Origin: an uncultured bacterium
GTDB taxonomy: Bacteria > Cyanobacteriota > Vampirovibrionia > Gastranaerophilales > Gastranaerophilaceae
DNA: 64,000 nucleotides
Assembly: GCA_948684385.1 (NCBI GenBank)
Contig: CAPQCU010000001.1
Location: 244,545-308,544, forward strand
Reading direction: 5' to 3'
A model generated the notes under the pieces. That model had not been told where the DNA came from, searched no databases, and saw only the letters and a list, made by a program, of their open reading frames with translations. Positions 1 to 64,000 of this stretch are shown piece by piece. The translations under genes and the position numbers were made by a program. The first letter of the stretch is position 1. Each line of letters starts with the position of its first letter.

Positions 1-237
1 CTTTTGAACGCTTTCAAAACATTCTTTAATCAAATCCGGAGCGTTTTCTTTACCCTGATGCCAGTATTGAAATATGATTTGTTCGTCTTCTTCAACGGGT
101 TCTTTAGAAATGTTATTACAAATATATTGTTCAAGATGTTTCTTTGCCCAGCGTGCTTTTAATATCGACCTTTTTTTGCGGTCAAAAACAAAAAGCTCTA
201 TTAAAATTTTAAAGATATCGTTTGTTAGTTTATTCAT
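1..237 (-). CDS. partial CDS (N-terminus only, runs off the window start): polysaccharide-synthesis sugar-transferase-like protein
   Basis: Not in the ORF track because there is no stop in the window. ATG at 235-237 overlaps the stop of the upstream GT8 gene (ATGA). Hand translation: MNKLTNDIFKILIELFVFDRKKRSILKARWAKKHLEQYICNNISKEPVEEDEQIIFQYWHQGKENAPDLIKECFESVQK. The FQYWHQG..P.L motif resembles capsular-polysaccharide-synthesis transferases. Confidence 0.5.
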   Translation of the reverse strand, partial: MNKLTNDIFKILIELFVFDRKKRSILKARWAKKHLEQYICNNISKEPVEEDEQIIFQYWHQGKENAPDLIKECFESVQK

Positions 238-1127
238 ACTTTGCTAAACAATCTCTTTCTCATATCTCTAAACGTAAATCTTTTCAAAGATTTTGGCAGT
301 TTATCCAAACAATCCTGATAATCTTCCGGAATATGTTTTCGCCTCCATGGCTTACCCGGCTTTCCTGCGTAATGAAGCATTACAACATTTCTTGTCTCTT
401 TTCTTAACTCTTTTTCTGAGTAAACGTGTTTTAGAAAATTAAACTCATAAGATTTTGACCAGTCATCGTGATAAAACATGCTCTGAAAAACTCCGTACCT
501 GAAAGGAAGCTCGTAAATCTTATCACAGGTAATATTTAAAGCATCTACATCAAAGAATTTCAGCCTTGTGTTAAAAGTCCTTATTGTGTCAAAAATTCTC
601 TGAACAAAGTTTTCTTCGCGCATTTTCTTTGAGTTAAATACAATAAAACTTGAAATGAACGTAAGAGCATTTTTGTTTTCCGGAAAATACTTGTGGCAAA
701 TCATATTTTCGTTATTCGGCTCCATTGCAACAGCAGCACACTCGTAATCTGAGATATCCAGATTATAAACGTCTGATAAATCGTCTTTAAATAAGACATC
801 TGTGTCCGCATAAATCACTTTATCATACTGAGGCAAAAGCTCCGGAATAAGCAGCCTGTAGTAAACGATTTCAGTCCAGCTTCCGCCTTTGTTAATCGGA
901 GCGCCTTTGAACCTTTCTGTAGAAATATACTCAAAAGTGATTGAATGGTTTGTACCTTCAAGCATTTTTTTGAATTCACCTGCTGTTTTATCATCGATAT
1001 CCGGATGATAAACGTAAATATCATAACTTGTGTCCGGTTTTGCCCTGTCAATAAGGCTTTTGACTGTAACAGCCGCGCCTAAAATAATTCTTTTATCAAA
1101 AGTAAAAACTACAGGAATTTTAGCCAT
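234..1127 (-). CDS. glycosyltransferase family 8-like
   Basis: 297 aa. N-terminal IPVVFTFDKRIILGAAVTVKSL, DxD in YADTDVLF, HYAGKPGKPW near the C-terminus; typical GT8 layout. Confidence 0.75.
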   Translation of the reverse strand: MAKIPVVFTFDKRIILGAAVTVKSLIDRAKPDTSYDIYVYHPDIDDKTAGEFKKMLEGTNHSITFEYISTERFKGAPINKGGSWTEIVYYRLLIPELLPQYDKVIYADTDVLFKDDLSDVYNLDISDYECAAVAMEPNNENMICHKYFPENKNALTFISSFIVFNSKKMREENFVQRIFDTIRTFNTRLKFFDVDALNITCDKIYELPFRYGVFQSMFYHDDWSKSYEFNFLKHVYSEKELRKETRNVVMLHYAGKPGKPWRRKHIPEDYQDCLDKLPKSLKRFTFRDMRKRLFSKV

Positions 1128-2193
1128 TTATAAGCTCCTTTAAATTATTAAGTGATTTTGCATAAAGCTCATCTTTATATTTTTTAAGCGCGTCTTGCAT
1201 TTTTGAGTATTCTTCCGGACTCATTTTAATGCCTTTTTCAAAAGCTTTTGAATAGTCTTTGTCTTCTGAGTATAAAATCGCATTTTCGCTGTTAAATCCG
1301 TTGAGCGGAGCAAACTCTTCAAGAATAATACAAGGCTTAACAAACCCGTAAACCAGCTGGAAAGTACCGCTTGTGCCGGTTGTATTGTATCTTAAGTGCT
1401 GCTCGTTTCCTTTGCTATATGAAGTCAGGATAAAATCAGCTTTTTCGATTTCATTATACATTTTGTCAAATGGAAGCCTGCCTTTGATGTCAAAATATTG
1501 CTGAAGTTCTTTCGGAAGTTTTTTGACGTGACCTTTTCCGACAACTGTAATTTTGAAATTGCGAATACCTTTTTCGTGAAGCTCTTTTGCTGCGTTAATG
1601 ATTAGCTCGTTGTTGTTTCTTTTTCCCTGAATAGCACCGATTGTAATAAAGTTTACGACATCTTCATTTTTTGGCGTAATTTCGATTTCTCCAAAATAAT
1701 GCGGGTTAACAACTACAGATTTTACACCTTTGTAATTCAGCTCACGCAGAGTGATTAAGCTTTCCCTCCAGCTTCCGTTATCAGCAGCGTTTTTGCAGTC
1801 GTGTGAAACAAAGAAAAGTTTTTTGCGGTCAACTTTCGGATTAAAATGTTCAAAACATTCATCAAAATGAATTTCGTCACAAAGCTTACCGGAAGTTGTA
1901 ACAAGGACTCCTTTTACATCTGATAAATCAGAGTTTAAAATAAACTTTTTGATATCTTTTTGGCTAAGTTTATTCAAAGAAATATTTTCATCTTTATATC
2001 TTGAAAACAATCCTTCTTTGTATCTTTCCGGAGTAAGTAAAACAGAAACATGATATCCTAAATCTCTTAAATATTTAGCGTATCCGGGGATAACTTCGCT
2101 GTGCGATTTGCTGCACGGTTCCCACAAAAGAAAGGTATTTTCTTTTATGACCGGCTTTTTCTGTCCGAAAAACTTACTAAAAATATTCTCCAC
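1120..2193 (-). CDS. GT-B fold glycosyltransferase (GT4-like)
   Basis: 357 aa. C-terminal Rossmann half (FITIGAIQGKRNN, KITVVGKG). 8-nt overlap with the downstream GT8 gene suggests an operon. Confidence 0.55.
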   Translation of the reverse strand: MENIFSKFFGQKKPVIKENTFLLWEPCSKSHSEVIPGYAKYLRDLGYHVSVLLTPERYKEGLFSRYKDENISLNKLSQKDIKKFILNSDLSDVKGVLVTTSGKLCDEIHFDECFEHFNPKVDRKKLFFVSHDCKNAADNGSWRESLITLRELNYKGVKSVVVNPHYFGEIEITPKNEDVVNFITIGAIQGKRNNNELIINAAKELHEKGIRNFKITVVGKGHVKKLPKELQQYFDIKGRLPFDKMYNEIEKADFILTSYSKGNEQHLRYNTTGTSGTFQLVYGFVKPCIILEEFAPLNGFNSENAILYSEDKDYSKAFEKGIKMSPEEYSKMQDALKKYKDELYAKSLNNLKELING

Positions 2194-2349
2194 ACGACTC
2201 TCCTATTCTAATTTAATACTACTACTTAAAGCCCGTAAATCAATAGACAAAAATAATAAAATATATTAAAATATATTTGTAGGGCTTAGCACATACGCTA
2301 CTTCGTCATACACAATTTATGAAGAAATTGGACGAAAGGAGGGTTGGCT

Positions 2350-2424
2350 ATGACAAGGCTTATAATAAAAATCGCCATCACGGCAATGATAGCGATTTTT
2401 CAAATTATTTTAATCTTGTTGTAG
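2350..2424 (+). CDS. 24-aa hydrophobic micropeptide (MTRLIIKIAITAMIAIFQIILILL)
   Basis: Not in the ORF track (too short). Strong RBS GAAAGGAGGG 6-7 nt upstream of the ATG. Immediately followed by a long hairpin and T-run. Lies on the opposite strand to both flanking genes. Confidence 0.4.
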   Translation: MTRLIIKIAITAMIAIFQIILILL

Positions 2425-2483
2425 GGTGTGAAGCTGAACCTTTAAGCAAGCTTTAGTTTTAAAGGTTCACGCCCTACTTTTAT
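2421..2483 (+). terminator. rho-independent terminator after the micropeptide ORF
   Basis: Imperfect long hairpin GTAGGGTGTGAAGCTGAACCTTTAA...TTAAAGGTTCACGCCCTAC followed by TTTTAT. Confidence 0.6.
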
Positions 2484-2518
2484 ATTATTTACCATTTTCA
2501 GCCATTTGTCAATCGCCT

Positions 2519-4750
2519 TTACCCGCGCGTCAGCGACAACAATATTTCCTGCGGAATGTAAGTATTTTTTACTCCGGAATCAGTGTTTGCCATAAAAAAT
2601 TCAACGGTCTCACCTGCTTCTATTCCAAGCTTTTCAAACGGAATACAGATGTCAATTACATCTTTGTAAACAATTTTAATTTCTTCCGGATTATCAAGTG
2701 TCCACATATTCGGATGCAGAACCGCTGTAAGCCTAGGAGGATAAAGCGTGTCTTTAACCAGAGTTAAAGTAAGCTCGTGCTCAAACTTTTCGGTCAAAAT
2801 CGGATAAGGGTTATCTGTTTTACTTATAAGCCTTATGTATGCTCTGTTACCTACTCTCGAAGCGTTTCTTGTGTAAATATAAAACTGGTTAATTCTGTCT
2901 ACAAAACTTATTTCTCCAGAACCTTTGTTAACGTGGAGCCTGAAATAAATATTACTTTCATCGCACCCGAAAAGGATTTTATCAACATTCTTGTTCTCTC
3001 TAAAAACAGGACCGTCTAAAAGACTTAGTGAGCCTGCGTTATACCAGTCGTCATAACTTGAACTTAATCCGTCAATTCTTGGTGAAATCTTTCTTTTAGG
3101 ATGCCTGAACGGAACCTCTACAGATGTAATCAAAGTTTTGTCAAGATATTCCGGATATTGTCTGCCAAATATAATGTACACGTTCTTAAGCCGTTCTCTG
3201 AACATGTAATCAAAAACATAATCCTGACCGGAATTATTCGGTTCACCGTACCACCAGAACCAGTCGCTGCCTTCTGCAATTAAGATTTCGCGCTTAGCGT
3301 ATTTGATGTTCGTGTTTTTGGGGTCTTCTTTTACAAATCTTTCAAAATCGTCTTTTGTGTTTTTTAAATACGCCCACGCTTTGTTTTTTTCACTTTCACC
3401 TATCCAGTACCGGAATGTTTTGTCAATCCAGGAGCCTGAATAAATCTTTTTTAGAGTTTTTTTGTGATTGTCTTTTTGGATGTAATCACTTATTAAAACT
3501 GTTTCAAGGGTCGGGTCGTTTTCTATCATTCCGTAAATGTTTTCAAGAAAATCTTTACCGTCGTTTTGATAATTCTCCCAGCAGTTTTCGCAGTCGGAAG
3601 CGATTGTGAGCAAATGTGTTTCGTCAGGAGAGACAAGAAGCTTGTTTTGAATCATTTTAATTTTTTCAAACAAATCTCCTGCTGCCATTTTCGGGTTAAT
3701 TCCTGCGTATTCAAAGTTTATGAGATTTGGAATAGAACGGTCTCTAAAAATTACATTTATTCCGCTTGTTTCATAGTTGTAAACTTTTAAAAGATGATAA
3801 GGGTCGTTCAAGTTTCCTTTAAAATCACGTACGAAATCAAAATTAATTGAATTTGCAAGTACTCCTTCATCAGAAATTGTCCATTCAATTCCTTCTTTAG
3901 CAAGCAGGTTTAAAGTTTTTGTGCCGAGACAAAGCTCCGGCGGCCACATACCTTTCGGGCGGACACCAAAAACTTCTTCTATTCTGTCTAACGCACTTCG
4001 TATTTGTAATTTAGCATCATCAAGCATTCCAAGATTTTGCGGAAGTCCTTCGGTTGTGATTACTGATTTTGTTGAAGATTTTATATCAATCAAAATCGGC
4101 AGGATTGCGTGGTAGTAAGGACTTGTTGTAAGTTCAATTCTTCCGGTTTGGATATATTTTTTGTAAGTTGGAATAATCTCCCGTATAATTTGTTTCTGGA
4201 TATCAATTATTTCAATTCGGTCTTCTTTAGTGTATCCGGTTTGTTTTGCCCATAAATCTTTTAAGCGGGGATATCTGTCAAAGTGAGTCGGGTCAATCCA
4301 GACAAGGTTAAATAAAGCCATCAAATCGGAAATTTCCTGAGCAGAAAAATCGTTAATATCTGCAGCGTCTTTTGCGAAACGTTTCTGGTAAAGATTTTTG
4401 TAAGTTTCGCTCCTGTAAATCATTGTTTCAAACTTAGAGCTGAAAAAATTGTTTAAGATAAACGCTTTTTCTTCATCCGTAAGAGTTTCGGAGTCAGATA
4501 CAGTAAGTTCCGAATGAATATCGTGATATCCGTTTTCTGTGTAATCAAGAATTGAGTCAAGAAGCGCCGGAACGAGGTTGAAGTTTAGCTTAAGTTTCGG
4601 AAACTTTTCAAGAATAAGAACCATATCGAGGTAATCTTTGACTGCGTGAAGCCTTACCCACGGCATTAAATATGTTCCTTCGAGTTCGTAAACCGGTTGG
4701 TGCATATGCCAGTAAACAGCAAGAGAAAGTTTCTTCACACGCGTATTCAT
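2519..4750 (-). CDS. glycoside hydrolase family 57 (alpha-amylase/amylopullulanase-like)
   Basis: N-terminal LAVYWHMHQPVY plus a long GH57-like body. Start moved to MNTRVKK (4750) because the longer ORF-track start runs into the tRNA terminator hairpin. Confidence 0.8.
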   Translation of the reverse strand: MNTRVKKLSLAVYWHMHQPVYELEGTYLMPWVRLHAVKDYLDMVLILEKFPKLKLNFNLVPALLDSILDYTENGYHDIHSELTVSDSETLTDEEKAFILNNFFSSKFETMIYRSETYKNLYQKRFAKDAADINDFSAQEISDLMALFNLVWIDPTHFDRYPRLKDLWAKQTGYTKEDRIEIIDIQKQIIREIIPTYKKYIQTGRIELTTSPYYHAILPILIDIKSSTKSVITTEGLPQNLGMLDDAKLQIRSALDRIEEVFGVRPKGMWPPELCLGTKTLNLLAKEGIEWTISDEGVLANSINFDFVRDFKGNLNDPYHLLKVYNYETSGINVIFRDRSIPNLINFEYAGINPKMAAGDLFEKIKMIQNKLLVSPDETHLLTIASDCENCWENYQNDGKDFLENIYGMIENDPTLETVLISDYIQKDNHKKTLKKIYSGSWIDKTFRYWIGESEKNKAWAYLKNTKDDFERFVKEDPKNTNIKYAKREILIAEGSDWFWWYGEPNNSGQDYVFDYMFRERLKNVYIIFGRQYPEYLDKTLITSVEVPFRHPKRKISPRIDGLSSSYDDWYNAGSLSLLDGPVFRENKNVDKILFGCDESNIYFRLHVNKGSGEISFVDRINQFYIYTRNASRVGNRAYIRLISKTDNPYPILTEKFEHELTLTLVKDTLYPPRLTAVLHPNMWTLDNPEEIKIVYKDVIDICIPFEKLGIEAGETVEFFMANTDSGVKNTYIPQEILLSLTRG

Positions 4751-4792
4751 AACAGAGATTATAGCCTGAAAAATGAGTTTTTTCAAGGCAAA

Positions 4793-4821
4793 TAAAAAGA
4801 GGCACAAAGTGCCTCTTTTTA
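4793..4821 (-). terminator. hairpin terminator downstream of tRNA-Leu
   Basis: AAAAAGAGGCAC-AAA-GTGCCTCTTTTT, symmetric with A/T runs on both sides. Confidence 0.6.
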
Positions 4822-4823
4822 TT

Positions 4824-4907
4824 TGCCGATGGCCGGGGTCGAACCGGCACGTAGTTGCCTACACCAGATTTTGAGTCTGGCACGTCTACCAATTCCATCA
4901 CATCGGC
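4824..4907 (-). tRNA. tRNA-Leu (anticodon CAA), type II with long variable arm
   Basis: Reverse complement: GCCGATGTGATGGAATTGGTAGACGTGCCAGACTCAAAATCTGGTGTAGGCAACTACGTGCCGGTTCGACCCCGGCCATCGGCA. It has a 7-bp acceptor stem, a CTCAAAA anticodon loop and a GGTTCGA T-loop. Confidence 0.9.
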
Positions 4908-4959
4908 TTACGCTAAGTTTCATTAAATCAGAAACAAAATTAAATATCAAGCCTGTTAG

Positions 4960-5259
4960 CTAGCGCGGAATTACGTAGCCCCAGATTGGTTTACAATTTT
5001 CATCATACAAAGTTATATAAGTTACTCTGATTTTTTTGCATCTGCGTTTTTTCATGTAACCGTTTCCGTAAACGATTGAAGACACGTAAACATCACCGAT
5101 TTTTTGCTCGTACTTGTCGATAAACTCGGCTTTAGAAACAATTTTTACCGGACACTCACATTCATTTGTGTATTTTTCTGTTAAGTATTTGGAACATTCA
5201 CTTGCGTTTGCCGGAAGCAAAAATAAGCTAAATAATAATATTAAAAACAATCTCTTCAT
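4960..5259 (-). CDS. small secreted Cys-rich protein, unknown function
   Basis: 99 aa. Signal peptide MKRLFLILLFSLFLLPANA. Confidence 0.55.
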   Translation of the reverse strand: MKRLFLILLFSLFLLPANASECSKYLTEKYTNECECPVKIVSKAEFIDKYEQKIGDVYVSSIVYGNGYMKKRRCKKIRVTYITLYDENCKPIWGYVIPR

Positions 5260-5350
5260 ATTTAAATAATATCATAAATATTTTCATGCTAGAATATCTT
5301 TTAGTACAGTTTCTTTCGAGGGTTGTCGATTGAAGCGGAAAGGAAAAAAT

Positions 5351-7123
5351 ATGGAAAAGAACAACGAGAATTTGCATGTACTCAGACATTCATGCTCACA
5401 CATCATGGCACAAGCTGTACAAAAGCTGTTCCCACAGGCAAAGTTAGCTATCGGGCCGGCTACAGCGGACGGTTTTTACTATGATTTCGATTTAACCGAC
5501 GGTTATGCTTTTACTGCAGACGACTTGGTTAAAATCGAAGAAGAAATGAAAAACATCATCAAACAAAATCTGACTTTCGAAAAATATGAAGTTGAAGATG
5601 TTGATGCAAAAATCGCTGAATTCAAATCAGAAGGCGAAATTTACAAAGCAGAATTATTGGAAGAACACAGAAACGACAAACCGACTTTGTATTTAACCAA
5701 AGACAAAGACGGAAATGTTCTGTTTAACGACCTTTGTGCAGGTCCTCACATTCCAAACACATCATATATTAAAGGCAATGCAATCAAACTTCTTAAAGTT
5801 GCAGGTGCTTACTGGCGCGGTAACGAAAAGAACAAAATGCTACAGAGAATTTACGCAACAGCATACTGGAACAAAGAAGATTTGCAGGCTTATTTAACAT
5901 TTATTGAAGAAGCTGAAAAACGCGACCACAGAAAATTAGGCACACAGCTTGATTTATTCTCAACAAGAGAAGAAGTCGGCGGAGGCTTGGTTTTATGGCA
6001 TCCGAACCTTGCAATCGTTAGAGAAGAAATCGAAAATTACTGGAGAAGTGAACACAGAAAACGCGGTTACGTAACTGTTCACACTCCTCAGATTGCAAAA
6101 TCAAAACTCTGGGAAATTTCTGGCCACATGGATCATTACAAAGAAAATATGTTCTTTGTTCAAAAAGATGAAGACAGTGACGAACAGTTTGTAGTAAAAC
6201 CTATGAACTGCCCGTTCCATATCATGATTTATCAGGCAAACAGATATTCTTACCGCTCATTACCTTTGAGAATGGCTGAACTTGGAACAGTTTACAGAAA
6301 AGAAAAATCAGGCGCTTTATCAGGCTTAACCCGTGTTCAAGGATTTACTCAGGATGATGCTCACATTTTCTGTACTCCTGAACAGCTGGTTGACGAAATC
6401 AACGCAATTATTGATTTTGTAGCTGATACAATGGCAATCTTCAAGATGGATTTTGAAGTAGAACTTTCAACCCGTCCTGAAAGCTATGTAGGTGAGCTTG
6501 AAAACTGGAACAGAGCAGAAGCAGGCTTGAAAGAAGCGATGGACAGACGCGGTATGAAATACGACATTAACGAAGGCGACGGCGCTTTCTACGGTCCGAA
6601 AATCGACTTTAAAGTAAAAGACGCGCTTGGAAGAACTTGGCAATGTGCTACAATCCAGCTTGACTTCAACCTCCCTGCAAGATTTGATATCAAATATCAG
6701 GACAAAGACGGCTCTATGAAAACTCCGATTATGCTTCACCGCGTAATCTTCGGTTCAATGGAACGCTTCCACGGTATTTTGATTGAACACTATGCAGGTG
6801 CTTTCCCGACATGGCTTGCTCCGACTCAGGTTGCGATTGTTCCGATTTCTAATGAAAAACACATTGATTTCGCGGAAGAAGTTTATAAGAAAATGCGCGC
6901 TGCAGGCATCAGGGTAAAACTTGATGACAGGTCAGAATCTATGAACTACAAGATTAGAGAAAGCCTTCAAGACAAGAAAATTCCTTATGTCTGCGTAATC
7001 GGTGATAAGGAAATCGAAGCGAACGCAGTTGCGATAAGAAAACGCGGTGTCGGTCAAATCGGGGTTCAGCCGGTTGATGAATTTATTGAATTTATCGAAA
7101 AAGAAATTGCAGATAGAGCGTAA
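5351..7123 (+). CDS. thrS: threonine--tRNA ligase (no N-terminal TGS domain)
   Basis: HSCSHIMAQA editing-domain motif, class II core motifs (RVQGFTQDDAHIF, GAFYGPKID, HRVIFGSMERF) and a C-terminal anticodon-binding domain. Start set at the ATG after the AAAGGAAAAAAT RBS. Confidence 0.95.
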   Translation: MEKNNENLHVLRHSCSHIMAQAVQKLFPQAKLAIGPATADGFYYDFDLTDGYAFTADDLVKIEEEMKNIIKQNLTFEKYEVEDVDAKIAEFKSEGEIYKAELLEEHRNDKPTLYLTKDKDGNVLFNDLCAGPHIPNTSYIKGNAIKLLKVAGAYWRGNEKNKMLQRIYATAYWNKEDLQAYLTFIEEAEKRDHRKLGTQLDLFSTREEVGGGLVLWHPNLAIVREEIENYWRSEHRKRGYVTVHTPQIAKSKLWEISGHMDHYKENMFFVQKDEDSDEQFVVKPMNCPFHIMIYQANRYSYRSLPLRMAELGTVYRKEKSGALSGLTRVQGFTQDDAHIFCTPEQLVDEINAIIDFVADTMAIFKMDFEVELSTRPESYVGELENWNRAEAGLKEAMDRRGMKYDINEGDGAFYGPKIDFKVKDALGRTWQCATIQLDFNLPARFDIKYQDKDGSMKTPIMLHRVIFGSMERFHGILIEHYAGAFPTWLAPTQVAIVPISNEKHIDFAEEVYKKMRAAGIRVKLDDRSESMNYKIRESLQDKKIPYVCVIGDKEIEANAVAIRKRGVGQIGVQPVDEFIEFIEKEIADRA

Positions 7124-7135
7124 ATACAAAAAGAA

Positions 7136-7163
7136 AAAAGAGGTGTTTAACACCTCTTTTTTT
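7136..7163 (+). terminator. rho-independent terminator of thrS
   Basis: AAAAGAGGTG-TTTAA-CACCTCTTTT followed by TTT. Confidence 0.8.
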
Positions 7164-7201
7164 ACAGGCAATTTTTTATAATAAAACTACTTTATATAAT
7201 T

Positions 7202-9329
<2,128 letters not shown>

Positions 9330-9563
9330 GACCTCTCCTATTTATAAACCTATCAACTTTAATTAGAGCATAGATTGACTAAAAAGTAAACAATCACTTA
9401 TTTATTCTTTTTATTAAGTTTTGTAACGAACCTTGTTTCATGAAGGCAATTTTTGTGAAAAGAAAAACTTCATGTATATAAGTAGGGGTAAATGACCCCG
9501 AATTTAAATAAGGTTACACATTCATAGGGAAAATTGTAAGATTAATAGGAAAGGCGGCTAATT

Positions 9564-10811
9564 ATGGCTCCAGGTTATGGTATTTCAGGAATAGGTTACG
9601 GAAATGATCCGGCATTTTTGTACGCATTAAACGCATACAATCCGAATTTTATGGGAGTGCAAACTGCTCCTCAGGTTCCTCAGGTTCAACAGACCGCTCC
9701 GGTGAGTGAACCAACTTCTGTTGACCCGACTTTTAAAGGAAGCAAAAAAGAAGATGACGGAATTGGAGCCGGTACAGCGCTTGCTGTTGCAGGCGGTGCA
9801 GCTGCTTTGATATATTCTGCTTATAAAGGCAAAGGTAATCCGATTGAAGGAGCTAAACAAATCTGGAACAGCTTGAAATCAAAAGGTAGCAAAGTTGCAG
9901 AAGAAGTTGCAGCAAAAACTAAATCAACTTCAAAACCAAAAGCGGTGGAAGGTTTGAAAGAACTAAAAGTGGTAATGAAGGGTGGAAAACCTGTTTATTA
10001 TGTACCTGGTAAGACTACTACTACATCTGACTCCACTCAAATTGCTAATTTATTAAGATCTAATAAAGAATTGAAACAATTAACCGGTCTAAGATTTACA
10101 ACTGGTGAAACTACTATTAAGAATGCAACATTTACTTTAAAAGATGGTGGCAATACAAATGTGATAGAATTTGTTGGAGATAAAATAGCAAAAATTACTA
10201 ATGGTTCTGGCAGTGATATTACACATTTATTTGTTCAAAATGGAAAAATAAGAACTGATTTGAATATTGCAGATACAACATTTGCTTCAAGAATTGAAGA
10301 ATGTATTGCGAAAATCAAAGGCAGCGATGCTAAATTTATTTTAGATAGTGAAAATGCGGTATCAAATATTACTTATGCTACGAAAATAGGTGATAATGTA
10401 GCTGAAGTATTTAGAAAAGGAATTAGCACAAAAATTCACGGTCAACCACAAATTAATAAATTAACGACATTGAAAGAATGTACAGCTAATTCAAATGAAG
10501 TTTTAGCTTATGTAAGAAAATCAAAAGACAGTGGTCATGATATTAGTGCAATTATTGGAAAAGATATCAAATCTAAAAAATTACCTGAAGGTTATAAAGT
10601 AGGTGAATTTGATATTGTAGATGGTAGAAACTTAATACATATTGTAGATGGTAAGCCTGTAAGTATTACTACGGGCAGTAAAAAATATGCTTCCGGTACT
10701 GATGACTTTCTGGCATTTATGGAACGATATGAAAGTGCGATTAATACAAAGATTAAAAATGCTCTTAAAGATAAGAAAATTCCAGATGGAGCAACAATTG
10801 TTCCGGTATAA
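9564..10811 (+). CDS. hypothetical membrane-anchored protein
   Basis: 415 aa. One predicted TM segment (GIGAGTALAVAGGAAALIYSAY) after a Q/P-rich N-terminus. No family recognised. Confidence 0.55.
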   Translation: MAPGYGISGIGYGNDPAFLYALNAYNPNFMGVQTAPQVPQVQQTAPVSEPTSVDPTFKGSKKEDDGIGAGTALAVAGGAAALIYSAYKGKGNPIEGAKQIWNSLKSKGSKVAEEVAAKTKSTSKPKAVEGLKELKVVMKGGKPVYYVPGKTTTTSDSTQIANLLRSNKELKQLTGLRFTTGETTIKNATFTLKDGGNTNVIEFVGDKIAKITNGSGSDITHLFVQNGKIRTDLNIADTTFASRIEECIAKIKGSDAKFILDSENAVSNITYATKIGDNVAEVFRKGISTKIHGQPQINKLTTLKECTANSNEVLAYVRKSKDSGHDISAIIGKDIKSKKLPEGYKVGEFDIVDGRNLIHIVDGKPVSITTGSKKYASGTDDFLAFMERYESAINTKIKNALKDKKIPDGATIVPV

Positions 10812-10816
10812 CAAAT

Positions 10817-10843
10817 CGCCCCTGATTAACAGGGGCGTTTTTT
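10817..10843 (+). terminator. rho-independent terminator
   Basis: CGCCCCTG-ATTAA-CAGGGGCG followed by TTTTTT. Confidence 0.85.
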
Positions 10844-10859
10844 ATGCTAAAATTTTTCT

Positions 10860-11498
10860 ATGAAAAAGATTTTGCTTTCACTCCTTGATTTAATTTACAG
10901 GAAGAAATGTTATTTCTGTTCGTCTTCAAAATCCGCTTTAAAGATGTGCCCGAAATGTTTTGAGTCAATGACTTTCTCTTCGAAAACTGCAAACAGAATA
11001 ATTGATAGAGTTAATATTTTTTCCTGCGGGGTTTATGAAAAGACTTTACAGAAGCTTATCAGAGGGCTTAAGTATCACAAGCAGAAAGAGCTTGCGTTTT
11101 ATTTAGCAAAATTTATGTACGAATACTGGAAGGAGCTTGGAGACAAACGTGATTTTCAGGTAGTTCCGACTCCGATGCACCCAAACCGCGTTAAGAAACG
11201 CAAATACAACCACATGAATCTTGTTGTGGAAGAGTTTTGCAAGCTTTCCGGATATACTCCGAATTACGATTTGATAAGAAGAGTCAAAGACACAAAACCG
11301 CAGTACAAGCTTACAAGAGCGCAGAGGCTTATTAATCTCGAAAACGCGTTTGAAGTTGATAAGTCAAAAGATTTAAGAAAACCGGTCTTAATTCTGGATG
11401 ATATCAGTACAACAGGTGTGACTTTTGAGGAAATGATAAAATCTTTGCACAAATCAGGATTTAATGAAATTGTATGCCTTGCAGCGTCTTCACCATAA
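10860..11498 (+). CDS. ComF-family phosphoribosyltransferase-like protein
   Basis: N-terminal Cys4 finger (CYFCSS...CPKCF) and C-terminal PRTase motif VLILDDISTTGVT. Confidence 0.8.
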   Translation: MKKILLSLLDLIYRKKCYFCSSSKSALKMCPKCFESMTFSSKTANRIIDRVNIFSCGVYEKTLQKLIRGLKYHKQKELAFYLAKFMYEYWKELGDKRDFQVVPTPMHPNRVKKRKYNHMNLVVEEFCKLSGYTPNYDLIRRVKDTKPQYKLTRAQRLINLENAFEVDKSKDLRKPVLILDDISTTGVTFEEMIKSLHKSGFNEIVCLAASSP

Positions 11499-11542
11499 AT
11501 GAATTTTTTATGGTACAATTTTTAAAAAAGAGGGATAAGAGA

Positions 11543-13105
11543 ATGGAAAAATTTTATACAACAACAGCAATCGATTATGTTAACGGCGCTCCGCATATCG
11601 GACACGCTTACGAAAAAATTCTTACTGACGTAATTTATAGACACTTTACGCAGAGATGTGAAAATACTTATTTTTTAACAGGAACAGACGAACACGGTAT
11701 TAAAATCCAGAAAACTTCTGCTGCAAACGGTGTTTCTCCAAAAGAATTTTGCGATATGAACGCTCAAAAATTCAAAGATGCGTGGAAAGCGCTTGATGTT
11801 GATTATTCCCAATTTATCAGAACAACTGATGAGCAGCACGAAAAAGTTGTACAAAAGATTTTCAAAAAACTCGTTGAAAAAGGCGATATTTACAAACATT
11901 CTTACACAGGGCTTTACTGTTCAGGCTGTGAAGCTTTTCTGAGCGAAAAAGACTTAACAGAAGACGGACTTTGTCCTGACCACCAGAAAAAACCGGAGGT
12001 TGTTGAAGAAGAAAACTACTTCTTTAAACTTACAAAATACAAAGATGCGATAATTAAACACATCAAAACAAACCCTGATTTTATTGTTCCGGCTTTTCGT
12101 GCAAACGAAGTTTTGAACCAGCTTGAAAACATTGAAGATATTTCGGTTTCCCGTGTAAATACCAACGTAAGCTGGGGTATTCCGGTACTTGACGACCCGT
12201 CTCAGGTGATTTATGTTTGGATTGATGCGCTTTCAAACTATATCACTGCAATCGGCTATGACCCTGACGGCAGCTCAGAACAGTTCAAAAACCTCTGGCC
12301 TGCAACTGTTCAGGTTATCGGAAAAGATATCTTGAAATTCCATAGCATTTACTGGCTTGCAATCCTTATGGCTCTTGATTTACCGCTTCCTGAACATATC
12401 TTGGCTCACGGATGGATTACAATTGACCAGACTAAGATGTCAAAATCTTTAGGAAACGTTATTTCTCCAACAGGAGTACTGGAAGCGTTTAACTTAGAAA
12501 TTCCTGACCCTTTGAGATATTACATGGCAACAGCTGCGCCTTGCGGAAAAGACGGAAACTATTCTGATGAAGATTTCAAAGAAAAAGTTAACGCTCACCT
12601 TGCAAACTCAATGGGTAACCTTTTGAATAGAACTCTTTCAATGCTTGTTAAGTATTTTGAAGGCGATATCAAGCCTGAATTTCTTGCTAAAAACGAGTTA
12701 AAAGAAAAAGCTTTAGAAACAGTAAAAGCGGTTAAACATCATTTTGATTATTTTGAAATTCAGGAAGCAGGACAGAAAATTATTGAGCTTGTTGATATTA
12801 CAAACAAATACGTAACAGATAACGCGCCTTGGACTCTTGCAAAAGAAGGTCAAATGGATAAATGCGGAGAAGTCTTAACCAATGTATTGCAGGTTATGAC
12901 AGTAGTTTCTTCTCTTATTTACCCGTATTGTCCAAATATTGCTAAAGCTATGGCTGAGCAGCTTTCTTATGATTTGAATACAAAACTTGATGATATCACC
13001 TGTGAAAGTTTACAATCCGGACATCTTATTGACAAAGAGAACATCAAACCTGTATTCTTGAGAATGGATAGTGAGTTGGCAGATAAAAGGGGTCATAAAG
13101 AATAG
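11543..13105 (+). CDS. metG: methionine--tRNA ligase
   Basis: HIGH motif (GAPHIGHAYE), KMSKS, and a CxxC...C zinc knuckle. Start set at MEKFYTT after the AGAGGGATAAGAGA RBS. Confidence 0.95.
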   Translation: MEKFYTTTAIDYVNGAPHIGHAYEKILTDVIYRHFTQRCENTYFLTGTDEHGIKIQKTSAANGVSPKEFCDMNAQKFKDAWKALDVDYSQFIRTTDEQHEKVVQKIFKKLVEKGDIYKHSYTGLYCSGCEAFLSEKDLTEDGLCPDHQKKPEVVEEENYFFKLTKYKDAIIKHIKTNPDFIVPAFRANEVLNQLENIEDISVSRVNTNVSWGIPVLDDPSQVIYVWIDALSNYITAIGYDPDGSSEQFKNLWPATVQVIGKDILKFHSIYWLAILMALDLPLPEHILAHGWITIDQTKMSKSLGNVISPTGVLEAFNLEIPDPLRYYMATAAPCGKDGNYSDEDFKEKVNAHLANSMGNLLNRTLSMLVKYFEGDIKPEFLAKNELKEKALETVKAVKHHFDYFEIQEAGQKIIELVDITNKYVTDNAPWTLAKEGQMDKCGEVLTNVLQVMTVVSSLIYPYCPNIAKAMAEQLSYDLNTKLDDITCESLQSGHLIDKENIKPVFLRMDSELADKRGHKE

Positions 13106-13165
13106 GCTTAAAAGGTTAAAACCCAACGCTAAGCTAACCCGGCAAAAAACCAGGCAGGAGGCTAA

Positions 13166-14200
13166 ATGCAGATTGTTCCGATAAGGTTATTTGAATCTAA
13201 GCCTTACCGCGCAGGCGGTCAGAGAACTCTGACGTTTTGTTCTAACACTTCTGAAGGAGCACCTTTAAGAAAACTTAAACACCTTAAATGCCCTTATTTT
13301 GGCGTGGAAATGCTGACCGGAAGCGAAATGCCGAAAATCGAAACGATGGTTGATAATAGTGTTTCTACAAAAGAAACTTTGAAAATTCTGAGAAAATACA
13401 AAAAATATATGCAAAAAACCGAGAAGCGTATATTTAACAGGTTTGAAAAAGCGGTTAAATCAAATCCTGACCTGACTCTGCCGGATTGCCTTAAGCTCTG
13501 GTATCAGGAAGCAATTACAAAACTTAAGTTAGAAGAGTTCAATGTTCTTGATGATGTTGATAAGATTTCGCTCAAGCTTTCTCCTGAAAATGCGCTTGCT
13601 GTTCACGAAAAAACAACGCGCTGCCGTCAATTAATTCTTGAAAATAAAAAAGAAGATACTTTTAAGAGAAAGCATTTGCTTATCTCTCTTGAAGAATTGA
13701 TTCCTGCAAAAGGTGAGAGCAGGATTTTTGAGCTTTTAAAGAACCGTGCCGCTTATCTTCCGACTTCCGGCATGAGCCCGAATGCGTTTGTTGTAAAGTA
13801 TGCAGATAGAACAGAAGAAGAAATCGCAAAAAGGCTGCTTCGCCCTTCTGTTGCAACAATTGAACATATTAAACCGGACTCAAAAGGCGGCTTGAATGCA
13901 ATCGGCAACTTTCTTCTTGCTTCTGCCGGAGCAAATAACCTGCGCTCAAATATGCCTTTGACCGATTTTATCATGATGTTTCCAAAGATACCAAAATATT
14001 GTCAAAATTATATTGAACAAATTATTGAATATATTAATAAAGGAAAGCTTAAAGGTGATGAAACTTATCCTTACAAAGTTCAAAGGGTTTTAGAAAAAGA
14101 GTCTAAAGGATTGATAAATCTCGACCTTACAAATTTCAAATTTAGCAAGGAAGAAGCTAAAGAAGCAGTGAGAAGGTATTATAACAGGTTTAAGCGTTAA
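13166..14200 (+). CDS. hypothetical protein with a C-terminal HNH-like motif
   Basis: 344 aa. ATIEHIKPDSKGG...AIGNFLLASAGANNLRSN resembles an HNH (H-N-N) nuclease core. Confidence 0.45.
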   Translation: MQIVPIRLFESKPYRAGGQRTLTFCSNTSEGAPLRKLKHLKCPYFGVEMLTGSEMPKIETMVDNSVSTKETLKILRKYKKYMQKTEKRIFNRFEKAVKSNPDLTLPDCLKLWYQEAITKLKLEEFNVLDDVDKISLKLSPENALAVHEKTTRCRQLILENKKEDTFKRKHLLISLEELIPAKGESRIFELLKNRAAYLPTSGMSPNAFVVKYADRTEEEIAKRLLRPSVATIEHIKPDSKGGLNAIGNFLLASAGANNLRSNMPLTDFIMMFPKIPKYCQNYIEQIIEYINKGKLKGDETYPYKVQRVLEKESKGLINLDLTNFKFSKEEAKEAVRRYYNRFKR

Positions 14201-15135
14201 GAGTAAATCTTGTCTATGATATCCGAGATTATACCAACTTTTTGAGCATCAACTTTATGACCGCCACTTGCCAGTGAGTAAAACTTTTCTAAAACTCCCT
14301 GTCTGCGTGCTGTCTTAGCAAACATTCTTGCCCCTTCAATTGTAGTAACAGAATCGTTTCGCGATTGGATATAATAAGTTGGAGTTTCCAATTTCGGGAT
14401 TTTTCTTATTGAGTTAAACATGAAATCATAAAGCCAGGCAAGAGGTTTTATACATTTTACACCATTCTTACCAGCTGGTAGGTTGGAACTACCAGCCCCT
14501 TCATTTACCCCTGTAAATGCCATAACTCTGCCGGGAATTCCCAGACCTAAAAGCTTGTGTCCGGAAAATTTTTTGCCAATGTAAGACATTTTAGTTAAAG
14601 GACAGATTAAGACTAAAGATTTGATGTCTTTATGTTTGGAAGCAAAATCAACAGCCAGAGCTCCGCCCATGCTATGACCCATAACAGTAACGTTTTCGGG
14701 TTTTATTCCTGTTTTTATCAAATAATCATAAGCTGTTTTTACGTCTTTTCTCAGCTTGTCTTCAGAAATCTTTGCGCGTCCATTGCTGCCATAGCCTCTA
14801 TATTCGACCGCAAAAACTCCTTTACCTTTATTGATGATTGTTTCATAAAGATGCTGATAATTGCTTACATTCTGTGACATTCCGTGTAGAAAAAGAATGT
14901 ATTCTTCAGAATTTGACGGATTAATATCCCACGCAGATATTCCTTTTATACGCAGGTTTCTGATTTTGCCGGAAAGAGCAGGAGAAATCTCTTCAATCCT
15001 GTCAGCAGAAGTCTTTGCCATATTGTTGAAATATCTATCTGCATATCTTGATATCGGATTAATTTTATTTAATGATTTAATCCCGCATTTATGGTTTACC
15101 TGCGGGTTGTGATTGGAAATAGTCTGGATTTTCAT
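14197..15135 (-). CDS. alpha/beta hydrolase
   Basis: GHSMGG nucleophile elbow. 312 aa. Confidence 0.75.
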   Translation of the reverse strand: MKIQTISNHNPQVNHKCGIKSLNKINPISRYADRYFNNMAKTSADRIEEISPALSGKIRNLRIKGISAWDINPSNSEEYILFLHGMSQNVSNYQHLYETIINKGKGVFAVEYRGYGSNGRAKISEDKLRKDVKTAYDYLIKTGIKPENVTVMGHSMGGALAVDFASKHKDIKSLVLICPLTKMSYIGKKFSGHKLLGLGIPGRVMAFTGVNEGAGSSNLPAGKNGVKCIKPLAWLYDFMFNSIRKIPKLETPTYYIQSRNDSVTTIEGARMFAKTARRQGVLEKFYSLASGGHKVDAQKVGIISDIIDKIYS

Positions 15136-15151
15136 AACTTAATTTAAGCAT

Positions 15152-15184
15152 AAAAAAACCGTCTGTCAAAGACGGTTTTTTTTT
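15152..15184 (-). terminator. symmetric hairpin terminator downstream of the M48 protease gene
   Basis: AAAAAAACCGTCT-GTCAA-AGACGGTTTTTTTTT. Confidence 0.8.
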
Positions 15185-15186
15185 AT

Positions 15187-16023
15187 TTAGTAAGAAATTG
15201 CTCTGATTACATTAAAAGATTTGTCCCATCCGTTTGAATCTTTTGCAGTTTTGTATTTTTCAAGTTTAGCTGCTCTTTTTGCTTTAAGCTTTTCCTGACT
15301 CTTATTGAAAGCTGCGAGCTTTTTAGGGTTTGCGTTTCTTTCTTTAACAATAGGTTCTGCATAAGCCATGAACTTTTTGTAAGAATCAGTGTTATAACCT
15401 GCTTTTACTTTTGTCGGATAAGTGTATGTAATGTAATCATAGATATACATTGTTCTTTTATCTCCTGACGGGTGTGTAGAAGTAAAATCTTTGTAGCATC
15501 CGCCGATTTTATAAAGAACAGAAACCATAGCAAGCGGGTTGTAACCGGCTTTTGTCATCAAATCTGCACCTGTAATATCAGCTTCGTATTCTTCTGTTCT
15601 TGACATCTTAAGCATAGTAAGATTGTTTGCTGTGTTTGCTCCCGCTTTAAGTCTCGGGTCAATATTAGCATTAGCAATCGCTGTAGCGGTAACTGTTCCG
15701 ACTACGTTTTGTTTTGCAACGTGATGGTTAACAATGTGACCGATTTCGTGAGCAATAACAGCTGCAAGCTCGGCATCGTTGTTAACGAATTTCAAAAGCC
15801 CTGTGTAAACGCAAATTTGTTTGTCTGCGTTAGCAAAAGCGTTAACTTCGTCTGTTTGGATAACTTTGAACTCGATTTTTGTAGGCAGGTTGTTTTTAGA
15901 AAGCAGAGCTTTACCGATTCTGTTAACTCTGTCTACATTTGCTTTTTGAGTCCAATCTGTTGCTGCGTTAGCGGAATGTATTCCGAAGACGAGCGCAAAA
16001 AATAAAACTAAAATCTTTTTCAT
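15187..16023 (-). CDS. secreted M48-family zinc metalloprotease
   Basis: Signal peptide MKKILVLFFALVFGIHSANA. HEIGH zinc motif. Confidence 0.8.
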   Translation of the reverse strand: MKKILVLFFALVFGIHSANAATDWTQKANVDRVNRIGKALLSKNNLPTKIEFKVIQTDEVNAFANADKQICVYTGLLKFVNNDAELAAVIAHEIGHIVNHHVAKQNVVGTVTATAIANANIDPRLKAGANTANNLTMLKMSRTEEYEADITGADLMTKAGYNPLAMVSVLYKIGGCYKDFTSTHPSGDKRTMYIYDYITYTYPTKVKAGYNTDSYKKFMAYAEPIVKERNANPKKLAAFNKSQEKLKAKRAAKLEKYKTAKDSNGWDKSFNVIRAISY

Positions 16024-16121
16024 AAATTCCTCCCTTATAAAACTATTTTAGCATGTAAAACTCAATAGAGAATTTAGCAAAAAATTTTTTTACAAGTTTT
16101 TACGTAAATGTTATGAAAATT

Positions 16122-16496
16122 TTAGCAAAGTTCTGCATCACCCAAGCCGAATTGTTCAAGAGAATTTGTTTTTGCTTGAACACAAATATATTGTAAATCA
16201 GTTTTAGCTTCCATTGTTCTAACAGCAACAGGCAAAACCTTAACACAAGAGCCTTCTTTAACTTCAATTACGTTATTATCAAGTGTCATTGTACCTTCAC
16301 CTTTTAAGAAAATATAAATTTCTTCGTTTTGTTTGTGTTTATGATTAAATGGTAATTTAATTCCAGCTGGCATTGAACTTATTGAAATTTCACAGCTTGT
16401 TAAATCTAATAAATTATTCAAAAATGCTTTTCCGTTTTCGTAGTTTTTACCAATTTCTTCTAACTTACCAACTTCTGTGTTTTTAAAATTTGTCAT
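16122..16496 (-). CDS. cupin-domain protein
   Basis: 124 aa. Beta-barrel motif pattern (H.H..NEEIYIFLKGEG). Divergent from an HxlR regulator gene, a common pairing. Confidence 0.6.
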   Translation of the reverse strand: MTNFKNTEVGKLEEIGKNYENGKAFLNNLLDLTSCEISISSMPAGIKLPFNHKHKQNEEIYIFLKGEGTMTLDNNVIEVKEGSCVKVLPVAVRTMEAKTDLQYICVQAKTNSLEQFGLGDAELC

Positions 16497-16633
16497 AATT
16501 CTCTCCTTTGTTTTATAATTGACATTTTGATTTACAAGAATATAATAAGCATATAAGTAACTTCTGTAAAGTAAGCACTTTAAAGTTATATAGTAGCTAA
16601 ATAGAAACTATTGAAGTAATAAAGGATTTTAAT

Positions 16634-16960
16634 ATGAAAAATAAAAACGAGTTACCGTTATGTCCTGTTGAAACAACACTTTCTTTGATTTCTGACAGGT
16701 GGAAAGTTTTAATAATAAGGGATTTATTAACCGGCACGAAAAGGTTTGGAGAATTAAGAAAATCACTAGGCACTATTTCTCAAAAGGTTTTGACTGCAAA
16801 TTTAAGGTCAATGGAAGATGACGGATTAGTTATAAGAAAAGTATATGCAGAAGTGCCTCCAAAAGTTGAATATTCTTTAACCGGTATGGGATTAAGTTTA
16901 AAACCTATTTTGGATTCAATGGCAAAATGGGGGTTAGAGTACAAAAAAGGATGCAATTAA
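16634..16960 (+). CDS. HxlR-family winged-helix transcriptional regulator
   Basis: CPVETTLSLISDRWKVLIIRDL and RFGELRKSL..ISQKVLTANLRSMEDDGLV are characteristic of HxlR. Confidence 0.85.
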   Translation: MKNKNELPLCPVETTLSLISDRWKVLIIRDLLTGTKRFGELRKSLGTISQKVLTANLRSMEDDGLVIRKVYAEVPPKVEYSLTGMGLSLKPILDSMAKWGLEYKKGCN

Positions 16961-17204
16961 AGATAATTTTGCCCGGAGAAAAATTCCGCCCTCGGAGATT
17001 AAGTATCTCCGAGGAAAGGAGGGGAAGAACCCGCCTGGGAGAATGTAAAAAGACACATAATTTGATTATTTTTGACAGATAGTTTGATTATTTTGGGTCA
17101 ACCAAGTTTTGATTTTTAAATTAATGCACTGATTATTCTTATCAAATAAACAAATTAGAATTAGCATTGCTGCTTTCTGATATATACTTTGCTATAATTG
17201 GTCA

Positions 17205-17500
17205 GTCGAAATGGAAAAAGTCGGACACAAAATGGAAAATTCTTCCGACTTTGCAAAAAACTTTCCATTTTAGCTGTCGGACTTCTCAAACGGAAAGATA
17301 AACACTACAAAACTCTCTGATAATTTTTTATAAAATATTTTTTAAATTTTCATAGTATAAATAGACAGTTAAAATTAGACAACTTTGACATAAAATGAGA
17401 CATGTTCAATTTTGTGAGTCATTAAGTCGGAAATTGTTCAAAACTGTCTGATAATTTGTTCAATACTTACTGTCAAAATGTTCAATAATCTCTGATAACT
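17205..17500 (+). repeat. left-end repeat array (AATGGAAA / GTCGGA(A/C) sites, then phased TGTTCAA and TCTGATAA repeats)
   Basis: GTCGGAC at 17220 and 17276, the reverse complement at 17243, GTCGGAA at 17426. TGTTCAA at 17403, 17435, 17457 and 17479. Confidence 0.6.
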
Positions 17501-17683
17501 TTTTATGTTAATTGTTAAGTTTTGTTCTGGTAAGTATATTCCTATTTTTAAGAGTAACTTTTTAGTTATCATTCATTTTAAGGTTTTTATGGGTGGAATA
17601 TTTATTCATAACTTATTTTGGGGTACTTTTATTTAATTTTCATATTCCCTAAAATATTTATAAACAAGACTTTAAGGAGAAAA

Positions 17684-19624
17684 ATGTGTAATCCCGAGTG
17701 GATAGAGCTTAAAAAACTTGCAGTTATTTTAGGGTGCAAAGAAGAAACTCTGCGCAGAAATTGTGTTGCGAAAAAATATATTTGCAGGTTTAATCAATCC
17801 GGCAAATTCAAAAAATATGAGATTGATATAAATTCTCTTCCTGAAAAAGATTTACTAAAATATCAAAAGAAACTGTCAAAATTAAATAATAAAGATATTT
17901 GCAGTTCATCTGAATATTATACAAATGCTCCCGAATGGTCTAAAAAACAGGCAGATAAATATTTGGAATTGTTATCTTTAACCAAAGGAATGAAACGCAG
18001 TGCTCTTGAAGTGTTTGTTAAAAATTGGAATAAAGATTTTCCTGATAATATCACCAGTGTTCAATCAATATACAAAGCAAGAGCAAAGTATGAAGAATAT
18101 GGTGTTGCAGGATTACTGTCGCACCGAGGTAAATACAGTAACAAAATACAAGTAAACAGTGATTATTATGAATATTATAAAAGTTTATATTTGCGGGAAG
18201 GTGCTCCTTCTGTTAATTTTTGTTGGCAAGTAACATTGGGGTATGCTAAATCAAAAGACAATATCAGTCCCGTTGAATTTCCTTCAGCAAGAACTTTTGA
18301 CAGAATGCTTAAATCAAGAGTATCAAAACAGGCAATATATTATGCAAGGTTTGGAAATTCTGCTTGGAATAAAAAATTTGCAACATTTATTCCGAGAGAT
18401 TATTCAAATATCCTTGCAGGAAGTTGTTGGGTTTCGGATCACGCTCAAATTGACGTTGCAGTTAAACATAATAATACGACTTGCTTCCCTTGGGTAACCG
18501 TATTCCGAGATGTAAAAACCTCAAAATGGTTAGGTTGGTTTTTGCACGCAGAAGCTCCAAATTCCGACCATATTTTTCAAGCATTTTATTATGGCGCTGA
18601 AAAATTCGGACTGCCGTATGATGTCTATATAGATAATGGTAAAGATTACAGATGCAGAGATTTTGCAGGCGGAAGAAAAATTCAGGTTAAACATAACACC
18701 CAAAAAGAAAATGCTCTGCTTGTAAATATGGGAATAAATGTTCATTATGCTCTCCCATATAATGCGCAAACAAAACCTGTAGAAAGGGACTTCTTGAAAA
18801 TTAAGTCGTTCCTTTCAAAGGGTTTTGTCGGTTACAGAGGTGGAAAGATTACAGAAAGACCTGAAAAGTTAAAGAATGAAATAAAATCCGGCAAGATAAT
18901 GAATTTTGATGATTTTAAACTTATATTTGATGATTTTATTGAAAACTATTTGAATAAAAAACCTTCTAAAGGGAAAGTTTTGCAGGGTAAATGTCCTGAT
19001 GAATTATGGTCAGAAGAATACAAAACCAAAAAGGTTATTAGCAAAGATGCTCTCAGATTATTCTGTATGCGCACGTCAAAAACTATGACAATCGGCAGAA
19101 ACGGAATTTATGATTCACAACTGCAATTAACTTATTGGGGTGAATGGATGATATGCGAAAAAGGTCGTAAAGTATTTATTCGCAGAGATATAAAGGCATA
19201 TCAGGAAGCTTGGGTATTTGATGCCTTAACCGAAGAATATCTTGGCAAGGCAAACGTATATCACTCTGTATCATTCCTTGCAAAAACAAATATTGAAAAA
19301 GATGCATACAAAAATGCGATTGCACTTAAAAATAAAGAAAAGAAACTTATTAAGGCAATGATTTCAACTAAATATAACCCCACTAATGAAGAAATTGTTG
19401 CCAATTTGAAGAGTAGCTTGAATAAGGTCGAATTCAACAATACTCCGAAGATTTCACAATTAGCCAATACAAAAATGGATAAAGTTATAAAACAAGAAAA
19501 TACTGCAAAGGTATCTTCTAAATTTAAATACGTTGCTCCTGCACCAAAACCAAAGCGGATGTTGTATTTAACAGAAGCGCAAAAAAGAAGAGCGGAAGAG
19601 AGTATAGCAAAACAAGCACTATAA
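17684..19624 (+). CDS. Mu-family DDE transposase (MuA/TnsB/TniA-like)
   Basis: N-terminal HTH. rve-type DDE triad (WVSDHAQIDV, YIDNGKDYR, NAQTKPVERDF). Mu-transposase C-terminal barrel motif TIGRNGI. Start set at MCNPEW after AAGGAGAAAA. Confidence 0.85.
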   Translation: MCNPEWIELKKLAVILGCKEETLRRNCVAKKYICRFNQSGKFKKYEIDINSLPEKDLLKYQKKLSKLNNKDICSSSEYYTNAPEWSKKQADKYLELLSLTKGMKRSALEVFVKNWNKDFPDNITSVQSIYKARAKYEEYGVAGLLSHRGKYSNKIQVNSDYYEYYKSLYLREGAPSVNFCWQVTLGYAKSKDNISPVEFPSARTFDRMLKSRVSKQAIYYARFGNSAWNKKFATFIPRDYSNILAGSCWVSDHAQIDVAVKHNNTTCFPWVTVFRDVKTSKWLGWFLHAEAPNSDHIFQAFYYGAEKFGLPYDVYIDNGKDYRCRDFAGGRKIQVKHNTQKENALLVNMGINVHYALPYNAQTKPVERDFLKIKSFLSKGFVGYRGGKITERPEKLKNEIKSGKIMNFDDFKLIFDDFIENYLNKKPSKGKVLQGKCPDELWSEEYKTKKVISKDALRLFCMRTSKTMTIGRNGIYDSQLQLTYWGEWMICEKGRKVFIRRDIKAYQEAWVFDALTEEYLGKANVYHSVSFLAKTNIEKDAYKNAIALKNKEKKLIKAMISTKYNPTNEEIVANLKSSLNKVEFNNTPKISQLANTKMDKVIKQENTAKVSSKFKYVAPAPKPKRMLYLTEAQKRRAEESIAKQAL

Positions 19625-19626
19625 AT

Positions 19627-19911
19627 ATGGATAAACCTTGGATTAAATACATAACAATGGAAAATCTGCCTAATGAAGATTTAAATATTGTTGCAGCTGT
19701 TATAGGATTGGATGCAACAATTGAACTTATGTGTGAGCTTCCGGGGATACTGATATCTGTTCCGAAAAACGCAACATTACCTGCAAAGATTGCTTATATT
19801 AAAGATGTTTATGACGGGACAAAACAGTCTCGCATAAAATTGGCAAAGCTTTGCGATTTATCTGAAAATTATATTTATAGGGTTATAAGAAAATCCTTCA
19901 ACAAATCCTAA
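19627..19911 (+). CDS. Mor-family transcriptional activator-like protein
   Basis: 94 aa. The pattern G..ISVPK......I...Y.G.....LA..C.LSENYIYRVI matches the Mu Mor/C family layout. Confidence 0.6.
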   Translation: MDKPWIKYITMENLPNEDLNIVAAVIGLDATIELMCELPGILISVPKNATLPAKIAYIKDVYDGTKQSRIKLAKLCDLSENYIYRVIRKSFNKS

Positions 19912-19955
19912 TTTTAACAATTTACTTTTATTATATGTTGCATTAGACTTTTAAA

Positions 19956-21026
19956 CTAATTACTTATTAAAGTAAGACGACCTAAATTATAATTAGATAT
20001 ATCAAAAAGAACATCCTTTGATAAGCAGGCTTTTTGAGCAATTTCATCAAATGTATAATTATCATCTTCCTGATAACTTTGAATAATTTCTTTAAATAAT
20101 GACGGGTATTCTTTCATTATTGGATTTGGTTCAGTTTTTCTGTATCCTAATTGACTCATATAACAATTAAGAGCTACATATCTATTTTGATTGATTACAC
20201 CTAAATCTTTTGCCCTCCTGAATAAAGAAGCCATCGAAACCTTCCAATATGACTTTAAATAGTATGCCTTTTCATAATTGATATTTCTTAAGCCTGATTT
20301 TATAGATGGCTCCGGCATTAAAAATTCTGAAGCAAACGCATTAGCTGTATCCTCCGCTTCTTTGTACGGCAAATATTCATTTCTCATTATAGTATGTCCC
20401 AATTCATGGGCTAAAGTGTAACGTAACCTGTCTCCCGATAAAGCAGAATTTACAACTATAACATGCAGATTGTTATCTGTATATGAATATCCATCAAATT
20501 TATCATCTTCAACTTTTATAAAATTTACTATAATACCGTTATCTTCTAATAAATTTGTTAAATTTTCTATAGGACCTTGAGGTACATTCCAATATAATCT
20601 TAACGTTCTTGCAATTTCATTAGGATTTTTATACTTATCTAAAGAGAAAAACGGTACATCAATATTCATGCTTCTTGTATCATCTGCTAAATTTTTGCAA
20701 GCATCAGCTATCACATTAATAGTACCTAAAATATATGCTTGTAACTTTTTAGAAAGTTTTTGTCTTTTTCTAAAAAGTGAAAGTTTTACATCTATAATAC
20801 TGCCCTCAAGATAAAAATAATTGACAGGAAAATTCAATATTTCAGATATAGCCTGCAATAATTCTTCTGAAATTGATTTTCTTTCTCCTTTTTCTATCTT
20901 TGATAATTCGCCTTGAGATAATTTAATAGCGTACTTTTCAGCTAATACATTTCGTAGTTGATTTTGCGTAAACTTATTATATTCTCTTGCGATAATAAGC
21001 TTATTAAAATTAAATTCCTTTTTCAT
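19956..21026 (-). CDS. XRE-HTH fused to an ImmA/IrrE (COG2856) zinc metallopeptidase
   Basis: N-terminal HTH (FTQNQLRNVLAEKYAIKLSQGELSKIEKGER) and HELGH zinc motif (YTLAHELGHTIM). Confidence 0.85.
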   Translation of the reverse strand: MKKEFNFNKLIIAREYNKFTQNQLRNVLAEKYAIKLSQGELSKIEKGERKSISEELLQAISEILNFPVNYFYLEGSIIDVKLSLFRKRQKLSKKLQAYILGTINVIADACKNLADDTRSMNIDVPFFSLDKYKNPNEIARTLRLYWNVPQGPIENLTNLLEDNGIIVNFIKVEDDKFDGYSYTDNNLHVIVVNSALSGDRLRYTLAHELGHTIMRNEYLPYKEAEDTANAFASEFLMPEPSIKSGLRNINYEKAYYLKSYWKVSMASLFRRAKDLGVINQNRYVALNCYMSQLGYRKTEPNPIMKEYPSLFKEIIQSYQEDDNYTFDEIAQKACLSKDVLFDISNYNLGRLTLISN

Positions 21027-21037
21027 AAATAATCCTA

Positions 21038-21673
21038 TTAATTACTGTTATTTTCTTCTTTTCTCTGTTGCAAGCGGTTTTTTGAATGTACCCTTCTTTT
21101 ACGTGTATTAATATTAGCTTGATTTTTCTGTTGTTGCAAGTTTATAACAGGAGAGTATATGCTTGTTATATCTGCGCTCCAGTGTACGTTTTTACCGATT
21201 TGATGTGTAATATAAACATTTGGAATTTCTACATTTTTCAATGTATAACCAATCGTCAAAGGAGATTGACATGAAATAATATGCTGATTAAAATCACTTG
21301 TTTCAGGGAATAATGACTCTTGCTTAAAATATTTCTCGGAGAAGCTCATTATGTTTGGTTCCATAACATCTTTGCATTTTCGTTTTTTACGGTCGACCTT
21401 GTTAAAACTTACAGGCATACCTGAAAATACTAATCTGAAGGTACTGTAAAACGGTACAACTTCTGCAATCCCCTTTTCTATTAAGTACGAATGAGATAGC
21501 AAATCTTTAATTTTGACTAACATTATTACTGCATATGGCAAACCGCCATAATCCAAACCATCCATTGCAGGTATTTTCAAGAAATCATTATGAGCCTGTT
21601 TCACTATCCGTACAAGCTCACCATAATGCGGTGCAATTTTTTCGTTAATTAAATTTTCGTCAAAATATATCAT
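21038..21673 (-). CDS. hypothetical protein, upstream partner of the XRE-ImmA gene (candidate toxin/effector)
   Basis: 211 aa from MIYFDENL with a strong RBS (AAAAGGAGATTTTCC-ATG). 11-nt gap to the downstream gene. No family recognised. Confidence 0.6.
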   Translation of the reverse strand: MIYFDENLINEKIAPHYGELVRIVKQAHNDFLKIPAMDGLDYGGLPYAVIMLVKIKDLLSHSYLIEKGIAEVVPFYSTFRLVFSGMPVSFNKVDRKKRKCKDVMEPNIMSFSEKYFKQESLFPETSDFNQHIISCQSPLTIGYTLKNVEIPNVYITHQIGKNVHWSADITSIYSPVINLQQQKNQANINTRKRRVHSKNRLQQRKEENNSN

Positions 21674-21963
21674 GGAAAATCTCCTTTTCTTGAAGATTAT
21701 CACACATAACTAAAAAAGTCAACTAAAAATATTCCAATTATTTATTCCCGTTAAAATCAAATAATATCAGTGTTTATTTATGCAATTATTACTAAATTTG
21801 ATATTTTTTACAAATATTTACATGCTAATATATAAATTTAAATATATTTTTGTTTCCATGTATAATTTTTTGTTGTTACTTTATTATATGGCATATTCGA
21901 GTAAATTCTTAATCTTTCTTCATTACATTGTGCTAATGACATGTTTAGCATATAATAATTTCT

Positions 21964-23151
21964 ATGGAGAAGGTGAACGATTTGTCGCCCATAGTTAAGT
22001 GGGCTGGAGGTAAAGAGCAAGAACTAAAGTATATTCTTCCGAATGTACCGGATAATTTTGTTCGCTTTATTGAGCCTTTCGTTGGCGGAGGGGCAGTTTA
22101 TTTCTCCATGGGCAATAAAAATAAGCTTATAAACGACAAATCCGTTGAATTAACGACTTTATACAATAATATTAAGTATAAAAATAAAGATTTTATAAGT
22201 CGTTTGCAGTCTCTTCAAGATGCTTGGGTTGGGTTAGAAAGCATATTGGATAATAATATTGATGTTTTTAACACAACTTATTTAAAATATAAAGCCAATA
22301 AAATTGCAAAAGAGGATTTAATTAAAAATATTGAATTGTTTATAAACGATAATAAAACGGCTTTTAAACAACTATTAAACGCTGAATTATTGAAACATTA
22401 TGGCATTTTTGAAAAAGAACTATTGCGTAACATAAGTGCAAAATTAGTTCGCATGAAAGATTTGGAAGAAAAAAAAGGAAATCTTCCTGAAAAAGATATA
22501 TATGACAATTTTGAATGTGCTTTAAAAGGCTCTTTCTATATGTTTATAAGAGCTTTATATAATAAATATGACAATAGCGAATATTTTTATTTTATTCGTG
22601 AATACTGCTATTCTTCTATGTTTAGATATAATTCTAATGGAGAATTTAATGTTCCTTATGGTGGAATTTCTTATAATAGAAAAAACTTTCAAAGAAAAAT
22701 TGACTATATAAAATCCAAAGAACTTCAGTCTCATTTTGTAAATACAGACATATACAATCTCGATTTTGAAGAATTTTTGGACAAAATTAAACTTACAAAG
22801 AATGATTTTATATTTTTAGATCCCCCATATGATACTGATTTTAGCAGTTATGTAAATAATACTTTTGACAAACAAGATCAGGAACGCTTGGCAAATTATT
22901 TAATCAATAAATGTCCGGCAAAATTTATGCTTGTAATTAAAAATACAGAATTTATTTCGGATTTGTATAGCGATAAAGGACTATACATAACAAGTTTTGA
23001 TAAAACATATATGGTTAGTTTCAAAGGTCGCAATAATAGGGATTGTGAGCACTTGTTAATTACAAATTATCCTATTGGCGAAGAAGTTAAGAAAACAAGT
23101 AATGTTGCAGTTCTTAAACAAAATAAGAAAAAGCAACTGCAATATGCATAG
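21964..23151 (+). CDS. Dam-class (D12) N6-adenine DNA methyltransferase with an enlarged middle region
   Basis: VKWAGGK, EPFVGGGAVYF (motif I), NVPYGG, and DPPY (motif IV). 395 aa, against about 280 aa for the DpnM-like paralogue at 56896. Confidence 0.85.
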   Translation: MEKVNDLSPIVKWAGGKEQELKYILPNVPDNFVRFIEPFVGGGAVYFSMGNKNKLINDKSVELTTLYNNIKYKNKDFISRLQSLQDAWVGLESILDNNIDVFNTTYLKYKANKIAKEDLIKNIELFINDNKTAFKQLLNAELLKHYGIFEKELLRNISAKLVRMKDLEEKKGNLPEKDIYDNFECALKGSFYMFIRALYNKYDNSEYFYFIREYCYSSMFRYNSNGEFNVPYGGISYNRKNFQRKIDYIKSKELQSHFVNTDIYNLDFEEFLDKIKLTKNDFIFLDPPYDTDFSSYVNNTFDKQDQERLANYLINKCPAKFMLVIKNTEFISDLYSDKGLYITSFDKTYMVSFKGRNNRDCEHLLITNYPIGEEVKKTSNVAVLKQNKKKQLQYA

Positions 23152-23159
23152 GGGATGTT

Positions 23160-24011
23160 ATGAGAGAGGCTATTTTAAACATTGTAAAAGATGAATTTTC
23201 TGCACTTGTAAATAGAATACAAGGCGATTTCATGAACAATTATTGTGCAAAACAAAACAATTTTCTGTTAAATGAACTTGATCCACTAATGACTGGGCAT
23301 ATGGTATTTGTTAGTAGCTTTGAGTCTAAAAGTGGAAATTCACTTCAAAGAATTGCTCGTAATATCGTAAAACTTCGTTATGGTGAAGAAAAAGTCCCTC
23401 AAATTATTAACCCACACAATATTTCCCACGATATTGTAATTGATAACGAACACGAACAAATTGTAGTCACAAATGTTGATATTGATAATGCCCAAACTAA
23501 AGCATATGTTAATTCTTTTATGAATGAAAGATTAGCAACCGGTAGAGGCAAAAATCGTATTGAATCAACTGTTACTCATGAAAGTATCAAAGAGTTATTA
23601 AATCATGTTGTAATTGATAGTAATATTCACCAAAAACCTGTTGATTTAGCATTCTATGATGATACTGACACATTGAATATTATGGAAATAAAAGCCGGTG
23701 GCGATTTAGATAATTCAAATGCACCTGCCAATGCACAGAAGTTACTACTTATTTATATGGCGCTAAATATGCAAAATGTAAAACCATATTTTGCAACTTA
23801 TTATCATAAAGATGGTGAAAATCATACTTGGACAGGTGCAATTAAGAAATTTATAAATTATCCCGGTATGTTTTTAATTGGCTCTGCGTTTTGGAATAAA
23901 GTATTGCCTCCGGAAATTGATTTTCTTGAATTTACAAAGATATATAATGAAGCAATGAAACAGATAAACCTTAACGAACGATTAAGAGATATGATTAACA
24001 GTTGCTCATAG
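23160..24011 (+). CDS. putative type II restriction endonuclease (family not recognised)
   Basis: Located between two methyltransferase genes. PD-(D/E)xK-like pattern PVDLAF...NIMEIKAGG. Confidence 0.45.
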   Translation: MREAILNIVKDEFSALVNRIQGDFMNNYCAKQNNFLLNELDPLMTGHMVFVSSFESKSGNSLQRIARNIVKLRYGEEKVPQIINPHNISHDIVIDNEHEQIVVTNVDIDNAQTKAYVNSFMNERLATGRGKNRIESTVTHESIKELLNHVVIDSNIHQKPVDLAFYDDTDTLNIMEIKAGGDLDNSNAPANAQKLLLIYMALNMQNVKPYFATYYHKDGENHTWTGAIKKFINYPGMFLIGSAFWNKVLPPEIDFLEFTKIYNEAMKQINLNERLRDMINSCS

Positions 24012-24726
24012 CATATTCTTTCATTTTGCGTTCATGTTTCTGAAATCTTTTATTTGTAGCATCAAAATATTCTTTTTCTAATTCAATTCCAATAAAATTA
24101 CGTTTTAAATTGTATGCGGCAATCCCTGTTGAGCCAACTCCCATGAAAGGATCTAAGATTGTATCGCCTTCATTAGATGCGATTTTAATAATATGTTCTA
24201 ACAATTTTACAGGTTTTTGTGCGGGATGTTTTGGATTAGAAAGCCTTTCAGGTTGCATACAAATTGGTGTTTGAATAAAATTATGCATTTCTTTTTGATT
24301 GCTAAAATTCCACTGATGTCCTTTATTCCACATACAAACAATAAGCTCACAACTATTTAAAAAACCATTTTTATAGATTTTGGGAGCAGGATTTGTTTTA
24401 TGCCAAACCATAAATTGAAAAGTATCAAATTCAGGATCAAATGTTTCGTGCCATTTTCCAATTTGATTATATGTTGTAAAGACGAAGATGTTTCCTTTTG
24501 GTTTAATTATTCTTTTGAAATTCGCTAATAAATCTCGTGGTTCAATTTCAGGTTTATCCCAATCTGCCAAATCATTATTAAGAGCAGAACGACCGGGCAA
24601 ATCAATATTCCCTGTAGAATATTTTGCAATATTATATGGAGGATCCGTCAATATTAAATCGACAGATTTGTCAGGAATATCATCTAATAATTTAAAGCAA
24701 TCACCATATCTTAAGTCGTATACCAT
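23995..24726 (-). CDS. beta-class N4/N6 DNA methyltransferase
   Basis: DPPYNI (motif IV) near the N-terminus and DPFMGVGSTGIAA (motif I) near the C-terminus. Start set at MVYDLRYGDCF after GAAAGGAGATACGA. Confidence 0.85.
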   Translation of the reverse strand: MVYDLRYGDCFKLLDDIPDKSVDLILTDPPYNIAKYSTGNIDLPGRSALNNDLADWDKPEIEPRDLLANFKRIIKPKGNIFVFTTYNQIGKWHETFDPEFDTFQFMVWHKTNPAPKIYKNGFLNSCELIVCMWNKGHQWNFSNQKEMHNFIQTPICMQPERLSNPKHPAQKPVKLLEHIIKIASNEGDTILDPFMGVGSTGIAAYNLKRNFIGIELEKEYFDATNKRFQKHERKMKEYAMSNC

Positions 24727-24778
24727 TCGTATCTCCTTTCTTTTATCATACATTAAAATTTTTGCTTTGTCCTTTTAT

Positions 24779-25006
24779 TTATATTTGAGCAATATACCAA
24801 TCCGAGCAGGCATGGTGATTAAAATTCCATTGCAGGTCAAAATAAAAATCAAATTTATCAACATTTTTTATTTTGAAATATGGCTTTGCCAATTCTGTCC
24901 GCTTATAACTTTCAAATGCCCTTTTAAGCTCTTTCGCAAAGCGAGTTTTAAATTCAGGCAAGGTAATATTCAAAGTTTCACGGGTTCTTTTATTTTTCAA
25001 AATCAT
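24779..25006 (-). CDS. small hypothetical protein
   Basis: About 75 aa. RBS AGAGGG upstream of the ATG at 25006. Overlaps the stop of the upstream small ORF. Confidence 0.4.
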   Translation of the reverse strand: MILKNKRTRETLNITLPEFKTRFAKELKRAFESYKRTELAKPYFKIKNVDKFDFYFDLQWNFNHHACSDWYIAQI

Positions 25007-25190
25007 CTTCAAACCCTCTTATATTATCTAGTTCTATGTTGTAGCGTTTTCCTGTTTTATCAACACAGGTTGCAAAGTCTACAGTTTTATCAGCAAATTT
25101 GTTTTGCCAAATGCAAATCAGCAAACCGATTTCTTGAGTTTTTAAATTCAAAACCTTTGTCCCGTATAATTGATAATCTTTTTCAACCAT
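24990..25190 (-). CDS. small hypothetical protein
   Basis: 66 aa. Strong RBS (AAAGGAGCACAAT-ATG). Confidence 0.5.
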   Translation of the reverse strand: MVEKDYQLYGTKVLNLKTQEIGLLICIWQNKFADKTVDFATCVDKTGKRYNIELDNIRGFEDDFEK

Positions 25191-25324
25191 ATTGTGCTCC
25201 TTTCGGTTATTAACATTAATCGATTACAATAAATAGGAAATCAACCGAATGTGTTGCTATGTAAACATTTGAATGCTTTTTGTTATCTTTGGAGCTAATG
25301 TGTTTCCTGATATAAGGAGGATTT

Positions 25325-25555
25325 ATGAAAGAAGTTAGCGGATACAATATTAGCGAGCAGGAATTTAAGAAAATAAGCAAGTGGGCAGAGGATGTGTATA
25401 ATATTGCCGTAATTGTCGATTATTTTGTCGGTAATCAGCCGGAGATAGAAGAATGCTATAACCTTACTCCGGTTGTTAGAAATTTAAGAAATAACGCAGA
25501 TTTATTAAATGCATTTTTTATTGATAATGAAAATGCGAATAAAAAAGAGAGTTAA
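25325..25555 (+). CDS. small acidic helical protein, paralogue of 60051-60281
   Basis: 76 aa. RBS AAGGAGG. About two-thirds identical by eye to the 60051 ORF (MKEVSG.NI...EFK..SK..E.VYNI.V..DYF...Q.EIEE.YNLTP...NLR..AD.LNAFFI). Confidence 0.65.
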   Translation: MKEVSGYNISEQEFKKISKWAEDVYNIAVIVDYFVGNQPEIEECYNLTPVVRNLRNNADLLNAFFIDNENANKKES

Positions 25556-25674
25556 AAATTGTTTAAAACCTTTTTAACTCCTTTTAATTTTAATTTTTAT
25601 AATCAATTATGATTAAATTCTTGCAGGAAAAATTTCCCCCGCTTAAAACGAATTTAAACAGGGGAAAAGAAGAA

Positions 25675-26283
25675 CTAATATTGTTCAAATTGGGGTATGT
25701 TGTATTTTTCTTCCATACGTTTGTAATTATCGATGTGAATGCCGTAGTAATTATAGGTAAAGAACGGATGTTTTTCGTCATCTAAATTCGGCAATTTCAT
25801 AATATCGTCATAATGGAACAAACAAGGATAATCCCTATCTCCGTTTCTCATAGCTTCAAGTGCAATAATATCCGTTAATAAATCTGCAAACTCCGGAGCC
25901 AGTTTCATATATTTATCTTTTAGTGTCGCAAGAATTTCATTAATATATGCTTTGTAGGCTTGGTTAACGTGATATCTTATATTTCTTACATCATTGTTAC
26001 GCTTTTCTCTTTTTGCAGTTATTCCCGTTATCAGATCATTATTAATTTCAATTTCTTCTTCAATATCTTTTAGCCTTTTATTCAGCTTTTTTACATCTTT
26101 ATTGTCTGCCAACAGTGCAGGTCTTTTTTCTTTTAATTTTTCGGTTTCTTCTTGCAGTTTAATAATATCCTTTTTTGCTTGTTCTGCCCTTTGGCGCAAT
26201 TTGAAATCTTCTTTTTCAAAATCAGTCCTGACTTTCCAAGCATCCTCAAATAATTTTTTCTTTTCTTCAATTTGTTTGTTCAT
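25675..26283 (-). CDS. coiled-coil protein, unknown function
   Basis: Start set at MNKQIEEKKK after AAAGGAGAATTGTT. The K/E-rich N-terminal half is predicted coiled coil. Confidence 0.55.
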   Translation of the reverse strand: MNKQIEEKKKLFEDAWKVRTDFEKEDFKLRQRAEQAKKDIIKLQEETEKLKEKRPALLADNKDVKKLNKRLKDIEEEIEINNDLITGITAKREKRNNDVRNIRYHVNQAYKAYINEILATLKDKYMKLAPEFADLLTDIIALEAMRNGDRDYPCLFHYDDIMKLPNLDDEKHPFFTYNYYGIHIDNYKRMEEKYNIPQFEQY

Positions 26284-26466
26284 AACAATTCTCCTTTTCT
26301 TTTGTGTGGAACTACAGTTGTCCAAGAATAAGGTAATATAAGTTATTTGTATATTTCTACTTGCAGTCGCAAGAGAATTTGGCAAGTGAATGCAGAAACA
26401 AAATCTGAGGTTGGTGCTATAAAATGACCTGAACCTAAACAGTTATTATAAGTGCATTTGCAGAAT

Positions 26467-28029
26467 TTAATTTTGCAAAATTTCAAAATTATCGTCTAAT
26501 TTTTGCGGAAGCAAGAAATTATACCTTGATGCAAAATCTTTTATATTATGAAACCCAAGATTTTTACTGATGATATTTATTTGAACATTTTTCTCTAATA
26601 ATAAGTGAATATGCGTGTTTATAAGTTTGTCATAATTTTCAATTTTTATATCTTTAAAAATTAATCCTTTCTTTTTGAAAACAATATCTTTAAATATTAT
26701 TGAAGGCATTATTAGATGGCGCTTGCGGTATTTTGCTCTGTGCGGTTGTTCAACTCCCTGAAATACTGCTCTTTGTATAAAAACAGTCCTGTTATTTTTA
26801 TCTATATCCTCGTATCTTAATGCGGATAGTTCTGCCGGAGTTATTCCTAAACATAATATCCATAATTCAGGCTTTTTATTTTCTATTATTTCTTTTATTT
26901 CCTTATCGGTATAGTAGCTTATTTCAAGAGGTGGAATCGGGGTATTATCTGCTACAAACTTTAGGTCTTCCGCACATTCGGAATACTTTGAAAATATGAT
27001 ACTAAATACGGATAAAAATCTGCGGATACTTGCCATTGAATACCCTAATGCAACCATTTTACTTTCGTAATTTATTACAACATCTTGTGTAATATCTCTA
27101 AATTTATATCCTTCAAAATAGGGGATTAAATGGTTTTTAATGTATCCTTTTTGACAAATTGCAACTTCCGTATTCTTTTTATCTAATAAATCATAGTGAT
27201 AATTTGCGGCATCGATAAATTTTTCAAATAATTTTTTATCATCTTTTTTCTTTTTGAAATTATATGATAATTCAGGCAAATTAATAGGTGCTTCTCTTAA
27301 TTGCTTAATATGTTCGGGTTTATATTCTTTTAATAAAAGCCTATAAAATGCTTTATCGCTTGGAATATCCGAATCTGGGAAATTTTTACAAACAATTTTA
27401 TATGCGGTGGCTATAGAGTATTTTTTTGTTGATAAATAGTACTTTTTAAATACTTCATACATTTCAGGATGAACTGCTGTTTTTACATTTGCATAATTTG
27501 CATATTTTAAACATAATCCCCTAATACCTTGTGTAAAATATAGTCTATAATATCTAACAAAAGTTGAATACGACATTTTGTATTCAGGATGTTTTTCCGA
27601 TAATTCAATTAAAAATTTTCTTAAACTATCTCCTCTTAAATTTCCAGCGAGTTTAAATATTGTTAATACTTTTACGATATTTCTTTTATCATAGTCTTTT
27701 GCGTTATTAAAGAATTTAACTTCTTCTTTTTTAGGGAATAATTCTTCAGGGTTTATGTCTTCAAGTTTTTCTTTTCTTAAGTCGATTTGATATATTGGCT
27801 TTTTATATAAGCCTTTTTTTCTTTCGCCTTTTATCTCTTGTTTGTTAATAATTTCAGGTAAAAAAGCATATTCATTTTTTGATATCTTACATATTTTATT
27901 TTCAGACAACAAATCATTGATATAATTATTTACGATTTTTTCATTTAATTCTGTCAGAGCAACAATATCCTCTGACTTAAATTTCTCAAGCTTCTTGATT
28001 AGTTTCAATATTTTCTGTTTCATTTGCAA
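26467..28029 (-). CDS. wHTH plus degenerate tyrosine-recombinase-fold protein (paralogue of 37191-38741)
   Basis: 520 aa. SAM-like core-binding region, then an integrase-like C-terminus in which GITPAEL replaces GLRxxEL and NTHIHLL replaces HxLRH. Confidence 0.65.
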   Translation of the reverse strand: MQMKQKILKLIKKLEKFKSEDIVALTELNEKIVNNYINDLLSENKICKISKNEYAFLPEIINKQEIKGERKKGLYKKPIYQIDLRKEKLEDINPEELFPKKEEVKFFNNAKDYDKRNIVKVLTIFKLAGNLRGDSLRKFLIELSEKHPEYKMSYSTFVRYYRLYFTQGIRGLCLKYANYANVKTAVHPEMYEVFKKYYLSTKKYSIATAYKIVCKNFPDSDIPSDKAFYRLLLKEYKPEHIKQLREAPINLPELSYNFKKKKDDKKLFEKFIDAANYHYDLLDKKNTEVAICQKGYIKNHLIPYFEGYKFRDITQDVVINYESKMVALGYSMASIRRFLSVFSIIFSKYSECAEDLKFVADNTPIPPLEISYYTDKEIKEIIENKKPELWILCLGITPAELSALRYEDIDKNNRTVFIQRAVFQGVEQPHRAKYRKRHLIMPSIIFKDIVFKKKGLIFKDIKIENYDKLINTHIHLLLEKNVQINIISKNLGFHNIKDFASRYNFLLPQKLDDNFEILQN

Positions 28030-28555
28030 TTGCCTCCTTTATAAGTATTTCGTCAATAGAATTTAATCCGTTTGCTTTTGCTATTATTTCAGCTTTATTT
28101 ATTACTTTTACAATTTGTCGGAACCTGTTTAGATTCGTATAAATATACCTTATTGCGCAATCGGTCATTTCAACTTCGGATAGTTCCTGAACAATTGTTT
28201 TAATATCGTTTTTTGAAAATTTCTCAAATTTTACTATTTCAGATAACCTGTCATATAAATGGTTAAATTTTTTCAATCTTGATTTAGCATTAATCATTCC
28301 AACCAAAACTATGGGGACATTTGTTTTGTCATGAATATCCCTTAATGTTTCAACCGCTCTTGAATCTACTGTTAAATAATCGACTTCATCGATAATTATT
28401 ATTTGGGGATTTACCAATAAATTTCTGACTACAAGCTTAAAGCAGTCTGAAATTTTATAACCGTATATTTCTCCCATTTCTTCAAGTATTTCTGATAGTA
28501 GCCATCTTGCTGACATTAGCTGAGTACATCTTACAAGTAATAAAGAAAATGTCAA
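27986..28555 (-). pseudogene. 5'-truncated AAA+ transposition ATPase (TniB/MuB-like) lacking Walker A
   Basis: Homology to the intact 239-aa copy starts at LVRCTQLMSARWLL (about aa 57 of the intact protein). The GEPGLGKT region is absent. Breakpoint is near 28540. Confidence 0.75.
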
Positions 28556-28641
28556 AACAATCAGGCAGAAAAATCACTTGGAGCACAAGCGAAAAGAATT
28601 GGATTGATATTGATATTCCAAAAATGAAAGGAGACTAATTT

Positions 28642-29256
28642 ATGGGAGGTCGTGGTTCAGGTGGCGGTAAAGCAGGAGGAGGCAAAGCCTCATTAGGTGG
28701 TGCATTCTCTGATATCAGAGCTAATAATAACAGGGATTTTAATGAACAAGTGAAAAGTAAATTATCCGAAATGACTGATAAAGAATTAAATAGAGCTATT
28801 ATTAACACAAAAAATCAGATGAATAACGAAACCGTTAAACTTGCTCTTGAACAAAACAAATTAAGGAAAATGAACGAAGAATTCAGAAAAGTCAATATGA
28901 GTGATAAAGACTACGAATCAAAATCGCTTGCTTTGGATAAACAAATTTCAAAAGTAAACGAAGCTCAATCACGAGCAGATATTCGTACTCAAATTCATTA
29001 TTTGGCAATTAATGAAAAATACAACGTCAGAGATAAACAAGCTACTAATAATATAAAATCAATGACGAACGGACAGTTAAACTCTTTTTACAATAAATCA
29101 TATAAAGAGAGCAGTAAGGCCAGACAAAAAATTGAAAAAACCTCCAATCCTAAAACAAAAGCAAAATATCAGAAAATATATGATCAGCATAATAAAAACT
29201 TCTTTGCAGCAAACAAAGAACGCAACAATCGTGGACTTGATGGAAAAGATTGGTAA
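28642..29256 (+). CDS. hypothetical protein with a Gly-rich N-terminus and coiled coil
   Basis: 204 aa. MGGRGSGGGKAGGGKASLGG. RBS AAAGGAG. Confidence 0.5.
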   Translation: MGGRGSGGGKAGGGKASLGGAFSDIRANNNRDFNEQVKSKLSEMTDKELNRAIINTKNQMNNETVKLALEQNKLRKMNEEFRKVNMSDKDYESKSLALDKQISKVNEAQSRADIRTQIHYLAINEKYNVRDKQATNNIKSMTNGQLNSFYNKSYKESSKARQKIEKTSNPKTKAKYQKIYDQHNKNFFAANKERNNRGLDGKDW

Positions 29257-29260
29257 TATT

Positions 29261-29584
29261 TTATTTACTTTCAATATCTGTAGCTTCTAATTTAAAAATA
29301 ACCGGTCTTAAACCATCATTACAACTACAAATAGCAACACCGGGCTTTTTTATCCAATCGTTGTAATAGAATGTTGACTCTCCTGCACCATGAGCCAATG
29401 CGAATACATATTGATAAATTGCTTTCCAAGCCTCATCGCAAAAACCTTCAGGTTTTGCATAATCAGCATAGAATTCTTGTCCTACTTTATGAAAAGGACA
29501 GGTGGATAATCCGTCAACACCATATTCTTTTGCCAAGTCCTCATTAAACATTGTTTTTAAAACTGTTATTTTTACTTTTTTCAT
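29261..29584 (-). CDS. TIGR04076-like small Cys-containing protein
   Basis: MKKVKITVLK...CPFHKVGQEF...GFCDEAW...ICSCNDGLRPVIFKLE matches my memory of the TIGR04076 family pattern. Confidence 0.55.
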   Translation of the reverse strand: MKKVKITVLKTMFNEDLAKEYGVDGLSTCPFHKVGQEFYADYAKPEGFCDEAWKAIYQYVFALAHGAGESTFYYNDWIKKPGVAICSCNDGLRPVIFKLEATDIESK

Positions 29585-29721
29585 AAAAAACACCCACCTT
29601 AATAAGCATTATAGTACAAAAATGCTTATGTGTCTGAATGATACGAAATAATCGAAATAGACTTTAAATTCAGCAATAGTCGAGTGATGAATGTCATTGT
29701 GCAAAATTAAAGGAGGTCATT

Positions 29722-30513
29722 ATGACAACAATTACAACAACATTGACTGATGTCTTTAAAAGCAGGCAAAATTTTTCAGATTACATTGAGACAAATTCTT
29801 CTGAAGTAATTTCGCAAATATTAGAAAATTACCCAAAACGCTCAATGCATATTGTTTATCCTCAACTGACACAAAGCTCGGAAGGATTAATCAATGCAGC
29901 GGGAGAACTTGTTGAAGAACAAAAAGCATATATCTTTTGGTTTATAGCTAATGAAAAAGAAGATTTACTAAAAATTGCAAAAACGCTTAATAACTTTTTT
30001 GATAAAAATTATTGCGGAATTTTTGTTATTAAAGCCTTTTTAAACAGGGATAAAATAGAGTTTAATTGTATTTTAAAACCGGAACATAGTATAAATATAA
30101 ATACATCTTGCAAAATTATGCAAAAACAATATTGGGAAAAATATTTTGAAATTTGTGATGAAATGGCTCTTGATTTACAAGTTAATCCTCAATATCAACA
30201 CTGGCAATATCTTCCAATGCATAAACGTAGAGTTTGTTTGATGTTGAGTGTTAGTATCCAAAAAGAATATATTGGAGTTGATTTGGTTATTTCAGATAAA
30301 ACTATTTACAAGTACTTATATAATCTAAAAGATAAAATAGAGACAGAATTAGGCAAATTAGAGTGGATAAATGAGCCAAATAATAAAACAAGCAAAATCA
30401 GAAAAACTCTTACTTATGACGTAAGTGATTTAAATACGCAGGCAAAAGCCGTCAAAGATCATATAGATTTAGCATTACAATTCAAAGAAACTTTTTCAAA
30501 ATATCTAAATTAA
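29722..30513 (+). CDS. hypothetical protein; the C-terminal half resembles DUF4268
   Basis: 263 aa. The QKQYWEKYFEICDE...LEWINEPNNKTSKI pattern is as in DUF4268-type domains. Weak call. Confidence 0.4.
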   Translation: MTTITTTLTDVFKSRQNFSDYIETNSSEVISQILENYPKRSMHIVYPQLTQSSEGLINAAGELVEEQKAYIFWFIANEKEDLLKIAKTLNNFFDKNYCGIFVIKAFLNRDKIEFNCILKPEHSININTSCKIMQKQYWEKYFEICDEMALDLQVNPQYQHWQYLPMHKRRVCLMLSVSIQKEYIGVDLVISDKTIYKYLYNLKDKIETELGKLEWINEPNNKTSKIRKTLTYDVSDLNTQAKAVKDHIDLALQFKETFSKYLN

Positions 30514-30925
30514 ATTACATAAATTGGTGTTTTTCAATAATTACAATAGTTTAGGCTGGGTGTCAAAGTGATACCCAGCCTAAAAGTAGATTATTATTAG
30601 CTTTAATGTGTTTTTCACTTAAATATGGTGTCTAAATGATACAAAATTTATGATAATTACTTTATTTTTAGTATCTTTTAATGAATAAATATGCATACTA
30701 AATAAGACTATAAAGTTAAGAGATGTAAATTTTTGATTTATAACATGGTAAAATTTGAGAATTTTATTTGGAGAAACATATGGCATTGGTTATGAAGTGT
30801 TCTAAGGAAAGCATAGAGGAACTATCAAATGATTTTTCTTAAAAAAGCAGTGTAATTTATATATAAATAAATATTCGCTATTATCCTGATATAGGCTGAG
30901 AAAGCAGCTTAGGAAAGGAAGAAAT

Positions 30926-31240
30926 ATGTCTATTAATTACAGAAAATTAGGACAGAAAATTAAACAGTTTAGACTCACAAAAGGTTTATCACAAGAAGAA
31001 CTTGCAGAAAAATGTAATTTATCAACATCTTATATAAGTTACATTGAAACAGGTAAAAAGAAAATTAATTTTTCACAATTAGAAAAAATTTCAAATGAAT
31101 TAAACTTCTCAATAGATATTAATTCAAAAACAGAAGAAAAACATTCTCTTATTACATTATTAAACAAGTGTTCGTTTAGAGAAAAGAAATTTTTAAATAA
31201 GGTGCTAAAACTTATTATATCTGAAATTGAAACTTACTGA
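30926..31240 (+). CDS. XRE-family HTH regulator
   Basis: LGQKIKQFRLTKGLSQEELAEKCNLSTSYISYIETGKK. Confidence 0.8.
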   Translation: MSINYRKLGQKIKQFRLTKGLSQEELAEKCNLSTSYISYIETGKKKINFSQLEKISNELNFSIDINSKTEEKHSLITLLNKCSFREKKFLNKVLKLIISEIETY

Positions 31241-31244
31241 TTTG

Positions 31245-31292
31245 ACTCCCAGTCACATTTGTGACTGGGAGTTTATGGTTTTTGTTTTTTTA
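31245..31292 (+). terminator. strong hairpin plus T-tract between the XRE gene and the serine recombinase gene
   Basis: Perfect 12-bp stem ACTCCCAGTCAC-ATTT-GTGACTGGGAGT, then TTATGGTTTTTGTTTTTTT. Confidence 0.7.
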
Positions 31293-31325
31293 CTTTTTTA
31301 TAATTCAACCTGTATAGGATTAATT

Positions 31326-33164
31326 ATGAATAGTGCAGAACATCAAAAAGACAAAATAAGAGAACGATATAAAGGTTTGGCTGAAGAAGAACTTTTTTGC
31401 ATACCAGCAAAAGAACAAAAATCTGTATTTCATAGTGCTAACATAATAAATGTTGCTGCATATGCAAGAGTTTCAACTGATGGTATAAACCAAACCTCTT
31501 CATACGAATTACAACGAAATTATTATACCGATTATATTAATAAAAATGCGAATTGGCGTTTTGTTGGAATATATGCTGATGAAGGTATAACTGGTACTCA
31601 ATATATTCATCGTGAAGAATTTATTAAAATGATTGATGATGCGAAAGCAGATAAAATTGATTTAATTGTAACAAAAAGTGTTTCTCGTTTTGCAAGGAAT
31701 ACTGTAGATTGTATCGGAATTATTAGAGAACTTCGTAACAAAAAAAAGCCAACATACATATATTTTGAAACTGAAGGTATAAACACACAAGATGATAATT
31801 ATGAAATGGCTTTATCTTTTTGTGCAACAATTGCTCAAGAAGAATCTCACATGAAAAGTAACATTATGAATAGTTCTATTGAAATGAGATTTAAGCGAGG
31901 AATTTTTCTGACTCCACCACTATTAGGTTATGATAAAGATGAAAACGGTAATCTTGTTATAAATGAAGAAGAATCTAAAACTGTAAAATTAATTTTTTAT
32001 CTTTATTTATCAGGTTCAAGCACTCAACAAATAGCAAATACTCTTATGGAGTATGGCAGACTTACTAAAAAAGGTAATACTAAATGGTCTCAAAGTACAG
32101 TTCTACAAATTCTACAAAATGAACGTCATTGTGGGGATATAATAGCAAGGAAAACGTGGACTCCAAATTATCTAGATCATAAGTCTAAAAAAAATAAAAA
32201 TGATAGAAACATGCATGGCCGTAGAGATAATCACGAAGCTATTATCAGTAGAGATGATTTCTTGGCTGTTCAGAAAATAATAAAAAACTCTAAATATGGA
32301 CACAAAGGATTTCTTCCTGAACTAAAAGTTATTAATGATGGCGTTTTAAAAGGTTTTGTATCAATTAACACGTCATGGGCGAATTTTACACCTGAAGATT
32401 ATATTACAGCATCCTTGAGTGCATATTCTTCTGAAGAAATTGATGACGTTATTGAAATAAATGCACAAAAAGGCGAGTTTGATTATAGAAAATTTGAAAT
32501 TGTAAGAAATCAATATGTAAATAGTCTTAATCAAGTAAGCGTAACTTTTACTCCTGAAAAAGTATTTTTTAGTACAGAATGCTTTAAAAAATTCAATTAT
32601 ACCCCATATATTGAAATGTTAATAAATCCTACAAAAAATTTACTAGCTGTCAGGAATGTAGATAATACAAAATGTCGCAATGCTATTAAATGGTTTCGAT
32701 ATTCTAAAAATAAAATTAATACTAGACCAATTCCCGGAACAGCATTCTTGAGTACACTTTATGAAATATTAGACTGGGATCTTGAAAATAAATATAAAAT
32801 TATCGGACAAGCAAAGAGTCGCAATGAGGATTTTTTAATCTTATTTGATTTAACAGAAACTAGTGTACTAATATCTCAATCTTCTATACGTATTAATCAT
32901 ACTGAAATCCCGAAATGTCCATTAACTACAAGTGGTCCTAAAAAAGACCTGGTTGCGTATCCTAAAGTATGGGGTAATAGTTTTGGTAAGCAATATTATG
33001 AACAACAAGCTTTAAAACAGAGGACATTAGCGAATAAAGATTGGAAAATAACACAAGAAGGTATAAAAGTAGAGACTCATACCGAATTAAATACGACATC
33101 GCCAGAGCAAGTATTTAATCATATAGAAAAGATTAAGCGAGAAATCCAAAAGGAGGTAGAATAG
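31326..33164 (+). CDS. large serine recombinase with an extra C-terminal domain
   Basis: Resolvase catalytic N-terminus (AAYARVSTDGINQTSSYELQ, VTKSVSRFARN) and a recombinase domain. Start set at MNSAEHQ. Confidence 0.85.
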   Translation: MNSAEHQKDKIRERYKGLAEEELFCIPAKEQKSVFHSANIINVAAYARVSTDGINQTSSYELQRNYYTDYINKNANWRFVGIYADEGITGTQYIHREEFIKMIDDAKADKIDLIVTKSVSRFARNTVDCIGIIRELRNKKKPTYIYFETEGINTQDDNYEMALSFCATIAQEESHMKSNIMNSSIEMRFKRGIFLTPPLLGYDKDENGNLVINEEESKTVKLIFYLYLSGSSTQQIANTLMEYGRLTKKGNTKWSQSTVLQILQNERHCGDIIARKTWTPNYLDHKSKKNKNDRNMHGRRDNHEAIISRDDFLAVQKIIKNSKYGHKGFLPELKVINDGVLKGFVSINTSWANFTPEDYITASLSAYSSEEIDDVIEINAQKGEFDYRKFEIVRNQYVNSLNQVSVTFTPEKVFFSTECFKKFNYTPYIEMLINPTKNLLAVRNVDNTKCRNAIKWFRYSKNKINTRPIPGTAFLSTLYEILDWDLENKYKIIGQAKSRNEDFLILFDLTETSVLISQSSIRINHTEIPKCPLTTSGPKKDLVAYPKVWGNSFGKQYYEQQALKQRTLANKDWKITQEGIKVETHTELNTTSPEQVFNHIEKIKREIQKEVE

Positions 33165-33165
33165 A

Positions 33166-33921
33166 ATGGATAATAATTTTCAGAATAATGAACAATATTA
33201 TCAAGTTTCCAATGAGTTTACAACTGAGAATTTTGAAAATAGTAATTCAGAGAGTTTATTACCTCAATCAGAAATTAAATATACAAGAGATATGGAAATT
33301 ATTGAAGTTCCAAATTTCAGTTATGATGGTTTTAGAGTCGTTCCAAATAAATATTTTGCACATTTATATGAACCATCTTTCTGTTTTAATTATAACAAAG
33401 TGTACTTGAATACAGCCTGTATAAAGAAATTCCCAAATGTTAATTATATCCAATTTTTAATTAATCCAGAGGATAAAATCTTAGCAATTAAATTATTCGA
33501 AAAAGAAGAAGAAATGGGAACATTCCCTTGGTGTACCCCAAAAAGAAAACCTAAACACATTACTTGTCCTGTCTTTTTTGGAATGATAATGGATTTAATG
33601 GGGTGGAATCCTAATAATAGATATAAACTTCTAGGTAAACTCATAAAAAATAGAGATGAATATTTATTCCTATTTAATTTAAATTCTTTTGAATTTTATG
33701 AACGAGTTATGGATGAAAATAGTGACAAGCCGAAAATGTCTAGAAAACCTTTGTTTCCTGAAGCTTGGGAAGACAGATTTGGCTTGCCTGTCGATGAACA
33801 TAGACGTCAATTACAAGTTAATATTTTAAAAGATTTCATGGTTTATGGTTATTCAGATAAAAAAGATAAATCAAATGTTAGTGTAGAGCTAAATGTTAAT
33901 GGAGGGAATCAAAATGAATAA
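33166..33921 (+). CDS. hypothetical protein homologous to the C-terminal domain of the adjacent serine recombinase
   Basis: Shared motifs KV(Y/F).(N/S)T.C.KKF....YI..LINP..K.LA and W....N(R/K)YK(L/I)(L/I)G......(D/E)..(F/L)LF(N/D)L. Confidence 0.6.
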   Translation: MDNNFQNNEQYYQVSNEFTTENFENSNSESLLPQSEIKYTRDMEIIEVPNFSYDGFRVVPNKYFAHLYEPSFCFNYNKVYLNTACIKKFPNVNYIQFLINPEDKILAIKLFEKEEEMGTFPWCTPKRKPKHITCPVFFGMIMDLMGWNPNNRYKLLGKLIKNRDEYLFLFNLNSFEFYERVMDENSDKPKMSRKPLFPEAWEDRFGLPVDEHRRQLQVNILKDFMVYGYSDKKDKSNVSVELNVNGGNQNE

Positions 33922-34270
33922 TATTCAACCATCTGTAGCAATAAGTTTGAAAAAACCTGCCATACGAATACATAAAGATACCATTCATATGATAGGTGAC
34001 CCCGAATACATATTACTATCTATTGATATTAAAGAAAAAGCATTAGTGATTACACCAAGTATTCAATTGGATATAAAAGCTCATTACATAGGGAAATATT
34101 TACATAATCATGAAAAATCAATTGTTTTATACAGCAAACCTTTAATGGAAACTTTTAAAGATATAAACAAGAATTTATTGAGTAATAAATCGTATAAATT
34201 ATATGGAGTTATTTCTAAAGATAAAAAATGTGTAAAGTTTAAAATTCACGAAGCCATATTGATAAATTAA
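33914..34270 (+). CDS. hypothetical protein, third weaker copy of the same domain
   Basis: RBS GGAGGGAATCAAA-ATG. Contains IRIHKDTIHMIGDPEYILLSI...KALVITP and KSYKLYGVI. Confidence 0.5.
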   Translation: MNNIQPSVAISLKKPAIRIHKDTIHMIGDPEYILLSIDIKEKALVITPSIQLDIKAHYIGKYLHNHEKSIVLYSKPLMETFKDINKNLLSNKSYKLYGVISKDKKCVKFKIHEAILIN

Positions 34271-35178
34271 TGGAGTTTTTAATGCAAGAAAAAAGATTAT
34301 ATAAATTAAAAATTGATGAAGAATTTCAAAAATTAATACCGGAATTAACAAAAGAAGAAAGCGATACTTTAGAAGAACTGTTGCTAAAAGAAGGTTGTAG
34401 AGAACCTATTTGTGTATGGAATGATTACATTATTGATGGGCATAATAGATATTTTTTATGCCATAAAAATAATATTCCATTTAACTTTCAAGAAGTTCCA
34501 GACCTTAAAACAAAGGAAGATGTACTAGATTGGATGTGTGCAAACCAACTTGGGAGAAGAAATATATCTGAAAAAACAAGAATGTACTTAATTGGAAAAC
34601 GCTTTAATCTTGAAAAGAAAGGTGTTCAGGGTAACAACAATGCAACAGGAATTAATCAATATTCTATAAAAGAGAAAATAGAAAAATCCAAAACCAGTGA
34701 AAAACTAGCTGAAGAATATAATGTTTCACCTGTTTCGATTTATCGCTATGCAAGATTTGCAAATGCTATTGATAATATTTCAAAAAAAGAATCAAAATTA
34801 GCAAATCGAATTTTAAATGGACAAATTAAATTTACGAGAGCAGATGTTAATAATTTATCTAATCAAACAGAAAAAGACTTAGGAAATATCAATAAAAAAT
34901 TAAGTAAGCATAAAATAGGAAAATCAAGTTTAGCGAAGAATAAACTTTTAGCAAAATTTAAACAAGCATCTACAATTCCTGATTATGATCCTGACTCAGA
35001 TGTGATGAGTTTGGCATTAACAATACCTTATTGGATTGATTCTGTAGATAGAATTATAAACAAAAAGGACATCAATGATGTTTCTAAAAATGCGAAATGG
35101 AAATTAATTACTGAACTTGGCAACCTAGATATAAAAATAAAAGAAATAACATTAATAATGGAGAATAGCGATGGATAA
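34270..35178 (+). CDS. ParB N-terminal (ParB/Srx) domain protein
   Basis: FQKLIPELTKEESDTLEELLLKEGCREPICVWNDYIIDGHNRY is a classic ParBc pattern. Confidence 0.7.
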   Translation: MEFLMQEKRLYKLKIDEEFQKLIPELTKEESDTLEELLLKEGCREPICVWNDYIIDGHNRYFLCHKNNIPFNFQEVPDLKTKEDVLDWMCANQLGRRNISEKTRMYLIGKRFNLEKKGVQGNNNATGINQYSIKEKIEKSKTSEKLAEEYNVSPVSIYRYARFANAIDNISKKESKLANRILNGQIKFTRADVNNLSNQTEKDLGNINKKLSKHKIGKSSLAKNKLLAKFKQASTIPDYDPDSDVMSLALTIPYWIDSVDRIINKKDINDVSKNAKWKLITELGNLDIKIKEITLIMENSDG

Positions 35179-36034
35179 TTTCAATGATTTATTACCCAAA
35201 GTTCACTTTGAACAAATTCAAATTAAAAATCTAATTCCACAAGTAGGTTATCAAAGGGTTTTATCTAAAGCACATGTAAAAAAAACTGCTGAAAATTTCA
35301 ATCCGTATCAAATAAACCCTGTCAAAGTTAGTAGACGTGAAGGTAAAAATTATGTTGTAAATGGTCAGCATACTATAGAAGTTATTGCTTTAGTTTCAGG
35401 CTCAAGAGAAACTTCAGTTTGGTGCATGGTTTATGATAATTTAACATACGAAGAAGAAGCCGAGATTTTTGCTACTCAGCAAAAATATACAAGATATCTT
35501 AGTTCGTATGATATTTTTAATGCAGAAATAGAAGCTGGAAACGAAGAAGCTTCTATTATTAAATCTGTTGTTGAGAGTTATAATTTAACTATTTCAAGCA
35601 ATCAAATACCTGGTGCAATCTGTGCAATTGCAACACTTGAATCAATTTATGAAAGTTATGGGTATGCAATATTAGATGCAACATTGGGATTGTGTATTGC
35701 AACTTGGCAGGGAGAGAAAAATTCTTTAAGTTCTTATATTCTAAAAGCTGTTGCATTATTATTAGTGGCTTTTCGAGGTGAAATTAAAGAAACTCTTTTT
35801 AAAGAAAAACTTCAATTTACTCCAATTATACAGATTTCAAGAAGTGCAAAATTATTACAAGAAAGCTCTAATAGAAAAGGATATGGTTATGCTTTGGCAA
35901 TGTTAAATATATACAATAGCAGATTAAGTAATCCATTAGATGCAACTAAGCTTTTTACTTGTAGAAAATTAAAAAAATCAAAATATAGCAAAGTTCAATT
36001 TTATGATAAAGCTTCAGAATATGATTATGAATAA
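35171..36034 (+). CDS. ParB-superfamily-like protein (DGQHR-like NGQHT motif)
   Basis: IQIKNLIPQVGYQR...NPVKVSRREGKNYVVNGQHTIE. 8-nt overlap with the upstream ParB-like gene. Confidence 0.5.
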   Translation: MDNFNDLLPKVHFEQIQIKNLIPQVGYQRVLSKAHVKKTAENFNPYQINPVKVSRREGKNYVVNGQHTIEVIALVSGSRETSVWCMVYDNLTYEEEAEIFATQQKYTRYLSSYDIFNAEIEAGNEEASIIKSVVESYNLTISSNQIPGAICAIATLESIYESYGYAILDATLGLCIATWQGEKNSLSSYILKAVALLLVAFRGEIKETLFKEKLQFTPIIQISRSAKLLQESSNRKGYGYALAMLNIYNSRLSNPLDATKLFTCRKLKKSKYSKVQFYDKASEYDYE

Positions 36035-36045
36035 AAAAGGTGCTT

Positions 36046-36402
36046 ATGGAATTTGAAAAATTTAAAAGGTATATAGATGTAATAAAAAATACGTCTGAAA
36101 AAGAAGAAGCTCTTGCTAAGTGCATTGAACAAAATTTAGCATCTAATTCTTTTTGTATAGTTGATATTTGTTCCGATGTTATTGCTTCTTTGGTGGATTT
36201 ACTTGCTACATATTATGATTGTCATTACGAAATACAAGAACATCTGGATAATGAAATTTCATGGTGGCTCTATGAAGATGTTGAAAAAATAATATATATA
36301 AAAGAGAATGGCAAAGAAAAAAAGATTCCAGTTCAAGATATATATAGTTTTTGGAAGTATTTAGAAAGTTCTCGAAATAAAAAATATAAAGACGGTGTTT
36401 AA
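36046..36402 (+). CDS. hypothetical protein
   Basis: About 118 aa. RBS AAAAAGGTG. Confidence 0.45.
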   Translation: MEFEKFKRYIDVIKNTSEKEEALAKCIEQNLASNSFCIVDICSDVIASLVDLLATYYDCHYEIQEHLDNEISWWLYEDVEKIIYIKENGKEKKIPVQDIYSFWKYLESSRNKKYKDGV

Positions 36403-36463
36403 TAATAGGCATAAATATTTTCTTAGAAGATTAAGTTATAGATAGAATGGGGAACATTTTAAA

Positions 36464-36757
36464 ATGTGCGAAAATGCATGGTTAAAATTTAAAAACGTTG
36501 TTATGATTAATACAAAAACCAATGATAAATTGGATTTTGATCCTATAGAATTTTGGATAAATTTTGAATATGAATTAAATAATGCTAAGAGTAAATATTT
36601 AAAAATAAGAGAAAAAGAACTCGACAAGCCACTTGGAATATGGGAAATAAATTGGGAATTTATAGCTGATTTTTATAGAGATTTGAAAAATAATTTTAAC
36701 AATTATGCTGATTCAAATTGGAAAATTGTAAAAATCAAAGGAAATAAGATGAAATAA
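36464..36757 (+). CDS. hypothetical protein
   Basis: 97-aa ORF in the same-strand series. Confidence 0.4.
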   Translation: MCENAWLKFKNVVMINTKTNDKLDFDPIEFWINFEYELNNAKSKYLKIREKELDKPLGIWEINWEFIADFYRDLKNNFNNYADSNWKIVKIKGNKMK

Positions 36758-36773
36758 GCATGAGGTTAGATTT

Positions 36774-37187
36774 ATGTTTTATAGCTTAAGAAAGTTTGGT
36801 AGGTTTATAAAAAGGTTGTGGCGTTGGGTTCCGCTTTTATGGAAACAAGAAGACTGGGACTATGATTACTTATATGAAATAATGCGAATAAAAATGGAAG
36901 AGCTTTTAAAATGCCTAAAAGAAGATAATATTCATGTCGGAGCAGATAGAAGAGCTCGACAATTATCAATATGTTTAGAATATTTTAAAAGAATGAGAAC
37001 TCCGGAAGATTATATTGATATTCCGTCCGAAGATGTTTCTTTTAAGGATACCCCTGATGGTTTTGTTGAGATGAAAACAACTCCTTATTTTAAGCGGCAA
37101 TGTAAAAAATGTAGAGAATTCGAAAAATTTAATTATGATATGTTTTGGAAAAGGTTTGTACAATGGCATACAGAATGGTGGGTGTAA
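36774..37187 (+). CDS. hypothetical protein
   Basis: 137-aa W/R-rich ORF. Its stop lies 3 nt from the stop of the convergent gene. Confidence 0.45.
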   Translation: MFYSLRKFGRFIKRLWRWVPLLWKQEDWDYDYLYEIMRIKMEELLKCLKEDNIHVGADRRARQLSICLEYFKRMRTPEDYIDIPSEDVSFKDTPDGFVEMKTTPYFKRQCKKCREFEKFNYDMFWKRFVQWHTEWWV

Positions 37188-37190
37188 TTA

Positions 37191-38741
37191 TTAGTTTAGA
37201 ATTTCAAAATTATTATCTAATTGTTGTGGTAATAAAAAATTAAATCGTTTTTCAAATTCTGACAGGCTTGCATATCCTAAATTCTTTGAAATTATATTAA
37301 TTTGAATACCTTTGTTTACGAGAAGATGAATATGTGTGTTTAAAAGTAAATCATAATCTTCAATATCTATGTTATTAAAGATTCTACCGGTTTTATTATT
37401 GGGAATATTTTTAAAAAGTATTTGAGGGATCCTCAAATCTCTGTTTTTGTATAATGTTCTGTGTTTTATGATTGTATTATTCACTATAGCTTTATTTATT
37501 TTTACAACTCTGCGTTCAAAATCTATATCGGTATATTCTAATGCAGCAAGCTCTGCCGGAGTTATACCTAAACATATTATCCATAATTTTTCCAACTGAT
37601 TTTTTATTATATTTTTAATATCCTTATCCGTTAAAATTTTAGTTTCTAACATTGGAAGTAAAGTATTATTAGCACTAAAATGAAAATCAATATTGCAATC
37701 CCCATATTCTAACATAATTAAACGCAATAAATTTGTAAATCTTTTAATGCTTGATGGAGTAAATCCTTCTGCAATTTTGTAACTTTGATAATTTTGCAAT
37801 ACTTGAGGAGTAATGTCTTTAAACTTATAGTTTTTAAAATAAGGTAGTAAATGATTCTTTAAGTAACCTTTTCTAGATATATCAAATTCGTTTTTGCTTT
37901 TTTCGATACTTTTTAGGTAAACTCTAGCTCCTTGTATAAAATTTTCATATTTTATTTCATTCTTGTTTTTAATCTCTTTATAATTACTAGTAGTCGTAGG
38001 ATGATTAATTTCTGCTAAATTTAATGGTAAATTCCTCAGTTTATCAATTACTTCTTTTGAATATTCTTTATCTAGCCTTCTTTTAAAAGCTGCAGGATGG
38101 GGTAATATCTCATATTTTTTCTTTAGCATCTTCACACATTGGCTTAATGTATATTTATAACTTGTAAAATATAGACTTTTAAAATCTTCAAACATTTCAT
38201 CTGTGACAGAACTTTTATGATTATCATTCTTATACAAAGGAATTAAACCTTTTATTCCATAGGTTACATAATCTCTTCGTTTTCTCATTAATGTTGAATA
38301 TGAAACTTTATATTCAGGAGTATCTTTACCTAATTGCTTTAAAAATTTATAAAGCCTTATTCCATTAAGATTTCCTGCTAATTTTAAAACAGTCATATGT
38401 TTTATAATTTTAGCCTTCGCCCAGTCAGGAGTATTGTTAAAGATTTCTTGCTCGTTTTCTTTCTTAAAGAGCTGTTTTGTATTTATTGTTTTAAAATCTA
38501 TATTAACTTTTTTGATTTTTTTATCACTCTTATTTTCTATAATTGCAGTCAAAGCGGACTTTTCTTTGTTTTGTGCTATATAACCATATTCTTTGTCAGA
38601 TATTTTTTTGATAATTCCATCATCTTCAAAATTATCTATTACCGGTACTAAAGCTTTTTCATCATATTCCGACATTATTGCAATGTCATCAATTGTAAAT
38701 CTGCTAAGACGTTTGATTAGTTTCAAAATTTTCTGTTTCAT
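37191..38741 (-). CDS. wHTH plus degenerate tyrosine-recombinase-fold protein (candidate third transposition subunit)
   Basis: 516 aa. Integrase SAM-like region (YLKNHLLPYFKNYKFKDITPQVLQNYQSY). The C-terminal catalytic-domain-like region has R-I replaced (GITPAEL), HxLRH replaced (THIHLLV), and Y replaced by F (KRFNFL). Confidence 0.65.
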   Translation of the reverse strand: MKQKILKLIKRLSRFTIDDIAIMSEYDEKALVPVIDNFEDDGIIKKISDKEYGYIAQNKEKSALTAIIENKSDKKIKKVNIDFKTINTKQLFKKENEQEIFNNTPDWAKAKIIKHMTVLKLAGNLNGIRLYKFLKQLGKDTPEYKVSYSTLMRKRRDYVTYGIKGLIPLYKNDNHKSSVTDEMFEDFKSLYFTSYKYTLSQCVKMLKKKYEILPHPAAFKRRLDKEYSKEVIDKLRNLPLNLAEINHPTTTSNYKEIKNKNEIKYENFIQGARVYLKSIEKSKNEFDISRKGYLKNHLLPYFKNYKFKDITPQVLQNYQSYKIAEGFTPSSIKRFTNLLRLIMLEYGDCNIDFHFSANNTLLPMLETKILTDKDIKNIIKNQLEKLWIICLGITPAELAALEYTDIDFERRVVKINKAIVNNTIIKHRTLYKNRDLRIPQILFKNIPNNKTGRIFNNIDIEDYDLLLNTHIHLLVNKGIQINIISKNLGYASLSEFEKRFNFLLPQQLDNNFEILN

Positions 38742-39423
38742 TTATTACAATCTCCTTTAACATAATTTCATCTATTGAAGTCAAACCATTTGCATTAGCA
38801 ATAGCTTCAGCTTTATTAATAATTTTTACTAGTTGGCGGAATCTATTAATATTTGAATTTACATACCTTAATGCACAATCAGTAAAAGCGACTTCACTTA
38901 ACTCTTTAATAATTTCAGCAATATCTTGTTTAGAAAAAGGTTCAAATTTAACAATTTCTGAAAGTCTGTCGTATAAATGCTTATACCTTTTTAATCTAGA
39001 TTTAGCATTAGTCATTCCAACTAAAATAATTGGAATATTTGTTTTATCATGTATATCTCGAAGGGTTTCAACAATTTTGGTATCAATTGTTAAATAATCA
39101 ATTTCATCAATTATTAGTATTTGAGGGTTGGTTATCAAATTTTTGATAATAAGATTAAAACAATCAGAGATTCTACTACTAGCTATTTCCCCCATTTCAT
39201 CTAGAATTTCAGTCAACAGCCATCTAGCAGACATCAATTGAGTACAGCGGACTAAAATAGCATCATTCTTTAAAGCCCACCAGTTAATTGTTTGTGTTTT
39301 TCCTAGACCAGGCTCTCCATATACAAGAGCCATTCCTGGAACACCCTCTGCTCTATTTTGTAAATTACCTACCATTGATATAAACTGTTTTACATTTTTT
39401 GTCTTTACAAAAACTTTTCTCAC
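38704..39423 (-). CDS. AAA+ transposition ATPase (TniB/MuB/TnsC-like)
   Basis: Walker A GEPGLGKT and Walker B ILIIDEIDYL. GTG start after GGAGGTAAAC. Confidence 0.8.
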   Translation of the reverse strand: MRKVFVKTKNVKQFISMVGNLQNRAEGVPGMALVYGEPGLGKTQTINWWALKNDAILVRCTQLMSARWLLTEILDEMGEIASSRISDCFNLIIKNLITNPQILIIDEIDYLTIDTKIVETLRDIHDKTNIPIILVGMTNAKSRLKRYKHLYDRLSEIVKFEPFSKQDIAEIIKELSEVAFTDCALRYVNSNINRFRQLVKIINKAEAIANANGLTSIDEIMLKEIVINETENFETNQTS

Positions 39424-39435
39424 GTTTACCTCCTT

Positions 39436-41517
39436 TTATGAATAAATTTCTTTAAATTCGCTTGATTGAATATAATTTGTCAACCAAGTTCGGTCATCAT
39501 TGGTTATGCAACCATTTTGCATATGCCACTCATATCTTTCGTAGCTTGTTGTAAAAATTGGACGAGCAACAATTGAGGTCTTGATTTTTGGTATAATTTT
39601 TTGCTCTTTTGGAACAACAGGTTTTACTGGTTCATTTGGAATTTTGATTTCATTGACCATTTTTGATTCAATCAATGGAATATCGTCTAAACTGAAATGT
39701 TCCTTGATGGCTTTTATGGTTTTACGTCTTAACTTGGCTTGTTTTTCAATCTTTTGTTTGTAATCTTCAATATCTTTAATATCACCCATCTGTGCAGCAA
39801 GTGGATGCGTTTCTGTAACACGATTAGCCTTACAAATAAATTCCCCTTTTAAGGTATAAACTTTGATATAGCTTAAATCAAATAAACTATATTTAATTAT
39901 TGCTTTTTCTTTAATACCATATAATTCTTCATCAAAATAATCTGCTTTTAAAAACCTAATACCATTCCTGCCAATGGTCTTAACCTCTTGTGCCATCATT
40001 AAATCGTCTAAATTTTTCTCATCAATGTTTTGCTTTTTAACTTCATCTAAAACTTCTTTAACGGTTTTCCCTTCAGCATTTGTACAAGGTTGAGAGTGCT
40101 TGTATTCTAACCATTTATTTATTAATGCAATAGCTTGTTCTATCGTTGGAGTGAATTCATATTTTTCATGCATTGCTTTGTGCAATTTTTCATTTCTTTT
40201 CATCCAAGCCGGCTTATTCTCTATACTTGTTCCAATATAGCTCGGCATCAATTTTTCAAACCCTTCTTGAAAATCCAAAAAGAAACGTTCTATTACTTTT
40301 GCTCTAGCATTGTACGGTGTTGCATATACAGGTTTTATTCCTAATTTTTCGTAAACACCTGTAAATCCTAACTCTTCAAACTTTTTATCTCCATTAAAAA
40401 ATTTAGATTTAAAAGCTCTGCCATTATCTTGATATACAAACTCCGGAATATGATCCATATTTAAAATGGCATTTCTTAAGGCTGAAGCGATATTTTGAGT
40501 ACATTCTTCAAGCATAATATCATATCCCACAAGACCGCCGGATTTCCAATCCAAGAATCCCAATAAAGTTGCCCTACAAGGTTTGCCTGTAAATGGATTT
40601 ATAACTTGGAAATTTAGGGTATGTCCATCAGCTATTAGAACTTGTCCGGGTTTTAATAGAGAAGCATTTCTTACTATATATGGTTCTACTTTATCTTTTA
40701 GTGCTTTTTGTCCTTCTCGCGCTAATGTCCATTTATCTAAATTAAAATCTCGAAACCAATATGCATATCTTCTAAAAGTTATATCTTTAGGAAGTATTTC
40801 GTATCCTCTCTCCATTAATATATGTTTTGTCAGGCTAATGGATTTGCCTATAGAAAAATTATTCGGAGATAAAAGTATTTTTAAGAATATTTTTATTTGT
40901 TCATCGTTTAATGTTGTATTATATTCTTTTCTTGTTGAATATTTATATTGACCAACTAAAGCTGTCCAGTCATTTTTGTATCCTAATGTTCTTCTCCATC
41001 TATATAATGAACCTACGGAAACTTTACCGAGAATTTTAAAGATTTCTTCATGTAAAAAACCTGTGTTATATAATTGAATAAATTTGAAATCAATATTTTC
41101 TTTATTATTAGATTTGAATTGATTATTTTTCTTTTCCCTTTTTTCATTATTTCTAAAATCAATCCAACTTCTCACAATATCATATTTGGCTAGTGCCATT
41201 CTCTTTTGATTTTCTGATATTAATTTTTCTTGTTTGATTTCAAAATTATTTAATTCAATTATTTCATTGTCTATATGTTTAAAATCATCATAATATTCTT
41301 GTATATATTTAATTTGGTACTCTTCTTCTAAAGTCGACAGTTTAATTTTATATGTTTTGCCACCTCTGACATTTTCTACCTTATATTCATATTTATTTTG
41401 ATTGAGTGAAAGACGAACTCCTCTTTTTGTAATACCTTTAAGTTTTGCAACGGTTTCAACATCTACCCAAGTTTGAGTTCTGTCTATATTATTTAATATG
41501 TTATTATTATCCGACAT
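39436..41517 (-). CDS. Mu/TnsB/TniA-family DDE transposase
   Basis: 693 aa. DDE triad (LIADGHTLNF, VYQDNGRAFKS, YNARAKVIERFF) and the TIGRNGI barrel motif. RBS AGGAGATTAC. Confidence 0.85.
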   Translation of the reverse strand: MSDNNNILNNIDRTQTWVDVETVAKLKGITKRGVRLSLNQNKYEYKVENVRGGKTYKIKLSTLEEEYQIKYIQEYYDDFKHIDNEIIELNNFEIKQEKLISENQKRMALAKYDIVRSWIDFRNNEKREKKNNQFKSNNKENIDFKFIQLYNTGFLHEEIFKILGKVSVGSLYRWRRTLGYKNDWTALVGQYKYSTRKEYNTTLNDEQIKIFLKILLSPNNFSIGKSISLTKHILMERGYEILPKDITFRRYAYWFRDFNLDKWTLAREGQKALKDKVEPYIVRNASLLKPGQVLIADGHTLNFQVINPFTGKPCRATLLGFLDWKSGGLVGYDIMLEECTQNIASALRNAILNMDHIPEFVYQDNGRAFKSKFFNGDKKFEELGFTGVYEKLGIKPVYATPYNARAKVIERFFLDFQEGFEKLMPSYIGTSIENKPAWMKRNEKLHKAMHEKYEFTPTIEQAIALINKWLEYKHSQPCTNAEGKTVKEVLDEVKKQNIDEKNLDDLMMAQEVKTIGRNGIRFLKADYFDEELYGIKEKAIIKYSLFDLSYIKVYTLKGEFICKANRVTETHPLAAQMGDIKDIEDYKQKIEKQAKLRRKTIKAIKEHFSLDDIPLIESKMVNEIKIPNEPVKPVVPKEQKIIPKIKTSIVARPIFTTSYERYEWHMQNGCITNDDRTWLTNYIQSSEFKEIYS

Positions 41518-41529
41518 AGTAATCTCCTA

Positions 41530-42006
41530 ATTCGAAGTCATTGTATGTTAGATTGAAATTTATCAAATTGGAAGTCATTGAGGAGGAAGTGTGTCGTTTT
41601 GTATCCTAAAATTTCAAATTGTAAAGTAAAATAAATTACTTCATTTTATTATGTTGAAGTAATTTATTAAAAAACTTTTAAATACCTTTTAAAAATTTAC
41701 ATTTTGAGGGAAAATTTCTCACAAAAACTTCCTACTTAAGGATTTTAAAGCAATCAGATGTAAGTAACAGAAAGAATGAGAAAACTACAATAAATTACCT
41801 GAAACGAGAGGGAAGTAAATTCCACGTTACAAGAGGGAAAGAATGAATTTTACTGCATTATAAACACTTCCGACTTTTTCATATTTTATGGTTTGAGGTA
41901 ATTTATAATGTCAATTTGGCATCAATACCTAAAAGCCAAATATATCAAAGGATTAAGGCAAAATGCGAGGATTTAAAACGGATTTTTGAGGTAATTAAAG
42001 CGGACA
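41530..42006. repeat. array of putative transposase-binding repeats at the element end
   Basis: GAAGTCATTG x2 (41534, 41571). Perfect 14-bp inverted repeat AATAAATTACTTCA/TGAAGTAATTTATT (41630-41668). GAAGTAAAT (41812), GAGGTAATTT (41894), GAGGTAATTA (41988). Confidence 0.6.
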
Positions 42007-42095
42007 TATTTGCTAAATTAATTTGACCGAAACTATTTTGCGGGAACTCGGCTAATATTCAAATGTGTCGGGGGTTTTAGCGAGTTCTTGTTAAA

Positions 42096-44459
42096 TTAAC
42101 GGACTTTCCGTTTGTCCTGTAACTTTATATTTGCAACTCCGCCTATTTCAACACCGTCAATTAATTCTTCTTGTTTTATGCCCATAACCTCCATCGACAT
42201 ATTACAAGCAATAAACTTGACTCCATTTTCCTGTGCTTGTTTGATTAATTCCGCCAGAGTTGAAACATTTTTATTTTTCATAACCCATTTCATCATAGCT
42301 GAACCCATACCAAACATATTCATTTTCGAAAGTGTAAGTTTTTCTGCTCCTTTTGGCATCATTAAACCAAACATTGTATCAATGAATGATTTTTTTACGT
42401 TTACATTTTCTTTTCTTAAAATGTTCAATCCCCAAAAAGTAAAAAACATTGTAACATCTTTCCCGCTTGCTTTTGCACCGTTTGCAATTATAAAAGAAGC
42501 TAAAGCTTTATCTAAATCATTTGAAAAAACAACGATTGTCTGTCCGTTTTTTGTTTCATTAATACTATTTTTATCTTGCAGATTGCCTTTTTGGATTGTT
42601 GCAACAATTTTTTTATCAATAGTATCCAAATTCAATAATCTGTTTCCCGTTGAACTGCACCAAGCCTCAACATCAGAATAAAATCCTTTATCTGTTGAAG
42701 TTATTTCTAAAACATCACCTTCATTAAGATTAGACACATTTTCAGAAAGTTTCATAATAGGTCCCGGACAAGATAAACCGCAAGCATCAATTTTCGTAAT
42801 ATTCTGATTTTCTGATACTGCAACTGCTTGCAGTGTGCTTGTTTTGGTAATTTTTCCTTCCTTATCTCTTTGAATTTCAGAATACAACTTCATTCCGCCC
42901 ATAAACGAATAAACATTATTAAATCCGTTTTGAATAAGTATTCTTGAAGCTAAATAGCTTGTATAGCCCGAATTACAAATCAAAATAACTTTTTTATCTT
43001 TTGGAATTTCATCAAGCCTGTTTCTCAATGTTTCAATCGGAATATTAATTGCTCCTTCAATTGTTTTTGTATTAAAACTTTCAGGAATTCTCACATCAAT
43101 CACAAAAGAACCTTCTAAATCTTCATAAAATGCGGGTTTTACAAAACCTTTCAATACATTATCAGCGCACATTCCCAAAATATTTATAGGGTCTTTAGCA
43201 GACGAATACGGCGGAGCATAACATAACTCGCTATCCAAAAGTTCTTGCACGCTACCATTATTTCTCATTATTGAAGAAATTACATCAATTCTTTTTTCTA
43301 CGCCTTCTTGACCAACAGCTTGTGCACCTAAAATTTTACCATCATTATTGAATAATAGTTTATAAAAAGTTGAAGTTGCATCAGGATAGTATCCTGCATG
43401 AGAATTTCCAAATGTTAAAATCTTCCAATAAGAAATATTTTCTCTTTTTAAAATCTTTTCATTGTATCCTGTACAAGCAACGGTATAATCAAAAACTTTT
43501 AAAACAGATGTACCTTGCGATTTTTTGTAAGTTGAATGAATTCCGCAAATATTATCAGCAATAATTCGACCTTGCCTGTTGGCAGGTCCTGCTAAAGGAA
43601 TTAAAACATCATTATCGGTTACAAAGCTTTTTATTTCAACACTATCACCGCCTGCATAAATATTTTCATCAGAAGTTTGCATTTTGTCATTAACCTTAAT
43701 GCCACGATTAGTCTCTAAACCAGCATTTTGCGCCAAAGTAATCTCCGGTTTTACTCCGATTGCCAAAATTGCAATATCATATTCAAATCTTTTACTTGAA
43801 TTTAACTCTATTTCACCGTCAGAAAATCTTTTTACCCCATCGGATAAAATAAGTTCTACCCCGTTAACCCTCATCTCATTTTGTGCAAAACAAGCAACTT
43901 CATAATCAACAGGAGCAAGAATCTGATTAGATAGTTCGACAACTTTAGTGTTAATTCCAAGATGAGCTAAGTTCTCAGCCATTTCAATACCAATAAAACC
44001 CGCACCTATTACAATAGCTGATTTAACATTATTTTTTGAAATATAATTTTTAATTTTATCAGCATCATCCAAAGTTCTTACAGTAAAAATGTTTTTGTTA
44101 TTAATTCCTTCTAATGGAGAAATTATCGGATTTCCTCCCTGTGCTAAGACAAGTTTGTCATAATAAAATTTTTCACCAAGATTAGATAAAACATATTTTT
44201 CTTCTCTGTTAATTTCAACTACTTCTGTATTTAATCGAATATCAATATTAAACATATTCTTAAATTTTTGAGGGTTTGATACAAGGATTTTTTCTCTATC
44301 ATTAATTACATCTGAGCAGTAATATGGCAAACCGCAATTTGCAATTGAAACTTCATTAGTACGTTCAAGAATAGTTATTTCACAATTTTCATCCAATCTT
44401 CTTAACCTTGTTGCACAACTTGCACCACATGCTCCACCTCCGATTATAATTACTCTCAT
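42096..44459 (-). CDS. CoA-disulfide reductase-like flavoprotein fused to rhodanese, TusA-like and DsrE-like domains
   Basis: GGGACG FAD motif, redox Cys in SIANCGLPYY, rhodanese loop CNSGYTS, TusA CPGP motif (GLSCPGPIMKL) and a DsrE-like C-terminus. Start set at MRVIIIGGG after GGAGGTGCA. Confidence 0.8.
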   Translation of the reverse strand: MRVIIIGGGACGASCATRLRRLDENCEITILERTNEVSIANCGLPYYCSDVINDREKILVSNPQKFKNMFNIDIRLNTEVVEINREEKYVLSNLGEKFYYDKLVLAQGGNPIISPLEGINNKNIFTVRTLDDADKIKNYISKNNVKSAIVIGAGFIGIEMAENLAHLGINTKVVELSNQILAPVDYEVACFAQNEMRVNGVELILSDGVKRFSDGEIELNSSKRFEYDIAILAIGVKPEITLAQNAGLETNRGIKVNDKMQTSDENIYAGGDSVEIKSFVTDNDVLIPLAGPANRQGRIIADNICGIHSTYKKSQGTSVLKVFDYTVACTGYNEKILKRENISYWKILTFGNSHAGYYPDATSTFYKLLFNNDGKILGAQAVGQEGVEKRIDVISSIMRNNGSVQELLDSELCYAPPYSSAKDPINILGMCADNVLKGFVKPAFYEDLEGSFVIDVRIPESFNTKTIEGAINIPIETLRNRLDEIPKDKKVILICNSGYTSYLASRILIQNGFNNVYSFMGGMKLYSEIQRDKEGKITKTSTLQAVAVSENQNITKIDACGLSCPGPIMKLSENVSNLNEGDVLEITSTDKGFYSDVEAWCSSTGNRLLNLDTIDKKIVATIQKGNLQDKNSINETKNGQTIVVFSNDLDKALASFIIANGAKASGKDVTMFFTFWGLNILRKENVNVKKSFIDTMFGLMMPKGAEKLTLSKMNMFGMGSAMMKWVMKNKNVSTLAELIKQAQENGVKFIACNMSMEVMGIKQEELIDGVEIGGVANIKLQDKRKVR

Positions 44460-44527
44460 TGCACCTCCGTTTAAGTTTGAATATGTGTTGACATTATCAA
44501 AAATGATATGATAGACTTCGCCGGAGG

Positions 44528-45268
44528 TCAAGTAACGCGTAAACTTGATTGCATCAATGAATGTTTTCTTATGTATTTGGAACGAAGAGAGTTGTTTGAA
44601 ATTCTAACCTGCTCTATATATGTTTTTGCATTTTTAAACCTGTCTTTACCGGCAAAATACATACTTCTGCGAATAAAATCGTCTTTAGGTCCAAAGTTAA
44701 CAGCTAATCGTTCACCCGGTTCTCCGACACAAGAACATCCGCCGTTATATCTTCGAATATGAAGTCGTAAACCATCGTCGGTAGTTGAGCTAAATTTGTG
44801 CATCATATCTTTACTACCCTCAAAATATTCTGACTGTTTCAATATATGATTTATTTTATTACCCTTGCTGTCAAAAACTTGTGTAACTCCATAAGCAGGT
44901 AATTTCTTTCCTTCCAGCCTATAACAAAATGGTATACCCGGTGTTTGTATAACTGATTTAATGACTTTATTATCTTTTCCGAGAGTCGTAATAACTTCTG
45001 TTGTGCGTTCACGTCCTTGAAATTTATATTTGTATGATTTTACAAATATTGTACCCCCATCACCGGTATTAAAATAAGGTATTCCTAAATTTGTAATTTC
45101 TTTGTTGTTCAAAATTTTTGAATAATATTTTTTAGGAATTGCAAACCATTCACCTATTTTTTTAGATTGAGAAATCTTAAAACTTCCTATTGTACGGTCA
45201 TAAATTTCCTCAGCAAAATCGGATACGTATTCCAAAATTCTTCTCTTTATGATTTTGAATTTCATCAT
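44528..45268 (-). CDS. hypothetical protein
   Basis: 246-aa ORF, no recognised motif. Confidence 0.45.
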   Translation of the reverse strand: MMKFKIIKRRILEYVSDFAEEIYDRTIGSFKISQSKKIGEWFAIPKKYYSKILNNKEITNLGIPYFNTGDGGTIFVKSYKYKFQGRERTTEVITTLGKDNKVIKSVIQTPGIPFCYRLEGKKLPAYGVTQVFDSKGNKINHILKQSEYFEGSKDMMHKFSSTTDDGLRLHIRRYNGGCSCVGEPGERLAVNFGPKDDFIRRSMYFAGKDRFKNAKTYIEQVRISNNSLRSKYIRKHSLMQSSLRVT

Positions 45269-45324
45269 ATCTAATAAAAAACATAAAAAAATAAATTTTG
45301 CCAGTTATTAACTTTCAAGGACTT

Positions 45325-45636
45325 TTACAAAAATTTTAAACCTGTAATTCCTGAAATGATAAATGTTATACAAACAATTCTCATAACTGTTACGGGTTCT
45401 TTGAATAAAAGTATTCCTAATATAACTGTGCCAATTGTGCCGATACCTGTCCAAACTGCATAAGCTGTTCCTAATGGTATATTTTTTAGTGCAAGAGATA
45501 AAAAATAGAAACTTAAAATCATTCCAACAACAGTTAAAATACTAATTGTTACATTAGAAAATCCGTCTGATAGTTTCATTCCAATAGCCCATGCAATTTC
45601 AAAAATTCCTGCGATTAATAAATAAAACCAATACAT
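45325..45636 (-). CDS. sugE: SMR-family small multidrug/guanidinium exporter (SugE/Gdx-like)
   Basis: 103 aa with four TM segments and a conserved membrane Glu in AGIFEIAWAIGMKLSDGF. Confidence 0.8.
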   Translation of the reverse strand: MYWFYLLIAGIFEIAWAIGMKLSDGFSNVTISILTVVGMILSFYFLSLALKNIPLGTAYAVWTGIGTIGTVILGILLFKEPVTVMRIVCITFIISGITGLKFL

Positions 45637-45769
45637 AATTATTCTCCTTTTTTACATACAAAAACGCATCTTTCAAATATTCCTTCAAAGGCCTAATGGA
45701 ATATTAAAAGATGTGTAAAATAACACTCCAGATGACTATTTGTAACAGTAAAAACGAGTATTTAGAATT

Positions 45770-46147
45770 TTAAAATTTAATTAAACTTTTAACAATATTC
45801 AATAATTTGTTTAAGCAATTAACTAAGTTCCATTTTAAACTTTGAGGAGCAATCTCTTCTATCTGAGTTTGTGAAATAGTATCTTGTCTTCTATCCTCAA
45901 ATATTGTTATAACTTTATGGGTGTTCTTGTCATAAGGAATTATGTACCATTTATCATGAAATTTGTAACGATATCTTGTAACCCTGTTAGATTGTCTATC
46001 TAGCATATAAAAACCTTCGTCATATTTCTGAGATTGGATACGTCTTTGAATTGCTTTTCTATCAATCTGCACACCTAATCTTTCATCACATCGTTTTTTG
46101 AAGTGATATGTTTGATTTTTGGCTTTAGTTTTTCGTTGCTTTTTCAT
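45770..46147 (-). CDS. small basic hypothetical protein (possible toxin-like)
   Basis: 125 aa. The HFKKRCDERLG...VITIF pattern is reminiscent of small RNase-type toxins. Weak call. Confidence 0.4.
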   Translation of the reverse strand: MKKQRKTKAKNQTYHFKKRCDERLGVQIDRKAIQRRIQSQKYDEGFYMLDRQSNRVTRYRYKFHDKWYIIPYDKNTHKVITIFEDRRQDTISQTQIEEIAPQSLKWNLVNCLNKLLNIVKSLIKF

Positions 46148-46164
46148 TTATTTGCATCTCACGA

Positions 46165-46743
46165 CTATGTTGCTTGTTTTATATAAGAATTGATTTTATT
46201 TAGATATTTTTTACTAACTTCAATTTTAAATTCAGGGTTGTACGCATCTTTTAAATTGTAATTTTCAGTAAATGAATATAAAATATTATAAAAGGTTTTT
46301 AATAATTCTTTTTTATTGATTATGGCATCGCATTCAATTTTGTAATCACGTATTGTATATTCATCAATATCATCATTTAAAAATAAATTATAATCATGAG
46401 CAAAAATAAATCTCACGTTATTATTATCAATAGGTTCAGCATAAAGAATTGGCAAACTTCCTTCATTATCAAGAACTAAAACAGTTTTTTCTTTTAATGA
46501 TATTAATTTTTCAAAAAAACGAACCAAACAGGAAGTATCAAACATACATGAACTATACTTAATTAAAAATTCAGAAGTATCATTCTTTACAGTTATACAA
46601 ACCCATCCGACCCTTTCTTTTATATTTATAAACGATAAATTTGAATTAGTACTTGGACTTGATTTTTCAATCAAATCCATAATTTCTTTTTCTTCTTCTG
46701 CGTCTATACCTGCTCCTAGTATAGTGCCATCTAAAAATTTCAT
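46165..46743 (-). CDS. hypothetical protein
   Basis: 192 aa. 17-nt gap to the downstream small basic ORF. Confidence 0.45.
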   Translation of the reverse strand: MKFLDGTILGAGIDAEEEKEIMDLIEKSSPSTNSNLSFINIKERVGWVCITVKNDTSEFLIKYSSCMFDTSCLVRFFEKLISLKEKTVLVLDNEGSLPILYAEPIDNNNVRFIFAHDYNLFLNDDIDEYTIRDYKIECDAIINKKELLKTFYNILYSFTENYNLKDAYNPEFKIEVSKKYLNKINSYIKQAT

Positions 46744-46818
46744 TATTATTTTACCTCCAAATATTTTTTGATTATATCTGAATCTTTTTTTAATTGTTTT
46801 AGAACATTATAATATTCT

Positions 46819-47907
46819 CTATGGACCCATAAAAGAGATTAAATTATATCCTTTTTCTTCACCTACTTTCATCATGTATTCCATTCTATAGATAAATCTC
46901 CTATAAAAGTCAATAATCAATTCTTTTTCTGTATTATCTTTTTGGGGTCTATTTTCATTATATTCTTTAATCTGCTCAGCAGTTAGATTTTTGGCATATA
47001 CCAATTCATAAGTTGCAAAACCTCTTTTTTCTTTTAATTTATCTGTAAATTCATTTTCCCTTCCTGTAGATAATGCGTTCATTGTATCTTTGATATCTTT
47101 TAACATATTTTCAACTGAACTAAATGTATAAAAATTGTGTGTTAAATACCATTCAAAATCACTTAAATATGATGGCTGTTCGTCATCATCTCCATGATAA
47201 TCTACTCTCTTTTTATTAGCTTCAAGTTCATTATCAAAATACTTATATAGAAATGGTGTTAAATATTGATCGACATCATTTTCTTCAATTGAAATTTCGG
47301 CACTTCCCATTTCTGCAATATTATCTATACCATTTGTATCAGAAAAATCAATAACTCTTACCGGACGGGTCCAAAAGTAAGAAGAACAGTCATGACCATC
47401 AATTATTTCAATTTCTTTTTTAAAGATATCCCTTCCTACAACATCAAAGCAAAGTTCTTTTATTTGAGTAAGAATTTGTTCATTATTTTGCTTGGTGGTA
47501 TTTGCTATATCAAACAAATCTTTTAATTTTAAATAAGATTTATAATAAATATTTGACTCTGACAAAAATCTGTCAACTGAATAGTAAATTTCATCATCTG
47601 ACATATAATTTGAATAATTTTCTTTAAGCAAATTTAATAAATCTCCAGTATGTAATTGCGAAATATTACAGCACCTTATAAAATCTGTTTCTTTTTTAGG
47701 GAATAACCCACCTAATGCTTTAATTAATTCTTCCTTACTTACATCAGGGTAATTGGAAACTGTTATTTGGTCATTCCCTGCATTTTTATGTTTTTTCCAA
47801 CTTTTGTATTTTGGATTATAGATGTAGTACAGATATTCGTTTTTGGTTATAAAAATTAAATTTTCTTCAGGAAATTTTACTGCTTCAAATTTATCAAATA
47901 ATTTCAT
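46819..47907 (-). CDS. hypothetical protein
   Basis: 362-aa ORF. RBS AAAGGAGAAC. Confidence 0.5.
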   Translation of the reverse strand: MKLFDKFEAVKFPEENLIFITKNEYLYYIYNPKYKSWKKHKNAGNDQITVSNYPDVSKEELIKALGGLFPKKETDFIRCCNISQLHTGDLLNLLKENYSNYMSDDEIYYSVDRFLSESNIYYKSYLKLKDLFDIANTTKQNNEQILTQIKELCFDVVGRDIFKKEIEIIDGHDCSSYFWTRPVRVIDFSDTNGIDNIAEMGSAEISIEENDVDQYLTPFLYKYFDNELEANKKRVDYHGDDDEQPSYLSDFEWYLTHNFYTFSSVENMLKDIKDTMNALSTGRENEFTDKLKEKRGFATYELVYAKNLTAEQIKEYNENRPQKDNTEKELIIDFYRRFIYRMEYMMKVGEEKGYNLISFMGP

Positions 47908-47967
47908 TTTGTTCTCCTTTTTAGTTCAGGTCTGATCACCTTTCATTCAATCTTTTCTAATATATTT

Positions 47968-48153
47968 TTAATCCCACATTATACATAAGTCACGCTCCAT
48001 TTTTGTTTTACATTTTTCACAATAAATAATCTGCGGGATATCATCAACTTGAGAATTTCCATTGTCAAATCCTTGTTGCAACATGTTGTAATTTTGTTGA
48101 ATTTTAACTATATTTCCACATTTTGGACATTTATAAATTAAAGTTACACCCAT
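47968..48153 (-). CDS. small zinc-ribbon protein
   Basis: CPKCGN...CEKCKTKM. Start set at MGVTLIY after GAGGAG. Confidence 0.5.
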   Translation of the reverse strand: MGVTLIYKCPKCGNIVKIQQNYNMLQQGFDNGNSQVDDIPQIIYCEKCKTKMERDLCIMWD

Positions 48154-48169
48154 TTTAAACTCCTCATGA

Positions 48170-49735
48170 TTAGATTGTTTCATATTCAAATACATCAACA
48201 TGATTTTTTCCATTACATATTATCTTTTTATTACTTAACAAACTTATATTACGATATTTTGGTGGAATAATTATTGTTCCGTCAAGTTTCATAAGTCCAG
48301 CGTCATCATTATCTTCCTTTAATTTAAAGTAATATAAATCACTATTGTGATAACACATTTTAAAATATTCATATTTCGCAGGAATTAAAATGTGGCCATC
48401 AAAATTTTTTAGTCCAAATTTTTTATTTTGCGAATAAATATATGTTCTGGTTTCAAAATTAATTGCACTATCCCAATATGACAATTTATCTTTAGTTTCA
48501 AAACTATCGAGGACTTGTCCATTTTTATCAATTTTGTTGCATATTGTTAGATCTTCCTTTTCTATCATCGCGAGATAGGGTTTTCCCCAATCATAAATAC
48601 TTGTATAATTTGATTTAAAGATTTCGTTTCCGTTCACATCTATGATTTTTTTAATTTTGTACCCTAATTTTTCATCAAATATTTCAACCTTTATATTTCC
48701 ATCATCTCGAAAATCTACATCCTCAAATTTAGGCTCAAATAATATTTTATTCGTTTTTAAATCATATACCCCTTGAGGAGAATCCTTATCATAGGTAGCC
48801 TCTTTATAGTATGTCATCATTCCATTACAATAATCGTAAGAATACTCTTCAAAAATAGGATCCGTTACAAAGTTTCCGTTTCTATCTATAATAGCCCATT
48901 TACCATCTTTCCAACCACCAACATGTACCTGATAGTATTCTTCACATACACTATAATCATTATTAATAAATTCTTTAATTTCATCATATATACAAGGAAT
49001 AATTTCTTTTCCGGTTTTATCAATAACACCCCATAGTTCATCTTCAGTCCAATATTTTCCTTGATTACATTCGTTATCCCATTTTTTATCTCTTGTCCAT
49101 TTCCCTTTTACAACAATTGCCCTATCGTTATAAAAATCAAAAGCATAAATGTATTGAGGCTTTATAACTTCCTCCCCTTTTTCATTTACATATCCCCAAT
49201 TCCCTGCATCTTCACCATAATCTGAATGATATGCTAAATCCATCCAACTTAATGTAGAAACACGTGCTAATCCATCTGAAAAACTCCCCAGACGTTTATA
49301 TTTATTATTATGCAAATATATTTCATTTCCTTTTTTATCCATATATAACCATTCTTTACCATTATGAACTGCAGCATAACCATTACAAAAATCATCAGCG
49401 TATTGGTATTTTAAAGGAACCGCAATTTTATGCTCTTTATTTAAAAAACCATATCCCTGATTATTTATTCTAACTCGCCACATATCATCTTCATAATCAC
49501 CCAAATAATCAAATTCTAAATTGGTTAACCTTTCTCCTTTATAAGAGACCAAAGTTGATTTGCCTCCACAATTGGAATATTCTCCATCTAACAAAACCTC
49601 ACACACTTGTGCATCTTCATTTTCATATATGGATTTAACATTCCAAGTCCATTTCTTAATCAGTTTTAAATTATTATCTTCATAAACGATTTCGTTACAT
49701 AATATAGGATTTTGTGAGTATTTTTCTTTATTCAT
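48170..49735 (-). CDS. WG/KWG-repeat protein
   Basis: 521 aa. Multiple repeats of the type G(Y/L)..V..(N/D)GKW(G/A)(Y/I)(I/M)D..G..(I/V), for example WGYVNEKGEEVI, WGVIDKTGKEII, KWAIIDRNGNFV. Confidence 0.65.
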   Translation of the reverse strand: MNKEKYSQNPILCNEIVYEDNNLKLIKKWTWNVKSIYENEDAQVCEVLLDGEYSNCGGKSTLVSYKGERLTNLEFDYLGDYEDDMWRVRINNQGYGFLNKEHKIAVPLKYQYADDFCNGYAAVHNGKEWLYMDKKGNEIYLHNNKYKRLGSFSDGLARVSTLSWMDLAYHSDYGEDAGNWGYVNEKGEEVIKPQYIYAFDFYNDRAIVVKGKWTRDKKWDNECNQGKYWTEDELWGVIDKTGKEIIPCIYDEIKEFINNDYSVCEEYYQVHVGGWKDGKWAIIDRNGNFVTDPIFEEYSYDYCNGMMTYYKEATYDKDSPQGVYDLKTNKILFEPKFEDVDFRDDGNIKVEIFDEKLGYKIKKIIDVNGNEIFKSNYTSIYDWGKPYLAMIEKEDLTICNKIDKNGQVLDSFETKDKLSYWDSAINFETRTYIYSQNKKFGLKNFDGHILIPAKYEYFKMCYHNSDLYYFKLKEDNDDAGLMKLDGTIIIPPKYRNISLLSNKKIICNGKNHVDVFEYETI

Positions 49736-49804
49736 TTTTAATTCCTTTTATTTTATTATAAGTCTTCTATGCGACAAATATGGTCGCATGTCAACTTTAA
49801 ATTA

Positions 49805-50260
49805 TCATGAAACTATGTTTTGTGTATTTTTTATTTTTTCTAAAAATTTTTTATAATCATCTAGTAAAAATTCGTAAGAAAGATTAAAATCCCAATCTCG
49901 AATTGTTCTAAAATGGTTCCAGATTACACTTGTTCCGGTATTTATAACTAATACTCTTGCTGAGGCACAGCCGACTTCACCACATGTACAACAAAGGACA
50001 GCGGCTTCCAACTTTCCATTAGATTGTTCTGCTTCTTTTAATTCTTCATAAAGTTCTGATGGGATCATATAAATATAATCTCCTGCAATAAAATCTTTTA
50101 AATCTGGCTCTTTTTCTGCAAAAACTTTTTCCGCATCAGCAATTATTTCTAAAAGTTCTTTCCCATTAATTAATATTTTACATCTGTTCCATTTATCTGG
50201 GAAAATGAAATCTCTATCATTTTCTTCAATTATCAATTCTAACTTATCATATTTTTTCAT
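49805..50260 (-). CDS. hypothetical protein (immunity-protein-like size and composition)
   Basis: 151-aa acidic ORF with a CCTCGEVGC motif. Confidence 0.45.
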   Translation of the reverse strand: MKKYDKLELIIEENDRDFIFPDKWNRCKILINGKELLEIIADAEKVFAEKEPDLKDFIAGDYIYMIPSELYEELKEAEQSNGKLEAAVLCCTCGEVGCASARVLVINTGTSVIWNHFRTIRDWDFNLSYEFLLDDYKKFLEKIKNTQNIVS

Positions 50261-50310
50261 TTTAACCTCTTTCCTTTACATAATAAAATTACCACATAGA
50301 AAATATAATG

Positions 50311-51168
50311 TTATTTAAACTCTTTTTCATGTAATTTAAAAAAGTTATAATAAATTTGGACATTTTTAAGTTCTGTCCAAGGTTTTATTTTTACAGGATT
50401 TTCATCAAAATCATATATTTTTGCATCTTTTAACGACAATAAAAATGGCGAGTGCGTTGCTATAATAAATTGGCAATTATAAAATCTGACACTATCTTGA
50501 AGAAAACTCAATAATTCTTGTTGTTTTTCCGGAGATAAACTATTTTCCGGCTCATCTAAAAGATACAACGCATTTTCTTTGATTTTATCCGTAAAATAAA
50601 TGAAAGCACTTTCACCATTTGAATGTTCTCGAACATTTTTCTGTGATTTTTGTTTTATATAACCAGATTTACTTATTTTCCTAATTGCAGATATTCTCTT
50701 ATATTCATCGTAATCACTCAATGATTTGAATTGAAATCCTGATTCTTTTAATTTATTGTATTCATCGGCAAGTTCTTCTCTTCGGCTGTCTATTCCTTGG
50801 TTTATATGTCTTAAATTCATTGTAAATTCAAACACATCATCACTGGTGATTATACCACTCTGAAAAGGAATTTTCGTATTTTTTGACGAACAATAGTTTA
50901 AATATTCATCAAAAAAACTACTTTTGTTATATAAAGTGTTTCTTTTTATTTGCAACTTTTCAGCAATAATATTTAATGCTGTTGTTTTCCCGCAGCCATT
51001 GCCACCATAAAATATAGTTATTGGCGCAAATTCAATTGTCTCAATTTTATGCTGAGATAAAATACAAAACGGATATTTTGTTTCATACAAATAAACGCCA
51101 ACATCCCAAGGACGAAAATCAAAGTCCCTGGTAAAACTTGCAAAATTAAATTTTTCTAAATATATCAT
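50311..51168 (-). CDS. stand-alone ABC-type (AAA_21-like) ATPase
   Basis: Walker A GGNGCGKT, signature-like SNGES, Walker B LYLLDEPENSLSP and H-loop ATHSP. Confidence 0.75.
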   Translation of the reverse strand: MIYLEKFNFASFTRDFDFRPWDVGVYLYETKYPFCILSQHKIETIEFAPITIFYGGNGCGKTTALNIIAEKLQIKRNTLYNKSSFFDEYLNYCSSKNTKIPFQSGIITSDDVFEFTMNLRHINQGIDSRREELADEYNKLKESGFQFKSLSDYDEYKRISAIRKISKSGYIKQKSQKNVREHSNGESAFIYFTDKIKENALYLLDEPENSLSPEKQQELLSFLQDSVRFYNCQFIIATHSPFLLSLKDAKIYDFDENPVKIKPWTELKNVQIYYNFFKLHEKEFK

Positions 51169-51279
51169 AATGACACCTTACTTTTTAGCATTATTACATG
51201 GTTATAATAATTTACCTTTACGACAGAAATGGACATGCTATAAAAATAATGTTAAAATAAATTTCAAAAGGAAAGATTT

Positions 51280-52242
51280 ATGTCCGATAAACCAAGATAT
51301 TCACGAGTTTCTGATATTTTAGATTTGGCAATATTTATGTCATCAAAAATTCAAGGGGTAACAATTACAGAAATAGCAGAAAGATACAATGTTTCCAGAA
51401 GAACTGCCGAACGTATGAGAGATAGTTTGACTTGTATTTTCCCGTCTGTTGATGAAATTGAAACTAATGACACGCAAAAACACTGGGGATTTATAAATTA
51501 TTCAATCAACCAACTAATTACATTTACCCCCAAAGAAATTGCTAATATTGAACAATGTGCAAGAAGAACAACAAACAAAGAAATGAAAGAGGAACTTTCA
51601 AAAACTGTTGAAAAACTTAAAACTTTTAATAAAAAACATGCTATGCCGATTGAGAAAAACATTGAACTATTTATGCAGACGGAAGGCTATGCGGTAAGGC
51701 AAATGCCCCAATATAAAATTAGTATGGAAACTCTTGAAATAATAAGAGATGCCGTTCAGCATTCAAAAATGGTGGAAGGGATTTATCACGATAAAAATCG
51801 TACAATTGAACCACTAGGTATGATTTATGGAGAAAAGATTTATCTTGTTGCAAGAGAAAAAGCTAAAGGAGACGGAATTTATAACTACTTGTTGCATAAA
51901 TTTCAAGATTTGAAGCTTACTGATAAAACCTTTGATAAAGGTGAGTTTAATTTGCAAGAATATACAAACCAATCTTTCGGAGTTTACCACGGTGATATTC
52001 TTGATGTTGAATTGTTGTTTTCTCCTGAGATTGCAGAGGAAGCAAGTCAATTCAACTTTCATCCAACACAAAGCGGAAAATATAATAATGACGGAACTTA
52101 TACAGTAACCTTTAAGGCAAGCGGAAGTTTGGAAATCCTATGGCACGTATTCAAATGGGGCAGTTGCTGTAAAATTATTGCACCAAAATCCTTAAAAGAT
52201 GAGTATAAAAAGTATTTGGAAGATAGTTTAAAGAATTATTAG
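51280..52242 (+). CDS. WYL-domain transcriptional regulator (HTH-WYL-WCX)
   Basis: N-terminal wHTH (VTITEIAERYNVSRRTAERMRDSL), WYL core (IEPLGMIYGEKIYLVAREK...YNYLLHKFQDLKL) and a C-terminal WCX-like region (ILWHVFKWGSCCKIIAPKSL). Confidence 0.8.
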   Translation: MSDKPRYSRVSDILDLAIFMSSKIQGVTITEIAERYNVSRRTAERMRDSLTCIFPSVDEIETNDTQKHWGFINYSINQLITFTPKEIANIEQCARRTTNKEMKEELSKTVEKLKTFNKKHAMPIEKNIELFMQTEGYAVRQMPQYKISMETLEIIRDAVQHSKMVEGIYHDKNRTIEPLGMIYGEKIYLVAREKAKGDGIYNYLLHKFQDLKLTDKTFDKGEFNLQEYTNQSFGVYHGDILDVELLFSPEIAEEASQFNFHPTQSGKYNNDGTYTVTFKASGSLEILWHVFKWGSCCKIIAPKSLKDEYKKYLEDSLKNY

Positions 52243-52287
52243 TTACCGGTTTTGTTGTGCTTTATACTAGTAGATGGGTAAATAGTG

Positions 52288-52323
52288 CTATAACATATTT
52301 ATTACAATATAAATATGTTATAG
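52288..52323. promoter_or_regulatory. 14-bp perfect inverted repeat (candidate WYL-regulator operator) just upstream of an extended -10 promoter
   Basis: CTATAACATATTTA-N8-TAAATATGTTATAG. TGATATAAT follows at 52345-52353, 18 nt before the ATG at 52371. Confidence 0.5.
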
Positions 52324-52370
52324 ATTAAAAATTTAAAATATTCATGATATAATTTTTCGCAGAGGGAAGT

Positions 52371-53543
52371 ATGTGTATTCCTACATCAGAAAATCCAAAT
52401 AGTTATTTTGGGTATGTAATACAAACTCCTAGAGCGTTACATTACCTTCTTGAAGGTGCAAAAATAGTATCAGTTGAAAGCAAAGATGATATATCTGCGA
52501 TAGGCTCTGATGATAAACTGATTGTTGTAGAACAAATTAAAGATAAAAATACAAATTTTTCAAATTGTTCTGAAGATTTCTGGTGTACATTTGCAAATTG
52601 GATCAATCGGTATAAAGAAAATAAAGATAAATTTACTAATAGGACACAATTTGTAATTTTTTCGAATAGAAAACAACAATTAAAAAAAGATTATTTTATT
52701 GACTTATGTAATAATGCTCAAAATGACGAAGAAAGTAAAAAATGTATTGCAACAATAAAAGATACTTTTTCTTCAACAAATTTAAAAATAAAACAATGTT
52801 TTAATGTATTTATTGATGAACAAAATAAGGATGTTGTTATAAATATAATTAGGAATTTCTCGTACCAAGTTCCAAATGGAGGCATTTTTGAAGATGTTAA
52901 AAATAAAATCCAAGAACTACATTCTGAAAACAGAAATACCGAAGAACTAAGAATGAAAATGCTTGGTTGGATAAATGAAAAAATTTATGATAAAGAAAAT
53001 GATAAGATAAGAAAATTTGATTTATCACAAGCTGATTTTAGAAATTATTTAGATAATAATAAAAATTTAAAACTAGCACTTATTGATGATGTATCAGAAT
53101 TTGATTTAGAAGAAGCTCATAAACAATATTTTTATCGTCAACTTGGTTTAATAGAAAGAGGAGAAGAGTTAAAACGACTTGATTGCAGAGATTATTATAG
53201 ATGGTTGGTAACTAGAGCAAAAGAAGAAGAAAAAGGGAAATTTACAAAAAAAGAATTTGATGAAATGTACCGAGCTGTTTATGAAAAATGGCTTGAGGAT
53301 CGTGAATATTTATTTTCTATAAATAGTATAGAAAATGATATTAATAAAGGAAAACGATTATATAATTGTAGCATAGAAAATAAATCTATAAAAATAGGTA
53401 ATACATCTTTTGATGATTCACCTCAAGAAGTTGCTAGAGGAATATGTAATTTTTTGGCTAATGATAATTCAGAAACACAAAATTACAGTATAGGTTGGCA
53501 TCCAGATTATAAAAGATTGTTAAATGAGGTGGATAATGACTAA
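52371..53543 (+). CDS. ABC-3C-type effector component: N-terminal REase (Mrr-like PD-(D/E)xK) fold plus a helical C-terminal domain
   Basis: 390 aa. VESKDDISAIGSDDKLIVVEQIKDK fits a D...(E/Q)xK nuclease core. First gene of a translationally coupled triad that ends in a DUF3732-type ATPase. Confidence 0.55.
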   Translation: MCIPTSENPNSYFGYVIQTPRALHYLLEGAKIVSVESKDDISAIGSDDKLIVVEQIKDKNTNFSNCSEDFWCTFANWINRYKENKDKFTNRTQFVIFSNRKQQLKKDYFIDLCNNAQNDEESKKCIATIKDTFSSTNLKIKQCFNVFIDEQNKDVVINIIRNFSYQVPNGGIFEDVKNKIQELHSENRNTEELRMKMLGWINEKIYDKENDKIRKFDLSQADFRNYLDNNKNLKLALIDDVSEFDLEEAHKQYFYRQLGLIERGEELKRLDCRDYYRWLVTRAKEEEKGKFTKKEFDEMYRAVYEKWLEDREYLFSINSIENDINKGKRLYNCSIENKSIKIGNTSFDDSPQEVARGICNFLANDNSETQNYSIGWHPDYKRLLNEVDND

Positions 53544-54030
53544 TATATATAGTAAGTATTGTACAAGTATGCAGAATCACGGCCTAGGCTCATTTTCAAT
53601 AGTCGCTTTTATAAGTGGATATCATTCTATTCATAATAAATATCCAAATTGGTTTGATATTTTTCTTGTACTACCAATGGTTATGAATGAACAGGTAAGA
53701 GAATTAATTAAAAAATCTGCCGGACGAGGTGGTGCTACAACAATAGAAACTTTAATATCAAGTAAGATATTAAATAAAAAGGAAAAATATGGAGCTTTTC
53801 ATAATCTCATTGATTCTTTTAAAGAATATACTCTAACTTGTATAATATTTGGATTGAGGACTAAATTAATATCACGCATAAATAATATTGAATTCAAAAG
53901 TAATATATTATTTGAAAAAGAAAAATATAATAACAATATATTTTTAGCATCTTACAAGTTAGGTGAATTGTATGCAAATGATAAAAACGCTTTTATGAAA
54001 CTAATTAATTCAACAGGAGTAAATTTATAA
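53536..54030 (+). CDS. ABC-3C-type middle component (small helical protein)
   Basis: About 164 aa. ATG overlaps the upstream stop (ATGACTAA) and its own stop overlaps the next start (TAATG). Confidence 0.5.
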   Translation: MTNIYSKYCTSMQNHGLGSFSIVAFISGYHSIHNKYPNWFDIFLVLPMVMNEQVRELIKKSAGRGGATTIETLISSKILNKKEKYGAFHNLIDSFKEYTLTCIIFGLRTKLISRINNIEFKSNILFEKEKYNNNIFLASYKLGELYANDKNAFMKLINSTGVNL

Positions 54031-56033
54031 TGAATGTACAACTGCAACAATTTGGAATATACTCAAAAGATTTAAAAGAACATAAATTTATTTCTTTTCA
54101 AAAAGGAAAATTAAATATCATACATGGTGCTTCTCAAACAGGAAAATCTGCAATTATTCCTATTATAGATTACTGCTTATGTTCCTCTCATAATAGAATC
54201 CCTAAAGGGATAATATCAAATAGCTGTGGAGCTTATGCTATAAATTTATCAATTGATGATAAAAATCTATTAATTAAAAGGTTTTCAGGAGAAAAGTGTA
54301 AAATTATTCATTATGCATTAGTATCAAAAAATCTTGAAGATATTGAAGAGAACGAATGGCTAACTACTGATACCGATAAGTTTAAAATTTATCTTAACAA
54401 TTTGTTTGGAGTCTCATTTTCCGAAATCATGGATTCTAAAGATAATAATAAAGGTAATCCTAGTTTTAGAGATCTTATTGCATTCAATTTCCAATCTCAA
54501 AGTATTGTGGCTAATCCCAATTGTTTATTATATAAAATGGATCTTGCCGAATATCGTTTTTACTTAAAAAGAATTTTTGACTATGCTATTGGAGCTATGA
54601 CCTCTGAACAATTATATGCAGGTTTGAAGAAACAAGAACTAATGGAAAAATTAAAAGAACTGCAAAGACAAAAAAATAGACATGAAGCATATATACAAAG
54701 AAAAATAGAAGCAGCAGAACCTTTGTTATACAAAGCAATTGAATATGGTTTAATCTCTCAAACAGAAATAAATATTTCAGATACTGTAAGTATTGAAATT
54801 TTATTAAAGCAAATATCTGAAAAAAATATAGGAGATATTCAATTTAGTGATGAAGCAAATGAAATAATAGCAACTAAAGTTCAAAATTTAATTAGTCAAT
54901 TGGATTCTTTGCATTTTGAAGTTCGTGCACTTAAACAAGAAAGAAATAATATAGAAGAATTATTAGGTATTGAAGAGCAAAACAAAGAACAACTAACTGA
55001 AAAATGTTCCCGTTTAGAAATAGCCGAATTTATAAGAGATTTTTGTAAAGCTAACTCTTCTGATACTATGGTGATAAATGATGTTGAAAATTTATATAAT
55101 AATCTAAAAATTGTACAAGACAAATTAATTGATACAAACATCTTTGGAAAAGGCGTATATGAAGCAAAACTAAATCGGATAAGAAAGCAAATAAATGAAA
55201 AGACTGAAAAAATAAATATTTTATCAAAAAATAAAGATCTTTTGGAAGAAAAAGTTGGAACTCAATCCCTTATTCAAGATTTATATGTAAAAATTATAGG
55301 TGGTGCACAAAAAATAATTAATGAAATATCAGAAAAAAATGATATAGAACAACAAATTGAAGAATTAAATAGTGAAATTGCCAAATATGATTTTGATATA
55401 GATGAACTAAGACAAAAACAATTAATATCTATTGTTAATAAATCTAATAGTTATGTGCCAAATTTTGCCGAGTTTGAAGAAATAGCCTCTTTTTCTAAAG
55501 AAGATTTAACAGTAAAAGTAAAAAATAAAAACACATCAGAATCATATTTTTTATGGGAAACTGGTAGTGGTTCTAACTGGGTTGCTTACCATATTGCAAC
55601 AATGTTAGGTCTTCATAAACACTTTATATATAAGAAAACTCCAGTTTTTAATTTTATTATCTTTGACCAACCAAGCCAAGTATATTTCCCTAAAGTTAAT
55701 TATCAACATACAAAAGATTTTGATTTTGATAACGAGAAAAAATCTAGCAATATTGATAAAGGATTTTCAGATCTTGAATGCGTTCAAGAAATGTTCAAAA
55801 TTATGAGTAAAGCAATAAACGATAATAAACCGAAAAATCTTGTTGTTAAAGTTGATGCGGATGGAACTGAACATAAAATAGAAGAAATATTTGATAGCAA
55901 CTTGCAAATAATAGTATTGGATCATGCAGGACCTGATGTATGGAAAAATTCAGAAGATATAAATAACATTAATCCTTTAGAAGAATGGACATTAGAGAAT
56001 AGATTAGTCCCTAATAATTGGATTTCTAAGTAA
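54030..56033 (+). CDS. DUF3732-like coiled-coil ABC ATPase (ABC-3C ATPase component)
   Basis: 667 aa. Walker A GASQTGKS at aa 33-40, a roughly 300-aa E/K/L/I-rich coiled-coil insert, then SGSNWVAYHIA, Walker B/Q region IIFDQPSQVYFP, and VLDHAG. Confidence 0.7.
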   Translation: MNVQLQQFGIYSKDLKEHKFISFQKGKLNIIHGASQTGKSAIIPIIDYCLCSSHNRIPKGIISNSCGAYAINLSIDDKNLLIKRFSGEKCKIIHYALVSKNLEDIEENEWLTTDTDKFKIYLNNLFGVSFSEIMDSKDNNKGNPSFRDLIAFNFQSQSIVANPNCLLYKMDLAEYRFYLKRIFDYAIGAMTSEQLYAGLKKQELMEKLKELQRQKNRHEAYIQRKIEAAEPLLYKAIEYGLISQTEINISDTVSIEILLKQISEKNIGDIQFSDEANEIIATKVQNLISQLDSLHFEVRALKQERNNIEELLGIEEQNKEQLTEKCSRLEIAEFIRDFCKANSSDTMVINDVENLYNNLKIVQDKLIDTNIFGKGVYEAKLNRIRKQINEKTEKINILSKNKDLLEEKVGTQSLIQDLYVKIIGGAQKIINEISEKNDIEQQIEELNSEIAKYDFDIDELRQKQLISIVNKSNSYVPNFAEFEEIASFSKEDLTVKVKNKNTSESYFLWETGSGSNWVAYHIATMLGLHKHFIYKKTPVFNFIIFDQPSQVYFPKVNYQHTKDFDFDNEKKSSNIDKGFSDLECVQEMFKIMSKAINDNKPKNLVVKVDADGTEHKIEEIFDSNLQIIVLDHAGPDVWKNSEDINNINPLEEWTLENRLVPNNWISK

Positions 56034-56101
56034 AATTTGTATTAAAAAAGAATTTCTTTACATTTGATAAATATGTCTTCTTTTTGTACTATAATTAACC
56101 C

Positions 56102-56905
56102 ATGCAAAAGTTTTATGAAAAAGACGATATAACTTTATTTCAGGGTGATTGTATTGAAATTTTAAATCGAGCAACTCCTGACTCTATTGATATGATTTTT
56201 GCGGATCCACCGTATATGCTTTCTAACGGTGGAATAACCTGTCAATCCGGCAAGGTTGTTTCCGTTAACAAAGGAAAGTGGGATGAAAGCAAAGGCTTGG
56301 ACGAAGATTTTGAATTTCATCAAAAATGGATTAACGCTTGTAAAAGAGTTTTAAAACCCAACGGTACAATTTGGATATCAGGTACATATCATTCAATCTA
56401 TGCATGCGGTTTTGCTTTACAAAAAGCAGGTTTTAAAATTCTGAATGATATCTGCTGGTTTAAGCCTAACGCTTCTCCAAATATGAGTTGCAGATATTTT
56501 ACGGCAAGTCACGAAACTTTATTATGGGCAAGAAAAGACCCGAAAGGTAAACATACTTTCAATTACGAAGCAATGAAAAATGGTGATTGGGGCGATGATA
56601 TTCTGAAAAAGCCAAACAAGCAGATGCGTTCAGTATGGCAAATAGATACTCCAAAACCATCGGAAAAAGAATTTGGCAAACATCCGACTCAAAAACCTTT
56701 AGAATTGTTAAGGCGCATAATCCTTGCATCGACTAACAAAGGCGATTTAATTCTCGATCCATTCACAGGAAGCTCAACTACTGGTATAATGGCATTAGAG
56801 TTCGGCAGAAAATTTATTGGAATAGACTTGGAAAAAGAATACTTAGACCTTTCGGTTAAAAGGTTTGAACAGGTATTTTCAAAGAAAGATAAAGCATGGC
56901 AGTAG
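56102..56905 (+). CDS. DpnA-like beta-class N6-adenine DNA methyltransferase
   Basis: DMIFADPPYMLSNGG, GTIWISG, SCRYFTASHETLLWARK, GKHPTQKP and ILDPFTGSSTTG. Close to my memory of S. pneumoniae DpnA. Confidence 0.85.
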   Translation: MQKFYEKDDITLFQGDCIEILNRATPDSIDMIFADPPYMLSNGGITCQSGKVVSVNKGKWDESKGLDEDFEFHQKWINACKRVLKPNGTIWISGTYHSIYACGFALQKAGFKILNDICWFKPNASPNMSCRYFTASHETLLWARKDPKGKHTFNYEAMKNGDWGDDILKKPNKQMRSVWQIDTPKPSEKEFGKHPTQKPLELLRRIILASTNKGDLILDPFTGSSTTGIMALEFGRKFIGIDLEKEYLDLSVKRFEQVFSKKDKAWQ

Positions 56906-57735
56906 TTTTAGAACAATTAAAAAGCGAAACATATCCAATTGTGAAATGGGTTGGCGGAAAACGTCAGCTTATGTTTGAGTTGCTAAAAAACATGCCAAAA
57001 TCATACAATCGCTATTTTGAGCCTTTTATTGGCGGAGGTGCTCTATTCTTTGAATTGCAACCTGAAAATGCTTATATTTCCGATATGAATGAAGAATTGA
57101 TTAACCTTTATACAGTTGTCAGAGATAATGTTTATGAACTTATTGATGATTTAAGCAAACACGAAGTTTCAAAAGAATATTTTTTAGAGATTCGTAATAT
57201 TGATAGAACTGAAAAATATGCTGAATTATCAAATGTAGAAAGAGCAAGTCGTTTTATTTACTTGAATAGAACCTGTTTTAACGGAATGTATAGAGTAAAT
57301 TCGCAGGGGCAGTTTAATGTTCCGTTTGGACATTACAAAAATCCCCGTATCATTGATGAAAACAATCTTTTGAATTGCTCAGAACTATTAAAAAAAACAG
57401 AAATTAAATGTGCAGATTTTTCAGAAATTTTAACAAAGGTTAAAAAAGGTGATTTTGTTTATTTTGACCCACCTTATGTTCCATTGAATGAAACGTCTAG
57501 TTTTACTTCGTACACAAAAGACGGCTTTGATATCGATATGCAAATTAAACTGCGTGATGTTTGTGATGAATTGGATTCAATGGGTGTCAAGTTCATGCTT
57601 TCAAATTCAGACACTAAATTAGTAAAAGAATTATATGCAAATTATGAAATAAAAAAAGTTTTTGCTTCTCGTGCTATCAATGCAAATGCGGATGGGAGAG
57701 GCAAAATTACAGAAGTTTTAGTGAGGAATTATTAA
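56896..57735 (+). CDS. DpnM/Dam-like N6-adenine (GATC-type) DNA methyltransferase
   Basis: VKWVGGKRQL, YFEPFIGGGALFFEL, FNGMYRVNSQGQFNVPFG and FVYFDPPY. Confidence 0.85.
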   Translation: MAVVLEQLKSETYPIVKWVGGKRQLMFELLKNMPKSYNRYFEPFIGGGALFFELQPENAYISDMNEELINLYTVVRDNVYELIDDLSKHEVSKEYFLEIRNIDRTEKYAELSNVERASRFIYLNRTCFNGMYRVNSQGQFNVPFGHYKNPRIIDENNLLNCSELLKKTEIKCADFSEILTKVKKGDFVYFDPPYVPLNETSSFTSYTKDGFDIDMQIKLRDVCDELDSMGVKFMLSNSDTKLVKELYANYEIKKVFASRAINANADGRGKITEVLVRNY

Positions 57736-58223
57736 TGGAAGGGAAAGATTATCGACATACCGCCAGTTTTGGAAAACGTGCCGAATATTTTATAATTGCT
57801 CAAATGTTAAAAGAAGGCTTGGATTGTTATGTTCCATTAGTTGATGACGAGGGAATTGATGTTGTAGTCAAAAAAGATGATAAAACATTTGTAATGGTTC
57901 AAATAAAAGCTAGATCTAAATTTGTGAGAAATGGTGATGCTGCATTATTTGCCGGTTTACATCACGAACATCGGGATAATTATTTCTTTGTTTTCTACTC
58001 AGAAAGGATGCAAAAAGATACCGAAAAGCCATTTTACTGGATTTTATCTTCAGAAGAATTTTTAAATTTAGCTAGTACAAATAAAAAAGGAAAACATATT
58101 GGTTCTAAATGCGTATGGTTCAATGGATATAGAATAAACAAAAAGACCGGTAAAAAAGAAGAATATATTAAAGAACAATTCCAACAATATGTTTACACCG
58201 ATTTCAAAAAAATTATATCGTAA
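57735..58223 (+). CDS. small PD-(D/E)xK-fold protein embedded in the R-M operon
   Basis: 162 aa. GKRAEYFIIAQMLKEGLDCYVPLVDDEGIDVVV...VMVQIKAR fits an E...D...(Q)xK nuclease core. Its start overlaps the upstream stop (TAATG). Confidence 0.5.
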   Translation: MEGKDYRHTASFGKRAEYFIIAQMLKEGLDCYVPLVDDEGIDVVVKKDDKTFVMVQIKARSKFVRNGDAALFAGLHHEHRDNYFFVFYSERMQKDTEKPFYWILSSEEFLNLASTNKKGKHIGSKCVWFNGYRINKKTGKKEEYIKEQFQQYVYTDFKKIIS

Positions 58224-58240
58224 AGGAGTACCAAATATTT

Positions 58241-59098
58241 ATGTCAAGAGATTTTAAAGAGTGGCTATCTACATTTAGACCTTGTATTGCAGATTATTGC
58301 TACTATGTAGATTTTAATAAGGTAAACAAAAATGTTGATGATATAAAAGTTGAGCTCAATATTTTAAATTCACTAGTTGGTTCAAAAAGCATTGAAAAAG
58401 ACTTTGAAGATATTATCACTAAATATCCTGAAACTCTAAAATGTATTCCATTGCTTTTAGCTGTTCGTTCTAACGAAATTTCAGTTACAGATGCTAATGG
58501 CGAATACAATTTTTCTTTCAAGAAACAAAACTACAGTATAGATGATTATAAAATATTTATGAGAAAAACTAAGTTGTTTGATTTGCTTGAAAACCACATT
58601 GTAAGCAATTTAGTTGACTATGCAACCGGCGTAGAAACAGGATTAGACAGCAATGGTCGTAAAAATCGCGGCGGTCATTTGATGGAAAATCTTGTAGAAG
58701 ATTATATTCAAAAGGCAGGATTTATAAAGAGTGAAAACTATTTCAAAGAAATGTATATTCACGAAATTGAAGAAAAATGGGGTGTTACTCTTTCTGCAAT
58801 TTCAAATCAAGGCAAAATGGAAAAACGTTTTGATTTTGTGATTAAAACAGCCAATCAAATTTATGTAATTGAAACAAATTTCTATTCAAGTGGCGGTTCA
58901 AAACTCAATGAGACGGCTAGAAGTTATAAAACTTTAGCACAAGAGGTTGCAACAATAGATGGTGTAACTTTTATTTGGTTTACTGACGGCTGCGGTTGGA
59001 ATAGTGCAAGAAACAATCTTGAAGAAACTTTTGATGTTTTAGATACTGTTTATAATATTCGGGATTTAGAAGATGGAGTATTAAAGAATTTATTATAA
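58241..59098 (+). CDS. DpnII/MboI-family type II restriction endonuclease (GATC)
   Basis: NLVDYATGVETGLDSNGRKNRGG, FDFVIKT...YVIETNFYSSGGSKLNETARSY and WFTDGCGW match the DpnII/MboI signature blocks as I recall them. Confidence 0.85.
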   Translation: MSRDFKEWLSTFRPCIADYCYYVDFNKVNKNVDDIKVELNILNSLVGSKSIEKDFEDIITKYPETLKCIPLLLAVRSNEISVTDANGEYNFSFKKQNYSIDDYKIFMRKTKLFDLLENHIVSNLVDYATGVETGLDSNGRKNRGGHLMENLVEDYIQKAGFIKSENYFKEMYIHEIEEKWGVTLSAISNQGKMEKRFDFVIKTANQIYVIETNFYSSGGSKLNETARSYKTLAQEVATIDGVTFIWFTDGCGWNSARNNLEETFDVLDTVYNIRDLEDGVLKNLL

Positions 59099-59952
59099 TG
59101 AGAGAATCAATCATTGATAAAATAAATAACACAAATATAAATTACTCAGATGAAATGATAAGAATTGAACTTATTTTTTCTAAAGCACCAATTGTAGAAC
59201 ATTTCTATGTAGAAAATTTTGGTTTGCCTGCTACTAATATGATGACTATTGAAAAATATATTAATGATTTTCTTTTTATTAAATATGAATATGCAGGAAC
59301 ATATATTTCAGTTAGAGATATGCGAAGTAGTTTAAAAATTACAGAAAAAGATTTAAATAAAAATAACAAAGAAAGACTTTTATTATATTACGAGTTTATA
59401 CTTAACATGATTTCACTATTAAATAGAAAACTTTTACCTACAGATCGATATAATAAAAGCAGTGTAAATAAGTTATTAAATAATATCCAAATAGTACTAG
59501 AAAAACTTAATTATAGAATAGTAGAAAAAAATAATTATTTTTATATTATAGAAAAGGATATTAGTTCAAGTGCTATTAGTGAAATATATCCAGAACTTTC
59601 TGATACCATTATTGAATATCGAAGATTTGATCTAAAAGGTAATCTCGTTGCCAAAAGAAATATTTTACAAACATTATCTTTAAAAGTTGAAGGAATTGAA
59701 TCAAAGTTAAAAGGGACTACGTATAATCCATTAGTAAGAGATTTGAAAAATTTATATAACAATTTGCATATCAGACATAATAATTTGGGAGAAAATCCAA
59801 ATAACAATATAATTGAAATGGATGATAAAACTCTTGAAAATTGGTATGATATAACCTATGATACCACTCTTACAGCACTTATGATATGTAATTATCTTGA
59901 TTATCACACAAAAATTGATTCATTGCCGAATTATTATCAGAATAAAAACTAA
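59098..59952 (+). CDS. hypothetical protein translationally coupled to the restriction endonuclease gene
   Basis: 284 aa. Its ATG overlaps the REase stop (TAATG). No recognised motif. Confidence 0.5.
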   Translation: MRESIIDKINNTNINYSDEMIRIELIFSKAPIVEHFYVENFGLPATNMMTIEKYINDFLFIKYEYAGTYISVRDMRSSLKITEKDLNKNNKERLLLYYEFILNMISLLNRKLLPTDRYNKSSVNKLLNNIQIVLEKLNYRIVEKNNYFYIIEKDISSSAISEIYPELSDTIIEYRRFDLKGNLVAKRNILQTLSLKVEGIESKLKGTTYNPLVRDLKNLYNNLHIRHNNLGENPNNNIIEMDDKTLENWYDITYDTTLTALMICNYLDYHTKIDSLPNYYQNKN

Positions 59953-60050
59953 TAACTCTATTATGTCCAAATGTAACTTCTTTCGTGTTTTCACTAGCAT
60001 TCCTCTATATTTATCAGTAATGTGTTGAGTGTCAAAAAGGAGGATTGGTT

Positions 60051-60281
60051 ATGAAAGAAGTTAGTGGTTTTAATATTACGGACAAAGAATTTAAGTTATT
60101 AAGCAAGAAGACCGAAGCGGTTTATAACATATCGGTTGTTACTGATTATTTTTGCCAAACTCAACAAGAAATTGAAGAGTTATACAATTTAACGCCAATT
60201 ATTAAAAATTTAAGAGCAGAAGCAGATTTTTTGAATGCGTTTTTTATTCAAGCAGAAGGGAATAAAGATTCTTTAGTTTAA
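60051..60281 (+). CDS. small acidic helical protein, paralogue of 25325-25555
   Basis: RBS AAAGGAGG. The upstream 60 nt also resemble the upstream region of the 25325 copy. Confidence 0.65.
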   Translation: MKEVSGFNITDKEFKLLSKKTEAVYNISVVTDYFCQTQQEIEELYNLTPIIKNLRAEADFLNAFFIQAEGNKDSLV

Positions 60282-60394
60282 ACAATAACTAAACCCTGTT
60301 CAAAAAGTGTTCAAAAGCTGTTCTATTGAATTTAATTTGTGCAAATGTATAATTAGTATTCAAATGGCAATTTTAAAGCAATAAACGGCTAGGA

Positions 60395-60805
60395 TCAAAA
60401 ATCAAAATTCCATTCTTCGTCATCATTGAACAAATCTTCTTCGGTATCTTGTTTTTTGATAGCAATATTGAGTAATTCTTCTAAAGTTAGTTTTTTAGTT
60501 TTTGGTTTAACCATTTCTTCAGTTATGTTTAGAAATTTATTCAGTCTTGAAACATCGATTTGCTGGTTATTTACCAAATCTTCATTAAAGTCATCAAGCA
60601 TTTGGCGAACTAATTGGTACATATCGTAATTAGTCAATGTTTGTTTATTCAAGTATTCTTTTCGCTTTTCACCCCAATTCCCTTCTGCTTTCCATCGACG
60701 AACAGTCCTGTCGCTTATTCCAAGACGCTTTGCAACTCCGACTTCGGTTATAAACTGTTCAACGTACATTTTTTCTGCTTTATCAAAATATTTATTTTTC
60801 TTCAT
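60395..60805 (-). CDS. HTH protein (terminase-small-subunit-like / DUF1804-like)
   Basis: VGVAKRLGISDRTVRRWKAEGNWGEKR, with an acidic C-terminal tail. Overlaps the transposase stop by 4 nt. Confidence 0.5.
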   Translation of the reverse strand: MKKNKYFDKAEKMYVEQFITEVGVAKRLGISDRTVRRWKAEGNWGEKRKEYLNKQTLTNYDMYQLVRQMLDDFNEDLVNNQQIDVSRLNKFLNITEEMVKPKTKKLTLEELLNIAIKKQDTEEDLFNDDEEWNFDF

Positions 60806-62791
60806 AAAGCCTTCGTCCTCATTGCTTCCATTTCAATTCGCTCTTTTTCCAAAATTTTATCAGTTTCAAACAAATACAATTTTTCTTCCGGCTTTTTATC
60901 TTCTAAAAATACAGATAAATCCTGTCTATCAAATGCTTCCATCTCTTTGTTTTTCTGAATAGCTTTATCCATATTGGTATTGGCAATTTTTGAAATTTTA
61001 ATACTCTTTTTGAAATTTTTATTAGTAGAATCGTAAGCAGCTTTATAATTTTCATATTGTTCTTCAAGCGAAATTTCACGAGATTGTTTGATATAAGCCT
61101 TTGTAATTTTCAGATTCCGTTTTTTTATAGATAGTGCTTCTTTAAATTCCTCTTTTGATACTTTATCTGCGTGTAACGCCGCAACCGCTTTAACAGCTTT
61201 GACTGTTCCGACAAACTCATCATTATCTGCCTTAAAAGCCCACGCTTCTTTGTAATCCTGAACCTCCCGACGAAGATATACTTTCAAACCTGTTCTTGTA
61301 ATCATCCAGTCTGCCCAGTAAGTAATACCGAGTTGCCTGTCTTGAATACCGTTTCGCCCAATTGTAAAATTACGGGAAGTCCTCATACAAAATAGTTTCA
61401 AAGCATCGCGTGACGGTGTAATTTTTTCTGCGTACTCATTGTAAAATAATTCGTCAGGACAGATTCCGTTTAGATTTTTACCGTTTGAAGGCTTTTTATT
61501 TAAAACATTCAGGATAAAATCATCAAATATTTTCTTAAAATCTTCAAATTGCATAATTTTACCTGCTTTAATTTCTTTTGTCAGTTTTTTAGGGCGTTCA
61601 ACGACATTTCCGCCGCGATAACCTACGCAATGTTTTGAGAGCAATTCTTTAATCTTTAGAAAATCTCTTTCAACAGGTTTTGTTTGAGCATTATATGGAA
61701 GTGCAAAATGTACATTAACATTCAATTCCTTTAGCATTGCAGAAGTTTGACCTTTGCTGATATCAATCTTAAAATTTGACCTGCCGCCCGCAAAATCCTT
61801 TGAGCGGTAATCTTTCCCGTTGTCAATAATCACATCTTTTGGCAAACCAAATTTTTGTGCTGCATAATAAAAAGACTGAAAAATAAAATCAGAATTTGGA
61901 TTTTTTGTTTGCAAAATCCAACCGAGCCATTTACCGGATTTGTAATCTCGCCAAACCGTAACCCAAGGGAAAACGACTTTTCCATCTGAGTCAAAACAAG
62001 CAACATCAATCTGTGCGTGATCTGATACCCAAACTTCATTACAGGTTATATTTGAGTAATCTCTATCTATATACCCGCCATACTTTCTATTCCAAGCAGA
62101 TTGACCATATCGTGCCAAATAAATCCCCTGTTTCGGAATCTCTTTATCAAGCCTGCGTTTGAATGCCATAAAACTTGGAAAAGTTTCTCTATCTGCGTTA
62201 AATTCTCTTATTGCATAGCCCAAAGTCAAATCCCAACAAGTTCTTAGAGATGGTGCCCCTTCAACTAAATATAGGGTTTTAAAATATTCAAAATAATCAT
62301 CTTGGACTGAACTTCCTCTTAAATGTTGTCCGTGTCTTGATAGCAATCCGTTTAAACCATATCTGAAATATCTTCTTCGCATTTTTATAACGGATGAGTA
62401 AGAAGTTGGTTCATTTGATTCGTTCCATTCTTCAATAAATTGCTTTAAATCGTTGCCTTTTAGTCTGATATTTCGTTCGCAAATTAAATAATGCCGTTAC
62501 AATATCGACTCTTGCTAATGCGTTTAATTTTGCGTTCTCTGAAATAAAGTTCACTTTATTTTCTACAGGAATTAAAGCTGTTGATTTAATTCCTTCATTT
62601 TCAAGTTTCTCTTGAATTTCAGATTCTAAACTTGAATACAAAACCTCATAAGAAGTTCCGCCATTAACTTTAACTTCCCGAGCTATGTATTTTCCTTTTT
62701 GAATAGCAATCCTAATCGAACGGGTACTTTTTAACCCTTTTGCTTCTGCGATTCGTTTAATATCTATGTAGTGTTCGTTCATCGTACACAC
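60802..62791 (-). pseudogene. Mu-family DDE transposase split by a +1 frame change
   Basis: The 62432-62791 ORF is the HTH N-terminus. The 60802-62382 ORF carries the DDE core (WVSDHAQIDV, IIDNGKDYRS, NAQTKPVERDF, TIGRNGI). The frames overlap around the A4 run (minus strand) at 62458-62461. Confidence 0.75.
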
Positions 62792-62809
62792 ACATTAACT
62801 CGTTTTAAG

Positions 62810-63100
62810 CCACAATGGAACACCATTTCCGAGCTTTATGTTGTTTTGTGTTGAGAAAATCTATTTCCGACCTTTGAGCAAAAATTACCGACCTCAAAAT
62901 AAATTTGAAATTACTCACATAGTCCTCAAAAGTCAAATAATCATTTTACCCGTACAATTTAGTAAAATCGGGGAAATGCAGGACTGTAATTAGGTTTTTA
63001 AAACAAAACATTGGAAATTTGAGCCCAATTTTGATACTCAAAAGAGACTTTTGAGTAATTTGCGTAACGCATAAAACGATTATTTCCGACAGCCTAAACT
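62810..63100 (-). repeat. right-end repeat array (GTCGG(A/T)A sites on the minus strand, CTCAAAA repeats)
   Basis: TTCCGAC at 62865 and 63084, TTACCGAC at 62885, AATGGAACACCATTTCC at 62814, palindrome TACTCAAAAG-AGA-CTTTTGAGTA near 63045. Confidence 0.55.
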
Positions 63101-63220
63101 CAAACACCAAGCCAACTATGCCGAATAATACTTCTATGTGTTCAGATAAAATGTCCTGTTAAAGTACAAGATGCTTACCCGGCGGCAAATATTTTTTATT
63201 TATTTATAGCATAAATCAAC

Positions 63221-63256
63221 AAAAAACGGAACACATATTCTTGTGTTCCGTTTTTT
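63221..63256 (-). terminator. bidirectional hairpin terminator downstream of the tRNA
   Basis: AAAAAA-CGGAACACA-TATTCT-TGTGTTCCG-TTTTTT. Confidence 0.8.
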
Positions 63257-63327
63257 GGGCCCGGAGGGATTCGAACCCACGACCAAAGGATTATGAGTCC
63301 TCTGCGCTACCGCTGCGCCACAGGCCC
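63256..63327 (-). tRNA. tRNA with CAT anticodon (elongator Met, or Ile2 if lysidinylated)
   Basis: Reverse complement: GGGCCTGTGGCGCAGCGGTAGCGCAGAGGACTCATAATCCTTTGGTCGTGGGTTCGAATCCCTCCGGGCCCA. Cloverleaf with a 7-bp acceptor stem, CTCATAA anticodon loop and GGTTCGAAT T-loop. Confidence 0.9.
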
Positions 63328-63369
63328 TAAATTATGGCGTCTTAATTATTTACTTGTCATGTGCCTGGC

Positions 63370-63455
63370 CTGTGTCTTACGTTAGCTGCGCTACCTGCCT
63401 CTCCTTGGAAGATACTCAATCTTCCTCGTCGGCAGAGTGCCACAGGCCCGTGGCA
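63370..63455 (-). ncRNA. candidate structured, tRNA-derived RNA upstream of the tRNA
   Basis: The minus strand reads GGGCCTGTGGCAC...GGTAGCGCAG...CACAGGCC. It reuses the acceptor and D-arm sequence of the adjacent tRNA and contains a perfect hairpin, GGAAGAT-TGAGT-ATCTTCC. Confidence 0.3.
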
Positions 63456-63495
63456 TAAACTTATACTAACAGCTAAATATAAAAAAATCAACCTG

Positions 63496-63735
63496 TTATT
63501 CTAATAATCCGTGTTTTAATAATAAATTTGCAAGCTCAAAATCGCTTTTATCAATCTCTTCTATCAATCTTTTTTGATTATTTTTGATAATATTTATTAT
63601 TTCAAACAAAGCTTCCGGATTGAACTCTTCTTGATATATGTTTTTGCAATATCCATGCATAATTTCTATCAAGTTGGAATTTTTAATAGCCAGCTCAATT
63701 ATGTTATCAAAAATTTTTAAATCTTCTGCACTCAT
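63496..63735 (-). CDS. small hypothetical protein
   Basis: 79 aa. RBS GAGGTGAATT-ATG. Confidence 0.5.
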   Translation of the reverse strand: MSAEDLKIFDNIIELAIKNSNLIEIMHGYCKNIYQEEFNPEALFEIINIIKNNQKRLIEEIDKSDFELANLLLKHGLLE

Positions 63736-63857
63736 AATTCACCTCATTAATTTTAATATACAATAAACAAAAATATATTAAAATATTTCACGAAAAAAAT
63801 TAATAAAATTTTATATTTCGCGATTTTTCTTGATTTTATGCTATAATATTTAAGAGT

Positions 63858-63967
63858 AGGGGTAAACGAAGAAATTGGGAAGCCAACCTACAAACTAGTA
63901 AGAATGGTGCAAAGGGGTAAATGAAGGGGTTGGAAGGTACAGCCTACAAGTTGGGAAGAAAGGTTAA
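63858..63967 (+). repeat. tandem pair of about 55-nt units starting AGGGGTAAA(C/T)GAAG, downstream of an extended -10 promoter
   Basis: TGCTATAAT at 63838-63846. Units start at 63858 and 63913 and share AGGGGTAAAYGAAG, TTGG, CCTACAA and AAGAA.GGT. A related AGTAGGGGTAAATGA occurs at 9481. Confidence 0.45.
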
Positions 63968-64000
63968 AGCCTGAATAATGGTATAGTATTTTGCCAGGTA

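Follow-up and report, generated by a model that had tools for sequence, protein, structure and literature searches.

The closest described counterpart of the system analysed here is TnsF of the Tn7-like transposon Tn6022 (Faure et al. 2023), a target selector carrying an inactivated tyrosine-recombinase domain (PMC10293859; confirmed in PMC11014353). Its gene follows that of the AAA+ regulator in the transposition operon, and the protein, composed of N-terminal zinc fingers, tandem CB1-CB2 domains and a partial CAT domain of ~70 aa, is required for DDE transposition (PMC10293859). TnsF acts via a TniQ adaptor in an element encoding TnsA, TnsB and TnsC, and its target is the Walker B region of comM (PMC10293859). 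Similarly, the 64,000-nucleotide stretch of DNA from an uncultured gut bacterium studied here (the window) encodes a protein, C, with an inactivated tyrosine-recombinase-derived domain whose gene lies within a transposition operon, though unlike that of TnsF its element is devoid of TnsA and TniQ.

The operon (37191-41517, minus strand) encodes a 693-aa Mu-type DDE transposase (TnpA), a 239-aa MuB/TniB-like ATPase and the 516-aa C, with a 38-nt overlap between the ATPase and C genes. The three open reading frames and the overlap were found at the coordinates given in a preliminary description of this DNA, made from the sequence alone, and the Mu-type transposition module proposed there is a real, conserved three-gene operon. 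TnpA carries the invariant residues D297, D364 and E410, with a D-D spacing of 67 as in MuA, and matched the Pfam families Mu-transpos_C (5e-14) and HTH_Tnp_Mu_2. Its best solved-structure relative in a PDB sequence profile search was MuA (4fcy, 9.8e-9), aligned over profile positions 113-430 and 517-608, while TnsB reached 0.01. The ATPase, with Walker A (GEPGLGKT) and Walker B (IIDEID) motifs and a dN/dS of 0.02, matched AAA_22 (2.5e-19) and TniB (3.9e-8) in Pfam, and MuB (8xvb, 3e-7) and VchTnsC (7ufi, 4e-7) at the same level in the PDB sequence search. These matches place TnpA among the MuA-like DDE transposases and the 239-aa protein among the AAA+ regulators of the MuB/TniB/TnsC class, and the operon belongs to a cargo transposon of the Mu/Tn5053 class. 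The TnsA and TniQ families gave no match in the window module or in the related loci L001, L039, L041 and L042, and nothing was obtained for C with the TniQ Pfam family at E<=1. With the TnsA endonuclease and TniQ/TnsD not found where inspected, the elements are not Tn7-like in the strict sense.

The borders of the element (Table 1) were read at single-base level against an empty-site contig, L038, which is 99% identical to both flanks; its positions 1-10970 align to window positions 53167-42126 and its positions 10961-11922 to 17192-16192. This comparison revealed a 5-bp target-site duplication (GCAAA). The left terminus reads 5'-TATAAAGTTACAGGACAAACGGAAAGTCCG and the right terminus, read inwards, 5'-TATAATTGGTCAGTCGAAATGGAAAAAGTCGGACAC, the two forming an imperfect TATAA... 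inverted repeat that begins with TA, as opposed to the usual TG...CA termini of Mu and Tn552. The left end contains repeated GTCCG and GGTAATT motifs as well as five copies resembling TTGAGGTAATTTA within 41632-41998. It is composite, with an outer part (41816-42129) of type II and an inner part of type I, and its homology to L001 ends at 41816. The 5-bp duplication and the long ends with several binding-site repeats are shared with the MuA/MuB core of phage Mu and the p480/p271 core of Tn552. Unlike Mu, however, the element is no phage, as it transports differing cargo, restriction-modification and defence genes among others; moreover, it has a third subunit, which Mu and Tn552 do not, and the module is without a serine resolvase of the BinL/TniR kind.

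Table 1. Coordinates of the features of the element in the window
Feature	Position	Strand	Basis
Entire transposon as inserted, 24,937 bp; a mosaic in which two related element types are joined	17193..42129	-	Empty-site contig L038
Target-site duplication, copy 1 (GCAAA on minus strand)	42130..42134	-	Junction reading
Target-site duplication, copy 2 (GCAAA on minus strand)	17188..17192	-	Junction reading
Left (transposase-proximal) end, ~610 bp	41518..42129	-	Onset of conservation in multi-locus left-end alignment
TnpA, 693-aa Mu-type DDE transposase	39436..41517	-	Pfam, PDB sequence profile search
ATPase, 239-aa AAA+, MuB/TniB/TnsC class	38704..39423	-	Pfam, PDB sequence search
C, 516-aa third subunit	37191..38741	-	Pfam, PDB profile search, structure model, alignment, dN/dS
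Type II ATPase remnant, ~48 N-terminal codons absent	27986..28534	-	ORF/Pfam, breakpoint with type I DNA
Second C gene, intact, type II	26467..28023	-	ORF, identity to L007/L008/L012, dN/dS
Right (distal) end	17193..17617	+	Junction reading, terminus comparison

The element also contains a diverged second copy of the C and ATPase genes, noticed already in the preliminary description and recovered here as a 520-aa open reading frame (26467-28029) and an N-terminally truncated ATPase (27986-28555), with no transposase. The breakpoint between this type II remnant and type I DNA lies at 28534/28535. The second C is 43% identical to the first and 97-98% identical to those of L007, L008 and L012. 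It had been described as decayed, but the gene is intact, nearly identical to C of complete elements and under selection (dN/dS 0.05-0.19); likewise, the 44-nt overlap reported for this copy resulted from calling a TTG start, whereas the conserved ATG (MKQKIL) gives 38 nt.

C proved to be a fusion of a winged HTH (residues 1-55), a transposase-derived DNA-binding domain resembling MuA Iβγ (~88-238), a tyrosine-recombinase core-binding domain (~265-347) and a compact CAT fold (~371-505). Pfam returned Phage_int_SAM_3 (PF14659, 3e-8, residues 290-321) and a weak Mu Iγ HTH match, while PF00589 did not match C of the window in the Pfam search, although it does match relatives. In the PDB profile search, C matched XerC-like 4a8e, Tn1549 Int and XerA, with 2kd1 and 4a8e supporting the core-binding domain. 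An AlphaFold model (pLDDT 77), in which the Iβγ-like domains are helical, gave Tn1549 Int (E 2.5e-6), XerA, IntI and the P2 integrase CAT domain as top Foldseek matches, the first three with alignments of about 300 columns and the last (5c6k/5dor) with a TM of 0.59-0.62 over 165 residues. Tyrosine recombinases were the only significant matches of C in the PDB sequence profile and Foldseek searches, and tblastn with residues 290-510 found annotated integrases only; the integrase fold suggested earlier is supported. The wHTH, core-binding and CAT-like parts had been recognised in the preliminary description, which however overlooked the Iβγ domain (~85-240). This domain is apparent from the alignment of C 145-221 with 165-250 of its own TnpA (E 3e-4), from Mu-type transposases drawn into C profile searches via positions 85-240, from matches between a 668-aa transposase of the window and C proteins (E 1e-10 to 3e-14), and from weak PDB profile matches to MuA 4fcy and 2ezh. 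Within C, conservation is highest in the dead CAT domain and lowest in the Iβγ-like domain.

The active site was mapped by alignment to a true integrase, P0050. All six positions of the RKHRHY set, the intactness of which had been in question, are substituted in C (Arg-I to T, Lys-β to L, His-II to D, Arg-II to L, His-III to Y, Tyr to F), confirming the losses previously read by eye; the equivalent of the HxxRH box, however, is D464-L-L-L467-N468 and not THIHLLV. As all catalytic residues are replaced, C is unable to cut or rejoin DNA. The second C keeps a Y at the position of the nucleophile, and among the family members aligned, the canonical Arg-I is never R and His-II never H (31/31). One clade (P0189, P0192, P0200, P0204 and P0208) scores well over the PF00589 threshold and retains Lys-β, Arg-II, His-III and Tyr, with one Arg displaced by one position. 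The four residues kept there imply that the ancestral role may have been catalytic (resolution).

Surveyed across genomes, as the preliminary description had suggested, the triad was present in about 25 Gastranaerophilales genome loci, as well as in the distant lineages L039, L040 and L041, where it accompanies restriction-modification or defence cargo, and its insertion sites were diverse. Relatives of C formed >500 representative clusters at E<1e-10, its dN/dS of 0.05-0.19 indicates purifying selection, and the 38-nt overlap was kept in every locus checked. C is thus maintained by selection across loci, and its translation is coupled throughout to that of the ATPase. It nevertheless diverges much faster than its neighbours, with identities of 34-45% between loci compared to 70-78% for TnpA and the ATPase. 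L015 and L019 share 97% identity in TnpA, 70% in the ATPase and 34% in C, and the 34% identical type III and type IV C proteins are paired with near-identical TnpA (97%) and upstream regions. Between L009 and L007, identities were 81% for TnpA, 96% for the ATPase and 82% for C, and in L009 a left end resembling type IV goes with a C resembling type II. These data demonstrate that the ATPase and C are inherited as one module and that recombination of the transposase and left end is independent of it. In addition, L027 carries tandem C paralogues, and in L042 and L044 the third gene encodes a short form (259 aa) made up of the N-terminal module alone.

The insertion sites compared included a CoADR/DsrE gene, tRNA-proximal DNA and others, with no fixed attachment site among them. 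In the window, the insertion hit a host gene near its 3' end, removing 15 codons, and the point of insertion is therefore not a 'safe' site. Elements with 96-98% identical C occupy unrelated sites, which shows that C does not direct them to an attachment site of specific sequence. A preference for DNA downstream of tRNA genes and for resident copies is possible, though the insertions near tRNA genes and the nested ones may simply be neutral events that survived, with no targeting involved.

We propose, with moderate confidence, that C is a non-catalytic DNA-binding subunit which is partnered with the ATPase and serves target capture or selection. The partnership is supported indirectly, at the level of sequence, by the conserved overlap, the co-varying types, the tandem paralogues and the short and long forms. 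C would thereby fill the place held by TniQ/TnsD (or TniQ together with TnsF) in Tn7 and Tn5053 elements: its HTH domains and dead CB-CAT clamp would bind, and probably bend, target DNA, whereupon C could nucleate or position the ATPase, which would recruit the complex of TnpA and the transposon ends. Such selection would not be directed at one attachment sequence. Since the N-terminal module is found alone as the 259-aa third subunit of related elements, it appears to be the core of C, and the dead integrase part may be an added DNA-binding extension, as in the case of short TniQ versus long TnsD. Of the two roles put forward in the preliminary description, that of target-site selector fits the co-inheritance with the ATPase but not in the sense of attachment-site specificity, given the near-identical C proteins at unrelated sites, whereas that of end-synapsis factor is disfavoured because the type of C is uncoupled from the types of left end and transposase.

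The Iβγ-like domain could equally be a sign that C binds transposon ends, and a fairly unlikely alternative is that C is an accessory or regulatory factor whose Iβγ domain occupies the element's own end repeats, either bending DNA for transpososome assembly or competing with TnpA and repressing the tnpA promoter. Tyrosine-recombinase clamps bend DNA, assembly of the Mu transpososome is aided by bending from IHF/HU, and InsA/OrfA-type inhibitors and the Mu repressor are examples of transposase competition or promoter repression. Like IS1 InsA, IS911 OrfA and the Mu repressor (relative to MuA Iα), C is an accessory protein with a copy of a transposase DNA-binding domain, its residues 85-240 being homologous to those of Mu-type transposases, and the ~610-bp left end with its several repeat families would offer binding sites. 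Unlike these proteins, however, C has that domain joined to an inactive integrase, and its type follows that of the ATPase and not that of the transposase or ends, as illustrated by types III and IV and by L009. An inverted repeat (41629-41668) does overlap a promoter-like site (41670-41643), but the former is not kept across types and the latter matches no better than chance.

Rather improbable is a third reading, in which C is, or derives from, a cointegrate resolvase; the dead enzyme of the window would either still serve a structural purpose at a res-like site or be compensated for by host recombination. Transposons without TnsA transpose replicatively and require resolution, and TnpI of Tn4430 is a tyrosine recombinase that resolves cointegrates; the absence of TnsA from all elements inspected and the P0189-type clade, with its PF00589 scores and four retained residues, would be in line with such an origin. 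On the other hand, the canonical Arg-I and His-II are missing from all 31 members examined, C of the window is under strong purifying selection despite the loss of all six catalytic residues, short forms lack the integrase part altogether, and it is the ATPase, not a recognisable res site, with which C co-varies. That C is an integrase pseudogene in decay, or cargo with no connection to the transposition genes beside which it lies, is scarcely credible: the lost catalytic residues and missing PF00589 match might suggest decay, but the intact genes in more than 25 loci, the dN/dS values, the >500 clusters, the conserved overlap and the same gene position in distant lineages essentially refute it.

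Returning to the proposed ATPase partner, C resembles TniQ/TnsD of Tn5053 and Tn7-like elements in being encoded by the third gene after transposase and AAA+ ATPase, and in its fast evolution, modular exchange, short and long forms and tandem duplicates (L027), yet the two have no sequence or fold relationship. TnsF and C both have relatives with fuller active sites, Tsy and the P0189 clade, respectively. C nonetheless combines a wHTH, an Iβγ-like domain, one CB and a full compact CAT (~135 aa), with 3 Cys in all, as opposed to the zinc fingers, two CB domains and partial CAT of TnsF, and its elements occupy many unrelated sites where TnsF has a single one, comM. Because the architectures differ, C seems to be an exaptation independent of TnsF; TnsF is set apart here by its published description, and the lack of a match between C and any curated family that might represent TnsF argues weakly in the same direction. 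The preliminary description had considered the transposon architecture undescribed. The concept is precedented by TnsF, but no description of this architecture without TnsA and TniQ was found in the literature searched. As a tentative and somewhat doubtful extension, C may stand for a class of target-capture subunits, coupled to AAA+ proteins, that is new: a transposase-derived DNA-binding module would be in direct contact with a MuB/TniB-like ATPase without TniQ, and long forms would add a dead clamp, domesticated independently of TnsF, steering to DNA structure or context such as tRNA-downstream sites or the ends of resident copies.

If correct, this would add a second, independent example of a tyrosine recombinase turned into a non-catalytic cofactor by a DDE transposon, this time with a simpler core of the Mu/Tn5053 kind that lacks both TnsA and TniQ. 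The recruitment of integrase folds to assist AAA+ transposition regulators in binding DNA would then look recurrent rather than an oddity of Tn6022. The compact machinery (693 + 239 + 516 aa, or 259 aa in the short form) could be reconstituted. The natural short and long forms and the graded decay of the active site provide material on the evolution of target-capture subunits, and, should the new-class reading hold, the graded loss would chart how a recombinase becomes a transposition cofactor. Uncultured Gastranaerophilales of the gut and rumen, together with related metagenomic lineages, widely carry this family, which mobilises restriction-modification and defence genes.

The transposition module whose third subunit is a catalytically dead tyrosine-recombinase-fold protein, as put forward in the preliminary description, is real, and its operon is of Mu type, functional-looking and located within a transposon that has moved. 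On ORF reading, the genes for the transposase (TnpA), the AAA+ ATPase and the third protein (C) were all found on the minus strand at exactly the coordinates described, and both the 38 nt shared by the ATPase and C genes and the existence of a second ATPase/C pair were borne out. TnpA gave Pfam matches to Mu-transpos_C (5e-14) and HTH_Tnp_Mu_2, and weakly to rve, and its residues D297, D364 and E410 are invariant. A single-sequence phmmer search with TnpA gave no match among the PDB sequences; a profile of 8 homologues retrieved MuA (4fcy, 9.8e-9), spanning Iβ-Iγ-core, and weakly the TnsB of a V-K CAST. The ATPase matched AAA_22 (2.5e-19) and TniB (3.9e-8), its closest solved structures are MuB (3e-7) and VchTnsC (4e-7), and its dN/dS is 0.02.

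Features of the window element (window coordinates)
Feature	Position	Strand	Basis
TnpA ORF, 693 aa	39436-41517	minus	ORF reading
ATPase ORF, 239 aa, motifs GEPGLGKT and IIDEID	38704-39423	minus	ORF reading
C ORF, 516 aa	37191-38741	minus	ORF reading
Second ATPase/C pair	26467-28555		ORF reading
Inserted element, 24,937 bp	17193-42129		junctions read base by base against L038
Second Mu-type transposase, 668 aa	17618-19624	plus	
Type II cargo: ImmA/IrrE-type metallopeptidase with HTH	19956-21026		
Type II cargo: D12-class adenine methyltransferase	21964-23151		
Type II cargo: TdeIII-like restriction endonuclease	23160-24011		
Type II cargo: N6/N4 methyltransferase	23995-24753		
Block convergent with the C gene	29722-37187	plus	

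When the C-terminus of the neighbouring 811-aa CoADR/rhodanese/TusA/DsrE ORF was used as query, an allele (P0053) was retrieved that is 100% identical except at the very end, and the contig carrying it, L038, represents the empty site of the window element: L038 1-10970 corresponds to window 53167-42126 at 99%, and L038 10961-11922 to window 17192-16192. A 5-bp duplication (GCAAA), a signature of Mu/Tn7/Tn5053-type transposition, borders the element, whose termini form an imperfect inverted repeat (TATAAAGTTACAGGAC... and TATAATTGGTCAGTCG...). The host gene lost its last 15 codons to the insertion and carries 11 transposon-encoded codons instead; the ORF runs on into the transposon end (window 42096-42134; L038 10961-11011), its native C-terminus KYISESSNANSNLFI being swapped for NIKLQDKRKVR. 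TGTCCG at 42006 and a matching sequence at 24896 were considered as the left and right termini but proved wrong, as multi-locus alignment and the empty site put the termini at 42129 and 17193. No usable terminal inverted repeats emerged from a generic repeat search of 24000-42300, per-locus inverted-repeat searches of the left (transposase-proximal) end against downstream DNA were mostly uninformative, and the binding-site pattern RTCCGYTWWAAT showed no enrichment.

The element is a mosaic. Its outer left end (41816-42129) and all of 17193-28534, which holds the second C gene and a truncated ATPase gene, are like the type II elements of loci L007, L008 and L012, and the segment 28535-41816 is like the type I element of L001. 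Between the breakpoints, at 28534/28535 and about 41816, the type I segment takes the place of TnpA, the inner part of the left end and roughly the first 48 codons of the ATPase gene of a type II element. At 28535 a gene on the type I side is interrupted as well, with a 29-codon remnant left upstream of a 204-aa ORF; a right end at this position was rejected, since it is an internal breakpoint truncating this gene as well as the type II ATPase gene. A leader of ~70 nt abutting the tnpA start (window 41520-41600, minus strand; GACACAAAACAACACAYTTCCCCCT...TTCCAWTTTGAGA...TCTAACATAC), which includes a small potential hairpin, is conserved across all element types and all loci, and persists where the remaining left end is replaced (L015, L028).

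Protein C is a non-catalytic fusion with an integrase fold; it is under selection and shows genetic coupling to the ATPase. Its integrase fold was confirmed by Pfam, by profile comparison with the PDB and by structure prediction. Pfam assigned Phage_int_SAM_3 (3e-8) and, weakly, the Mu Iγ HTH, with no match to PF00589 in the window protein, while the sequence profile matched XerC-like 4a8e (1.9e-4), Tn1549 Int and XerA, and more weakly MuA 4fcy (residues 102-245) and the MuA Iγ subdomain 2ezh. The AlphaFold model, built from a 20-sequence alignment (A3; mean pLDDT 77), has well-defined domains, and all its significant Foldseek matches in the PDB are tyrosine recombinases, with Tn1549 Int the best listed (E 2.5e-6), alongside XerA, IntI, Cre, XerH, λ Int and the P2 integrase catalytic domain (TM about 0.6). 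Alignment to a genuine integrase (P0050) as well as 30 relatives showed no intact catalytic set: Arg-I is T, Lys-β is L, His-II is D, Arg-II is L, His/Trp is N, His-III is Y and the nucleophilic Tyr is F. The substitutions read by eye in the preliminary description hold in this alignment, except that the HxxRH box is DLLLN and not THIHLLV. A canonical Arg-I or His-II was found in no family member aligned; one clade retains Lys-β, Arg-II, His-III and Tyr, and has an Arg one residue out of place.

Residues about 85-240 of C, missed in the first reading, are a copy of the Mu-type transposase DNA-binding domain. C 145-221 aligns to positions 165-250 of the TnpA encoded alongside it (E 3e-4), an exhaustive profile search with C retrieved 650-860-aa Mu-type transposases via profile positions 85-240, and the N-terminus of the 668-aa Mu-type transposase of the window matches C proteins with E 1e-10 to 3e-14. 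C therefore comprises a wHTH, a part resembling the MuA Iβγ subdomains, a core-binding (CB) domain and a dead catalytic (CAT) domain. The dead CAT is the best-conserved part (mean pairwise identity 0.50), and the Iβγ-like part is the least conserved folded domain (0.36-0.39). A pseudogene is ruled out by the low dN/dS, which is 0.12 for the window against L001 and 0.05-0.19 among type II copies.

About 50 clusters lie close to C, and all are unnamed. A genome scan with one genome per species, for which an alignment including distant members was too diverse, gave 32 loci, nearly all in Gastranaerophilales/Melainabacteria MAGs from gut or rumen. The triad recurs, with gene order and the 38-nt overlap kept, in about 25 of these, where identity to the window proteins is 68-78% for TnpA, 70-75% for the ATPase and only 34-45% for C. 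Five types of C were distinguished, which the ATPase types match and the TnpA types do not: L015 and L019 are 97% identical in TnpA, 70% in the ATPase and 34% in C, while the corresponding values are 81%, 96% and 82% for L009 and L007, and 83%, 98% and 89% for the window and L001. Since the types of ATPase and C coincide and the left end goes along with TnpA, the ATPase and C constitute one co-inherited module, and TnpA and the end another.

The exhaustive search yielded 504 representative clusters at E<1e-10. These include relatives of 535-561 aa with a CAT domain that passes PF00589, likewise encoded in TnpA-ATPase-C operons, after which comes defence cargo of the TIR/nSTAND kind or type I restriction-modification (L039-L041). 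Many proteins of ~250 aa represent the N-terminal module of C alone. One of them, a 259-aa short third subunit with wHTH and Iβγ-like parts only, is the third gene of an otherwise similar minimal element (L042 7001-7780; L044 2806-3585), and in L045 (971-2300) the protein is divided between an N-module of 268 aa and a CB-like ORF of 176 aa. L027 has a tandem pair of C paralogues downstream of the ATPase gene (8470-9942 and 10001-11527), with 34% identity between the two, an arrangement reminiscent of dual TniQ/TnsD loci. Type III elements carry an extra 1.2-1.8 kb between tnpA and the ATPase gene (L017 8047-9319; L018/L031 777-2573; L028 4983-6255).

Just inside the distal end lies the second Mu-type transposase (HTH_Tnp_Mu_2, Mu-transpos_C), which is only 23% identical to TnpA and is not accompanied by an ATPase or C partner; its N-terminal domain is equally similar to C proteins and to TnpA. 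L012 has this gene at the corresponding position (96%), and L018 and L031 contain fragments of it. The block convergent with the C gene encodes DUF4268, a Cro/C1 HTH, a 645-aa large serine recombinase, DUF6551 and several unknown ORFs, and is syntenic beside C in L001, L003 and L033; the block could represent conserved cargo or else a nested integrative element.

Where C is 96-98% identical between elements, their left-end flanks are unrelated, so C does not select an attachment site in the manner of TnsD. The flanks of same-type elements share no sequence, common 9-mer or motif, which led us to reject the attachment-site hypothesis. Genes for tRNA (Ala, Met, Val), oriented like tnpA, precede the left end by 150-255 nt (L001 6363-6437, L007 6279-6352, L019 59-134), and tRNA-Ser or tRNA-Ala adjoins right ends (L008 19974-20063, L026 15393-15468); this proximity appears to exceed random expectation, in a small sample confounded by mobile-element hotspots. 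Several left junctions fall within the left end of another copy, most clearly in L023 (about 6160-6226) and L024 (about 4755-4821), where the insertions are about 255 and about 78 nt from the tip of the resident end and in the same orientation, and L008 has right-end sequences in tandem (19790-19900). The nested insertions suggest either that target immunity is lacking or that resident copies are preferred. A possible explanation for both patterns is selection for harmless sites rather than targeting.

Among known systems, TnsF of Tn6022 comes nearest; this protein, which has an inactivated tyrosine-recombinase domain, is required for transposition, binds to comM and makes contact with TniQ (PMC10293859; PMC11014353). 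The principle is common to both, but the domain architecture differs, and C-family elements, unlike Tn6022, have a Mu-like core and are without TnsA, TniQ or a unique target. Because the architectures differ, C and TnsF are probably of independent origin; Faure et al. found no TnsF homologues in other systems by sequence searches (PMC10293859). The triad had not been recognised as a described architecture at the outset, and our literature searches likewise gave no description of it.

The transposase-like domain in C would also suit an end-binding architectural or regulatory factor, the main rival account of the protein, which we nevertheless consider rather unlikely, in that the type of C is uncoupled from those of TnpA and the end. 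The idea of an operator is similarly weak, the promoter-like match being not above chance and the inverted repeat not conserved across types. A resolvase origin, plausible for an ancestor, is improbable as an account of C. The reading we prefer, with about as much belief as doubt, is that C would partner the ATPase as its DNA-binding subunit in target capture or selection, where the N-terminal module would form the core and the dead CB-CAT clamp would be an added extension that binds and bends DNA.

Follow-up and report, generated by a model that had tools for sequence, protein, structure and literature searches.

Introduction

ABC-3C operons constitute the type II Lamassu family (10.1101/2025.06.23.660979), and several of their members and relatives have been described. 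DdmABC of V. cholerae (Lamassu Vc-Cap4; PDB 9ny5, 9nxx, 9ny1, 9uxh) bears exactly the domains CTD7 and MC3 and is also activated by DNA damage (PMC11707656). Protection against phages and plasmids through abortive infection has been reported, including Walker A and nuclease mutants (10.1101/2022.05.11.491447), and Lamassu cryo-EM structures with an activation mechanism have been published for Salmonella and Vibrio complexes. SbcCD has been proposed as the evolutionary ancestor of Lamassu, the output of Lamassu being abortive DNA degradation and that of Rad50-Mre11/SbcCD being repair. Control of defence operons by WYL regulators is documented (PMC9122601 and PMC9122588), and the WYL activator DdaA raises defence expression under DNA damage (PMC12392091).

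We analysed a 64,000-nucleotide stretch of DNA (the window) from a metagenome-assembled genome (MAG) whose host is probably a gut Melainabacteria, similar to Gastranaerophilales. With a probability of about 0.87, we conclude that positions 52371-56033 hold a type II 'short' Lamassu anti-phage/anti-plasmid system that is complete, appears functional and belongs to the family of V. cholerae DdmABC and Salmonella LmuACB. The original prediction had held that no phenotype or mechanism was shown for the ABC-3C class; because the Lamassu phenotype, structures and activation mechanism are already published, this is not an undescribed system.

Results

Three overlapping genes encode a type II Lamassu system

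An ORF check of positions 51280-56033 returned four genes, all on the plus strand, with the overlaps and the ATPase and nuclease motifs that had been claimed (Table 1). Reading base by base, we found that the lmuC start and the lmuA stop share 8 nt in ATGACTAA (53536-53543), and that the lmuB start overlaps the lmuC stop in TAATG (54028-54032), in agreement with the earlier description of three same-strand, coupled genes. The ATG at 53536 is preceded by a GAGGTGG Shine-Dalgarno sequence and is also the start called on identical public contigs; translation from the ATG at 53524 would instead give a 168-aa product. None of the ORFs of lmuA, lmuC and lmuB is truncated, and all their catalytic motifs are intact.

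Table 1. Coordinates of genes and sequence elements at the Lamassu locus (window numbering)
Feature	Position	Strand	Description
DriD-type box	51219-51235	+	TACGAC-AGAAATG-GACA; in the WYL gene's own promoter, overlaps the -35; predicted
Upstream WYL gene	51280-52242	+	320 aa
Inverted repeat	52288-52323	+	Perfect, AT-rich; 15-nt arms, 6-nt spacer; directly upstream of the promoter-like element
Promoter-like element	52325-52353	+	TTAAAA-17 nt-TATAAT, TG extended -10; consensus scan, putative function
lmuA	52371-53543	+	Lamassu effector, 390 aa
lmuC	53536-54030	+	Middle component (MC3), 164 aa
lmuB	54030-56033	+	SMC/Rad50-like ABC ATPase, 'short' Lamassu type, 667 aa

The description of the 667-aa protein as a split ABC ATPase with a long insert was borne out. 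LmuB carries a Walker A motif GASQTGKS (residues 33-40, including K39), a signature SGSNW (513-517), IIFDQPSQVYFP (543-554), a Walker B motif IIFDQ (543-547) of the hhhhDQ type as defined for short Lamassu, and an H-loop region VLDHAG (629-634), and its helical insert or coiled coil spans residues ~192-473 in the AF2 model (pLDDT 80). No CxxC zinc hook was found in the LmuB sequence. The profile match to DUF3732/LmuB_C that had been proposed as a check was obtained (Pfam, 3.7e-33), together with a full-length match to PADLOC LmuB (7.6e-85) and matches to PDB chains 9hqu_A from Salmonella (1.9e-56) and 9ny5_D from Vibrio (1.9e-55). Foldseek placed LmuB chains first (6e-29 to 3e-22), then SMC/Rad50. 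LmuC matched MC3 (Pfam, 9.2e-13), PADLOC LmuC over its full length (2.2e-8) and the PDB LmuC chain 9hqu_D (E 0.0095).

LmuA consists of an N-terminal Cap4-like PD-(D/E)xK nuclease, a helical linker and a C-terminal ABC-3C CTD7 domain (residues 254-383; Pfam, 6.5e-8), which is the predicted oligomerisation and sequestration domain. It matched PADLOC LmuA over its full length (1e-25) and PDB sequences at 6.7e-11, and its family profile matched the solved LmuA of Salmonella (7e-123) and that of V. cholerae (LmuA/DdmA, 2.6e-99). The AF2 model (pLDDT 92.5) retrieved LmuA structures on top in Foldseek (~1e-18), then DUF4297 and Cap4 nucleases. The original prediction of an Mrr-like D...EQIK nuclease stands at the level of the superfamily, with D40 and E54-Q55-I56-K57 present; the Mrr family is rejected, since Mrr_cat had no match in LmuA or in any of 100 relatives. 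Across these 100 relatives E36 and D40 never vary, and the conservation of K57 is at least 90%. The Pfam Cap4_nuclease profile did not reach the LmuA of the window and matched only 3 of the 100 relatives, weakly. We conclude that the LmuA nuclease is a Cap4-like PD-(D/E)xK domain with catalytic E36, D40 and Q55-x-K57.

All three Pfam families named in the original prediction were matched (DUF3732, MC3 and CTD7), and the triad is therefore assigned to ABC-3C. These scores and those of PADLOC LmuB, LmuA and LmuC are far above chance; no NCBIfam model matched LmuA, LmuC or LmuB. The combination of CTD7, MC3 and DUF3732 is identical to that reported for DdmA/DdmB/DdmC (PMC11707656). We conclude that lmuA-lmuC-lmuB is a complete, divergent type II 'short' Lamassu (ABC-3C/DdmABC) operon. 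Family membership of the three proteins, the intact motifs, the gene order, the coupling and the fold-level matches of LmuA and LmuB are shown by the sequence and the models.

Comparison with the closest known systems

V. cholerae DdmABC shares the order effector-middle-ATPase with the window, and its LmuA is likewise Cap4-like with a catalytic lysine also numbered 57. Its LmuB, like that of the window, has no zinc hook and a Walker B of the hhhhDQ type of 'short' Lamassu. Both the profile (2.6e-99) and the fold match from end to end, yet the two systems are only ~18-25% identical. They also differ in setting: DdmABC is a quorum-regulated Vibrio system on VSP-2, whereas the window copy belongs to a host of another phylum and follows a DriD-like gene beside a DpnII-type restriction-modification (RM) system and a Tn7/Mu-like transposase.

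Salmonella enterica LmuACB (PDB 9hqu, 9hqx, 9hr5) is the best sequence match for LmuB, LmuC and the LmuA family profile, and has the same sequestration architecture, LmuA C-terminal domain and Q-x-K nuclease motif. The coiled-coil apex of its LmuB bears a CPMC zinc hook, whereas LmuB of the window has no CxxC. Type I Lamassu LmuAB of Bacillus (PDB 9ux7; Foldseek 5e-9) follows the same logic of an SMC-like sensor and a nuclease effector but is without LmuC, whereas the window has a clear MC3-type LmuC. With Rad50-Mre11/SbcCD (Foldseek 1e-8 to 1e-6), LmuB shares the split ABC ATPase fold, the antiparallel coiled coil and, presumably, DNA-end sensing; the window has no Mre11/SbcD phosphoesterase partner, and the partners of its LmuB are LmuA (CTD7) and LmuC (MC3).

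The upstream WYL gene is a DriD-like neighbour

The product of the gene upstream of lmuA has HTH, WYL and WCX domains (Pfam). It matched chains of Caulobacter DriD, a WYL activator (PDB 9pfq, 8tp8), over its full length at 1e-41, with 32.6% identity across 307 aligned residues; the recognition helix RRTAERMRD is identical in the two proteins, and of the nine DriD residues that contact ssDNA, six are kept or replaced conservatively. A search for BrxR and CapW chains gave none at E<=10. The protein has more than 1100 relatives, and among the matches listed (120 clusters) all are at least 81% identical. Its gene is common in related gut MAGs, where the downstream cargo varies between genomes. The WYL-lmuACB adjacency is kept in three loci (the window, L003 and L015), and no homologue of the WYL gene lies nearby in any of the 79 other genome loci with an LmuB relative (L016-L094; lmuA is also present in most).

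The DriD consensus is ATACGAC-N7-GTCGTAT (PMC10853764). A box of the CGAC-N7-G(A/T)C(A/G) type is predicted at the -35 of the WYL gene's own promoter, and none stands in front of lmuA. In L003 the region upstream of the gene has diverged, and this box is the one long island of conservation left in it; the box is also present in L015, L010, L100-102, L104 and L107. DriD itself comes from another phylum; the box spacer is AT-rich and itself conserved (AAATATG), and the candidate target genes near the upstream gene are ORFans, not known DNA-damage genes, unlike those of DriD. The DriD match, the missing BrxR/CapW chains, the varied cargo, the absence from other Lamassu loci and the box in the gene's own promoter leave the claim that the operon is WYL-regulated through a BrxR/CapW-type gate unsupported. 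We conclude that the WYL gene is a neighbour rather than a dedicated Lamassu component, and that its product is a DriD-like wHTH-WYL-WCX transcription factor, encoded by a conserved host-lineage gene that borders a variable hotspot of defence genes, in which the Lamassu cassette lies.

Expression of lmuACB

The WYL gene and lmuA are separated by 128 nt on the same strand. Transcription of lmuACB would most likely start from its own promoter-like element, which is followed by the Shine-Dalgarno sequence AGAGGGAAG before lmuA and is kept in the three Lamassu-bearing relatives (the window, L003 and L015). Homology to Lamassu-free loci stops ~30 nt past the WYL stop, with the element on the cassette side; the inverted repeat and the promoter thus came with the cassette.

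Incidental co-option is possible, at odds clearly below even: basal expression from the operon's own promoter would be raised by read-through from an autoregulated WYL promoter upon ssDNA from DNA damage or phage replication. Lamassu landed directly downstream of the DriD-like gene, no canonical intrinsic terminator is predicted in the gap, the box sits at the -35 as in DriD-activated promoters, and most ssDNA-contact residues are kept; the precedents of DdaA and of DdmABC activation by DNA damage fit as well. However, the inverted repeat could form an RNA hairpin of -15.5 kcal/mol (without a U-tract) that attenuates read-through, and the adjacency is limited to one small clade. Because the spacing from box to -10 in the window departs by ~10 nt from all relatives, its WYL promoter may work differently, and the regulator may be an activator or a repressor.

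The neighbourhood of the cassette

A DpnII-type RM system and a Tn7/Mu-like transposase (TnsB) accompany the Lamassu cassette. The same RM cassette (84-98% amino-acid identity) adjoins three divergent Lamassu clades (LmuB identity 100/89%, 54% and 36%) in two orientations. This pattern would suit a two-layer module in which DpnII cuts unmethylated invader DNA and LmuB/LmuC sense the resulting dsDNA ends. We consider such coupling unlikely: co-location in defence islands is common without it, a conserved RM anchor beside a hotspot that exchanges Lamassu alleles explains the pattern equally well, other Lamassu loci have no RM system, and we found no literature report of it. The proposed location on a transposon is plausible, given the TnsB-like gene and, beside tRNA-Met, a right end of the Tn7 type; a left end was looked for and not found.

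The inverted repeat upstream of lmuA

The inverted repeat (0 expected by chance) is a perfect 36-nt palindrome directly adjoining the -35 of the promoter-like element before lmuA. It could be the operator of a dedicated BrxR/CapW-type WYL repressor, in which case the WYL gene and lmuACB would form one four-gene system. The short same-strand gap with no predicted terminator, the adjacency in three loci and the known control of defence operons by WYL regulators agree with such a system. We nevertheless hold it to be quite unlikely. The WYL protein resembles DriD rather than BrxR or CapW, and because its DNA-reading helix is identical to that of DriD, a CGNC-N7-GNCG box is predicted, not an all-AT palindrome; no such box precedes lmuA. 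The palindrome keeps 13-nt arms in L003 and has decayed in L015: there, pairing is left at 9 of 13 arm positions, and no inverted repeat of at least 8 was reported. Further, it arrived with the cassette, and the WYL gene accompanies unrelated cargo in many genomes and is missing from the other Lamassu loci.

The locus might also be a relic that is in decay or serves no defence, for instance an inactive leftover or a repair complex like SbcCD. In favour of this, the TnsB-like gene next to it is broken in the window, with 526 aa and a distinct ORF of 119 aa where other copies have 651-668 aa. We hold this reading to be very unlikely: the three Lamassu ORFs and their motifs are intact, the identical protein turns up in 59 of the collection's index blocks (24 contigs of these were read), and the LmuA/CTD7 and MC3 pairing is specific to Lamassu, not SbcCD.

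Discussion

For the type II Lamassu reading, we infer complex stoichiometry, trigger, tetramerisation and defence phenotype by homology. At rest, two LmuB SMC/Rad50-like ATPase protomers and one LmuC would bury the CTD7 of a single LmuA monomer and keep it inactive. Binding of LmuB/LmuC to dsDNA ends or replication intermediates of an invading phage or plasmid would release LmuA, in an ATPase-dependent manner in vivo. Freed LmuA would tetramerise via its C-terminal domain, and the paired Cap4-like PD-(D/E)xK domains would cut DNA largely irrespective of its sequence, so that the cell is killed or arrested and the infection aborted. The original prediction was right that an SMC/Rad50-like sensor would license a nuclease, here a PD-(D/E)xK enzyme. 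Trigger, cleavage preference and stoichiometry could differ from those of the characterised systems, because identity to them in structural alignments is low (17-20% for LmuA and 23-25% for LmuB).

The system probably arrived with the DpnII-type RM system and the Tn7/Mu-like transposase, in a variable hotspot directly downstream of the conserved DriD-like gene. The Lamassu phenotype and structures are known; what is new here is the host of this divergent copy.

Lamassu identity of the operon

We conclude that 52371-56033 is a type II, short Lamassu operon with a Cap4-like nuclease and the gene order lmuA-lmuC-lmuB, based on the combined evidence from Pfam, PADLOC, the PDB, predicted folds and sequence motifs. 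The genes are listed in the table below, together with the other features of the window. The two gene overlaps described in the original prediction are present in the sequence, as ATGACTAA at 53536-53543 and as TAATG at 54028-54032. Assignment to the ABC-3C class was also borne out, as Pfam placed CTD7 in LmuA (6.5e-8, residues 254-383), MC3 in LmuC (9.2e-13) and DUF3732, which newer Pfam releases name LmuB_C, in the C-terminal head of LmuB (3.7e-33). ABC-3C is the comparative-genomics name for type II Lamassu (10.1101/2025.06.23.660979), and in V. cholerae, DdmA/DdmB/DdmC show this very Pfam signature, CTD7 and MC3, together with a Rad50-like ATPase (PMC11707656). In PDB sequence searches, all three proteins matched the cryo-EM entries of Salmonella LmuACB and V. 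cholerae LmuABC/DdmABC. A search of the three proteins against NCBIfam gave no match.

LmuB is an SMC/Rad50-like split ABC ATPase. It matched the PADLOC LmuB profile over its full length (7.6e-85) and PDB LmuB across residues 12-665 by sequence (1.9e-56). A Foldseek search with its AF2 model (pLDDT 80) returned LmuB chains at the top (6e-29 to 3e-22), followed by SMC, Rad50 and JetC. The ATPase motifs were found where expected in the 667-aa protein: Walker A GASQTGKS (33-40), signature SGSNW (513-517), the stretch 543-554 that begins with Walker B IIFDQ (543-547), and VLDHAG (629-634). In the model, the two head halves flank a helical insert about 280 residues long (~192-473). Short Lamassu ATPases are described by a Walker A of Gx4GK[ST], a Walker B of hhhhD[Q/S/T/E], a signature motif and a length of about 600 aa with a coiled-coil insert (10.1101/2025.04.02.646746); LmuB has all of these, including an hhhhDQ Walker B and the size. 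We searched the LmuB sequence for a CxxC zinc hook and found none. Because the hook is variable within short Lamassu (10.1101/2025.04.02.646746), its absence is no argument against membership.

The middle component is LmuC, encoded between the effector and ATPase genes. It matched PADLOC LmuC over its full length (2.2e-8) and PDB LmuC at 0.0095.

Features of the window
Feature	Position	Strand	Remarks
TnsB/TniA-like genes	17618-19624, 39436-41517		
IrrE/M78+HTH protein	19956-21026		
Second RM system	21964-23151, 23160-24011, 23995-24753		D12 methyltransferase, TdeIII-like endonuclease, N6_N4 methyltransferase
TniB-like genes	27986-28555, 38704-39423		
Large serine recombinase	31227-33164		
Second DriD-type box	49770-49788	-	TGCGAC-CATATTT-GTCGCA
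151-aa gene	49805-50260		
AAA_15/AAA_21 ABC ATPase	50311-51168	-	285 aa
WYL promoter box	51219-51235		TACGAC-AGAAATG-GACA; core 51221-51235
WYL gene	51280-52242	+	HTH-WYL-WCX, 320 aa; ORF scan
AT-rich palindrome	52288-52323		36 nt
lmuA	52371-53543	+	390 aa; ORF scan
lmuC	53536-54030	+	164 aa; ORF scan; ATG 53536 after GAGGTGG, same start in gene calls on identical public contigs
lmuB	54030-56033	+	667 aa; ORF scan
DpnII-type RM	56102-59098		N6_N4 methyltransferase, Dam/D12 methyltransferase, DpnII endonuclease; downstream of Lamassu
162-aa ORF	57735-58223		
Small HTH gene	60395-60805		
TnsB/Mu-like transposase ORFs	60802-62382, 62432-62791		526 aa, 119 aa
Four ATT(T/A)CCGA(C/G) repeats	62825-63090		
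tRNA-Met (CAT)	63256-63327		Hairpin precedes

The effector is a Cap4-like nuclease

LmuA has the architecture of an ABC-3C effector, an N-terminal effector domain followed by the C-terminal CTD7, and matched PADLOC LmuA over its full length (1e-25). Because few close relatives were found, we ran an exhaustive HMMER scan, which recovered 326 representative clusters of full-length relatives of about 390 aa. In an alignment of 100 of these relatives, E36 and D40 were invariant and K57 was at least 90% conserved, and Pfam detected CTD7 in every one (100/100). The profile built from the alignment matched solved LmuA over its full length, both from Salmonella (7e-123) and from V. cholerae (2.6e-99). 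With the AF2 model (pLDDT 92.5), Foldseek ranked LmuA chains first (~1e-18), and next HerA-DUF4297 (9c1m, 3.8e-4) and Cap4 (6wam at 1.7e-3, 6vm6 and 7yib).

The original prediction had called this protein a restriction-endonuclease-like, Mrr-like effector. The first half of that description stood: the predicted nuclease residues D40 and E54-Q55-I56-K57 are present, and LmuA carries the E...D...(E/Q)xK constellation of the Cap4 type (DUF4297, PF14130), a PD-(D/E)xK arrangement on a restriction-endonuclease fold. An Mrr-type (PF04471) nuclease was rejected, since Mrr_cat was detected neither in LmuA nor in any of the 100 relatives and no Mrr structure appeared among the Foldseek matches. The Pfam Cap4_nuclease model did not match LmuA at E<=0.01 and matched 3 of the 100 relatives weakly (best 1.2e-4). 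The solved LmuA proteins of the same family are called Cap4-like in the literature (10.1101/2025.04.02.646746; 10.1101/2022.05.11.491447).

The operon had also been proposed to belong to a class with no demonstrated phenotype or mechanism. Both are published for Lamassu, and therefore the main ground for the high interest attached to the locus was incorrect. The claim of novelty is not supported. Several members confer phage defence by abortive infection, which is lost when the ATPase, the effector or lmuC is mutated (10.1101/2022.05.11.491447). In published Lamassu, an LmuA1B2C1 complex holds monomeric LmuA via its C-terminal domain, and LmuB and LmuC bind dsDNA ends in vitro and a phage replication origin in vivo. 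Once freed, LmuA assembles into a tetramer, whose nuclease domains pair and cut DNA, leaving 1-nt 3' overhangs with weak sequence preference. By homology, the proteins of this operon would likewise form an LmuA1:LmuB2:LmuC1 complex, keeping LmuA sequestered as a monomer until its release as a tetramer. As published for its relatives, the predicted outcome would be defence against phages or plasmids by abortive infection that depends on ATPase and effector.

The upstream regulator is DriD-like

The WYL gene lies directly upstream of lmuA and had been proposed as a dedicated regulator of the BrxR/CapW type. Pfam identified an HTH (16-48), a WYL domain (150-212) and a WCX domain (241-315) in its product. 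This architecture cannot identify a BrxR/CapW protein, because wHTH-WYL-WCX also occurs in DriD and PafBC. Crystal structures of BrxR and CapW have been reported (PMC9122601, PMC9122588). A phmmer search against all PDB chains at E<=10 returned only DriD-type WYL chains, with no possible BrxR/CapW chain among them. The match to DriD (9pfq, 8tp8) reached 1e-41 over residues 5-313 at 32.6% identity. Using published residue roles (PMC10853764, PMC9186387), we found that the recognition helix RRTAERMRD is identical in both proteins, including the residues that read CGNC half-sites. All five base-reading residues of DriD (R36, R37, T38, R41 and R43) are kept, as R40, R41, T42, R45 and R47. In the ssDNA pocket, 5 of the 9 DriD residues (Y168, R176, R178, Y192, E197, R204, Y240, H241 and R288) are identical; at the others, R176 is conservatively replaced by K, R204 by Y and R288 by L, and Y168 is unaligned. 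The behaviour expected of a DriD-type regulator is to activate transcription upon DNA damage, stimulated by ssDNA.

A CGNC-N7-GNCG box in its own promoter characterises a DriD-type regulator (PMC10853764). A corresponding box lies in the promoter of the WYL gene, its core (CGAC-AGAAATG-GACA) having one mismatch to this motif, and stands out as conserved where the rest of the upstream region has diverged. The box recurs in related loci that we fetched from other genomes (L003, L015, L010, L100-102, L104 and L107), each time 8 nt from TATAAT. In 1.3 Mb of fetched DNA, all seven matches to the core motif fell at WYL-associated promoters. The window copy differs from all other WYL promoters, which read box, 8 nt, TATAAT, by an insertion of about 10 nt within 51236-51258. 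Because of this insertion, the window box stands 17 nt from TGnTAAAAT, with its right half TGGACA at canonical -35 spacing. A box over the -35 position resembles the layout of DriD-activated promoters (PMC13004042).

A second, near-perfectly palindromic box occurs in the window before a 521-aa gene whose WG_beta_rep assignment comes from precomputed annotation. Near-perfect palindromes also form second boxes in L015 (2303-2319, before a 93-aa gene) and L010 (7637-7653, before a 195-aa gene). In all three cases, 11 nt separate the box from a -10-like hexamer downstream, and no -35 stands at the proper spacing. For the genes beside DriD-like boxes in the window, L003, L010 and L015, PADLOC gave no match and Pfam gave only MORN repeats in one. 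Judged from sequence, these boxes suggest a small DriD-like regulon in this Melainabacteria-like lineage, with a box that hardly differs from the Caulobacter consensus. That a DriD-type regulator occurs so far from the Alphaproteobacteria, with its recognition helix unchanged and its box conserved, may merit a small follow-up and does not alter the classification of the operon.

The WYL gene borders a cargo hotspot

At E<=1e-20, more than 1100 relatives of the WYL protein were found, and among the matches listed, identity was 81% or higher in all 120 clusters; close relatives of LmuA number about six. To the left, the WYL gene is partly syntenic across related contigs (a 151-aa gene, a WG-repeat gene and a 125-aa gene). 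Directly 3' of it, the cargo varies: Lamassu and a restriction-modification (RM) system in the window, L003 and L015; a 644-aa AAA_15/21 ATPase in L104-107, which share the left flank of L003; an HTH/S24-peptidase cluster in L095-099 and L102; a 192-aa ORF and then a NERD gene in L100 and L103; and a 205-aa ORF in L101. Further downstream, some of the L095-L107 loci encode a HaeIII-type RM system.

We searched for related Lamassu loci with a LmuB alignment. The WYL gene was beside Lamassu only in the clade whose LmuB identity is 89% or more; it was absent from the 79 other genome loci with a LmuB relative, and it was not upstream of lmuA in the 57%, 54% and 37% clades. In L010, a WYL copy (85% identity) and an unrelated Lamassu are on opposite strands, 4 kb apart. 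Loci with and without Lamassu are homologous up to about 30 nt past the WYL stop codon; a promoter-like site (TTAAAA-17-TGaTATAAT) and the 36-nt palindrome are therefore part of the cassette. We conclude that the WYL-Lamassu adjacency reflects insertion into a hotspot beside a conserved regulator gene. With no BrxR/CapW relationship, no consistent co-occurrence and no DriD-type box found before lmuA, dedicated WYL gating is not supported for 51280-56033. The variable hotspot (~52270 in the window) is a further possible subject for a small follow-up, leaving the classification unchanged.

Two ways of coupling the operon to its neighbours were considered. Read-through from the WYL gene could co-induce lmuACB, which we regard as doubtful. 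It is improbable that Lamassu in this Melainabacteria-like lineage is wired to its neighbours as a three-layer module on a Tn7/Mu-like element, in which a read-through boost from the conserved DriD-like, ssDNA-sensing regulator and a DpnII-fed end sensor would serve to sense damage, cut unmethylated DNA and abort. In the literature, we found no report of coupling between WYL regulators and Lamassu or between RM systems and Lamassu.

The palindrome is perfect and lies directly upstream of lmuACB. It was rejected as a conserved WYL operator, being degraded in L015, unfit for a DriD-like helix and within the cassette as delimited by the end of homology, and as a canonical terminator, having no U-tract. 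Hairpin-forming palindromes reportedly trigger relatives of this Lamassu (PMC11707656); the position of the 36-nt palindrome beside the operon is probably coincidence.

RM cassette and mobile-element context

DpnII-type RM cassettes with 84-98% amino acid identity occur beside three divergent Lamassu clades (LmuB 89-100%, 54% and 36%; window, L003, L015, L007-L010, L016, L020 and L025), downstream of Lamassu in one clade and divergently upstream in the others. In L003, an MvaI_BcnI/MutH-like endonuclease replaces DpnII. The recurrent linkage could be followed up on a small scale, again with the classification unchanged. Between the Dam-type methyltransferase and the DpnII endonuclease of the window lies a 162-aa ORF with weak PD-(D/E)xK and Mrr_cat matches; none of the related RM cassettes fetched has a homologue. 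In the 54%-identity Lamassu clade (L007-L010), a fourth gene of 408 aa without a Pfam match directly follows lmuB in 4 of 4 contexts (~8033-9259 in L007); it is absent from the window.

A TnsB/Mu-like transposase lies 3' of the cassette in the window and in L015 (668 aa, 72% identity). The window copy looks disrupted, being split into two ORFs; the protein has 651-668 aa in L002 and L015. Next to tRNA-Met, the four repeats probably mark the right end of a Tn7-like element that has a tRNA as attachment site. Between 41.4 and 64 kb, a search for terminal repeats bracketing the Lamassu segment gave only AT-rich, chance-level matches. In neither the window nor L015 did the predicted left boundary (52236-52330) have an inverted match in the right flank. 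Because of these results, and because the 9-mer ATTTCCGAC clusters at the right end only, the left end of the mobile element is undefined.

Divergent from the WYL gene is an ABC ATPase of 285 aa with PtuA/AriA/AbiL-like matches in PADLOC. No homologue occurs in the related loci; the neighbouring 151-aa gene is 67% identical to a conserved WYL neighbour in L100-103. The ATPase gene may be of a defence type and have been inserted separately. Elsewhere, the window is a mosaic that combines further TnsB/TniB modules with a serine recombinase and a second RM system; DUF4268 and DUF6551 also lie within 17618-41517.

Significance for the family

The closest named relatives are gut MAGs of Candidatus Gastranaerophilales / Melainabacteria, which fits the regional GC content of 26-31%. 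The locus adds a new, divergent member to a known family whose mechanism has been characterised: its LmuACB proteins are about 20% identical to the solved ones and keep all catalytic and ATPase motifs checked. The practical value lies in correct annotation, as Lamassu (type II, short, Cap4-like nuclease) and not as an undescribed system. We know of no defence system studied so far in gut Melainabacteria-like MAGs, and this operon extends a well-studied defence family into them.
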